A DNA stretch of 35,869 bases from a virus. Below are positions 1 through 35,869 of this stretch, in pieces (positions within the stretch are counted from its first letter, which is position 1; each line of letters starts with the position of its first letter). The position numbers and the translations under genes are program-made. The notes beneath the pieces are model-generated. The model was not told the origin of the DNA. It did no database searches and worked only from the letters and a program-made list of their open reading frames with translations. The stretch lies in the IMG/VR virus record IMGVR_UViG_3300029678_000016, one strand, 5' to 3'.

Positions 1-111
1 CTGCATAGATGTGCATTGATAATATTTTTCGCATCTATGCAGGATAACCTACTGATTTATAGATACTTGCATTGATGCATTGATAAAATGAAGTACTATT
101 AAATATATGAA
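1..111. repeat. Hub repeat copy A, 3' part. It continues from 35771-35869 across the circular junction. Bases 1-72 are identical to 35798-35869.
   Basis: Direct comparison: 1-111 matches 20983-21093 with mismatches only at 74 (g vs a) and 107 (a vs t). It contains an 11-bp inverted repeat, ctgcatagatg (1-11) / catctatgcag (32-42). Confidence 0.95.
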
Positions 112-290
112 TCCTTTTGATGTTGTTAAATAGTGTATATAATTGTATATGCATTTTAACTCCTTCAAAAGGTTTTCGTTGGTAAATATAGGAAAACATC
201 AATGCATCAATGCATCATCAATGCATCGGGCTGAGAATCAACCAGTTACAGCGCATTGGTGATCTATGCATCAATGCATTCATCAATGCA
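12..290. promoter_or_regulatory. Hub 1 iteron array: 9-mer ATC[A/T]ATGCA in opposed orientation around an AT-rich spacer
   Basis: Reverse-orientation copies (TGCAT[A/T]GAT) at 2-10, 12-20, 68-76 and 76-84. Forward copies at 33-41, 198-206, 206-214, 217-225, 262-270, 270-278 and 282-290. The AT-rich stretch at about 85-197 lies between the opposed 17-mers TGCATTGATGCATTGAT (68-84) and ATCAATGCATCAATGCA (198-214). Confidence 0.8.
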
Positions 291-371
291 CGGCTGGAAA
301 TTAGAAATCTTAGATTTAATTTTCACCAATTTGTGGTGTCGTGATTTGCCAGGGCATCTCGATGGCTAGAA

Positions 372-403
372 TTTGGGGATGCTGGGGATATTGATTACCT
401 TTG
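372..403 (+). promoter_or_regulatory. Bacteroidota-type promoter for the packaging/virion operon
   Basis: TTTG at 372-375 and TAccTTTG at 396-403 with a 20-nt spacer. It sits 25 nt upstream of the ATG at 429. Confidence 0.6.
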
Positions 404-428
404 CCTCGTGAATCAATAACACTTTTAT

Positions 429-1040
429 ATGAACAGTACTCAAGCGAATCTATACAATCCCTTTTACGGAGAAGAACTGTACACCCTTTACAAGGAGAGG
501 TTCGGTCACACACCGCTCTTCACGGAACCGGGGCAGCTTCGGGAGGTCTTCGACAACTACGTGCTGTGGTGCCGCAACCATCCTATCGAATCCGTCGATT
601 ACGTGAGAAGCGGTGTCATGGCTGGACAGAGTTACGTTGTACGAAAGAAACTGCTGGTAACAGAATTCGGCTTTACCCAATTCCTCGGTGCGAGCTGCGA
701 CTATCTGAATTACCGCGAACGAGACTTCCGGGCGCAGCACGAGAAGTACCACGATGACGAATCCCTTGCATTCATTGAGGAGATCCGGGTGATCCGGCAA
801 TGGATCAGAGATGACATGGACAAGGGCGCATCGGTCGGACTGTACGATCCTAACTATATCTCGAAGCTACGCGGACTCAAGGCATTGAGCGATGTCACCA
901 GCAACAACGAGAAGATATCTGGCGGGCTGCGCGTTGAAGTTTTAAACAACGATACGGCTAAACGTATGCAAGCCCTTGCGAAAGTCGCTAAGAAGCGAGA
1001 AAAACACGGTGATGATAAACTAGACGATCCGAAGGAATGA
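429..1040 (+). CDS. terS: Terminase small subunit (putative)
   Basis: First gene after the hub 1 promoter; its stop overlaps the terL start. It has the N-terminal pattern common in small terminases (FDNYVLWCRNHP ... TEFGFTQFLGASCDYL, HTH-like) and a charged C-tail. The call rests on position and motif only. Confidence 0.6.
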   Translation: MNSTQANLYNPFYGEELYTLYKERFGHTPLFTEPGQLREVFDNYVLWCRNHPIESVDYVRSGVMAGQSYVVRKKLLVTEFGFTQFLGASCDYLNYRERDFRAQHEKYHDDESLAFIEEIRVIRQWIRDDMDKGASVGLYDPNYISKLRGLKALSDVTSNNEKISGGLRVEVLNNDTAKRMQALAKVAKKREKHGDDKLDDPKE

Positions 1041-2209
1041 AGACAACCTACGTATTCGACAAACTTCTAGAAGCCACGGTCGACCCGAACGTCCGTGGCG
1101 TATCCAGCAGAGGCGGCACACGATCCTCCAAGACGTGGTCGATGCTTCAGCTTCTCTACATTATGGCTAGGGAATCGGAAACACCGCTCCTCATCTCCTG
1201 CGTTACGGACACGATGCCAGGCATCAAGCGAGGCATGTTCCGGGACTTCAAGCGCATGCTGCAGGACGAAGGCTTGTGGGACGACAAGTGCATGAATCTG
1301 ACCGATTCGATCTATACGCTGGAAAACGGGTCACAGATCGAATTCTTCGGATGCGAGGATTCCTCGAAGGTCTTCGGTCCGGCACGTGATGTCCTGTTCG
1401 TCAACGAGGCGCAGCGTGTCCCGTTCGAAGTGTTCAGGCAGATGGCTGTGCGTACCAGGCTGATGCTCTACATCGACTTCAATCCTGTCAAGAAATTTTG
1501 GGCACACGACTACTTCAAGGGACCGGGGATGGTCGAGATCGTGAGCACTTACAAGGACAATCCGTACTTGACCCCCGAGCAGATCGAGGAGATCGAGCGA
1601 AACAGGGCTGACGAGAACTGGTGGCGAATCTTCGGTCTCGGAGAAACCGGAGGAGTCGAAGGACTCGTGTATCCGGATTATGACGTGGTTCCCGAGTTCC
1701 CTGCAGACGTTACGGGACAGTGCCTGGGTCTTGACTTCGGATTCACCGGTGACCCCACAGCCATCGTGCGTGTCGGCTTCAAGGGAAGCGACCTGTACAT
1801 CGAGGAGCTCGAATACCGGACAGGCATGGTCAACTGGGACATCTCGGAAGTTCTCCATGATCTCGGATTCCACAAGACGTACACCATCGCGGATTCCGCA
1901 GAGCAGAAGAGCATCACCGAGATTTCCCGGCTGGGCTGCAAGATCATCCCGTGCATCAAGGGCAAAGGATCGGTGGTTGCGGGGATCAGCGAAGTCAAGC
2001 AGTTCAAGCTGCATGTAGTCGCAGGATCACGGAACGTGCAGGATGAGTTCGACCAGTACTCGTGGACTCTCGACAGGATGACAGGGATGTACGACACCAC
2101 GAAGCCGCAGGATGCGAATAATCACGCTATGGACGCACTTCGCTACGCAGTCGACTATCTTATAACCAAGTACCGTCCGGGTGCTAAAAATCAAGGGAAA
2201 AATGGGTAA
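1037..2209 (+). CDS. terL: Terminase large subunit, PBSX/Terminase_3-like
   Basis: Walker A GGTRSSKT and Walker B-like VLFVNEA. Nuclease-domain motifs GLDFGFTGDPTA, IADSAEQKS and NHAMDALRYA. Confidence 0.92.
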   Translation: MKTTYVFDKLLEATVDPNVRGVSSRGGTRSSKTWSMLQLLYIMARESETPLLISCVTDTMPGIKRGMFRDFKRMLQDEGLWDDKCMNLTDSIYTLENGSQIEFFGCEDSSKVFGPARDVLFVNEAQRVPFEVFRQMAVRTRLMLYIDFNPVKKFWAHDYFKGPGMVEIVSTYKDNPYLTPEQIEEIERNRADENWWRIFGLGETGGVEGLVYPDYDVVPEFPADVTGQCLGLDFGFTGDPTAIVRVGFKGSDLYIEELEYRTGMVNWDISEVLHDLGFHKTYTIADSAEQKSITEISRLGCKIIPCIKGKGSVVAGISEVKQFKLHVVAGSRNVQDEFDQYSWTLDRMTGMYDTTKPQDANNHAMDALRYAVDYLITKYRPGAKNQGKNG

Positions 2210-2825
2210 TTTCAAAAACTTCAGAAGCTATGTAGCTTACCGGTTCGCAAGACCTTTCAAGCGTTTCTACGGATTCGTGAAACGCAGGATCAGCCGCAAG
2301 CAGAGGATCATGTCCCTGCTAAGTCTCTCTAATCTAAAGCCCGATGCCGTGATGGCTATGTCGCAAGATGAGCGGGCATTGTTGGATGTTTTTGCAAAAT
2401 TAATCGTACCTTCGCACCTAGTAACTCGGAAGGGTCGGATCATCCGCGCCATCCCCCAACTTGAGGATGTGGAACTGTGGCAGATGATCGAAGCCCGAAG
2501 GGCGGAGACAGCGATCGACCGCATCAAGGGATGGTGCGGATACGTTCCGGAAACGGTAGCCGACATGATCAAGTTGTCAAAGTTTATTGAATCCGAGTTC
2601 CATCGTGCCGACCAGCTGGAGGCTGCGCTGCTTCCCCGAGGCGGGGGCGAGGCGGACACCAGCCCGATAGCCGAAGCAAAGAACATCCTGGGCATGGTTC
2701 AGATGACCGCAGAACTGATGTCGTGCTCCTTCGAGGAAGCCAAGAAGATAAACTACTCGGATGCCATTCTCGCTATCAGCAGACGGCATGACGAAGTAGA
2801 GAGAATGAAAACTAAAGCTAACTAA
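2181..2825 (+). CDS. Hypothetical protein (start uncertain; ATG at 2202 is also possible)
   Basis: Long ORF in the operon frame immediately after terL. No motif recognised. Confidence 0.5.
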   Translation: MLKIKGKMGNFKNFRSYVAYRFARPFKRFYGFVKRRISRKQRIMSLLSLSNLKPDAVMAMSQDERALLDVFAKLIVPSHLVTRKGRIIRAIPQLEDVELWQMIEARRAETAIDRIKGWCGYVPETVADMIKLSKFIESEFHRADQLEAALLPRGGGEADTSPIAEAKNILGMVQMTAELMSCSFEEAKKINYSDAILAISRRHDEVERMKTKAN

Positions 2826-2831
2826 TCGATT

Positions 2832-4853
2832 ATGGAATGTAAAAAGTACGAAATTATTGAAGATGGTGGACGCAAGCGAATCCGGTCTCTCCGTGATTTC
2901 ACGGTGCAGGACCGTCACGTATGCGTCGGTGATCTCGGTGGCTACGTCTATGACGAGCGTACATTAGGACAGCGCGGTGGCGCCTGGATTTTCTCCGGAT
3001 CATTGGAGTATCCCGGTATCCACGTGATTGATGAGGCTATCGTGGATATGGGCAGCAACGAGGCGTTCGCCAACTCAGCCCGCATGAATCGTGTGTTCAT
3101 CCGAGGAAACAGCCGGATCATGGGCATGATGCAGTTCGTGTCATCTGCGACTTCAGAAGTTACTCAGACTCCTGCGATGTACGAGCAGGGCTACTACGAA
3201 GGTTACGCTGGCGTGCCGTATGAGGCGGCAGCACGTGAAGCATCGGATAAGGTGCGGTCTAAAGAGATGGTGTGGAGCGCAGGTGCCGGTAAGGTGATCC
3301 TGCCTAACGCAGAATACGAGATCATGTGCAACAAGCTGGACGAGGATGGTGTGACACTGGCTACCATAGCATGGAGAACAGGCGGTCCGGACGTAACGAT
3401 CGATCTGTCGGATGCACCCGCATTCGTCTTGAACGTCCGCAAGAAAGCAGGCGGAGCTATCACGCCAGCAGACATCACAGCAGCCGGATTCAAGATTCAA
3501 GGACCTGTCCTATCAAAGATGGACTTGAATGACGCCACTTTGTCAGTTACGTATGACAGAGCGGCTACTCCGGGAACAGCGTTGAAAATCCTACATGCGA
3601 ATGGCTTAATGTCTGTTCTTGATACTGCAGATATCCGTGTCTCATATTCCCCAACCCAGTCATCGGGATTGTGTGTGAATTGTGAGCTATATCGTACAAA
3701 CGCGGTTATAGGGCTCACACCGGGGAAATTCGGGTCTCTTGTAGGCACCTTCCGTGATACTGAACTCATTACAATTGACCCAACGTTCTTAGGATCATAT
3801 AGTTACGCTAGCAATCGCAAGCTTATGAGCGTATCCGACTGCAAAGAAGTAGTGTTGTCCAGCAAGACCCAGCCCGATTTAGCTGAATTCAATAAACAAA
3901 ACGGTAAGCTAGTATTCCGAGGATGCAACGTTCCCGTGGGTATCTTCTATTACGATCATAATCCGGGTGGAAACGTCTACGAAGGCATCGACTTTACCAA
4001 GGCTTCCGAGCATCTTGGCAAGACCTTGCCGAAGCAGGCGCAGACGATACTCGTGTCATCCACAGTCGAAGGGATGTACCGTCTGTATCGTAACGCAGAT
4101 GACAAGGTGTTCGGGATGCTGGTGCAGGATTATGCTTCTGTAGATAATATGGGATACGGAACGTTGGAGTCATCCTATGACTCTGTAGTATACGCTGACT
4201 GCGTGCTGGACGGTGTGTTCAACGTCATCGGATGCAACGTATTCGGAGGAACGCTGGGAGGAGCTAGCAAGGTTCATTCGACAAGCCTAGAAGCTGTAGA
4301 GATCAACGGTAACTTCCGAATCGAAGGAAACGCTCAGATCGAAGACACACCTCTCAAGGGTACAGGCTACATCGGAGGTAATGCGGAGCTGAAGAATGGC
4401 AAAGTAGAAGGCTACATCTACATGCAGGATAACGCGAAGTACATCCCTGCGAAAGTGACTAAACCTTCTATTATCAAAAACTTAGTTATGCGTGACAATT
4501 CGAAAATTCTGAAACAACGTGATGTATCTAATAATCACGTCAATATTGAGATGTCAGATAATGCGGTTATCGACGCAATTGTCAGCACAGATCGGGGCTT
4601 CTTGCTTATGTCGGATAATTCACATATCAGCATAGCTAGCGAATCGATGATGAGTTTAGTGAACGGATTATTGGAAATGCGGGATAATGCACGTATAACT
4701 GGAACAGGCCTTGTCGTAATCAATGGTGATGTAGAACTCGTAGGAAACTTCAGCCTTTCCGCAGGATCACGAACAATCTACGGTAAACACCGCATCTCCA
4801 GCCTCGATGAAGTGAATAAACCGGAAGTACCACCTATGAAGAAAACTTGGTGA
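2832..4853 (+). CDS. Large beta-helix repeat virion protein, paralog A (putative tail fibre/spike)
   Basis: 673 aa. The N-terminus has the GDLGGYV..E..L.Q.G.AW pattern, and DN[AS]xI-type repeats (MRDNSKI, MSDNAVI, MSDNSHI, MRDNARI) occur near the C-terminus. It shares blocks with the next gene, for example LVFRGCNVPVGIF..YEGIDFTKASEHLGKT versus LVLRNCIVPKAVF..YKDIDFSYAQEHLGKT. Confidence 0.5.
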   Translation: MECKKYEIIEDGGRKRIRSLRDFTVQDRHVCVGDLGGYVYDERTLGQRGGAWIFSGSLEYPGIHVIDEAIVDMGSNEAFANSARMNRVFIRGNSRIMGMMQFVSSATSEVTQTPAMYEQGYYEGYAGVPYEAAAREASDKVRSKEMVWSAGAGKVILPNAEYEIMCNKLDEDGVTLATIAWRTGGPDVTIDLSDAPAFVLNVRKKAGGAITPADITAAGFKIQGPVLSKMDLNDATLSVTYDRAATPGTALKILHANGLMSVLDTADIRVSYSPTQSSGLCVNCELYRTNAVIGLTPGKFGSLVGTFRDTELITIDPTFLGSYSYASNRKLMSVSDCKEVVLSSKTQPDLAEFNKQNGKLVFRGCNVPVGIFYYDHNPGGNVYEGIDFTKASEHLGKTLPKQAQTILVSSTVEGMYRLYRNADDKVFGMLVQDYASVDNMGYGTLESSYDSVVYADCVLDGVFNVIGCNVFGGTLGGASKVHSTSLEAVEINGNFRIEGNAQIEDTPLKGTGYIGGNAELKNGKVEGYIYMQDNAKYIPAKVTKPSIIKNLVMRDNSKILKQRDVSNNHVNIEMSDNAVIDAIVSTDRGFLLMSDNSHISIASESMMSLVNGLLEMRDNARITGTGLVVINGDVELVGNFSLSAGSRTIYGKHRISSLDEVNKPEVPPMKKTW

Positions 4854-4854
4854 T

Positions 4855-7551
4855 ATGGGAAAGAAGTATTCAATTAATTCAGAAGGATACATCGTAGCCG
4901 AGAGAGACATCTACTCTCTCGGTGGATTAATCCCTAGAGGTTCGGTAGGCGGCAAGGTCGCGTCCGAGAAGCAGCTGTCACAGGAGGGCGAATGCTGGCT
5001 GAACGCTGGTGATATATCGAATCGTCCGGATATCGTAATCAAGGATAACGTGTTTATCGGTAATTTCTTCGCGTCTTCATCAGAGGTTCACACAGACGGC
5101 ATTACGGAGTTTAGTGGGAATACAAAGATACCCGGAACGATAATTGTACGTAATGTTGCAGCAGATACTAAAAACAATGTGTTCATCAAGGATTCGTTTA
5201 TCGGAATATCTATGGACATAATTTGCGGACCTGCTACTAATACGAAGAACTTCCCTATGGAGCAAGGACAGTACAACAAAGACGCTCCTAAAGGGACTCT
5301 ATTCACTAGCTCTACGATGAAGCTAGATGCGGCTAATTGCGTCAGAAATACGGCTACGCTTAGAATAGGCGAAGACACCTATGTGTACACGCCACCGGGA
5401 TATAATGCTAGAATATTCTGGGCGTATTACGATTTTGCAAAAGGAGCGATAGCATATGCCGGGGAAAACGAAGGGGTAACATCCGCATTGTATAAACTAT
5501 CGCACCCGGTGTATAATATTAGCATGATTATGTTTGATAAGGATCCTACATTGACTCCGGCTGAACTAGCGGCAGCAGGTGCGAAAATTATAGGTCATGT
5601 TAGCGATTCCGTGATAATGGATATAAGACCCGAATCTGCATCCGGGACATACGTGATGGACGGTTCTAAATTCATAATGCCTACTGATAACTTCGGCTTA
5701 TCTACTACACAGATACGGTTCCTTGCTGGCGAGTTGATCAACACGACCATGTACACGAAAACAGACCGACAGGATTATAAGCCCTACGGTTCTTTCCGTA
5801 ACGTGGGGCATCTTGAATACAATAAGTATCTATCGAATAGTAGCAGAAACACAGCTACCCGTGACAGGTTCATCTCGGCTTATGACTGTCCGTTGCTGAG
5901 AGTTGACGAGAATACTTATAACTCATCACTGATGGCTAAAGGAAGCCTGGTGTTGCGTAACTGCATCGTCCCTAAGGCTGTGTTCATGAGCAATATCTTC
6001 AACGGGGATACCTATAAGGACATAGACTTCTCGTATGCACAAGAACATCTAGGCAAGACGTTTATCGGTAATACTCTTGCATCAAGTCACAGGCAGGGGC
6101 TTTATGCAGCATCTTTCAACAACAGAATTGTCGGATTCGTTAGCAGACCGGAAAACGCGGCTGATGGGGCTTATATAGGTCCGGACGCAAAAGACGACCC
6201 TTTGGGCGGGTCTGTTATCGAGCAGGGAACGTATAACAATACACTTGTAGGTCAGTATTACGAAGATACTAAGACTGACTTTTCTAACCGTGTGAGGACG
6301 CGCGTTCCTTTTTCCACTGAAGGCACCTATCTCCCGACAATGCCTAGCGGCTTTAAGATTGCCGTGGCGTGCTATCTGGACGAGAACTTTATATTGACGG
6401 ATTCCGAAACGGACCCTACGTCTGTATCCTCCGACCACCCGTACTTCGCGCTGGCATTCGGAAAGTCAGATAACAGCGCCATCACGCCTAAAGACTTCGC
6501 AGCCCTTAACCTGTATATCCGCTCTTACGACTATTCTTCCGTCCCTACTGTTTCGGGAAACGGATTAGTAGGTGAAGGATGCAACGTTCGCGGAGATGTC
6601 GAGGTGATCGGGCAACCATATGTGAACAGAATCCTTGATGTTAACTTGTGGGAACGAGGCACGACAGGAGCGCAAGCCCCTACATGGGAAGAAGCCAAAG
6701 GAACACAGGTTCTCCCCCATCGAGTAAGATTGGTGGACACCATACGAGTAAGACCGGGAGACACCGTTACCTGTAAGGATGCATATTACGTAGAATGCAA
6801 TGCCTTTGACGGGAATGGACAATTCTTAAGCAGGTCTGCTTGGGTGAAGAGCTACAAGGTTCCAGAGAACGCATCGTTCCTGGGTCTCGTATTAAGACTC
6901 GTATCCGATGGGTACATGGACGAATCCGATATACAGGCAGCAGAGGTGCGCTACGTTACGGAATTCAAGAAAGCCCGTTATATCACTAACGAGATAGATC
7001 GGAAAGACCCCAGCGATATCTTTTTAAGTCAAGACGACTGGCAAGTATCTCGCATTAGCACCGGATCGGGATCTGTTGGTATAAATTATGATTCATTGAA
7101 AGGCGAGTCGAATAAATGGTGCATCCTCAAACGACCGATTAACTCTGGTAATTCATGGACTGTCACATTAGGCAACAGTGTTACTTATACTTCCCACTAT
7201 ACTTCGTGGGACGCCTTAACCAAATTACTAGGCTCCGGGATTAAAGACAATGTGGCATTAACAGGTCTTGAACTCAAAAAGAAGGACGACAACATAGTAA
7301 CTCTGCTAGATGTACCTGCGGGCAGGTTTGTAGTAGAATACGTTCCTACTCCACGAATCTTGAAGCCTTACCGTTCTACCGGCATCACAATCCAAAAGAC
7401 ACGGGTGCGCCTGTATGATAACGCAGTTCTGTCCCTGCAATTGGTAAGTGGACAGGATGTGGTCTTGAAGGACAATGCGATAATGGGTAATACTCCCGGT
7501 GCGTGTGTATGTGGTAACGGTCATGATGACGCAATAATCAAGAAGCCATGA
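4855..7551 (+). CDS. Large beta-helix repeat virion protein, paralog B (putative tail fibre/spike)
   Basis: 898 aa. The first roughly 400 aa are collinear with paralog A (GSVGGKV..E.QLSQEGECW; TPAELAAAGAKIIG versus TPADITAAGFKIQG). The C-terminal roughly 500 aa are unrelated. Confidence 0.5.
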   Translation: MGKKYSINSEGYIVAERDIYSLGGLIPRGSVGGKVASEKQLSQEGECWLNAGDISNRPDIVIKDNVFIGNFFASSSEVHTDGITEFSGNTKIPGTIIVRNVAADTKNNVFIKDSFIGISMDIICGPATNTKNFPMEQGQYNKDAPKGTLFTSSTMKLDAANCVRNTATLRIGEDTYVYTPPGYNARIFWAYYDFAKGAIAYAGENEGVTSALYKLSHPVYNISMIMFDKDPTLTPAELAAAGAKIIGHVSDSVIMDIRPESASGTYVMDGSKFIMPTDNFGLSTTQIRFLAGELINTTMYTKTDRQDYKPYGSFRNVGHLEYNKYLSNSSRNTATRDRFISAYDCPLLRVDENTYNSSLMAKGSLVLRNCIVPKAVFMSNIFNGDTYKDIDFSYAQEHLGKTFIGNTLASSHRQGLYAASFNNRIVGFVSRPENAADGAYIGPDAKDDPLGGSVIEQGTYNNTLVGQYYEDTKTDFSNRVRTRVPFSTEGTYLPTMPSGFKIAVACYLDENFILTDSETDPTSVSSDHPYFALAFGKSDNSAITPKDFAALNLYIRSYDYSSVPTVSGNGLVGEGCNVRGDVEVIGQPYVNRILDVNLWERGTTGAQAPTWEEAKGTQVLPHRVRLVDTIRVRPGDTVTCKDAYYVECNAFDGNGQFLSRSAWVKSYKVPENASFLGLVLRLVSDGYMDESDIQAAEVRYVTEFKKARYITNEIDRKDPSDIFLSQDDWQVSRISTGSGSVGINYDSLKGESNKWCILKRPINSGNSWTVTLGNSVTYTSHYTSWDALTKLLGSGIKDNVALTGLELKKKDDNIVTLLDVPAGRFVVEYVPTPRILKPYRSTGITIQKTRVRLYDNAVLSLQLVSGQDVVLKDNAIMGNTPGACVCGNGHDDAIIKKP

Positions 7552-7958
7552 TATTCAGCGATATAGTAAACTTCATGAACGAGGAAGCCGAGAAGATCGG
7601 GCTTCCTATCTACTTCGGATCGGACGATAATCTGAACGAGCAGGTAAACGCCATAAACGGAATGTTCCTCACGTTCGATGTACCGGGAGGCGGGATGAAC
7701 AAGCTGCCTCCGGCTGTCCGGAAGTACGATGTGGTCCTGCAATGCCTGGACGCGTCACACTATATGACCGACAACGTGCAGGAATTGCTAACTTTGGAAC
7801 GGACGGACTTGTATATTAACCGTCTAATGTCTACTTTTGTGTGTCATTCCGAAGTCGATGGTCTGAGATTCGCCAAGATTCAAGGCTTGTATGACTCTGA
7901 GAAATCCGGATGGAGGGCGACGTTTTCGGTAACGAATGATCTGCTAAACTATGGATAA
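7548..7958 (+). CDS. Hypothetical virion-module protein
   Basis: ATGA overlap with the upstream gene. Size and position fit a connector or tail-completion protein. No motif recognised. Confidence 0.4.
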   Translation: MIFSDIVNFMNEEAEKIGLPIYFGSDDNLNEQVNAINGMFLTFDVPGGGMNKLPPAVRKYDVVLQCLDASHYMTDNVQELLTLERTDLYINRLMSTFVCHSEVDGLRFAKIQGLYDSEKSGWRATFSVTNDLLNYG

Positions 7959-8385
7959 GGAAATTGTAGCGGTTGTTGAGCAGTTGGGAAAGGAAATATT
8001 CGATAACTACGTGTCCAAAGGCTTGGTAGCCTCCGGAGACTTCGGCAGGAATCTTACTCTGCACGAAAAAGGTGACTCCCTAAAACTGACAGCACCGAAG
8101 CATGTTATCCAGATGGAAAAAGGGAGGAAGGCTGGGAGTTTTCCTCCCGTTTCTGCTATTAGACAGTGGATCAAAGACAAGAACCGGACAGCCGGAACGG
8201 ACATCCCGGAAGAGGCGGCATACGCCATCGCCTACGTAATCAAGCGGGACGGCATCAAGGTTCCCAACAGGTACAACGGTGGCGGGGTGGTCTCCGACAT
8301 CATCAATCCCGAAAGGGTGAAGCGGCTGACGCTGGATATAAACAGGATCATTAAAGCAAAAATTCTAACAATATTAACGCAATGA
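7951..8385 (+). CDS. Hypothetical virion-module protein
   Basis: Overlaps the upstream stop by 8 nt. 144 aa. No secure motif. Confidence 0.4.
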   Translation: MDKEIVAVVEQLGKEIFDNYVSKGLVASGDFGRNLTLHEKGDSLKLTAPKHVIQMEKGRKAGSFPPVSAIRQWIKDKNRTAGTDIPEEAAYAIAYVIKRDGIKVPNRYNGGGVVSDIINPERVKRLTLDINRIIKAKILTILTQ

Positions 8386-9350
8386 GAGTAGCAGTATCAC
8401 AAGCTAATATTAACGCGAGGATCACGGACGGTCAAACGTACACCTACCCGGGATGCATGACTATATGGAATAACACCCCGTTGAAGATGGTCGTTACAGA
8501 CCTGCCCACGGACATCATAGTGTACTTCTATGTGCAATGTCGATCATCCTTAGACTCGTTCTACGTGGCTAACCTGGAACCTGTCAACGGCATCGAGATA
8601 GACCTGGCATCCTACTTCCACCCGCTCATCCCTGCATTCAATAAACGGATAAGCCATTACACAGTGGAGCTGGTGGTAACTCACAGGGCTAACTTGACTG
8701 CTGATGCGAAGACTCAGAAATTCCGGATGCCGATCATGAACCTAGCCAGCCCGAACAACAAAAACCGGGTAACTAAAACCGACACGGACTTTCGGGATGG
8801 ATTGGGACGCAGAGCACCGTTAGCACATACGCTGGATGACGATTTCTACATCGACTCCGTTGACCCCGGCTACAGTTATACCGTAGAAGCCATATACCAG
8901 GATGGGGGTGAAGAAGAGTTCACATATTCACAGGGAGACTTGATCGTGGATGCATGCCAATACCGGAAGGTTACGATAAAGAAAGGGTCCGATATCGTAG
9001 CAGCCAAGTTCTATCCGGAAGAGACGAACGCATGCGGGGCTATTACGCTGAGATGGCTTAATTCCTGTGGGTCCTACGATGCAATCTCCTGCTACAATTG
9101 GAGCACGCAGCCTACGATCACACAGGGCTTGGACGGTGGCACGGTAACCAAACGTGAGCTGACCTGCGTATTCGAGCTGACTGAGGCTAACAAGTTCGCC
9201 CTTGACGTCCTGTCAACGTCTCCGGACGTGACGGTGCGGGGCTTGGACGGTGTACAATGGGATACCAAGATGCGCTGCTCCTCGACTACGGGGATCAAGT
9301 ATACGGCATCAGGTCTGGCAAAAACCGCAACGTTAAAGTTCCAATACTGA
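8382..9350 (+). CDS. Hypothetical virion structural protein
   Basis: ATGA overlap with the upstream gene. 322 aa and Cys-rich in the C-terminal half (ITLRWLNSCGSYDAISCYNW). Assigned by position only. Confidence 0.4.
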   Translation: MRVAVSQANINARITDGQTYTYPGCMTIWNNTPLKMVVTDLPTDIIVYFYVQCRSSLDSFYVANLEPVNGIEIDLASYFHPLIPAFNKRISHYTVELVVTHRANLTADAKTQKFRMPIMNLASPNNKNRVTKTDTDFRDGLGRRAPLAHTLDDDFYIDSVDPGYSYTVEAIYQDGGEEEFTYSQGDLIVDACQYRKVTIKKGSDIVAAKFYPEETNACGAITLRWLNSCGSYDAISCYNWSTQPTITQGLDGGTVTKRELTCVFELTEANKFALDVLSTSPDVTVRGLDGVQWDTKMRCSSTTGIKYTASGLAKTATLKFQY

Positions 9351-9351
9351 T

Positions 9352-11040
9352 ATGGACGTAAAGATTCAGATAAACGGCACATTCCTGGATGGCTTGACTA
9401 AGACGGAGGTCAAACTCTCCATCAATGCGTCCTCACCGTACTCGTTCGGAGAGTCTACCCGTACCTACTCAGCCAACATCAAAGCCCCGAGAAACCAGGT
9501 CAACGATGGTATCTTCTATCAGATGCGCAATTTCGGTTACGTGATGCGTGATACGAAGTACGAGGCTAAGATCTACCTAGGCGGGATAGCGATCAACAAG
9601 CGGTTCAAGGCTAAGGTGACCTGCGATGAGGAGAGTTACAGCATTGCGCTGTCGCAATCCGATCTCAAGATGTCGCAGTTGCCGAAGGAAGTCGTGGAGA
9701 CTACGCTCATCGACTCGAACGTGGGCAATACCCGGTTCTTCCAGGCTAGCGACCTGATCAAGCAAGCGCTGGGAACCGTTAATCCCGTGACATTCCCCGC
9801 TATCGACTACGGAGGTTACGTGCCGGGTCTGATCATCGAGAACAAGGGTCAGATAGGCATCACTGATCTGCTTGTAGGCAAATCAGTTACCGTGTTTTGG
9901 CGGTATGCATCAGAGACGGACGATGGCACGAAATACTTCAGAGGCAACGCCCTAGATATCAAGGAGTACGATACCCGGACAGCCATGACAGCACCGGGTG
10001 GCGTGACAGAATCAACGGTAGCTGTGGTCACTATGGACAACAACGCATACATCACGTTGGACATGTCCAAAGTAGGCACGGTGCTGAACTATGTGGTTCT
10101 AAAGGCGGTGTACAATAATCAGACGGTAGCTATCTTCCAAAAGGACGGTGAACAGAACGACATCACGCAGGTCCGCTACAAGTACATTTCCACGACCATG
10201 AACATACCGATCCGCTACTTCTACGGATTCTACATCAGCCGTGACATCAATGACTACAATAAGTTGAATGCGCTTCCGCCATCCTTTATGCCACCGGATG
10301 AAGCCGTAAACCTGTCGGGGAAGATAACATCGCTTCAGAATACCGCAGGACTTACACAGGAATTTGGAAACTGCGGAGTATCGGATGCCATAACGTATCT
10401 AACCGATATCTGTAAGATATTCCAATGGGGGTGGAAGTTTACACTTACTGAGGATGTCAACGGAAACACGAACGTCAATGTCAACGTGTACAAGCTGATT
10501 GCTGACGAGGCGCGCAACGTGGCTCAGAATGGTCCGATAACCTTCAATGATTCCCGACAGGATTGGTCTGACTTTTACCTGTCAACCGACAAGATCGAGG
10601 ATTCCGAAGGCTTCCCGAACACCGCAGTGTTCAAGATCGGTGACTACTTCAAGAGTCTGCAGGTTTCCAAGGCTTCATTCACGGCTAAGGGCGACATCGT
10701 GGAATCCAATGTCCCATATCCTCAAGACGGTACGTATCCTAGATTCGCCATTCGTAAAGGAGCGGTGGGGCGCGGGTCTACTTGGGTAGAATATTTCAAG
10801 TCGATCAATTACACGCAGTCGCTACAGAAGTACTACGGGCTGTTTTCGGACGCATTGGACGTGACAATTAAGGCTAAGATACCCTACTACTACATCGAAA
10901 ACAAATACAAGGAGAACGGTGTGGTGTGGTTCAAGCAGTTGAATGCATTCTTTTATATCCGGTCGATCACGGATTACAACCTTTCCACACAGGAATGTAA
11001 GGTAAAATTGACTAAAATTAATCTATTGAGACAGAAATAA
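9352..11040 (+). CDS. Hypothetical virion structural protein (tail/baseplate-associated by position)
   Basis: 562 aa, directly upstream of the tape-measure-like gene with a TAATG overlap. Confidence 0.4.
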   Translation: MDVKIQINGTFLDGLTKTEVKLSINASSPYSFGESTRTYSANIKAPRNQVNDGIFYQMRNFGYVMRDTKYEAKIYLGGIAINKRFKAKVTCDEESYSIALSQSDLKMSQLPKEVVETTLIDSNVGNTRFFQASDLIKQALGTVNPVTFPAIDYGGYVPGLIIENKGQIGITDLLVGKSVTVFWRYASETDDGTKYFRGNALDIKEYDTRTAMTAPGGVTESTVAVVTMDNNAYITLDMSKVGTVLNYVVLKAVYNNQTVAIFQKDGEQNDITQVRYKYISTTMNIPIRYFYGFYISRDINDYNKLNALPPSFMPPDEAVNLSGKITSLQNTAGLTQEFGNCGVSDAITYLTDICKIFQWGWKFTLTEDVNGNTNVNVNVYKLIADEARNVAQNGPITFNDSRQDWSDFYLSTDKIEDSEGFPNTAVFKIGDYFKSLQVSKASFTAKGDIVESNVPYPQDGTYPRFAIRKGAVGRGSTWVEYFKSINYTQSLQKYYGLFSDALDVTIKAKIPYYYIENKYKENGVVWFKQLNAFFYIRSITDYNLSTQECKVKLTKINLLRQK

Positions 11041-13586
11041 TGGCAGAAGACGTTACACTATTAGACCTATCGTTCAACACGGCTGAAGCCGTAGACGGTT
11101 TGGATGCGCTCATAAAGAAGTCTCTCGAACTATCAGACGAGAAGAAGCAGCTAGTAAAGCAGATTAATGCCGAGAAACTCGCTCTTGCGGGCATCCGTCA
11201 GAACTACAAGGATAACCTGCTGGATCAGACGGCATTCGAGAAGCAGTCAGAGAAATCAGAGAAGGCGATCATCGCGCTGACCAAGCAGTTGAACAACAAC
11301 AAGATAGCCACATCGGAAAATGCCGCGCAGATCAAGGCGCACACCACCATCGTAAACTCTGAGGCGGAAAGTGTCGAGACGTTGCGGGCACAGCTAGCTC
11401 TTAACACGAAGGCGTTGAACAAGATGTCGGTAGAGCAGCGCACCAACACCGAGTCGGGGAAACAGATGGTCGCTCAGACCAAGGAGATTTCCGACAGGCT
11501 GAAGGAGTTGGAGAAAGGGGTAGGCGACACACGGAGAAACGTGGGTAACTACGCTGAGGATATCGAAGCCGCCACCGCCAATCTTGGTGGCATGACAGGT
11601 GCGACCGGACAGATGATCAAGGGGATGACCGGAGGCATCGCATCCATCAAGGCGTTCAATGCAGCGCTCATGGCGAATCCGTTCGTAGCCATCGCATCGG
11701 CTATCCTCGCAGTCATCTCGGCTATCGGTAAGCTGATGGACCGTAACAACGAGTTAGCGGTGTCAGTGAAAACCATCCTCGCCCCTATCGAACTGATCAT
11801 CACGAAGGTGCTGGACGCTGTGGCTGCTCTGTTTGCTGAGATCGTAAAGGTTTTTGAATGGTTGGCGGAGGCTTACATCAAGGTTTACAATTGGCTTGGT
11901 CTGATATCGGACGAAACCGTCAAGTCTATCGAAACGGCTAGAGGCATGGCGCAGGTGCAGCGTGACATCTACAATGCCGAGACCGACAATGTGCTGGTCC
12001 TCGCCCGCCAACGCAGGGAATTGGAGAAGATGAAGACCATCGTAGCCGAGCAGACAAAGAGTCTGCAGGAACGTACCGAGGCTGCTGATCGCGGTGTTGA
12101 GATTCTGCGGCAGATGGAAGAGGCAGAACTCGGTGTTTTGCGGGCTAAATACGAGCAGATCAAGGCACAGAATGCGCTTTCCTACACATCCGATGAGGAT
12201 AGACGTAAGGAAGTGGAAGCGTTGGCTGCTTTGGAGCAGAAACAGGCTGAATACGAGGCACAGAGACGCGAGTTGATAGGTCAGCGTTCCGGCTTTGAGA
12301 ACACGGAAAGGGCTAATGCCGCTGCTGCCGACAAGAAACGCGCTGAAGACTACGCAAAAGCACAAAAGGAAGCTGCTGAAAAAGCCAAGAAAGCGAAGGA
12401 AGATGCCGACAAAAAGGCAGCAGAGACCGCGAAGAGAGTTCAGCAGGAGGTTCTGAAGAGTTATGAAACGGGCATAACGGAGTTACAGTTACGGATACGC
12501 GAGCGGAATATCGGCATCGTGGACAAGCGGAAATCCCTGGAGGATCAGAACGAACTGAACCAGGCGATTTTGGAGAAGGAACGCTACCGACTGGAACAGG
12601 GTCTGATCACACAGGCTGAATTCGACAACATCCGATACGAACAGCAGGTGGCGTTTCAAGAGAAGGTAGCTGCCATCGAAGCCGAGGAGGAGGCGAAACG
12701 TAAAGAAGCGAAAGCAATGGACCTGGAGAACCAGCGTGCCATCGATGAGGAGAACATCACCAGCGACTTTGAACGCGAGACTCTCCGTCTTGAGCAGCAG
12801 TATCAGATGGAAGTTGCCGCAGCCGAGAAGGTCGGTGCTGACGTGACTCTGATCGAAGCCAAGTACGCTCAGATTCGTGAGAAACGTGAGAAGGAATTGG
12901 TCAACGCCAAGTTACAGATGACCGCTGATATTGCCGGACAGATCTCGAACATCATGGGGCAGGAATCGGCAGCAGGAAAGGTGTTTGCGCTGGCACAGGC
13001 TACGATCAATACATATCTCGGTGCTTCCAAGGCTATTGCGCAGGGCGGTATATGGGGCGTTGCACAGGCAGCGATCGTTATCGCAGCCGGATTGAAGCAG
13101 GTAGCCTCTATCGCTAAGGTAAAAGAGGACGTTCCGAAGACCAACACCAGCGTCCGCAAGTACGCCAAGGGCGGTCAGATATTCGGACCTTCCCATTCGC
13201 AGGGTGGCGTGACCTTTGTCGGATCGAACGGTCAGCGTTTCGAAGCCGAAGGCGGGGAAAACATGTACATCCTCAACCGCAAGGCATCCAGTGCCATCAA
13301 TGCCCTGTCTGCGCTGAACATGCAGTACGGTGGACGGTCATTCGGTGGATCGAACGTTTACAAGTATGCCGATGGTGGCGGATTCGATGTGCTTAGCGCG
13401 CAGTCGTTGACAAATCTGAACAAGGCTGTCAAGAAGGACGTTGATCTGTCACCCAAGACAATCGCAGCCATCGCACTAGCCTTTGTTGACGGTGTTCAAA
13501 GTGCCCCGAATCCTGTCGTGTCTGTACAAGACATCACCGATGTTCAGCAGGGACGCACACTGGTAATAGATTCCGCGACAAATTGA
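11040..13586 (+). CDS. Tape-measure-like protein
   Basis: 848 aa with long predicted coiled coils. Hydrophobic segments occur at LMANPFVAIASAILAVISAIG and at GIWGVAQAAIVIAAGL. The Gly-rich C-terminal module has a repeated KYA[KD]GG motif and GPSHSQGGV. Confidence 0.6.
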   Translation: MAEDVTLLDLSFNTAEAVDGLDALIKKSLELSDEKKQLVKQINAEKLALAGIRQNYKDNLLDQTAFEKQSEKSEKAIIALTKQLNNNKIATSENAAQIKAHTTIVNSEAESVETLRAQLALNTKALNKMSVEQRTNTESGKQMVAQTKEISDRLKELEKGVGDTRRNVGNYAEDIEAATANLGGMTGATGQMIKGMTGGIASIKAFNAALMANPFVAIASAILAVISAIGKLMDRNNELAVSVKTILAPIELIITKVLDAVAALFAEIVKVFEWLAEAYIKVYNWLGLISDETVKSIETARGMAQVQRDIYNAETDNVLVLARQRRELEKMKTIVAEQTKSLQERTEAADRGVEILRQMEEAELGVLRAKYEQIKAQNALSYTSDEDRRKEVEALAALEQKQAEYEAQRRELIGQRSGFENTERANAAAADKKRAEDYAKAQKEAAEKAKKAKEDADKKAAETAKRVQQEVLKSYETGITELQLRIRERNIGIVDKRKSLEDQNELNQAILEKERYRLEQGLITQAEFDNIRYEQQVAFQEKVAAIEAEEEAKRKEAKAMDLENQRAIDEENITSDFERETLRLEQQYQMEVAAAEKVGADVTLIEAKYAQIREKREKELVNAKLQMTADIAGQISNIMGQESAAGKVFALAQATINTYLGASKAIAQGGIWGVAQAAIVIAAGLKQVASIAKVKEDVPKTNTSVRKYAKGGQIFGPSHSQGGVTFVGSNGQRFEAEGGENMYILNRKASSAINALSALNMQYGGRSFGGSNVYKYADGGGFDVLSAQSLTNLNKAVKKDVDLSPKTIAAIALAFVDGVQSAPNPVVSVQDITDVQQGRTLVIDSATN

Positions 13587-13594
13587 AACGGGAG

Positions 13595-13628
13595 TTTTAG
13601 AAATTAACTAAGTAAATAGATACCTTTG
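13595..13628 (+). promoter_or_regulatory. Candidate internal promoter for the head-gene block
   Basis: TAccTTTG at 13621-13628, 19 nt before the ATG at 13648. The -33 element is weak (TTTTAG at 13595-13600). It lies in the only 61-nt gap in arm A. Confidence 0.45.
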
Positions 13629-13647
13629 CAATTAATTAGGAACAACT

Positions 13648-14700
13648 ATGGTTTTCAAAAGATTAAGAATAATAGAAGCAGGACCTACCACTAACTACTG
13701 GGGCGACTACGTTAATGGTGAATGGACGGAAGGGAAGACTGTCATCCTCCCCGAATCTCTCGCGTCATTGGTAGCGCTAGGGAATGCTAGACCCATCCAT
13801 GCTCGTAAGACACACAACGGACTAGATATGCTGGATAACTACATCGGAAGTTTTTCCAACTTCGTGGAAGAGGACGGTGTAGTGTATGCGGACCTTACCA
13901 TCTCCGAGGCTGCGTCGGAAGCGTACCCGGACGATGTGAAGTTTATGACAGGTCTGATTGAGAAGGAACCGGAGATGCTCGGAGTATCCGTCTACGATGT
14001 GGATTATAAGGTTTGGAACGAGAAAAACGGGACGTGGGACGTATCCGAATTCGTTGACCTTATTACTTGCGACCTTGTAGGTCTTCCGGCAGCAACGAGT
14101 TCTTTATTTAGTAATAATAATAACAATCAAAATCGTAAATCTATGGGATTTTTTACAAGCCTTTTCTCGTCTTTTGCCGAGGAAAAAGCAAAAGACGAGA
14201 AGAAAGAGGAAAAAGCAAAAGACGAGAAGAAAGAGGAAGAAACCAAGCTGGCTGACCAGATTGTGAGCACAGTAAACGGTGAAAAGATCACCATCAAGGC
14301 AAGCGGAGAAGAAGCTGCGGTTGGTGATGAAGTAGTAAAAGAGGACGGTTCACCTGTCGAAGATGGCGAGGTCATCGTTGATCTTGGCGAAGAAGGAAAA
14401 CTCATCCTCGTGATCAAAGACGGAAAGATCGCTGAATTCAAGGAATACACCGAAGAGGTGAAAACCGAGGAAGAAGTGTCTAAGACTCCGGACGAATTCT
14501 CGAAGCGCCTGCAGGCTGTTGAACAGTCATTAGGCGAGATCAAGACAATGCTGTCACGTCAGACAAAAACTCCTGCCCAACAGGAACGCAATGACGCTAG
14601 CAAGTCTAAACAATCCCCGAACGACAAGACACAGTTGTCTAAGGAGGACAGACGCAGAGCTGCCTACGAAGCTATGCAGAGATATTGCGCAAAGAAGTAA
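13648..14700 (+). CDS. Capsid scaffolding / maturation-protease-like protein
   Basis: Immediately upstream of the capsid gene. The N-terminal domain (FKRLRIIEAGPT ... HARKTHNG ... MLGVSVYD) resembles gpO/S78-type scaffold-proteases. The C-terminal half is Lys/Glu-rich with a 27-bp in-frame tandem repeat. Confidence 0.5.
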   Translation: MVFKRLRIIEAGPTTNYWGDYVNGEWTEGKTVILPESLASLVALGNARPIHARKTHNGLDMLDNYIGSFSNFVEEDGVVYADLTISEAASEAYPDDVKFMTGLIEKEPEMLGVSVYDVDYKVWNEKNGTWDVSEFVDLITCDLVGLPAATSSLFSNNNNNQNRKSMGFFTSLFSSFAEEKAKDEKKEEKAKDEKKEEETKLADQIVSTVNGEKITIKASGEEAAVGDEVVKEDGSPVEDGEVIVDLGEEGKLILVIKDGKIAEFKEYTEEVKTEEEVSKTPDEFSKRLQAVEQSLGEIKTMLSRQTKTPAQQERNDASKSKQSPNDKTQLSKEDRRRAAYEAMQRYCAKK

Positions 14701-14729
14701 TAACTTAACATCTAACAACTTATACGACT

Positions 14730-15674
14730 ATGACATTTACCGACTTGAATAAACTTAACATGGGCAGTCTCTCCGAGATCATCTCGATGACTGTCGGATT
14801 GGTAGGAGAGATGCAGAGAGGCGCAACAGTGCTCGCTGGTATCGACAACAAGACTCCTATCGTGACTTTTACCGCTAAAGACAAGGCATTGCGCAAGTCT
14901 AAGGGCTGCGACGGCAAGTACGAATATACAGAGATGGCTGACAAGGTGAAGTACTACGACTTCCAGCCTGTCGAATTGCCTATCGTAGTCTGCTTGCAGG
15001 ACCTGTGGGGCAAGATGGTGGCTAAAGGTATCCATTTGTCTGACGACTTCAGCGAAACTGAATTGGCGGGCTTCATGGCATCAGAAGTTCTGAAAGTGCT
15101 GGAAGCTGACTTGCTGCGTTTGGCTTGGCTGGACGGTGAAAAAGATGCTGAAGAATCCTACAACATCTTTAAGAACGGTGGTTTCTTGAAACAGATGGAA
15201 ACCAGCTCGGAGAGTGTCCTCACCTTGACTCTTGACACTAGCGACACTACAGGAGTTGTCCGCACGATGAAGAAACTGATCGACACCCAACGTCCGGATC
15301 AATTGGAAAACTCTGAGTTCTTCGTTACATCTAACGTGATGCGTATCTTCAAGGATCTCACACAACAGAAGGACAACCACATCGCTCAGATGATCATGAT
15401 GGACGGTAAACCGGAGTATTACCTGGAAGGATACAAGATCAACGAACTGCCACATGTATCGGCATCTATGCTCGCTGATACAACCAAGATCAACGCGTTC
15501 ATCGCGTTTACTCCGAAGACGAACATCCAGATCGTTCTGGAAGACAGCAATGTCAACATCAAACCGTTCCTGCAGGACGCCCAGACACGTAAGTACTACT
15601 CTACTACTGTCTTCGCTGCTGACGTAATGGTGGCTGTTCCGGAAATCCTTAAGTTGGCTACAAAAAAGCCCTAA
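14730..15674 (+). CDS. Major capsid protein (putative)
   Basis: 314 aa, directly after the scaffold-like gene. It weakly resembles the P2 gpN family from memory (KYE..., QDLWGK). Assigned mainly by position. Confidence 0.6.
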   Translation: MTFTDLNKLNMGSLSEIISMTVGLVGEMQRGATVLAGIDNKTPIVTFTAKDKALRKSKGCDGKYEYTEMADKVKYYDFQPVELPIVVCLQDLWGKMVAKGIHLSDDFSETELAGFMASEVLKVLEADLLRLAWLDGEKDAEESYNIFKNGGFLKQMETSSESVLTLTLDTSDTTGVVRTMKKLIDTQRPDQLENSEFFVTSNVMRIFKDLTQQKDNHIAQMIMMDGKPEYYLEGYKINELPHVSASMLADTTKINAFIAFTPKTNIQIVLEDSNVNIKPFLQDAQTRKYYSTTVFAADVMVAVPEILKLATKKP

Positions 15675-15694
15675 ACATTTAAAATCTGAAAACA

Positions 15695-16225
15695 ATGGCA
15701 TGTTTAACAAAACTGAATAAGGCTATCGTTTTCGGCTGCGCAGGAGGAGCTATCGGTTTGTCCGAGCTTCTCCTCGTAAACAAAATTGACATCAAGACCA
15801 TCACCATCACCGATAACGAAGTAACTGCCCTAGCTCTTAACTCGGGAATGAAGGCTTACGCAGTTGACTGCTATAAGAACAGCGCTAAGATCACCGAGGC
15901 GATCCGTACATCAGACGCAGCTAACGGGATGGAACAGACAGTGACAGTTACTGTCTACGATAAGACGAAAGACGGTGCTCGTATCGTTGAGTCTCTTCTG
16001 AATGGAAACTTTGTCGCTTTTGGAAAGCTGAAAGACGGTGGTACGATCAAGGTAGCTGGTGCTCTTGCCGGATTGGAGGCTTCCGCGGCTGACTCAGATA
16101 CCTCGGCTAATGGCGGCTTTGCTACCGTCGCTCTCAAGACTCCGGATGGAGGCAGAGGAGATGCTGTAGCTGTAGCCAATACGAATGTGTGGAATTATCT
16201 TAACGCTAATAAAGTAGGAGGCTGA
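15695..16225 (+). CDS. Tandem paralog 1 of 3, 175-aa virion protein family (possibly tail-tube-like)
   Basis: MAC...C15 N-terminus. Shares the blocks TEAIR..D.A...EQ.V and GGFATVALKTPDG with the next two genes. Confidence 0.5.
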   Translation: MACLTKLNKAIVFGCAGGAIGLSELLLVNKIDIKTITITDNEVTALALNSGMKAYAVDCYKNSAKITEAIRTSDAANGMEQTVTVTVYDKTKDGARIVESLLNGNFVAFGKLKDGGTIKVAGALAGLEASAADSDTSANGGFATVALKTPDGGRGDAVAVANTNVWNYLNANKVGG

Positions 16226-16226
16226 T

Positions 16227-16751
16227 ATGGGATGTATAAGTAATATTGCAGGTGCTATCACCTATGACTGCTTAGGCGGTGCGGTCGGCATTGCTGATCT
16301 TTTGCTGATCAACTACTCGGATGTACAATCGGTAGCTATCAACAAGGGAGAGGTTACAGTAACTCTGACATCTACCGGAAAGCCTGTTCGTGTGGCATCG
16401 ATCCGAAAAGGTGCTAACGCTACTGAGGCGGTAAGATCCAATGAGAATGCGCCTAATGCGCTGGAACAATCCGTAAACTTTACAGTCTACAAGAAGTCTA
16501 AGGTGGAGGCTGACTTTGTCAACACGATCATCAACTCACGACTTGTAGCTGTAGCCAAGATGATCGAAAACGGTGTTTACCGTATCTTCGGTTGCAATCA
16601 CGGCTTGGAGGTTTCCGCGCTGGAAGAATCGGCTAACGAAAATGGTGGCTTCACAACCATCACCATCTCGACTCCGGAAAACGTTCTTGGCGAGGCTAGA
16701 GCGACCATTACGGAATCGACTTGGAATACATTAATTGCTAAAGCGGGATAA
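16227..16751 (+). CDS. Tandem paralog 2 of 3
   Basis: MGC...C15 N-terminus. Carries TEAVRSNENAPNALEQSV and GGFTTITISTPEN. Confidence 0.5.
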   Translation: MGCISNIAGAITYDCLGGAVGIADLLLINYSDVQSVAINKGEVTVTLTSTGKPVRVASIRKGANATEAVRSNENAPNALEQSVNFTVYKKSKVEADFVNTIINSRLVAVAKMIENGVYRIFGCNHGLEVSALEESANENGGFTTITISTPENVLGEARATITESTWNTLIAKAG

Positions 16752-16753
16752 TC

Positions 16754-17281
16754 ATGGCATGTGTTAAGAAAATATCTAGTGATCTAGGCTTCGACTGTAA
16801 CAATCCTGGTCTGATATCCGGGATATCGGGCGTAGAAGAGGCTGTGATCATCAACCACGCGGATGTGTCAAGTATCGCGGCTTCCCCGACAGCGGGAACA
16901 GTCACCATCACCTTGAAGAGCGGGACCCGTGGCTACACTATCCAATGCGTGAAGAACTCCGTACAGATTACTGAGGCTGCTCGTCAGAATGATAACGCTC
17001 CTACGATGTTGGAAATCACGGCAAACATCAAGTTGCTTTCTGCACTTCCCGTTGTGACATATATCAACGGTTTGCTGTCCGGATCGTTCTTGCTGGCGGT
17101 CAGAACCAAGACCAACCAATACTATCTGTTAGGGGCGCATTCACCTATGGAGGTTTCCGACATGGTAACTGACAGCGCAACAGACGGTGTTACAACCGCG
17201 ACTCTTAAAACTCCGGACGGTTCTTGTGGCGACTATCGCTACATTATCACTGCGGAGCAGTACAACAATCTTAAAAAGTAA
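16754..17281 (+). CDS. Tandem paralog 3 of 3 (most diverged)
   Basis: MAC...C15 N-terminus. Carries TEAARQNDNAPTMLE and DGVTTATLKTPDG. Confidence 0.5.
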   Translation: MACVKKISSDLGFDCNNPGLISGISGVEEAVIINHADVSSIAASPTAGTVTITLKSGTRGYTIQCVKNSVQITEAARQNDNAPTMLEITANIKLLSALPVVTYINGLLSGSFLLAVRTKTNQYYLLGAHSPMEVSDMVTDSATDGVTTATLKTPDGSCGDYRYIITAEQYNNLKK

Positions 17282-17289
17282 TAATCAAC

Positions 17290-17868
17290 ATGGCTAAGAG
17301 AAAAACTAAAGATATCCAACCGATGAGAGAATTGGTACAGTTAACGGACAGCGTAGAGATGCTGAAACTGTGCGTGCGGATGACTCATCTGAAACTCGAT
17401 CCTGTATGCCACATGGACCGCGCTTATGCGGAACGCTGGTACAGGGAACACTACATCAACGGTGTGCATGCCCGTTACGTCATGAAGCCGGGGATGTCGA
17501 TCAATCATGTAGGAGACGGCATCGTTTACCGCGCATTCAACTGTACTGACGCGATCGCAGCCCGATTGATGCGCGAGAACAGGGAATACATCAATTATTT
17601 CGAAGACCTTGGCGAATTCGTGCTACCTGGTCAGAGCGTAGTTGAGGATACTCCTACAGTAATCCCGGAAATCGAGGAAGAAGGCGCAGAAACCGAGGAA
17701 GAAGGCGCAGAAACCGAGGAGGAAGGTGCGGAAGACACACCGACGGTGATCCCGGAAACTGAGGATACTCCGAAGGAAGAGGAATCTCCGAAGGAGGAAA
17801 CACCTGCTGCTCCCGAAGATGACAAGGTGCTTGAGGACCTTGAGAAAGAACTGAACGAAGAAAAGTAA
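17290..17868 (+). CDS. Hypothetical protein with an acidic repeat tail
   Basis: 192 aa. The C-terminal third is Glu-rich, with EEEGAET x3 and EDTPTVIPE x2. Confidence 0.45.
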   Translation: MAKRKTKDIQPMRELVQLTDSVEMLKLCVRMTHLKLDPVCHMDRAYAERWYREHYINGVHARYVMKPGMSINHVGDGIVYRAFNCTDAIAARLMRENREYINYFEDLGEFVLPGQSVVEDTPTVIPEIEEEGAETEEEGAETEEEGAEDTPTVIPETEDTPKEEESPKEETPAAPEDDKVLEDLEKELNEEK

Positions 17869-17880
17869 TCAAACCATTAA

Positions 17881-19029
17881 GTGATGATAGCGCACAAGAA
17901 AGTAAATGTAGTAATAGACAGGGCTTTAAAGACGAGCGCACGCACGAATGAGAAGGTTGTGGGATACGGGGAAGGAAACCTGTATCCCCAAATTATATCC
18001 GAACTCATCTATGCGAGCAAAACAGCCGCTCTAAGCACCGAAAGATTGTCGGAAGCAATCGAATGCGAAGGTTTCCTGCATGATGAATTCGCCAATCTTG
18101 AGAATGCCTATGGGGACACATTGAACGATATACTGAACTCCATAGCATACGACATCGCAAGATTCCGGGGTGCTGCGCTTATCGTCCAATACGGAGGCGA
18201 TTACCGTCCGAAGGCTGTCTACCATGTTCCTTTTGAATATGTTCGTGCGGGGCTGAACAAGGATTACCTGACCAATCCGGTCATCCACAAGTACGTGGTG
18301 TTCAACAACTGGGAAAGGCAGAATATCAAAAGCACGACTCTTGAGAAAACATCGGTGACCTATCCGGCATTCGATCCGGACAATTTCGCCAGCGAATGCG
18401 AGTTTTACGGTGGCATCGAGAACCATCCGGGTCAGTTGCTGTACATGAATTTCTGCACCACCAGGCCCTATCCGATTTCTCCGTTCCACGCAGTACAATC
18501 AGAGATGCAAGCCGAAGCGATGAACTCCACTTACGTGGAACGCACGCTTACACGGGGATTCCACATGTGCAAGATCGTATCGCACGGTGACTTTACTGAC
18601 GAGAAGGAACAGGATGACTTCGTCAAAGGAATGCGTGACATCATGGGTGCTGAAGGTGCCGGAGCTGTGGTGATGGTCCGTGATGACAACACGATGATCC
18701 CGCAATCCCGTCCGTTCATTAAGGTGGACGACTTGGGAACACCGATTGATGCTAACCTGTACAAAGCCTATTGCGAACCTCTTAAGAAAGACATCGCTTC
18801 ACAGGCTTACAACATTCCGATCCCGCTCGTAGACTCATCACTGATTTCGTTTTCGAACGCATCCGGAGAAGTGGTGCGTGAGATGCAGAAGGTCTACCGC
18901 AGGTCGGCAGTTAAATTACGTAACAAGATAAGCCGTGAGCTAGCTAGAGTTTTCGATGTTCCGAAGGAATTCTGCGAAATCCGGAATGAACTCGAGGAAA
19001 CTGAAACGGATACAATAACTAATGTTTAA
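17881..19029 (+). CDS. Portal protein (putative, PBSX-like); likely ATG start at 17884
   Basis: 382 aa. Motif layout typical of small portals: GEGNLYPQII.EL...S.TAA, then GAEGAGAVVMV...IKVDDLG...D...Y......KDIA.AYNIP.PLV. Confidence 0.65.
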   Translation: MMIAHKKVNVVIDRALKTSARTNEKVVGYGEGNLYPQIISELIYASKTAALSTERLSEAIECEGFLHDEFANLENAYGDTLNDILNSIAYDIARFRGAALIVQYGGDYRPKAVYHVPFEYVRAGLNKDYLTNPVIHKYVVFNNWERQNIKSTTLEKTSVTYPAFDPDNFASECEFYGGIENHPGQLLYMNFCTTRPYPISPFHAVQSEMQAEAMNSTYVERTLTRGFHMCKIVSHGDFTDEKEQDDFVKGMRDIMGAEGAGAVVMVRDDNTMIPQSRPFIKVDDLGTPIDANLYKAYCEPLKKDIASQAYNIPIPLVDSSLISFSNASGEVVREMQKVYRRSAVKLRNKISRELARVFDVPKEFCEIRNELEETETDTITNV

Positions 19030-19034
19030 TCGAT

Positions 19035-19571
19035 ATGGCTAACTTTGCAAACGTGATCAAGAAATTCCGGGACATCTTTAACATCGCTGCTGATGTCAAG
19101 GACTCCGAGATCAACAAGGTCATTAAAGAAGCCGATAAGCTCGACATCAAGCAGGGTCTATGCGGTGATACCTTTATCAAGGTTCCCGCCTCATTTGGCG
19201 GGGGCCTGGATGGCGGAGACATCCCGGATTCGTCTACTTCGGATGATGCCTATTCGCTCACTGTTGACGTGGGTGAGGAGTCTTACGAGATTGTTCCGCT
19301 GTCCACGATCCTGTGTTATTATGCCTTTGCACGATACGTCAAGGATGCTGATCAGAAAAGCACATCCACGGGATTCAAGATTCCCGGATACTCGGCATCG
19401 GTGATTGTTCCGGACAATTCTAAAAGTAGACGATATGAAGCAGAAAAAGGGAAAGCGGACGCATTTTTAGAGGACTTCCACACCGTTTACGAAAAGTACA
19501 AAGAATCTATAAAACCACAGGAAAACGAGTGCTGCAAGCCTCAAAAGTATCGCATATGTTTTATCAACTAA
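19035..19571 (+). CDS. Hypothetical protein (possible head-tail connector)
   Basis: 178 aa, directly after the portal gene. No secure motif. Confidence 0.3.
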   Translation: MANFANVIKKFRDIFNIAADVKDSEINKVIKEADKLDIKQGLCGDTFIKVPASFGGGLDGGDIPDSSTSDDAYSLTVDVGEESYEIVPLSTILCYYAFARYVKDADQKSTSTGFKIPGYSASVIVPDNSKSRRYEAEKGKADAFLEDFHTVYEKYKESIKPQENECCKPQKYRICFIN

Positions 19572-19581
19572 CACATATTGT

Positions 19582-19854
19582 ATGAAAAGAGGAATGAAAG
19601 AAGACCTGCAGATACTTACAGCTATCGGAATGCTGGTTTCGGGAGTTGTACTGTGCTACCTGGGCTTCTTTAGGTCCGATGACGGTTCCATCCATGAGTC
19701 AGTGCTGTGGTACTTTGCGCAATGTCTGATCTGGGCTGGATCGATCTTCGGCATAAGTATCTACGTTCGTGGGAAAATAGAGAGTTACTTCAGAAATTTT
19801 AACATCGATGAGAACCTAAGGAAGGAGACTAAAGATGGTAAACAACAGCAATAA
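19582..19854 (+). CDS. Holin (putative, two transmembrane segments)
   Basis: 90 aa with two hydrophobic helices and a charged C-tail. Overlaps the amidase start. Confidence 0.65.
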   Translation: MKRGMKEDLQILTAIGMLVSGVVLCYLGFFRSDDGSIHESVLWYFAQCLIWAGSIFGISIYVRGKIESYFRNFNIDENLRKETKDGKQQQ

Positions 19855-20341
19855 GCCCGATGCGATCATCATCCATTGTAGTGCTACACGGGAAGGGCAG
19901 GACATCGGAGTTAAAGAGATCGACTCGATGCACAAGCAGCGCGGTTTCAATAAGATCGGGTATCACTACGTTATCCGGCTTGACGGATCGGTCGAAAAAG
20001 GGAGAGAGGAAACCGCCATAGGCGCGCATTGTAACACCAAAGGCTTCAGCCGACAGTCATACAACCGTCATTCCATTGGTATCTGCTACGTAGGCGGGCT
20101 GGACAAGAACGGTAAGACGAAGGACACCCGGACCGACGCTCAGAAAAAGTCTCTGATCGATCTGATTAATGACATCTGCAGCAGGTATCCGATTGTCGAG
20201 TTGTTGGGGCATCGGGATACGTCTCCGGACTTGAATGATAATGGGGAAGTAGAACCAGCAGAGTATATCAAGGCATGCCCCTGCTTCGACGTGAGAAGCG
20301 AATATGGGCTGCTGAAGAAGGACGTAATAATCACACCATGA
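19835..20341 (+). CDS. N-acetylmuramoyl-L-alanine amidase (Amidase_2 / T7-lysozyme type endolysin)
   Basis: Motifs IIIHCSAT, GYHYVI, GAHC, SIGICYVGG, LLGHRD and KACPCF, which include the Zn ligands. Confidence 0.9.
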   Translation: MVNNSNKPDAIIIHCSATREGQDIGVKEIDSMHKQRGFNKIGYHYVIRLDGSVEKGREETAIGAHCNTKGFSRQSYNRHSIGICYVGGLDKNGKTKDTRTDAQKKSLIDLINDICSRYPIVELLGHRDTSPDLNDNGEVEPAEYIKACPCFDVRSEYGLLKKDVIITP

Positions 20342-20907
20342 GAAAGTATCTGATTATCGCATGCCTGCTGCTAGTAATAGCAGTGGGCTTCCTTTTTAAT
20401 AAGGTAAAGAGACAGAAGGTCGAGTTGGACCGTAAACAGAACAACATTGAAGCCTTGAACCTTGAGGCTACGCGATACAGGACGGAAAAAGGACAGTTTG
20501 CTGAGCAGATACGCTCGCTGTCCTTGAAGAAGTCGGAGCTGGAACTGTTCAACTCGGACTTGCAGGAAACCGTGAAGGACCTAAAGATAAAGCTACGGGA
20601 TGTCAAGTCAGCACACACCGTGGAAACCAAACTGGAGATTCGTACTGTTACCAAGACTATTCGGGATACAATTCCCGGTGTCTACCGATTCGAATACTAT
20701 GACGGATGGAACAGAATAGAAGGGAAAGTGTCACCGGATTCTACAGAAATTAACAATTCGTCAGTTGACTCACTAGCTGTAATCAACCATATCAAGCAAA
20801 AACGGTTCCTGTTCTTCCGGATTGGGAAACCTAAGATTCTGACTACCGTAACCAATAGAAATCCTAAAAACAGCATTCACGTGACATTTTCAGCCAATTT
20901 TGACTGA
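20338..20907 (+). CDS. Membrane-anchored coiled-coil protein (spanin-like lysis accessory)
   Basis: The ATGA overlap with the amidase stop favours the ATG at 20338 over the ORF-track start at 20275. It has an N-terminal TM segment (YLIIACLLLVIAVGFLF) followed by a coiled coil. Confidence 0.45.
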   Translation: MRKYLIIACLLLVIAVGFLFNKVKRQKVELDRKQNNIEALNLEATRYRTEKGQFAEQIRSLSLKKSELELFNSDLQETVKDLKIKLRDVKSAHTVETKLEIRTVTKTIRDTIPGVYRFEYYDGWNRIEGKVSPDSTEINNSSVDSLAVINHIKQKRFLFFRIGKPKILTTVTNRNPKNSIHVTFSANFD

Positions 20908-20939
20908 TTTGTAACATAAACGCACAATTTTCTACACAT

Positions 20940-21246
20940 ATCTATGCAACATAAATCGCTGCAAATCAGTCTGATGCGAGAGCTGCATAGATGTGCATTG
21001 ATAATATTTTTCGCATCTATGCAGGATAACCTACTGATTTATAGATACTTGCATTAATGCATTGATAAAATGAAGTACTATTAAATATTTGAAAACAGGT
21101 ATATTGTAATTATATATTATCGCACACCCCGTATTTACGTATATTATAGAAAAAAATGCGATTTTATCAATGCATCAATGCATCGGTCTGATTTGCAGTG
21201 AGTTACACAGCATAGATGCCGATTTTCATCTATGCACATCAATGCA
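20940..21246. promoter_or_regulatory. Hub 2 iteron array (same 9-mer family as hub 1)
   Basis: Forward copies at 20940-20948, 21015-21023, 21166-21174, 21174-21182, 21228-21236 and 21238-21246. Reverse copies at 20984-20992, 20994-21002 and 21058-21066, plus a degenerate one at 21050-21058. A palindrome gcatagatg / catctatgc lies at 21210-21218 / 21227-21235. The AT-rich spacer is at about 21067-21165. Confidence 0.8.
20956..21093. repeat. Hub repeat copy B (138 bp)
   Basis: Matches 35771-35869 plus 73-111 with 2 mismatches. Carries the same 11-bp inverted repeat at 20983-20993 / 21014-21024. Confidence 0.95.
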
Positions 21247-21344
21247 CGTCATCTCGTACCACCTGATTATCAGTGAGTTACAGTGAATTGATAGGTTTTC
21301 CATGCTAATAAACGTTAAATACTGAAATTATTTTGTGCAGATTG

Positions 21345-21373
21345 TTGCAAATTAAAAAAAATCCGTACCTTTG
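21345..21373 (+). promoter_or_regulatory. Bacteroidota-type promoter for the early/replication arm
   Basis: TAccTTTG at 21366-21373, with TTG at 21345-21347 upstream. It is followed by a 124-nt leader containing a 7-bp hairpin (21405-21411 / 21420-21426). Confidence 0.55.
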
Positions 21374-21497
21374 TCAGCGTAATCGTAAACCGATAATCAG
21401 ACGTTCAGCCACCTACGATTGGCTGAGGAAATAAGTGTGGTGAACAAAGGACCACTACGGAGATAGACGGACTCGCTGAATTTAAAAACCGAAAGCA

Positions 21498-21998
21498 ATG
21501 GAGAAAAAAGTGAATCTATGTGCGCTCGAAAAGTTTTATTATGATGCTGTAACGGAAGGCATAGCACGCTGCAAGACAGCCATCGAAGCATTTAATAAAT
21601 TTTCGTCCCCATTGCGCCTTACCGTGAAGGAGGTATTTGCAAGGCATATGGTGCTGGAGTTTTTCGGAGAAGAGTTTGAATACCCGATAAAAGACTTCAT
21701 AGTAAAGAATGCCGACCTGTACCATCCTATCTACGAAAGGGCTAGGGAAATAGCGTATGTAGATTTTTTAAGGAGTTATCGAAAACCAAAAAAGTTAATT
21801 GAATTTATGGAGAATCAAGAAAAGAAGTTAGAACTGATCACGGTCAGCGAAGCTGCCCGTATCTTGGACCTTACCGAGAACGCTGTACGGTACAGAGTAA
21901 AACAGGGCTATCTCAATCAATACCGTAACATGAACGGTGCGTTGAGACTCAGCAAAGCGGAAATTACAGAAAAATATTTAACATTTAAAAAACAGTAA
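21498..21998 (+). CDS. DNA-binding protein with a C-terminal excisionase/MerR-like HTH
   Basis: LITVSEAARILDLTENAVRYRVKQGYL is a typical HTH_17-like helix-turn-helix. It is the first gene of arm B. Confidence 0.6.
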   Translation: MEKKVNLCALEKFYYDAVTEGIARCKTAIEAFNKFSSPLRLTVKEVFARHMVLEFFGEEFEYPIKDFIVKNADLYHPIYERAREIAYVDFLRSYRKPKKLIEFMENQEKKLELITVSEAARILDLTENAVRYRVKQGYLNQYRNMNGALRLSKAEITEKYLTFKKQ

Positions 21999-22000
21999 TC

Positions 22001-22744
22001 ATGAAAGTAGAAATCAGTATTGACAGAGAAACAAAAGTGTATGAATTGCAAACCATCGCTGAATTCGCGGCTAACCTGGCGATCCGCAAATCACGTGAAG
22101 AAGAAGGACAACCTGCTGCCGCTCCCGCACCTGCTATGAAACCGAATATCTCAGAAGACAAGAAGAAGTTCGAGGAATTGACCAAAGACATCCCTGGTGT
22201 GAAATCCGAGGAAACCGTAATCGACTCGTCCAGCGAGGCGAACAATGTCGAAGTCATCATTGATGACAAGTCAGCAGTAGAGGAAGTGTTTGACGGAAAC
22301 CAAGAAGCCAAGAAAGCCATCGCTGAGATGTCCGAGAAAGAACTCGCTGCCATGCCTACAGAAAAACTGGTTAAACTCCTTGTCGTAACATACAACGTAG
22401 ACCCGTCCGATTATCCGGGAAAGAATACGAACGCTAAGTTGCGTCGCCTCTTGATGAGCGCAGCTAAGGGAAACCTGGAAGCTCCTGCTCAAGAACCTTA
22501 TGAACAGACCGTAGGGGAAACCAAGGCAGAAGTAGACGAGGAAATGCCGTTCGACAAGGAAATCGCTGAGGAACCGGAAGAAAAGGTTGTCACAATCAAC
22601 ATGTGCCGGGACGAAGCCCGCATCAAGATCAAGAAGGACCGTGAGGCTGTTCTAAGGGTATTCAAGTCTTGCGGATGCTCGACATTCGCTACTCTGAGAG
22701 AAGCAGATTACGCCAAGTTCTACGAAGCCGTAAAAGCCATCTAA
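22001..22744 (+). CDS. Hypothetical acidic protein
   Basis: 247 aa, strongly Glu/Asp-rich. No motif recognised. Confidence 0.4.
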   Translation: MKVEISIDRETKVYELQTIAEFAANLAIRKSREEEGQPAAAPAPAMKPNISEDKKKFEELTKDIPGVKSEETVIDSSSEANNVEVIIDDKSAVEEVFDGNQEAKKAIAEMSEKELAAMPTEKLVKLLVVTYNVDPSDYPGKNTNAKLRRLLMSAAKGNLEAPAQEPYEQTVGETKAEVDEEMPFDKEIAEEPEEKVVTINMCRDEARIKIKKDREAVLRVFKSCGCSTFATLREADYAKFYEAVKAI

Positions 22745-22745
22745 C

Positions 22746-23912
22746 ATGGCGGAAATAAATCATTCAGAAAGGGGACACGCGCTGCTGTCCCCGTCTTCTT
22801 CAGAACGCTGGATGAACTGCACACCGTCTGCCCGGTTAGCCGAGTCGGCAGAAAACAAGTCATCAGAATTCGCGAAAGAAGGGGAATTAGCCCACGAGCT
22901 GGCGCAGCATCTGCTTGAGCTTTGGGACCACGGTCTGTACGACCCCCTGTTTGACGATAAGATGTTACTGCCGGAAACTATATCCTCTTCCAAATACTTC
23001 AGCGAGGAGATGGTGAAAAACGTGAACAGGTACTTGGAGTTCGTCATAAACGAGTTTCATGAGATCAATAAGACTGACGGGAAGGTGGTTCCATATTGGG
23101 AGACTCACGTAAACCTGGATAAGTACGTCAAGGAGTCATTCGGAAGCTGCGATGCAGCTCTTGTAGGAACGAAGACACTCCATATAATCGATCTGAAATA
23201 CGGTGCCGGTATCAAGGTGTCTGCGCAGCGCAATCCGCAGATCATGATGTATGCCCTAGGAGAGCTGCAGACTTGGGACAAGATAGAGACAGTCAAGATG
23301 TCCATTGTGCAGCCGAGACTCGACCATTACGACACTTTCGAGATGTCCGCCAATGACTTGCGCGTTTGGGGAGAGAAAGTCTTAAAACCGAAGGCAGAAG
23401 CAGCATGGGAAGGCAGAGGCGAGCAGAAGATAGGTGGGTGGTGTCAGTTCTGCCCTGTCAGACCGCGATGCCGGGCGCATTTCGAAGCAATCAAGGACGA
23501 CTTTGATGAGGAATGCGAACCGTTGCTCATGACCGAGGAGGAAATCGTCGAGATGATCGGCAAGATAGACAGTTACCGTAGCTGGATCAATTCGTTCGAT
23601 CAGTTCGTCTACCGAGAGGCTATGAAAGGCCAGAGATGGGCTGGATACAAGCTGGTGGAAGGACGGTCCTCCCGGAAGATCACTGACCCCGATAAGGTCC
23701 GTAACGAACTGCTTGACGAATTCCTTGAAGACGAGATCATGAACATCAGTCTGAAGGGGATAACCGATCTTGAGAAACTGTTAGGCAAGAAGATTTTTGC
23801 CGCCCGTTTCGGCAAGTACGTTAAAAGTCAGCCCGGTGCGCCTAAACTCGTACCGGAAAATCACCCCGGAACTGAGTATAACTCATTATCCGACTTTGAT
23901 GTAGAAAGCTAA
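22746..23912 (+). CDS. PD-(D/E)XK nuclease with Cas4-like Cys cluster (DUF2800-like)
   Basis: LLSPSSSERWMNC near the N-terminus, IIDLKYGAGIKV (D-x-K), QIMMYALG, and the CQFCPVRPRC cysteine cluster. Confidence 0.8.
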   Translation: MAEINHSERGHALLSPSSSERWMNCTPSARLAESAENKSSEFAKEGELAHELAQHLLELWDHGLYDPLFDDKMLLPETISSSKYFSEEMVKNVNRYLEFVINEFHEINKTDGKVVPYWETHVNLDKYVKESFGSCDAALVGTKTLHIIDLKYGAGIKVSAQRNPQIMMYALGELQTWDKIETVKMSIVQPRLDHYDTFEMSANDLRVWGEKVLKPKAEAAWEGRGEQKIGGWCQFCPVRPRCRAHFEAIKDDFDEECEPLLMTEEEIVEMIGKIDSYRSWINSFDQFVYREAMKGQRWAGYKLVEGRSSRKITDPDKVRNELLDEFLEDEIMNISLKGITDLEKLLGKKIFAARFGKYVKSQPGAPKLVPENHPGTEYNSLSDFDVES

Positions 23913-23918
23913 TAAAAG

Positions 23919-23993
23919 TTAATAGTTTATTCAAAATTTGGCAAATCAGAACGGACGTTATACCTTTGAGTCATCAAAGTTAAACAAGTAGTA
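23919..23993 (+). promoter_or_regulatory. Conserved promoter-plus-leader cassette, copy 1
   Basis: TTTG at 23937-23940 and TAccTTTG at 23961-23968 with a 20-nt spacer, followed by the conserved CATCAAAGTTAAACAAGTAGTA. Near-identical cassettes lie at 29322 and 33129. Confidence 0.75.
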
Positions 23994-24016
23994 TTAACGA
24001 CTTAAAAACAAGAATC

Positions 24017-24607
24017 ATGGGAAAGAAACTAATCCTAAAAAATGTAAGATTCTCATTCGTGAGAGTATTTGAAGCGGAAGACCGTTTCAACCAAGGCAAA
24101 TCAAAGTACGAAGTAACTATCTTAATCCCGAAGACTGATAAGGAAACTATCAAGAAAGTTGTCGCAGCCATCAAGGAGTTGCAGAAGGAGTATCTTATGG
24201 AACATCCGAAATACAACGGCAAGTTACCGGGAGACCCGTCAAAATGGAATCCTATCAAAGACGGTGACGACAATATCGAATATGACGGATTCGAAGGAAT
24301 GTACTACATCCGTGCATCCCGTAATGAATCTCAGGGTCGTCCGGTTATCATCGACAGGCACAAGCGGCCGATCACGCAGAAAGAGGACTTTTATTCAGGA
24401 TGCTGGGGAGTTGTTTCGATAGATGCCTACTCATTCGATCAGATAGCCAACAAGGGTATCACATTCGGATTGAATGGTGTTCAGAAAGTCAGAGACGACG
24501 AAGCCTTCGGAGGCGGAGGATCGGCTATCAATGACTTCGAAGAAGAGGATGACGATACGGACAATGATCCGATCTTCGATGAACCGGACGATTTACCATC
24601 CAGATAA
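24017..24607 (+). CDS. Single-stranded DNA-binding protein (DUF2815-like)
   Basis: N-terminus ILKNVRFSFVRVFEAE and an acidic C-tail EEEDDDTDNDPIFDEPDDLP. It sits between the DUF2800-like nuclease and the polymerase, as in known replication modules. Confidence 0.7.
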   Translation: MGKKLILKNVRFSFVRVFEAEDRFNQGKSKYEVTILIPKTDKETIKKVVAAIKELQKEYLMEHPKYNGKLPGDPSKWNPIKDGDDNIEYDGFEGMYYIRASRNESQGRPVIIDRHKRPITQKEDFYSGCWGVVSIDAYSFDQIANKGITFGLNGVQKVRDDEAFGGGGSAINDFEEEDDDTDNDPIFDEPDDLPSR

Positions 24608-24699
24608 CAAAGAAAAACTTTTAATTTATAACTTAAATTTTTATTCATTTATTATTAACCGAATTTTATTATTTAACTAAGTAATTGGGTGCAAATGTG

Positions 24700-24736
24700 A
24701 ATAGCGGATGGGGTAGAAGACATCCGCTATTATTTT
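24700..24736 (+). terminator. Intrinsic terminator/attenuator between the SSB and polymerase genes
   Basis: Perfect 11-bp stem aatagcggatg (24700-24710) / catccgctatt (24721-24731) with a 10-nt loop, then ATTTT. It lies 18 nt before the polymerase ATG. Confidence 0.7.
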
Positions 24737-24754
24737 AAAAAGAGAGGACAACAT

Positions 24755-26740
24755 ATGAGAAATGTTTACATAGACTTCGAAACCTATTCCCCCGAACCAA
24801 TCAAGACAGCCGGAGCGTACAGGTACACGGAGCATCCCGATTTCGAAATCCTGCTGATCGGATATGCCGTAGAAGACGGGGAACCGAAGATAATAGACCT
24901 GGTCAACCTAGACGACCCGCAGCCGTTCTTTTCCCTTATCCAGCAGCCGGACGTTCTGATCCATGCCCACAATGCCGCCTTCGAACGATTGTGCCTTCGT
25001 GCCTACGGATATAACATCCCCGCTACCAAGTTCCGCTGCTCTGCTACGAAAGCCCTGTACTGCGGATTCCCCGAATCACTAGGAAAGGTATCAGCAGCCA
25101 TGCATCTGGTAGACGGAAAGCTGGACACAGGCAGCGCATTGATAAAGATATTCTCCGTTCCGCAGAAGGACGGATCACGTATCTATCCGGAAAAATATCC
25201 GCAGAAATGGGAAGAGTTCAAGACCTACCTCAGATACGACGTATTGTCTGAGCGTGAGATCGACCGCAAGCTGGCGCATATCAAGATGCCGGAATCGGAG
25301 ATCGAACTGTACGGGATCGACCAGGACATCAATGACCGCGGGACAATGGTGGATGTCCAGCTAGCCCGGAATGCCGATGCCATCTATACGGAATACTTGA
25401 AGAGGCTGAACGAGAAGATCAAGGCTAAGTACGATATCACGTCACTTAAGTCAAGCAAGCAGATCAGCGCCTTCATCGAAGAGCGTAGCGGGAAGTTCTA
25501 CGAAACGATCAACAAAAACAACATCAATCAGATCATGGAGGAATGCAATGACAAGGACGTTACCCGTGTTCTGACAGCCCGCAAAATCGCCTACAAAACG
25601 TCTATCGCGAAGTATGCTGCCATGCTGAACTGCCTGTGCAAGGACGGATCAGCAAAAGGTCTGTACCGCTTCTACGGAGCTAACCGGACAGGCAGATGGG
25701 CTGGACGCATCGTCCAGCAGCAGAACCTTCCTCAGAACCACCTGGAAGAACTTGAGAGAGTTCGAGAGGACGTGAAGAATATGGACCTTGACGAACTGAT
25801 GATGTTCTACGATAACGTCCCGTCTATCCTGTCACAACTGATCCGTACGGCATTCATCGCCCGTGACAGCTATATCTTCCGGGTAGCCGACTTCTCCGCC
25901 ATCGAAGCCCGTGTGATCGCGGTGCTTGCGAACGAAACGTGGCGAATCGAAACATTCCGGAGAGGCGGTGACATCTACGTAACATCTGCTGCCCGTACCT
26001 TCAACATGAAGGAATCGGAATGTGGAAAAGGGACCCCCTACCGTCAGCAAGGAAAGGTTACAGAGCTAGCTCTAGGCTATGGCGGTTGGGTCGGAGCGAT
26101 CAAGACGATGGACCGCGACGGAGCTATCCCGGAAGAGAATATTAAAAACATCATCTTCAGATGGCGCGATGCTTCGCCGAAAATTGTATCTTTGTGGCGC
26201 ATCTTAGAGGACTCGGCTAAAAGGGCGATCTTGGCGAAGCGGGATGTACCCGTCGATATTGATGGTAAAATTATCTGTCATTTCTATTGGATACCGCAAT
26301 ACCGGACGCTCGCATTGCGCTTGCCATCGGGACGATCCCTGCACTACCCATATGCTTCGATTAAGAAGAAAACGATCCGCTACGACAACGGTGACAGCAA
26401 GGAGATCGAATCAATCCATTATATGGGTCTTGACCAAACGTCCGGGAAGTGGGTGGAACTGGATACATATGGAGGAAAGCTGACCGAAAACCTGGTACAG
26501 GCTGTATCCCGTGACCTGCTGGCAAGCGCAATGAGAAACGTCTTGAGCATCAGCGATGATGGAGAAGTGGGAATCGTAGGTCACATCCATGACGAACTGA
26601 TCACCGAATGCCTGGAGGACTCAGATATAACGCTGGATGATGTCTGCATAGCCATGTCCATATTACCGGATTGGGCAAAGCCGTTCGACATACCTCTAAG
26701 AGCAGAAGGATTTAACAGTTACTTTTATAAAAAAGATTAA
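24755..26740 (+). CDS. Family A DNA polymerase with 3'-5' exonuclease domain
   Basis: Exo motifs IDFETYS, HNAAFERLCL and YLRYDVL. Pol motif A is DFSAIEARV, motif B is RQQGKVTELALGYGG, and motif C is HIHDEL. Confidence 0.93.
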   Translation: MRNVYIDFETYSPEPIKTAGAYRYTEHPDFEILLIGYAVEDGEPKIIDLVNLDDPQPFFSLIQQPDVLIHAHNAAFERLCLRAYGYNIPATKFRCSATKALYCGFPESLGKVSAAMHLVDGKLDTGSALIKIFSVPQKDGSRIYPEKYPQKWEEFKTYLRYDVLSEREIDRKLAHIKMPESEIELYGIDQDINDRGTMVDVQLARNADAIYTEYLKRLNEKIKAKYDITSLKSSKQISAFIEERSGKFYETINKNNINQIMEECNDKDVTRVLTARKIAYKTSIAKYAAMLNCLCKDGSAKGLYRFYGANRTGRWAGRIVQQQNLPQNHLEELERVREDVKNMDLDELMMFYDNVPSILSQLIRTAFIARDSYIFRVADFSAIEARVIAVLANETWRIETFRRGGDIYVTSAARTFNMKESECGKGTPYRQQGKVTELALGYGGWVGAIKTMDRDGAIPEENIKNIIFRWRDASPKIVSLWRILEDSAKRAILAKRDVPVDIDGKIICHFYWIPQYRTLALRLPSGRSLHYPYASIKKKTIRYDNGDSKEIESIHYMGLDQTSGKWVELDTYGGKLTENLVQAVSRDLLASAMRNVLSISDDGEVGIVGHIHDELITECLEDSDITLDDVCIAMSILPDWAKPFDIPLRAEGFNSYFYKKD

Positions 26741-26741
26741 T

Positions 26742-29108
26742 ATGTTGGAGAAGTATCTTATATCAGTTGCAGGGTCCTCCAAGAGCACCAATTGGAAGAG
26801 AAAAACATACACTTGGGAAGCCTTAGTCGAAGAGCTATCGAAGCCCAAGATGGTCGGAAGCGAGACTATGAAAGAGTTCGACAGGCTGGCGAAGTCGGAG
26901 AAGGCGATCCGCAAGGATGTCGGAGGCTTCGTAGGCGGAACGCTAGCAGGCGGAAGACGTACCAAAAACTCAGTAGCAGGCAGATCACTTATCACATTAG
27001 ACGTTGACTACGGAGAGGATGACTTTTTCTTCGGTTTTTCTTTGCAATTCTCATGCGCTGCTGTTATATACGGCACAAGATCAGACCGTCCAGGTAAGCG
27101 GAGGTTTCGTCTTATCATCCCGATGGACCGTGAGATCGATAACCGGGAAGAATATGAAGCAGCCAGCCGGAAGGTAGCGGAGATCATGGGCATCGAACTG
27201 TTCGACCCGACGACATTCCAAGCCGAACGTCTGATGTACTGGGGATCGGTATCCAAGGACCAGGAGTTTTATTTCGAGAGACAGGATGGAGACGCGCTGA
27301 ACGTAGACGAACTACTCGGTATGTACGGAGGAGAGGACGCGTGGAAAGACGTACGCCTATGGGCGTTTACTGATAACGAGGAGCGCACGATCCACAGCAC
27401 TGTCTCAGAGGCTGGGGAACCGACCGACAAACCGGGGGTCATCGGTGCATTCTGCCGGGTATACACCGTACAGGAAGCTATCGAAAAGTATCTGTCTGAC
27501 GTTTATGAGCTCTGCGATCATGATCGCTACACCTATAAGGGAGGATCGTCCGCAGCCGGAATGATCGTGTACGATGACAAGTTCGCCTACTCCCACCATT
27601 CCACCGACCCGATCGGAGACGGTCATGTATACAATGCTTACGACCTTGTGCGCATCCACTTGTTCGGTCATCTCGGAAAGGAAGAGAGCGAACACGCGAT
27701 GGCTAGACTTGTACAGGAGGATGAGCCATGCCTCCGCGAGTTAGTCGCTGCTAATGACTGCATGGATGACTTCGATGATGTATCCGATGAATCAGTAGAA
27801 GAGACCGAGGAAGCGCTGGATTGGGACCTTGACAGCAAGGGACGCAAGGAGGTGACCATCCGCAACTTCGTCAACGCCTTCCGCACCGATCCCCTGCTGA
27901 ACAATCTGCTCGCGTATGACCAATTCCGAGGAACCATAGTGTATACCCGTAAGCCGTTTTTCGACAGCAGCAAGGACAAAGGAGACATATTCGATGACAC
28001 CGCAGAGTCAATCATCCGCAACCGGATCGAGACAGCCCACGGGATTTACTCCACCGGGAAGATGTGCGATGCCATCGAATATGTGTCCAATAAAAACGGC
28101 TTCCACCCCATCAAGACTTTTCTCGATTCGCTTGTGTGGGACGGAAAGCCGCGTATCGACACGTTCCTTCAGACCTACATGGGTGCTGAGGATTCAATCT
28201 ACGTAAGAGAGGCGTTCCGCAAGATGCTGGTAGCTGCGGTTGCCCGCATATACGAACCAGGAACTAAGTTCGACACCGCTCTGATAATGGTATCACATCA
28301 AGGTGCGGGTAAGTCAACGCTGGTCCAGCGACTGTCGAAGGGGTGGTTCAACGACTCCATGACATCGTTGGAAGGCACGAAGGCTTACGAGTCGATCCAG
28401 AATGCCTGGCTGGTGGAGCTAGCCGAGTTGTCAGCCATCAAGAAGTCAGACATCGAGGTGATGAAGAACTTCCTGTCCAAACGGGAGGATACATACCGTG
28501 CTGCCTACGCCAAGCGTATCAAGACGCATAGACGGCAATGCGTATTCTTCGGATCAACCAACGAGGATGAGTTTCTCAAGGACCAGACAGGTAACAGGCG
28601 TTTCTTCCCGGTCGCGGTGAAGTGGAATGCCAACAGCCACTACCTGTTCGAAAAATCCTTTGAAAGCACCATCGACCAGCTATGGGCTGAGGCTAAAGAA
28701 CTGTACGATGCAGGTGAGAGTCTGATACTGTCGAAGACAGCAGAAAACATAGCTAACGGTATTCGCGAAGAATACACGGAGGTGTCTTCGATGCACGGTC
28801 TGATCGAGAAGTTCGTCAACATGAAATTCCCGAAGAACTGGGACGACTGGGTATACGCTGACCGGAGAGACTTCGTTGACGGGATAGGCGTGTTCGAAGA
28901 AGGCACGGAGACCAGGACAGGTTTCTGCACCTTCGAGATATGGTGTGACGGTCTCGGTCTGCCTCGGAAAGACTTTACGGTAGCCAAGGCTAGAGAGCTT
29001 GCGGGGTCTCTCAAGAGGCTGGGATTCGTCCGGAACGGGCAGAGAAACGTTAATATATACGGCAGACAGTCAATTTACACGCGTATTATTTCGGATACCG
29101 AGGATTAA
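26742..29108 (+). CDS. Primase (AEP-like N-terminus) fused to a VirE/D5-like SF3 helicase
   Basis: ITLDVDYG (DxD), YSHHSTDP, P-loop HQGAGKST, Walker B WLVELAEL, and GNRRFFPV. Confidence 0.85.
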   Translation: MLEKYLISVAGSSKSTNWKRKTYTWEALVEELSKPKMVGSETMKEFDRLAKSEKAIRKDVGGFVGGTLAGGRRTKNSVAGRSLITLDVDYGEDDFFFGFSLQFSCAAVIYGTRSDRPGKRRFRLIIPMDREIDNREEYEAASRKVAEIMGIELFDPTTFQAERLMYWGSVSKDQEFYFERQDGDALNVDELLGMYGGEDAWKDVRLWAFTDNEERTIHSTVSEAGEPTDKPGVIGAFCRVYTVQEAIEKYLSDVYELCDHDRYTYKGGSSAAGMIVYDDKFAYSHHSTDPIGDGHVYNAYDLVRIHLFGHLGKEESEHAMARLVQEDEPCLRELVAANDCMDDFDDVSDESVEETEEALDWDLDSKGRKEVTIRNFVNAFRTDPLLNNLLAYDQFRGTIVYTRKPFFDSSKDKGDIFDDTAESIIRNRIETAHGIYSTGKMCDAIEYVSNKNGFHPIKTFLDSLVWDGKPRIDTFLQTYMGAEDSIYVREAFRKMLVAAVARIYEPGTKFDTALIMVSHQGAGKSTLVQRLSKGWFNDSMTSLEGTKAYESIQNAWLVELAELSAIKKSDIEVMKNFLSKREDTYRAAYAKRIKTHRRQCVFFGSTNEDEFLKDQTGNRRFFPVAVKWNANSHYLFEKSFESTIDQLWAEAKELYDAGESLILSKTAENIANGIREEYTEVSSMHGLIEKFVNMKFPKNWDDWVYADRRDFVDGIGVFEEGTETRTGFCTFEIWCDGLGLPRKDFTVAKARELAGSLKRLGFVRNGQRNVNIYGRQSIYTRIISDTED

Positions 29109-29237
29109 TGCGTATCTTTGCGTCACTGAATATTGAGAGTTATAATTCGTATCTTGTACTACTGATAAGAAGATTTTAGGCTGAGAGAAGCCAACACCCC
29201 ACTTCTTTTATGTTTGTCAAATGCACTTATATTTTTT

Positions 29238-29279
29238 CCTCCCGTATCCCGCTGTGAAGCCCGATACGGGGGGGTTTTT
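29238..29279 (+). terminator. Intrinsic terminator ending the SSB-polymerase-primase transcription unit
   Basis: 11-bp stem (29238-29248 / 29263-29273, including one G-U pair) with a 14-nt loop, followed by TTTTT at 29275-29279. Confidence 0.8.
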
Positions 29280-29321
29280 CATTAATGGGTGTTAATACGG
29301 GCTTCTGTCCACTAACAAACG

Positions 29322-29394
29322 TTAATAATTTGTTCAAAATTTGGCAAATTCAGAAAGCTGCCATATATTTGCATCATCAAAGTTAAACAAGTAA
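29322..29394 (+). promoter_or_regulatory. Conserved promoter-plus-leader cassette, copy 2
   Basis: TTTG at 29340-29343 and TAtaTTTG at 29364-29371, followed by CATCAAAGTTAAACAAGTAATA. Confidence 0.75.
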
Positions 29395-29409
29395 TAAAAA
29401 TATAAGATC

Positions 29410-29610
29410 ATGAAGACAATTACAGTAAAGGTTAAGTTTAAGATCACTGAATTAAACAAAACAAAAAGCATTAAGATAGGGATAGAATTCCCGGAAAATA
29501 AATTCCCCTGTTTCTCTGAATTAGTAAACAAGGTGTACGCTATGAGAGATCCCCGATTAAACAAGCTATTCAACGAAGGATACATTATCGGAGTAGAAGA
29601 GGTACTATAA
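29410..29610 (+). CDS. Hypothetical small protein
   Basis: 66 aa. The start context AAGATCATGAA is shared with neighbouring small ORFs. Confidence 0.5.
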   Translation: MKTITVKVKFKITELNKTKSIKIGIEFPENKFPCFSELVNKVYAMRDPRLNKLFNEGYIIGVEEVL

Positions 29611-29625
29611 TACTAATAATTAACC

Positions 29626-29643
29626 GGGGTGGGAAACCGCCCC
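29626..29643 (+). promoter_or_regulatory. Intercistronic GAAA-tetraloop hairpin
   Basis: 7-bp stem ggggtgg / ccgcccc closing a gaaa loop. There is no U-tract, so it is not a classical terminator. Confidence 0.4.
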
Positions 29644-29658
29644 TAAAATAATAAAATC

Positions 29659-29856
29659 ATGAAAACATTTGAGATCAACAATGAAACAATAACCATCGAG
29701 AAAATAGGCTACGGGCTGTATATATTAACGGGTATGGGCACATCAGTGCCTTGTAATGACTCCGAGATATGGGATTGGTGCGATGACGAAGAAAACAAAG
29801 AGAAACATCTGGCAGCTAAGGAAACCGCATACAGACTGCTTGTAAACAATTTGTAA
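29659..29856 (+). CDS. Hypothetical small protein
   Basis: 65 aa. Start context AAAATCATGAA. Confidence 0.5.
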   Translation: MKTFEINNETITIEKIGYGLYILTGMGTSVPCNDSEIWDWCDDEENKEKHLAAKETAYRLLVNNL

Positions 29857-29867
29857 AAAATAAGATC

Positions 29868-29957
29868 ATGAAAAAGGTAATAAAGACAATACTTAACGCG
29901 ATCGGATTCGTTCTGATCTGCATATTAATAACCGCTTATATACTATTCGTATGCTGA
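29868..29957 (+). CDS. Small hydrophobic peptide, 29 aa (not in the ORF track)
   Basis: Manual translation gives MKKVIKTILNAIGFVLICILITAYILFVC. It shares the AAGATCATGAA start context, and its stop overlaps the next ATG (ATGCTGA). Confidence 0.45.
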   Translation: MKKVIKTILNAIGFVLICILITAYILFVC

Positions 29958-30136
29958 TAATTAATAGAGTAACATTGATTAAGGGCGATTCTAAGGAATC
30001 CATCAACAAGGGTCCGATAGCCCTTGAAATCATGAATGTAGAGCAGTTTCGAGAACATGTAAAGTTGCTGTTCAAGTGCGACAGGGTATTACTAGATTAT
30101 ACGGAGGAAGAAGATGAAACAGAAAACAAGGATTAG
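29951..30136 (+). CDS. Hypothetical small protein
   Basis: 61 aa with an acidic C-tail. Confidence 0.45.
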   Translation: MLIINRVTLIKGDSKESINKGPIALEIMNVEQFREHVKLLFKCDRVLLDYTEEEDETENKD

Positions 30137-30377
30137 CGCAGAGATGGACGGTCGCTATCACGTACAGGAGCTGGGAGGAGACAACTTGTACCACACGATC
30201 CCCGGAGGAATATGTGAGACGAAAGGAGAGGCAAGACGAATTCGCAGGGCTTACAAGGCTGTGGCGAATTACGTAAACAAATTTAACAATAAGTTCTGCG
30301 GAATGCATACCATCCATCTTCCGAACTTTGACCCATCTGATTATCAGAAGAGAGATGAGGAAGAACGAGACAAGTGA
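30114..30377 (+). CDS. Hypothetical small protein
   Basis: 87 aa. No motif recognised. Confidence 0.45.
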   Translation: MKQKTRISAEMDGRYHVQELGGDNLYHTIPGGICETKGEARRIRRAYKAVANYVNKFNNKFCGMHTIHLPNFDPSDYQKRDEEERDK

Positions 30378-30666
30378 GAAGGTTTTCGAAAGAGAACTAT
30401 CACAGTACGTTGAGGAAAGAGGCGGGATGGCGGTGAAGCTGCTGTCCCAATTCTTCAAGGGATTGCCGGACAGGATGTTTCTCATACCAATTGGAAAGGT
30501 CCTGTTCGTAGAATTTAAGAGCACTGGGAAGAAGCCCACGCCCATTCAGAGGTGGGTACACAGGAAACTCGATGAAATCGGATTCCCTGTTTATATAGTG
30601 GACAGCCCGGAAAGCTACTATCTTGTAACAGACATTATAGATGACATAATTAAAAGATCTAGATGA
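30328..30666 (+). CDS. VRR-NUC domain nuclease (start may be the ATG at 30355)
   Basis: GLPDRMFLIPIGKVLFVEFKSTGKKPTPIQ matches the PD...E-x-K core of VRR-NUC. Confidence 0.75.
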   Translation: MTHLIIRREMRKNETSEKVFERELSQYVEERGGMAVKLLSQFFKGLPDRMFLIPIGKVLFVEFKSTGKKPTPIQRWVHRKLDEIGFPVYIVDSPESYYLVTDIIDDIIKRSR

Positions 30667-30986
30667 CAATGGAAAAAGAAGAGATAAGAATAGAATTTAC
30701 AAAGAAATTGCTCGATATGGGATTCGTAAAGGCGGGTGACTTCGCGCTGACGAAAAGAATGGATTCCAGGAGGATGACCATATACTTCCGGGGGATCGGG
30801 ATATTCGTAGAATTCTCAAGCGTTTTTAACGTAGTATCGAGTATGTGCGTTCCATATGAGCACACGAAGGGTGACTTTAATATGTTTCTGATCATCGTCA
30901 GATATTCGCTTAAAGAGGTGGCGATCAAGGGCTATTCCGAAGAGATGGAGAATTCCTTGAAAAACCTTTTGCCTTACAATGAGTAG
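30663..30986 (+). CDS. Hypothetical protein
   Basis: 107 aa. ATGA overlap with the upstream gene. Confidence 0.45.
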   Translation: MTMEKEEIRIEFTKKLLDMGFVKAGDFALTKRMDSRRMTIYFRGIGIFVEFSSVFNVVSSMCVPYEHTKGDFNMFLIIVRYSLKEVAIKGYSEEMENSLKNLLPYNE

Positions 30987-31007
30987 TTATTATACTTACA
31001 GAAACTT

Positions 31008-31442
31008 ATGGAAGTAGATTTCAACAAAATACTAAAACTCGACCGCATCAAGCTGTTTGTCGATGTGGTCACCAAGATGGCAAACGACACCCCGGCAGGA
31101 GGATATGCCATCGGAGTGGCAATAAAGGCATTGCCGGAAAACATCCAGCAGTTCCTGCTATCTGAGATACCCGACAAGGTTCTCCGCAGGGAGTACGCCC
31201 GCAGAGAGCTGGGAAACCTGGAAGACGCTTGTCTGACGCAGGGGAAGGACGAACTGTTCGAGACCTTCCGATCGGAGATATACCAGAATGACAAGCTGCA
31301 CACTGTAGCCAATCTCCTCGGAACCGACTGTCTGCGTCCCGATCTTGTTGAGACCGCAGAAGCCCTGGTCAAGCTGTTCCCGGAAAGATGGACCATTCAA
31401 GAATTATCTGATGAAATATACGCTAAAAGTTTAGGATTGTGA
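31008..31442 (+). CDS. Hypothetical protein
   Basis: 144 aa. No motif recognised. Confidence 0.45.
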   Translation: MEVDFNKILKLDRIKLFVDVVTKMANDTPAGGYAIGVAIKALPENIQQFLLSEIPDKVLRREYARRELGNLEDACLTQGKDELFETFRSEIYQNDKLHTVANLLGTDCLRPDLVETAEALVKLFPERWTIQELSDEIYAKSLGL

Positions 31443-31738
31443 CAGCAGAAGAAAGAGTTAAGGTTCGCGACTGGGCACGTCGTAACTTAGGAAAAGAAGT
31501 AACGATCATTGATATTAATATCGCCATAAGAACCTCAAAAGCAATGGTAGTGGGCTATTCGGAGTTTAGGGTCTTTGGAGAGGAAGTTACTAATGTGCTG
31601 GTGAGTTTTACGAACCACGCGGGATGGGGACCTAGTGGTTTAGACTTGACTGATCATGTGTTTGTACATTCTCCGCTGAACGTCTCTCTTTGGATGGTAA
31701 ACCTGTATGATATAGAGGAATATGTTGAACAGGAGTAA
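31439..31738 (+). CDS. Hypothetical protein (GTG start)
   Basis: 99 aa. GTGA overlap with the upstream stop. Confidence 0.4.
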   Translation: MTAEERVKVRDWARRNLGKEVTIIDINIAIRTSKAMVVGYSEFRVFGEEVTNVLVSFTNHAGWGPSGLDLTDHVFVHSPLNVSLWMVNLYDIEEYVEQE

Positions 31739-33122
31739 CTTGCATAAGTATCAGTTACAGGGGGTGGAGCACATCAAGGATAATCCGGAATGTGCTCTAT
31801 TCCTTGATATGGGCTTGGGGAAGACCGTAACCACGCTGACAGCCCTGTCCGATCTCATCCGGTATTTCGAAATCGAGAAGGCGCTGATAGTCGCGCCCAA
31901 GCGCGTTGCCGAGGTAACGTGGGCTGACGAGGTATCCAACTGGGCGCATCTTAATGACCTGCGGGTGTCCGTGATCGCGGGGAATGCCAAGAACCGTGCC
32001 GCTGCTGCCCGTGCCGATGCCGACATATACACGGTAGGTCGTGATAACCTGGTGTGGCTGCTGGAGAATTTCGGTGGCGTTAAACTCCCGTATGACTGCA
32101 TCGTGGTGGACGAACTGTCCTCGTTTAAGAATCATCAGTCAGAGAGATTCAAGGCGATGAAGAAGATCAGACGATATGCCAACCGGATAATCGGTCTGAC
32201 GGGTACTCCGGCACCTAACGGGCTGATAGACCTGTGGGCGCAGATGTTCGTGATCGATGGCGGAAAACGGCTAGGTCGGTCCATCACAGACTACCGGGCT
32301 AACTACTTCAGACCGGGCGCTCAGAATGGCGGGATCGTCTACAACTACAAGCCCCGCGAGAATACCGAGCAGATACTCTCCGAGAAGATATCCGACATCA
32401 CCCTGTCGATGAAGGCAGTCGATTACCTGGACATGCCTGAGGTGAACTACATCTATGACAAGGTGGTCCTGTCCGGCAAGGAGATGTCCATGTACAAGGA
32501 ATTCGAGAAGGATCAGATAATCTCGCTACTGGGCAACGGAGATGTTGAAACCATTACTGCCATGACTGCCGCAGCCCTGTCCAACAAGCTGCTCCAATTC
32601 GCTGGCGGAGCGATCTATGATGCTGAGAGAAACGTGCACCGTGTGAGCGATGCCAAGATCGAAGCCTTGTGCGAGATGGTGGAGGCATTGAACGGTGCTC
32701 CTGTCCTCATCGCCTACAACTTCCTCCATGAAGCCCACCGCATCGAGAAAGCCCTGTCCAAACTGAAGCCTGTCCGCATCGGAGGTGACTCTAGAGGAGA
32801 CAGTAATCAGATCATGCGTGACTGGAATGCCGGGAAGATCAAGGTGCTGATCGCACACCCTGCATCTGTAGGTCACGGGCTGAACCTTCAGAAAGGCGGA
32901 AACAACATTATATGGTTCGGGGTGACGTGGAACCTTGAGTTATATCAGCAGTTCAATGCACGGCTGTGGCGGCAGGGTCAGACCAAGCCCGTGTTCATCC
33001 ACCACATAGTATCCCGGCACACCCTTGATGAACGTGTCGTCAACTCCCTGCAAGGCAAGTCTAGCACACAGGATGCGTTAATAGATGCTATCAAAGACAT
33101 AGTTTCGCAGTATAAACGTTAA
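31722..33122 (+). CDS. SNF2/DEAD-like helicase
   Basis: Motif I LDMGLGKT, motif II VVDELSSFKN, motif III LTGTPAPN, then HPASVGHGLNLQ and QQFNARLWRQGQ. Confidence 0.9.
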   Translation: MLNRSNLHKYQLQGVEHIKDNPECALFLDMGLGKTVTTLTALSDLIRYFEIEKALIVAPKRVAEVTWADEVSNWAHLNDLRVSVIAGNAKNRAAAARADADIYTVGRDNLVWLLENFGGVKLPYDCIVVDELSSFKNHQSERFKAMKKIRRYANRIIGLTGTPAPNGLIDLWAQMFVIDGGKRLGRSITDYRANYFRPGAQNGGIVYNYKPRENTEQILSEKISDITLSMKAVDYLDMPEVNYIYDKVVLSGKEMSMYKEFEKDQIISLLGNGDVETITAMTAAALSNKLLQFAGGAIYDAERNVHRVSDAKIEALCEMVEALNGAPVLIAYNFLHEAHRIEKALSKLKPVRIGGDSRGDSNQIMRDWNAGKIKVLIAHPASVGHGLNLQKGGNNIIWFGVTWNLELYQQFNARLWRQGQTKPVFIHHIVSRHTLDERVVNSLQGKSSTQDALIDAIKDIVSQYKR

Positions 33123-33128
33123 TGAGTA

Positions 33129-33204
33129 TTAATAATTTGTTCAAAATTTGGCAAAACCGAAAACCTGCTGTATATTTGCATCATCAAAGTTAAACAAGTA
33201 GTAA
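33129..33204 (+). promoter_or_regulatory. Conserved promoter-plus-leader cassette, copy 3
   Basis: TTTG at 33147-33150 and TAtaTTTG at 33171-33178, followed by CATCAAAGTTAAACAAGTAGTA. Confidence 0.75.
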
Positions 33205-33223
33205 CAATTAAGATTAAACAGTC

Positions 33224-33637
33224 ATGGAAAAGCTTATTACATTATTAGTTCTAGTTTTGGCGTTCACAGCGAACGCAATGTCACAGATCACAACTGCCGG
33301 GAAACCGGAAACAATCGCATCGTTCCGCATGGGAACATGCAAGCTGGTGAAGACCCGGGATCAATACAAGATCAGCGGGCAGACCAAAGACAACAGGTTC
33401 CTTAGGATGAACGTGGAGCTGGGCGACAAGGAGAAGGCAGCAGCTCTTCTCCGGTCGATGATAGATTACGAGGCAAGCCGGAACGAACAGGTAGCCTTGA
33501 ACAACTCTACAGAAAACTTTGCCATCTGGGTAGGCACGGCATTCGGAGGCTGGGAGATCACAGATACCGTAGGTGCTGACCGGATAGCAGTGAGTAAGGG
33601 AGAATTGAAGAAAATGCTAAAAGCCATAGAGAAATGA
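33224..33637 (+). CDS. Secreted protein (signal peptide)
   Basis: The N-terminus MEKLITLLVLVLAFTANA looks like a cleavable signal peptide. Confidence 0.55.
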   Translation: MEKLITLLVLVLAFTANAMSQITTAGKPETIASFRMGTCKLVKTRDQYKISGQTKDNRFLRMNVELGDKEKAAALLRSMIDYEASRNEQVALNNSTENFAIWVGTAFGGWEITDTVGADRIAVSKGELKKMLKAIEK

Positions 33638-33906
33638 AAACAATGATTAAAAAGATTATCGAATGGTTCGGAAAGTCGAACCGCTACAAGCACTTACTTT
33701 ATGCTATCGTCGTATCATATTTAGCGGGATTCGTGTTCACCTGCGGAGTTGCTGCGGGTATGGAGTTCAAGGACAGCCAATGGGGTGGCAAATGGGATTG
33801 GATAGACTTCTGGCTGACCGTGGCTGGCGCGGCTGTCGGAGGAACACTGAGAGTAATTACACTTAAGGCACTTGACTTATATTGGCTGGTGGGCGCATGG
33901 CTGTAA
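33634..33906 (+). CDS. Small membrane protein with two TM segments
   Basis: Hydrophobic helices LLYAIVVSYLAGFVFTCGVAAG and FWLTVAGAAVGGTL. ATGA overlap with the upstream gene. Confidence 0.55.
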   Translation: MKTMIKKIIEWFGKSNRYKHLLYAIVVSYLAGFVFTCGVAAGMEFKDSQWGGKWDWIDFWLTVAGAAVGGTLRVITLKALDLYWLVGAWL

Positions 33907-34319
33907 TTATTTCTGACACAGAATACAGTGCTGCTAGAGCTACTCTAGAGCACCACAGAGCTAAAGGCTGGATGACCGAGGCTGAGTATAACGCCAGGCT
34001 GGCAGAACTTGATGAAGCCTATATCACCGGACTGGAAGAAGAGCGGGGATACGGCAATCGTCAGTATAGGATGCAGCAGTTCGAACGTATGGAAGAGGCG
34101 CAGCGCAGGATGCGCGAGGCGATAGGCAAGAGAGGCCGTTTCGGTGTGAAACTCATGGAAAAGGGAGACACCGGAGATTACGTGATCGCCCGTATGGAGA
34201 ATGGCGTGACAATGCAGAAGATCATCCTGTCACCGCTTGAAGCCCGGCTGCTGGCTTCCGAGATATTATCAAAAGTGAAACCAATCAAGAGAAAGAAAAA
34301 GTCATGGAATATCAAGTAA
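33897..34319 (+). CDS. Hypothetical soluble helical protein
   Basis: The ORF track starts at a TTG (33882). The in-frame ATG at 33897 is more likely. Confidence 0.45.
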   Translation: MAVIISDTEYSAARATLEHHRAKGWMTEAEYNARLAELDEAYITGLEEERGYGNRQYRMQQFERMEEAQRRMREAIGKRGRFGVKLMEKGDTGDYVIARMENGVTMQKIILSPLEARLLASEILSKVKPIKRKKKSWNIK

Positions 34320-34888
34320 ACAAACCGGATAGCACGTTTAAGACCATATTATTGTGTGACGTGTGCCGGAAGAACGTAGCCCACGTTGTGTGCTTTAACA
34401 ACGGCAAGGAGAACGAAGTAAGGGTCTGTAAGGACTGCATGGAGAGAGCTATGGGTGTCTTCGAAGACGATGAACCTGAAAAGAAGCCGGAATCAAGGAA
34501 GCCGGAATCAAGGAAGCCGGAAGGCGGCTGTCGAGACTGCCATGCCAAGAAACACCGGGATCAACAGATTAAGGGTCTCCGTGATGACCTCAAGAAAAAG
34601 GAGGATCTTATAAAGAGGCTGAAAGAGGATCTGGTAAGCACAGAGAAAGCCTACAACAACCGGGTGAAAAAGCTAGTCAGCGAGAATACAAGTATGAAAG
34701 AATCCCTAGGGAATGCCAGAGAGAACATAGATTTCTACAAAAGCGCGTACAATGCTTCCGAAAAGAAGTGTATGGACTCAGTCAAGGAATACGGGAAACT
34801 CTCCAACGGCTTGGTCAAAGTAATGATCATAGTAGCCCTGTTGGGTATAGGAGTAGGTGTAATAACAACAGCCTTGTTAATGCAATGA
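34304..34888 (+). CDS. Tail-anchored zinc-ribbon / coiled-coil membrane protein
   Basis: CDVC...CKDC near the N-terminus, a KPESR tandem repeat, a coiled coil, and a C-terminal TM segment VMIIVALLGIGVGVITTALL. Confidence 0.55.
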   Translation: MEYQVNKPDSTFKTILLCDVCRKNVAHVVCFNNGKENEVRVCKDCMERAMGVFEDDEPEKKPESRKPESRKPEGGCRDCHAKKHRDQQIKGLRDDLKKKEDLIKRLKEDLVSTEKAYNNRVKKLVSENTSMKESLGNARENIDFYKSAYNASEKKCMDSVKEYGKLSNGLVKVMIIVALLGIGVGVITTALLMQ

Positions 34889-34989
34889 AACCAAGTGAGA
34901 TAATAATCGGAACAATCCTCGCAGCCCTTGCGGGGATTTTCCTTGGAACGTTCATAGTAGGAGTAGTAACCATATTAACAGAGATATGA
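34885..34989 (+). CDS. Small TM peptide, 34 aa (internal start of track ORF 34768..34989)
   Basis: ATGA overlaps at both ends. Sequence MKPSEIIIGTILAALAGIFLGTFIVGVVTILTEI. Confidence 0.45.
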   Translation: MKPSEIIIGTILAALAGIFLGTFIVGVVTILTEI

Positions 34990-35513
34990 GCAAGCAGGTA
35001 AACTTAGGACATATCGGGAGGATGTTTAACGTTCACGTATTCGTTGTATGCCAGTTTCTGAGAATGCACAGGAAGAAGCCCATATCCAGGTTACATCGGG
35101 GTAAGGTCAGCTACTATGGTCCGGCAGACCTGTTCGAGAAGAAACAGGAGGAATTCGTGCAGTACGTGTTCGGGCTGTTTGACCGCAGAAGCCCACTGAC
35201 CAGATGCTGCGCCCGTACCGCCAAGGTCAACGCTGCGATCAGCGACATGAGATTCGAAACCAACCGGTTTGAGGAGAAACTGCAGGCAAAGGAGTCGCAC
35301 ACCAAACGTCTGATCCGCGTATCGGATATAACGGATATGGTCGGGGATGTAGAGGAGCACCGCATCTACGAATTCCGGCATTACGTGAACGGGGCTGTGA
35401 GTTTCTTCCGATGGACGGGAAACTCTTGGGAATTCGTGGAAGGAGAGAGAAGTTCACTGAATAAAAAGCAGTTCGTGAAATCGATTTGCGAACGCTACAA
35501 GGTAGCTCCGTAG
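34986..35513 (+). CDS. Hypothetical basic protein, last gene of arm B
   Basis: 175 aa. No motif recognised. Confidence 0.45.
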   Translation: MSKQVNLGHIGRMFNVHVFVVCQFLRMHRKKPISRLHRGKVSYYGPADLFEKKQEEFVQYVFGLFDRRSPLTRCCARTAKVNAAISDMRFETNRFEEKLQAKESHTKRLIRVSDITDMVGDVEEHRIYEFRHYVNGAVSFFRWTGNSWEFVEGERSSLNKKQFVKSICERYKVAP

Positions 35514-35528
35514 AGGAGAGATTTGGGG

Positions 35529-35612
35529 AATTTGGTCCAAATTTATAAATTAGCTCAATTTGGTCCAAATTTATAAATTAGCTCAATTTGGTCCGAATTT
35601 ATAAATTCAGAC
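35529..35612. repeat. 28-bp tandem repeat x3 with nested palindromes
   Basis: Units lie at 35529-35556, 35557-35584 (identical to the first) and 35585-35612 (diverged). Each unit holds TTTGGTCCAAA (near-palindrome) and AATTTATAAATT (perfect palindrome). Confidence 0.9.
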
Positions 35613-35674
35613 CAAAAATCCTGCGAAAATTCGTGACAAAAGAAAACCTAACAGAAGTTGCTAAATGTTAAACG

Positions 35675-35726
35675 TAAGCTTACTCTAAGATTAGATAAGC
35701 TTAAAATAGCCCGAAAACAGGGCTTT
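35675..35726 (+). terminator. Tandem hairpins at the end of arm B (weak terminator)
   Basis: Two TAAGCTTA palindromes (35675-35682 and 35696-35703) can pair. They are followed by a 5-bp stem agccc/gggct (35707-35711 / 35719-35723) running into TTTT. Confidence 0.4.
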
Positions 35727-35770
35727 TGTAAAGTATATTGTATATCCGTAGTTTCATGTATGCCTGTAAC

Positions 35771-35869
35771 TCGCTGCAAATCAGTCTGATGCGAGAGCTG
35801 CATAGATGTGCATTGATAATATTTTTCGCATCTATGCAGGATAACCTACTGATTTATAGATACTTGCAT
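35771..35869. repeat. Hub repeat copy A, 5' part (continues at 1-111)
   Basis: 35771-35797 matches 20956-20982. 35798-35869 is identical to 1-72 and to 20983-21054. Confidence 0.95.

Follow-up and report, generated by a model that had tools for sequence, protein, structure and literature searches.

Organization of the genome and of hub 1

The window (the whole 35,869-nucleotide stretch analysed) begins and ends with the same 72 bases (35798–35869 are identical to 1–72) and is therefore best treated as a circular assembly of ~35,797 bp. Its nucleotide identity to the Bacteroides phages BT2, BF1-2 and BF1-4 is ~84%, and its gene order is shared with the wider "alpha cluster" of B. thetaiotaomicron phages (PMC12697093; PMC12694917). 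This cluster, for which the family name "Bacteroiduroviridae" has been proposed, includes some of the most frequently isolated lytic phages of human gut Bacteroides; the window is the circular ~35.8-kb genome of a Bacteroides siphophage related to BT2 and BF1-2. Genes are carried exclusively on the plus strand, so that the (monotonic) GC skew is uninformative as a guide to the origin. The early/replication module encodes an HTH protein, a DUF2800 exonuclease, a DUF2815 single-strand-binding protein and a family-A polymerase, together with a primase-helicase, a VRR-NUC nuclease and an SNF2 helicase. The principal landmarks are as follows:

429–20907, plus strand: packaging, structure and lysis module, opening with the small and then the large terminase gene
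429–1040, plus strand: small terminase gene, with hub 1 immediately upstream
21498–35513, plus strand: early/replication module
372–403, plus strand: Bacteroides-type promoter TTTG-N19-TACCTTTG of the packaging/structural module, outside the hub (5 matches against 0.63 expected)
21337–21344, plus strand: −7 box TACCTTTG of the early/replication module promoter, downstream of hub 2 (−33 box imperfect)

The original prediction had described eleven 9-mers of one family, four reverse and seven forward, within 290 bp of the window start, and our recount of ATCWATGCA was identical (1–290; reverse starts at 2, 12, 68 and 76; forward starts at 33, 198, 206, 217, 262, 270 and 282). The opposed 17-mers that it had placed at either edge of an AT-rich spacer were likewise confirmed (TGCATTGATGCATTGAT at 68–84, ATCAATGCATCAATGCA at 198–214), and the spacer itself, estimated at about 110 bp, measures 113 bp (85–197; 76.1% AT against 52% for the genome). 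Its extent for the hub needed amending: the repeat cluster at 1–290 stands, but the window edge cuts through the hub, which starts at ~35767 on the circle and in full comprises 35767–35797 plus 1–290. Going from left to right, hub 1 contains:

35767–35869, no strand: leftmost part of the hub (35767–35797, reverse B-type site TAACTCGCTGCAAATCAG; 35798–35869, overlap)
2–20, minus strand: reverse A iterons ATCTATGCA and ATCAATGCA, at a spacing of 10 bp (motif scan)
33–41, plus strand: lone forward A iteron within the left arm (hub 2 counterpart at 21015; the position is filled in the distant candidate origins too)
45–57, minus strand: left-arm match to the consensus for IHF-type bend sites, WATCARNNNNTTR (consensus scan)
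68–84, minus strand: tandem reverse iteron pair (8-bp period) that borders the AT-rich centre on its left (inverted repeat I3)
85–197, no strand: AT-rich centre, 113 bp, 76% AT, proposed melting site (duplex stability)
198–225, plus strand: three forward A iterons at the right edge of the centre, starting at 198, 206 and 217 (motif scan)
225–250, plus strand: forward B-type site with an IHF-like match, AATCAACCAGTTA, at 236–248 (repeat D5)
262–290, plus strand: three further forward A iterons, starting at 262, 270 and 282 (motif scan)

Counting the 9-mer genome-wide, the check that had been proposed, gave 23 exact copies against 0.68 expected (0 of 100 shuffles reached 23) and none in the coding DNA of the window. 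The copies are confined to 2–290 (11), 20940–21246 (9) and 35799–35838 (3), the last three being only the assembly-overlap copy of 2–41, since 35798–35869 repeats 1–72. Outside the hubs, one-mismatch copies number ~19, against 17.6 by chance. In a ranking of duplex windows by instability, at both 60 bp and 100 bp, the hub centres come second and third genome-wide. The IHF-type consensus has 11 matches against 2.6 expected; five unique ones lie inside the hubs, placed symmetrically in the arms, where a Bacteroides IHF/HU-like protein might bind them.

An Rfam scan of the whole window returned no family at threshold, so the hub gives no sign of a known RNA element. The sole "terminator" match, at 200–228, is simply the tandem of iterons. 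Short ORFs that overlap the hub (BT2 gp25, BF1-4 gp1, and 35–202 on the minus strand of the window) were rejected as coding because neither their position nor their frame is conserved. A separate, single-copy and clade-specific repeat set is found upstream of hub 1, at 35529–35607.

A paralogous hub heads the replication module

The second repeat cluster, ahead of the early/replication module, holds nine exact and four one-mismatch copies of the iteron:

20940–21246, no strand: hub 2, paralogue of hub 1 (repeats, alignment)
20984 and 20994, minus strand: reverse iterons
21015, plus strand: forward iteron in the left arm
21050–21066, minus strand: reverse pair, the left copy with one mismatch
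21067–21165: centre, 99 bp, 77% AT
21166–21182, plus strand: forward pair
21228 and 21238, plus strand: forward sites, with an outlier at 20940

Hub 1 aligns with hub 2 over ~330 bp, and the order of sites is identical. On the left, a reverse B-type site is followed by two reverse iterons 10 bp apart, a forward iteron and an IHF-like match; in the middle, a tandem reverse pair (8-bp period) and a tandem forward pair enclose the AT-rich centre (~100–113 bp, 76–77% AT in the two hubs); on the right, a forward B-type/IHF-like site precedes further forward iterons. Judged by this alignment, the hubs are paralogous units, beyond mere clusters of one 9-mer. Orthologous hubs (identity 0.86–0.89) are closer overall than paralogous ones (0.70–0.77), and the duplication must therefore be old. 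The left 142 bp are nevertheless 98–99% identical between hubs 1 and 2 of the window genome, the signature of a left arm that was homogenised recently.

Both hubs are conserved among related phages with clade-specific repeats

Both hubs are kept in five Bacteroides/Phocaeicola phage clades, at the same two module boundaries and with the same layout, each clade having its own repeat:

Window, BT2 and BF1-2: repeat ATCWATGCA, left-arm tandem TGCATTGATGCATTGAT
BT24 and BT638P3: repeat ATCTATCCA, left-arm tandem TGGATAGATGGATAGATG
BC669P1: repeat ATCTATGACA, left-arm tandem with a 9-bp period
BU183P2: repeat ATCTGGTCA, left-arm tandem ATGACCAGATGACCAGAT
BV741P1: repeat TGTTCCGACA

Hubs 1 and 2 have one iteron and one layout in common in eight genomes of the five clades, and the repeat type is always identical between the two hubs of a genome. 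BT2 and BF1-2 retain both hubs with the window repeat, and hub 1 with this repeat is also present in 20 IMG/VR relatives (a 17-mer scan of IMG/VR recovered the window clade plus scattered single chance matches and was uninformative). The same host species, B. thetaiotaomicron, is infected by clades with different repeats (BT2 with ATCWATGCA, BT24 with ATCTATCCA), which points to a binder of phage and not of host origin.

The small terminase and the primase-helicase are among the DNA-handling proteins common to the five clades. The small terminase is conserved in every clade and has no region whose divergence tracks the repeat, and it is not supported by sequence comparison as the iteron binder. 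The original prediction had put forward the HTH protein encoded at 21498–21998 as the first candidate to try. This choice is probably wrong: there is no detectable homologue in BV741P1 or BU183P2, both of which have two hubs, and the protein was rejected as a universal binder on its absence from these two clades. In BT24 and BC669P1 it is divided between two genes; the protein had no sequence match in the PDB, and its Pfam HTH_17 match lies below the cut-off. The 247-aa product of 22001–22744 was also set aside, being acidic and of low complexity, without family matches, and unlikely to bind DNA sequence-specifically.

The primase-helicase is the candidate initiator

The primase-helicase gene and the part of it that bears on iteron recognition are located as follows:

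26742–29108, plus strand: primase-helicase gene, PrimPol domain followed by a VapE/Rep-type helicase, the proposed iteron-reading initiator (homology, model)
28839–29105, plus strand: C-terminal domain (residues ~700–788), the proposed determinant of iteron specificity (predicted winged helix with a terminal beta-hairpin)

Residues 379–700 match SaPI1 Rep1 (PDB 7PDS_A) with a sequence E-value of 1e-70, and the protein matches the Pfam VapE-like_dom family with an E-value of 2e-76. An AlphaFold2 model of residues 380–788 (mean pLDDT 87.3) aligns with 7PDS in Foldseek over 422–435 columns (TMq 0.77–0.80, E ~1e-35), an alignment that spans almost the whole length of 7PDS and includes the C-terminal helix–helix–hairpin (predicted helices 351–358 and 368–380 and hairpin 383–402, in model numbering).

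Conservation along the protein is lowest over its last ~110 residues (mean identity 0.27–0.33 against 0.54–0.67 in the core), whose variation follows that of the repeat. The window, BT2 and BF1-2, which share ATCWATGCA, have identical C-terminal tails; BT24 and BT638P3 have another repeat in common and another tail in common; BV741P1 and BU183P2, whose repeats differ, are 62% identical outside the C-terminal domain and 32% identical within it. Within the Bacteroides clades this co-variation is correlative, since whole genomes diverge together, and the clean swap comes from a distant lineage.

That lineage was found among 80 IMG/VR loci with homologous primase-helicases. At least 21 of the 80 carry a lineage-specific 8-mer array, in both orientations, that starts no more than ~110 bp from the stop codon of the primase-helicase gene. 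As in the hubs, reverse sites come first, followed by one or two forward sites and a tandem reverse pair; AT-rich DNA of ~90 bp separates the latter from a tandem forward pair. Two of these loci, L102 and L104, are 98.5% identical over 12.3 kb, and their primase-helicases differ at 10 of 788 residues, nine of which fall in the last 22; between them, all iterons switch from TGTAGACA to TGGTAACA, and the AT-rich centre and the flanks are kept. The pair constitutes, at the sequence level, a natural experiment on the co-change of iteron and protein tail. This swap, together with the co-variation among clades, suggests that iteron specificity is carried by the C-terminal domain.

The hubs of the window do not adjoin the primase-helicase gene: one precedes it by ~5.5 kb and the other follows it after ~6.7 kb, and no iterons were found directly 3′ of the gene, at 29109–29409.

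We consider that this lytic Bacteroides siphophage probably (with a probability of roughly 0.7) has a pair of paralogous replication origins of the iteron type, hub 1 being one of them, and that the origin was duplicated and relocated to where the two modules begin. Of the two functions that had been offered for the cluster, origin or operator, the first is the one we retain; it is supported by the homology of the helicase to Rep, the layout common to the family, the arrays that adjoin helicase genes in distant relatives and the co-variation of iteron and tail. Binding, melting and origin activity are attributed to the hubs here on the strength of sequence, predicted structure and comparison.

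Comparison with known origin systems

The closest parallel is provided by the staphylococcal pathogenicity islands, whose Reps are self-loading initiator helicases that read short iterons with a C-terminal winged helix, and whose origins consist of 6–12 iterons and an AT-rich centre, with at least two iterons per side in opposite orientation (PMC9371898); the same layout has been described for the pri-rep origins of Gram-negative PICIs (PMC6092414). The window shares with these systems a Rep-family helicase (7PDS, 7OLA; E 1e-70, TM 0.77–0.80), a C-terminal winged helix (predicted here), and short, lineage-specific iterons in two sets around an AT-rich centre. Hub 1, with eleven exact copies, lies within the range of iteron number, and opposed iterons occur at least in pairs on each side (68–84 reverse, 198–214 forward; likewise in hub 2). 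Iteron specificity appears to track the C-terminal domain here too. The differences are that a satellite island is replaced by a lytic phage, that primase and helicase form one polypeptide (as they do in SaPI5), that SaPI iterons are penta- or hexamers (5–6 bp) whereas those here are of 8–9 bp, that the SaPI/PICI origin lies directly downstream of rep whereas the phage has two copies at module heads (two complete copies per genome being unusual for this origin type), and that the hubs contain extra conserved B/IHF-like sites, unlike SaPI/PICI origins.

A second parallel is the satellite phage P4, in which the alpha protein is a single primase-helicase polypeptide with a C-terminal DNA-binding domain. 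Its ori and crr contain octamer iterons, direct and inverted, and are two cis regions kilobases apart with the same iteron; P4 replication needs both of them in cis, and alpha loops the two together. The system of ori, crr and the alpha primase-helicase was reportedly worked out by Flensburg and Calendar in 1987 and by Ziegelin et al. in 1993 and 1995. One primase-helicase and two separate cis regions with a shared iteron are thus features of P4 and of the window alike; alpha, however, belongs to a different helicase branch (PF03288 is absent from the Pfam matches of the window protein), and crr is a partial, auxiliary copy, whereas both hubs here are complete, each with two arms and a centre.

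SPP1 is, like the present phage, a lytic siphophage with paired, distant repeat regions beside AT-rich DNA: its two origin regions have the same repeated boxes and are served by one initiator. That initiator, G38P, binds the origin as an organiser and brings in a DnaB-type helicase via a loader, and oriL lies inside the initiator gene. Missich et al. are said to have described the binding of oriL and oriR by this replisome organiser in 1997. G38P is unrelated to the window primase-helicase, and the layout of the boxes is different.

Plasmid and lambdoid iteron origins (RepA/TrfA/pi; lambda O) also have repeated initiator sites beside an AT-rich unwinding element (review, PMC4980987), and there too specificity co-evolves with the initiator. 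Unlike the hubs, they use direct repeats of 17–22 bp on one side of the unwinding element, and their initiators, unlike the primase-helicase, are not helicases and depend on the loading of host DnaB.

Iteron origins for primase-helicases of the Rep or P4 type are already known as a kind. The novelty lies in the Bacteroides-phage version, detached from the initiator gene and present in two complete copies that are fixed at the module heads family-wide, and in its longer iterons and extra conserved sites. A search of published work found no paper on alpha-cluster replication origins and none that interprets the hubs.

Alternative readings of the hubs

Readings of the hubs as operators or as pac sites are both less likely than an iteron origin. 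The better of the two supposes operator or enhancer arrays, on which a phage transcription factor (for example the 166-aa HTH_17 protein) would co-regulate the promoters at 372–403 and ~21337, and could shut off early and turn on late transcription; we regard this as unlikely. The promoter at 372–403 does exist as originally described, fitting the Bacteroides pattern TTTG-N19-TAnnTTTG, and the ~21337 promoter is conserved in BT2, BF1-2, BT24 and BC669P1. Both hubs lie directly upstream of the two module-head promoters in all five clades (~85–90 bp in the window), in three clades hub 2 is followed directly by the gene for a small HTH protein, and the second, more conserved type of hub site (B) could serve another protein. 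The geometry, however, fits poorly with control of the 372–403 promoter, the role that had been suggested: 82 bp separate the −33 box from the closest iteron on its upstream side, with the array reaching to about −400, and the sites neither overlap the promoter nor keep a fixed, helically phased distance from it. Hub–promoter spacing varies by 32 to ~170 bp among relatives (a 32-bp insertion in BT2 and BF1-2, ~170 bp of tandem repeats in BT638P3), and an early and a late promoter would have to be preceded by exactly the same arrangement of sites. No iterons accompany the three internal promoters (repeat D1), and the same array occurs where a module-head promoter is absent. Neither the HTH_17 protein nor its N-terminal domain is detectable in BV741P1 and BU183P2 despite both hubs, and its recognition helix barely differs between clades with different repeats; arrays of like layout elsewhere follow primase-helicase genes and change together with the helicase tail. 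The hubs may still act in transcription, either solely or besides replication, because both hold a conserved place upstream of the module-head promoters.

No Bacteroides-consensus promoter was found inside either hub. Scans of the hubs for E. coli-type sigma-70 promoters and terminators gave background levels and are not relevant to Bacteroides promoters.

It is considerably less probable that the hubs are pac sites, at which the small terminase would bind repeats flanking a central cut region, as at SPP1 pacL/pacC/pacR, and start headful packaging. The SPP1 pac site has repeats flanking a bent or AT-rich centre, a layout that the hubs also match, and Terminase_3-type enzymes, with which the large terminase groups, mark headful packagers. 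Hub 1 is immediately upstream of the small terminase gene (429–1040), and the genomes assemble as circles, consistent with circular permutation (PMC12697093). A single site would be expected, however, and the complete second hub is 21 kb away, ahead of the replication module and remote from the terminase genes; the array of distant relatives adjoins the primase-helicase gene and not the terminase genes, the iterons co-vary with the helicase tail, and the repeat set at 35529–35607 is a better candidate for pac or a late regulator.

Least probable of all is that the repeats bind a host protein such as DnaA, making the hubs host-initiator-dependent origins or sinks for host factors: the BT24-clade repeat cTATCCAC resembles the DnaA box (consensus TTATCCACA), with 7–8 of 9 positions matched at some BT24/BT638P3 sites, and IHF-like matches are enriched in the hubs, but the window repeat fits the box at only 5–6 of 9 positions, its frequent A variant at position 4 breaks the fit, the last two box positions are not conserved, and, with clades that infect B. 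thetaiotaomicron using different repeats, no TTATNCACA match is conserved within one host, so that the DnaA-box reading was rejected on grounds of both host range and motif.

Proposed mechanism and implications

If the hubs are iteron origins, the primase-helicase, as a homologue of SaPI Rep, would bind the 9-bp iterons via its C-terminal winged helix, in opposite orientation on the two arms. The protein assemblies on both arms would then melt the AT-rich centre of ~100–113 bp and load one helicase ring per direction, possibly assisted by the IHF-like bend sites in the arms and a host IHF/HU-like protein. Priming would fall to the fused PrimPol domain and extension to the phage family-A DNA polymerase, and negative supercoiling behind RNA polymerase at the strong outward promoter could aid opening.

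The two copies could be redundant origins (by analogy with SPP1 oriL/oriR), a cooperating pair (by analogy with P4 ori/crr) or a means of coupling replication to transcription. A more specific version, which we hold to be doubtful, is that the hubs form a coupled pair bridged by the initiator helicase in the manner of P4 alpha, so that the circle would fall into two loops, a structural one of 21 kb and a replication one of 15 kb, with hub occupancy gating both promoters. Were this so, the switch from early to late transcription would be tied to the start of replication; the conserved placement of two copies at the module heads in itself raises the question of replication–transcription coupling.

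An initiator–origin pair whose specificity varies naturally offers a handle for origin mapping and building blocks for the engineering of Bacteroides phages, and plasmids that bear a hub might titrate the initiator and so confer phage resistance.

The hub DNA has so far surfaced in the literature as an assembly problem, PMC12697093 mentioning only a "repetitive gene 21/22 intergenic space". The near-identical repeat of ~142 bp breaks assemblies, giving rise to false "complete" genomes of 21 kb in GenBank and IMG/VR.

A natural exchange of iterons and helicase C-terminus

Two of the loci carrying distant primase-helicase homologues, L102 and L104, lie on prophage-like contigs that share 98.5% identity, and the cassette in which they differ (L102 12300-12640; L104 12300-12650) comprises the final 22 codons of the primase-helicase gene together with every iteron, these reading TGTAGACA in L102 whereas they read TGGTAACA in L104. 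Judged from sequence, this difference is a clean natural swap of putative origin specificity.

Genome ends and hub-to-hub records

The ends of the window share an exact 72-bp overlap (1-72 = 35798-35869), and the assembly is therefore circular, of ~35,797 bp; its opening point falls inside hub 1, one of the two iteron arrays. Separately, we observe that several "complete" records of ~21 kb extend exactly from hub 1 to hub 2, the structural module being all that they contain.

Hub-to-hub records
L002 (PQ571261, BF1-4): 21,110 bp
L009, L013, L015, L018 and L022 (IMG/VR contigs): 20,948-21,164 bp

These look like assembly fragments ending at the ~142-bp hub repeat, rather than true genomes; a comparable assembly difficulty has been described for the related phage BT24 (PMC12697093).

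Putative promoters and other repeats

Repeats and box in the window
23919-23998, 29322-29401 and 33129-33208: an 80-nt sequence occurring three times (75-89% identity between copies)
359-373: box CTCGATGGCTAGAAT, overlapping the late promoter's -33 region
35529-35607: 28-bp unit AATTTGGTCCAAATTTATAAATTAGCTC, 2.8 copies, with palindromes within the unit

Every copy of the 80-nt repeat matches the Bacteroides promoter pattern (TTTGGCAAA...TAnnTTTG) perfectly, includes a leader that all three have in common, and is devoid of iterons; the three are probably internal (middle) promoters for the replication module. The box at the late promoter occurs in two copies in BT24 and is expanded to ~7 tandem copies (TTCGATGGAACTAGGAAT) in BT638P3 (L004 16970-17150), and is likely to be a regulator site of the late promoter, distinct from the iterons. 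The 28-bp repeat is located only upstream of hub 1, its position in relatives being taken by other repeats specific to each clade, and we regard it as a candidate pac site or late-regulator site; the Bacteroides promoter pattern is also matched within it, at 35538-35569 on the minus strand.

Start of the early module

Early-operon leader
~21395-21497: 5' leader of ~100 nt, hairpins CAGCCA..TGGCTG and GTGGT..ACCAC
L005 20565-21300; L004 37571-38230 plus 1-242: tandem leader copies

The leader is single in the window and tandemly repeated in BT24 (twice) and BT638P3 (~4 copies); in the window, the gain in folding over shuffled sequences is no more than modest (z = -1.8). The 166-aa protein encoded at 21498-21998 fuses an N-terminal domain to an HTH_17 domain, the two being carried by adjacent genes in BT24 and BC669P1 (101 or 112 aa, and 62 aa). 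The product of 22001-22744 is acidic and fast-evolving (34% identity with its BT24 counterpart), and contains an HeH/SAP-like motif (PGKNTNAKLRRLL) as well as a conserved C-terminal domain of small size; a family search with this protein returned no match. Proteins in the same position in the other clades contain long low-complexity repeats.

AT-rich stretch and coding repeats

Duplex stability reaches its genome-wide minimum at 24587-24687 (81-93% AT), a stretch that is flanked by the single-strand-binding and polymerase genes and contains no iterons.

In-frame coding tandem repeats
14179-14246: 27 bp
17668-17733: 21 bp
34483-34522: 15 bp

These repeats lie within structural and late-module genes whose length varies among relatives; a 9-bp repeat has been noted within gene 16 (PMC12697093).

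Follow-up and report, generated by a model that had tools for sequence, protein, structure and literature searches.

Paired iteron modules as candidate Rep-type origins, with probable gene conversion between them, in a relative of Bacteroides siphoviruses

Gene arms and the two repeat modules

The window (the whole stretch of viral DNA analyzed, 35,869 nucleotides) carries all its tiling open reading frames of at least 80 amino acids on the plus strand, and holds two copies, A and B, of a 138-bp repeat. Copy A is followed by terS (start at position 429), terL, the tail, capsid and portal genes, an amidase gene and the gene for a DUF6549 protein. Copy B is followed by the genes for an HTH_17 protein, a DUF2800 exonuclease, a Gp2.5-like SSB, PolA, a VapE-type primase-helicase, a VRR-NUC nuclease and an SNF2-type helicase. 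This gene order agrees with an earlier note on this DNA, which had placed one copy before all packaging, virion and lysis genes and the other before all replication and early genes. The product of the first early gene (21498..21998, plus strand), 166 amino acids long, has at its C terminus an HTH_17 domain that falls short of the Pfam cut-off (E=3e-4); it could be an alternative or accessory DNA binder. The cumulative GC skew climbed monotonically, and it was uninformative as an origin marker because all genes lie on one strand.

A genome-wide scan with the Bacteroides promoter consensus TTTG-N17-23-TAnnTTTG yielded about seven host-type promoters, namely the two arm promoters plus four to five internal ones, so a two-operon view of this genome was not upheld. 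The promoter of the virion arm (372..403, plus strand) reads TTTG-N20-TACCTTTG and lies 82 nt downstream of the module formed around copy A, whereas that of the early arm has its -7 box (TACCTTTG) at 21366..21373 on the plus strand, followed by a conserved 124-nt leader. The same scan placed no promoter within the repeat, and a sigma-70 scan gave chance-level matches only. The modules described below are located 80 to 420 nt upstream of the two arm promoters.

The near-identical repeat was found twice, as the earlier note had claimed. Copy B occupies 20956..21093 of the plus strand and matches copy A at 136 of the 138 positions (98.6%), with the two mismatches expected from that note, at window position 74 (G, versus A at 21056) and at window position 107 (A, versus T at 21089). 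Copy A is divided between the contig ends, with its first part at 35771..35869 and its second part, repeat positions 28 to 138, at 1..111, both on the plus strand. The match obtained by joining these two parts was reproduced, but their simple concatenation was not, since window positions 1-72 are identical to 35798-35869 and form a 72-nt terminal overlap of the circular assembly. In circular coordinates copy A is thus 35771-35797 plus 1-111, and the unique genome length is 35,797 bp once the overlap is counted once. The longest exact stretch shared by A and B measures 100 nt and wholly contains the 72-nt overlap, so that the circular closure of the contig rests on the repeat itself; for its part, copy B is crossed internally by the contig. 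The flanking DNA is diverged, as had been reported, yet it remains homologous: the gapped A/B homology extends over 326 nt at 77% identity.

The 138-bp repeat is real, but it is not the whole element: it forms the left arm of a larger module of about 330 nt, of which there are two, A and B. In copy B the order of elements is an M2 half-site, three iterons (> > <), an invariant core, two further iterons (> >) and the start of an AT-rich spacer. By chance, 0.6 matches to the iteron TGCATWGAT would be expected in the window; there are 23, at 20 unique sites, and all of them fall in the two intergenic modules. In both modules the left cluster, with orientation > > < ... > >, lies inside the 138-bp repeat, and the right cluster, made up of four to six inverted iterons, lies across the AT-rich spacer from it. 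Module A contains five exact iterons on the left and six on the right, the latter in a right arm at 198..290 (minus strand; inverted sites at 198, 206, 217, 262, 270 and 282). Module B contains five on the left, plus one TGCATTAAT variant, and four on the right, in an arm at 21166..21246 (minus strand; inverted sites at 21166, 21174, 21228 and 21238).

The spacers, at 85..197 in module A (113 nt) and 21067..21165 in module B (99 nt), are 77 to 85% AT and are putative DNA-unwinding elements. When duplex stability was calculated for every 60-mer of the genome (mean dG -83.1, standard deviation 5.6), the 60-mer at 21061-21120, in the spacer of module B, was the second least stable (dG -60.7), and that at 83-142, in the spacer of module A, was the third (dG -62.4). 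A second motif, the 20-mer M2 (CTGATTTGCAGYGAGTTACA), flanks the arrays as an inverted repeat. It was found at four sites with up to three mismatches, with none expected by chance: two copies lie on the plus strand at 21188-21207 and 21263-21282 (within 21188..21282), and two, inverted relative to these, lie on the minus strand at the outer left module edges, at 35765-35784 and 20950-20969.

The three 9-mer iterons noticed earlier in the repeat were recovered as three exact copies of TGCATTGAT in copy A. The inverted repeat of 11 bp that encloses a 20-nt loop (CTGCATAGATG...CATCTATGCAG) is likewise present, but it does not stand as a hairpin, for its pairing is broken in nine copies of relatives. 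In six A and three B copies, the left arm TGCATTGAT faces an unchanged right arm ATCTATGCA; these left-arm changes break the pairing but keep the motif, which indicates that the inverted repeat is a pair of convergent iterons, that is, two putative protein-binding sites, rather than a structural stem. An RNA or cruciform element was considered and dropped, there being no compensatory change in the 11-bp stem among the relatives. A search of the whole window against Rfam at gathering thresholds gave no match.

Conservation in related phages and exchange between the copies

Alpha-cluster siphoviruses are common, culturable phages of the dominant human gut Bacteroides. The closest cultured relatives of the window are the Bacteroides phages BT2, BF1-2 and BF1-4 (about 84 to 85% nucleotide identity), and more distant ones include BT24 and BT638P3. 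These relatives make up the "alpha cluster" of Bacteroides thetaiotaomicron siphoviruses (PMC12697093), part of the proposed "Bacteroiduroviridae." PhageTerm analysis of the cluster detected neither cohesive ends nor terminal repeats (bioRxiv 10.1101/2020.03.04.977157), which suggests that these phages package DNA by headful. A genome announcement mentions a hard-to-assemble "repetitive gene 21/22 intergenic space" (PMC12697093); we found no description of the element itself in the literature.

To evaluate conservation, sequences from GenBank and IMG/VR were aligned, 23 of them for region A and 17 for region B. Both copies were found at the same two places in all 13 clade genomes that hold both complete, and every aligned genome with both arms carried both copies; no single-copy genome was met among the relatives holding both arms, in keeping with the idea that the two-copy arrangement is conserved. 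A core of about 57 nt (CATCTATGCAGGATAACCTACTGATTTATAGATAYTTGCATTRATGCATWGATAAAA) and the iterons were almost invariant in all 40 aligned copies, which indicates selection. The order of a single circle, X (virion arm)-B-Y (replication arm)-A, was established independently of the repeat, since the IMG/VR contigs 018475, 015352 and 018460, which are broken inside the HTH gene, cross both copies internally, and so do the sequences of BT2 and BF1-2. Prophage or episomal copies were also considered and discarded, the core 24-mer having no match in any Bacteroides genome of GTDB. In BT2 and BF1-4, an open reading frame of 79 amino acids has been annotated across the right iteron arm of module A; it appears spurious, the window having no counterpart of at least 80 amino acids.

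The two-module layout, with one module upstream of terS and one upstream of the early operon, was found in every relative examined, covering five lineages, and each lineage has its own iteron, common to its modules A and B: GGATAGATG in BT24 and BT638P3, TGTCATAGA in BC679P3, GTGTTCCGACAC in BV737P3 and ATGACCAGATAA in BU183P1. The iterons are also split around an AT-rich centre in opposite orientations in BT24, BV737P3 and BU183P1. Within BU183P1, BV737P3, BF1-2 and BT24, the A/B homology spans 227 to 356 nt at 63 to 87% identity, and in BT638P3 it comprises shorter pieces only (110 nt at 72% and 142 nt at 64%). The left halves of A and B are 87% identical over 227 nt in BU183P1 and 82% over 252 nt in BV737P3, whereas the left halves of these two phages cannot be aligned with each other. 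As judged from these alignments, such likeness within a genome and divergence between lineages is concerted evolution.

The window is an extreme case, with an A/B identity of 98.6% over the 138 nt versus 82.6 to 87.0% in 12 related genomes. The interior of its copy B is only 81.9 to 85.5% identical to the B copies of the closest relatives versus about 96% to their A copies (for contig 018460, 81.9% to copy B versus 96.4% to copy A), whereas its flanks are 98 to 99% identical to those same B copies. At 23 positions between 20970 and 21078, copy B of the window differs from the B copies of both 018460 and 019847, and at all 23 of them it carries an A-copy allele, that of copy A of the window at 22 positions and that of copy A of 018460 at 21056. 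Outside 20956-21088 the sequence is B-type. The tract of A-type sequence is therefore delimited to a minimum of 20970-21078 and a maximum of 20956-21088 (109 to 133 nt), and at its 5' switch point the two types have only 14 nt (TCGCTGCAAATCAG) in common. Variants private to the window at 21048, 21063 and 21078 are present in both copies.

From this pattern we conclude that a recent, non-reciprocal A-to-B gene conversion of 109 to 133 nt took place in this genome, and that the near-identity of A and B is, on the same evidence, not an ancestral state. Further mosaics were detected in the B copies of 005964, 14958_6, 017122 and 005075 and in the A copies of 004435, 009419, 011011 and 012956; the occurrence of mosaics in both directions indicates that conversion recurs in the family. 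The high identity had been ascribed earlier to either selection on a cis-acting element or gene conversion, and both explanations hold, with core and iterons conserved in 40 copies and an A-type tract lying in B.

The repeat has also left its mark on database records. Three IMG/VR entries of about 21.0 kb (015664, 009419 and 011011) start and end in the invariant core, with terminal overlaps of 50, 26 and 26 nt, respectively, and are virion-arm unitigs with false terminal repeats. Similarly, GenBank PQ571261, a record of 21,110 bp titled "BF1-4, complete genome," has 99.95% identity to the virion arm of BT2, and the overlap that closes it, 141 nt long, spans a hybrid B-5'/A-3' junction; copies A and B of BT2 share an exact core of 59 nt only. 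BF1-4 is either a mis-assembly or abundant recombinant DNA of the X (virion) arm alone in that preparation. The invariant core breaks short-read assemblies and produces 21-kb virion-arm contigs that pass "complete genome" checks, a point of which database users should be warned.

The primase-helicase and its link to iterons

The primase-helicase encoded at 26742..29108 (plus strand; 788 amino acids, VapE-like domain, E=2e-76) is a homologue of the Rep and PriRep proteins of staphylococcal pathogenicity islands (SaPIs) and is referred to here as Rep. Its residues 379-700 match the SaPI Rep structure PDB 7pds with an E value of 1e-70. An AlphaFold2 model of residues 380-788 (pLDDT 87.7) was aligned by Foldseek over its full length with the 7pds chains (TM scores of 0.75 to 0.80, 423 to 436 columns, 32 to 33% identity), and the model ends in a helix-helix-beta-hairpin arrangement (H351-358, H368-380, E383-391, E395-402). 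According to this model, the homology to SaPI Rep and PriRep (PDB 7pds and 7ola) is full length and would include the C-terminal winged helix, which we propose as the candidate reader of the iterons. The fusion to an N-terminal primase is shared with PriRep5.

In SaPIs, Rep is both a self-loading helicase and the initiator, the latter by way of its C-terminal winged helix. This domain recognizes short iterons, of which an origin has 6 to 12, divided equally between the two flanks of an AT-rich centre, with two or more per flank pointing in opposite directions (PMC9371898). Modules A and B resemble these origins in their opposed iteron sets around an AT-rich centre and in their lineage-specific iterons. 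They differ in other respects. A SaPI has one origin directly downstream of rep, whereas the phage has two modules, 5.2 kb upstream and 6.7 kb downstream of rep, neither of them adjoining it; the phage iterons measure 9 to 12 nt versus 5 to 6 nt in SaPIs; the modules add the 20-mer M2 and a conserved non-iteron core; and the element here belongs to a lytic siphovirus whose host is Bacteroides. No iteron array was found in the SaPI position downstream of rep (29109-30200), a stretch with small open reading frames and a promoter repeat.

A homologue search with the C-terminal 170 residues of Rep alone returned only three matches, and residues 380-788 were then used as the query. To see how general the association between Rep and iterons is, 80 IMG/VR loci with Rep homologues were considered. 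Of these, 79 were evaluated for an iteron cluster, defined as an 8-mer that occurs five or more times, with both orientations represented, the cluster starting between -150 and +400 nt of the rep stop codon. Such a cluster was present in 14 of the 79, in phages more distant from the window. The place of the SaPI origin just downstream of rep is a positional habit, with no mechanistic requirement behind it.

L128 and L130, two of the 14, share 97% identity across a 5-kb stretch. Their Reps (806 amino acids) show at most one difference over the first ~780 residues and nine differences within the last 21 (...GWEPHSSHLRFGKVYGKQRAYIRTK versus ...GWERYDKRLRFGKIYGSQRAFIRKK), and all eight or nine iterons change between the two loci, from TGTAGACA to TGGTAACA. 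As far as sequence comparison can tell, this pair is almost a swap of specificity that arose naturally. No other region of Rep varies as much in the phage family as its C-terminal part, and within the alpha family a like winged-helix tail pairs with a like iteron, a correlation that is confounded by phylogeny. Thus, the tail LGFVRNGQRNVNIYGRQSIYTR occurs in the window, BF1-2, BT2 and L079 with the iteron ATCWATGCA; the tail LGFKPVGQRxVKCYGKQTTFVR in BT24 and BT638P3 with ATCTATCC; and the tail KGWKRGKQARLKLYGxQIIYRR in BC679P3, L085 and L086, with the iteron TGTCATAGA determined for BC679P3 only.

Candidate roles of the duplicated module

The duplicated element is real, conserved and functional-looking. 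Among the three roles proposed for it earlier (origin, pac site and master operator), that of an origin is the best supported by these comparisons, which bring together the homology of Rep, the SaPI-like architecture, the instability of the spacers and the L128/L130 pair. The reading that we favor, with a probability of roughly 0.6, is that modules A and B are two paralogous Rep-type origins whose near-identity in this genome is due to a recent A-to-B conversion. By analogy with the SaPI system, we infer both that Rep binds the iterons and that the modules fire as origins. The distance of both modules from rep, unlike in SaPIs and in the 14 IMG/VR loci, counts against this reading.

The earlier note knew of no phage family for which such a layout is described; precedents do exist, in SPP1 oriL/oriR and in the SaPI origins, and the arrangement belongs to these known kinds rather than forming one of its own. 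In the siphovirus SPP1, which packages by headful and is transcribed from a single strand, one initiator binds two alike origins about 13 kb apart; the second of them has been proposed to stall forks and to trigger recombination-dependent synthesis of concatemers, a route that involves a phage exonuclease, an annealing protein/SSB and a resolvase (PMC6316719, PMC3485210). As in SPP1, the modules are two separate regions of repeats and AT-rich DNA with a common motif, and the phage encodes a DUF2800 exonuclease, a Gp2.5-like SSB/annealing protein and a VRR-NUC nuclease. This parallel suggests by inference that one initiator may serve both modules, with the second copy modulating the mode of replication. 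On the other hand, gp38, the initiator of SPP1, has no relation to Rep and depends on the loader gp39 and the DnaB-type helicase gp40, and oriL lies inside gene 38. Satellite phage P4 also has two separated cis regions with the same iterons, ori and crr, as is the case here, and these are bound by the alpha primase-SF3 helicase through its C-terminal DNA-binding domain. The crr region of P4 differs from modules A and B in being an auxiliary element, not a full second copy of the origin, at a spacing of 4.5 kb.

The modules could alternatively be operator or enhancer arrays for a phage transcription factor such as the HTH_17 protein, acting as a "master operator" of both arms. Their location upstream of the host-type promoters at 372-403 and 21366-21373 would suit such a role, as would the HTH protein being the first gene product after module B and the flanking of the iterons by a second conserved 20-mer, M2. 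Moreover, all three lineages with ATAGAT-type iterons, including BT24, where it forms a separate open reading frame of 62 amino acids, and BC679P3, encode beside module B an HTH_17 domain whose recognition helices are similar, and this protein could be the iteron reader in place of Rep. However, BV737P3 and BU183P1 have the two modules, with iterons of their own, yet no evident HTH_17 domain; the other host-type promoters (at least five) lack iteron sites; 10 to 12 sites per module around a strongly AT-rich centre are origin-like; and the Rep family is independently tied to arrays of this type. We therefore consider the operator reading unlikely, and a transcriptional role may coexist with, and add to, origin function. 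Less probable still is that the repeat is a recognition site (pac) for the small terminase, present twice. The position of copy A directly upstream of terS is the usual one for pac, small terminases bind arrays of short repeats, and the family seems to package by headful, PhageTerm having found no fixed ends (bioRxiv 10.1101/2020.03.04.977157). Nevertheless, pac needs no second copy, and here one lies 15 to 21 kb away, before the early genes, in all five lineages, and the tie of iterons to Rep already explains the arrays, with no terminase needed. Region A, moreover, has repeats of its own that are better candidates for an A-specific function such as pac, namely a tandem repeat of three 28-nt palindromic units at 35529..35612, present in region A only and outside the A/B repeat.

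It was also considered that the second copy, or the near-identity of the two, might have arisen in assembly, through a chimeric join or a collapsed or duplicated repeat. The contig does end inside the repeat, with its 72-nt overlap contained in the 100-nt exact stretch, and the repeat is known to mislead assemblers, as seen in the 21-kb "circular" contigs closed by core overlaps of 26 to 50 nt and in the 21.1-kb BF1-4 record. Against this, copy B is internal to the contig, the 14 nt shared at the 5' switch are too few for a k-mer join, and the three variants private to the window (21048, 21063 and 21078) are found in A as well as in B; in addition, BT2, BF1-2 and contigs 018475, 015352 and 018460 cross both copies, and BT24-type genomes were closed with read support (PMC12697093). 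An artifact of this kind is thus extremely improbable.

If the modules are Rep-type origins, the phage primase-helicase, as a self-loading SF3 helicase of the SaPI Rep family, would read the iterons through its C-terminal winged helix, assemble on both sides of the spacer, melt it and prime synthesis. Both modules might fire, by analogy with SPP1 oriL/oriR, or one might fire while the other serves as a bound barrier that aids the switch to concatemer synthesis for headful packaging. Recurrent exchanges between A and B would keep both modules recognizable by one protein, and the phage exonuclease, SSB/annealing and nuclease functions could also account for the frequency of A/B conversion. The prediction offered, namely that replication starts at two Rep-type origins, with Rep as the candidate initiator and its short C-terminal tail setting the specificity, gives a handle for phage engineering, for the design of Bacteroides shuttle replicons and for studying cross-interference between co-infecting relatives. 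The mosaics, for their part, offer an example of concerted evolution in which two cis elements would be matched to one protein by repeated gene conversion.

As direct repeats, the origin modules might also recombine with each other to give a 21-kb circle with the virion genes and a 15- to 17-kb circle with the replication genes, which we regard as highly improbable. Each circle would carry one hybrid origin, be replicated in trans and be packaged by headful, and the genome would then be bipartite on a facultative basis or would regularly give rise to defective interfering genomes. A bipartite genome as the normal state was rejected for the relatives, whose contigs broken elsewhere cross both copies, and is also disfavored by the closure of BT24-type genomes with reads (PMC12697093). 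A hint of such sub-genomic circles is provided by BF1-4, in which the hybrid junction of 141 nt can be set against the 59-nt exact core of BT2.

Virion-arm records that end at the repeat

The GenBank record of phage BF1-4 (PQ571261; L003), with a length of 21,110 bp and titled 'complete genome', comprises the virion arm only. The sequence showed 99.95% identity to that of phage BT2 (L002 3169-24244). The BF1-4 record is closed by an overlap of 141 nt between its ends (L003 1-141 and 20970-21110), whereas the exact core common to copies A and B of the repeat in BT2 extends over 59 nt only. The junction underlying the BF1-4 overlap is a hybrid, composed of the 5' part of copy B, the core, and the 3' part of copy A. 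Either the closure is a mis-assembly, or virion-arm-only recombinant DNA was dominant in that preparation.

Three IMG/VR contigs of approximately 21.0 kb had both ends within the invariant core; the two ends overlap by 50 nt in 3300045988_015664 (L052/L024) and by 26 nt in both 3300045988_009419 (L054/L023) and 3300045988_011011 (L057/L017). These overlaps are false direct terminal repeats, by virtue of which a virion-arm fragment would pass for a complete circular genome. For its part, IMG/VR contig 3300045988_017122 (L050) carries the Nextera adapter TCGTCGGCAGCGTCAGATGTGTATAAGAGACAG within its first ∼45 nt, joined to the AT-rich spacer of one of the two putative origins, module A; this is an adapter left untrimmed on a contig that broke at the repeat.

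Exchanged alleles and a core match outside phages

At window position 74/21056, one of the two mismatches between copies A and B, the window has G in copy A and A in copy B, while its nearest relative, IMG/VR phage 018460, has A in copy A and G in copy B, the alleles of both copies being exchanged. This swap may have been left behind by heteroduplex repair in the course of gene conversion.

The 24-nt core GGATAACCTACTGATTTATAGATA rendered a single match in 596 Gbp of GTDB genomes, located at nucleotides 2592-2615 of a GC-rich contig from an Alphaproteobacteria MAG (L078; CAVVPW010000002.1). The match precedes an IS110-like transposase gene by ∼155 nt and reaches ∼33 nt with 2 mismatches, the chance expectation being ∼0.004.

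Promoter units, leaders, and region A repeats

An 80-nt unit is present three times in the window (23919-23998, 29322-29401, and 33129-33208), with mutual identities of 75 to 89%, and likewise in three copies in BF1-2 and BT2. It contains a perfect Bacteroides promoter (TTTG-N20-TAnnTTTG) plus the conserved leader CATCAAAGTTAAACAAGTA, and the three units are probably co-regulated middle/early promoters. The early operon has a conserved 5' leader of its own (21374-21497, ∼124 nt; core, 21402-21493), for which two hairpins were predicted, with three compensatory pairs across clades. This leader occurs as two tandem copies in BT24 (L073 20566-21299) and as three full copies plus a truncated one in BT638P3 (L074 37572-38230 plus 1-241).

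The window contains three 28-nt palindromic tandem repeats, AATTTGGTCCAAATTTATAAATTAGCTC (35529-35612), which follow the last gene of the replication arm, precede copy A, and are restricted to region A; BT2 and BF1-2 carry a diverged form at the same position. In BT638P3, they are replaced by about eight ∼23-nt repeats, GGTTCGATGGAACTAGGAA (L074 16960-17140), directly upstream of the terS promoter. The region A repeats of the window and BT638P3 are candidate pac or late-activator sites.

Palindromes in the AT-rich centers

A long AT palindrome was observed in the AT-rich centers of several Rep-type origins, including those of the near-identical IMG/VR loci L128 and L130 (12540-12620 in both); examples are TAGGCATATATGTATATATATATGTATGCCTA in L128 and AATAGAATACAATATAT...ATATATTGTATTCTAT in the module A center of phage BV737P3 (L076). 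The AT-rich spacers of the window showed no palindrome as clear as those of L128 or BV737P3. In BV737P3, the differences in the palindrome arms between modules A and B are compensated.
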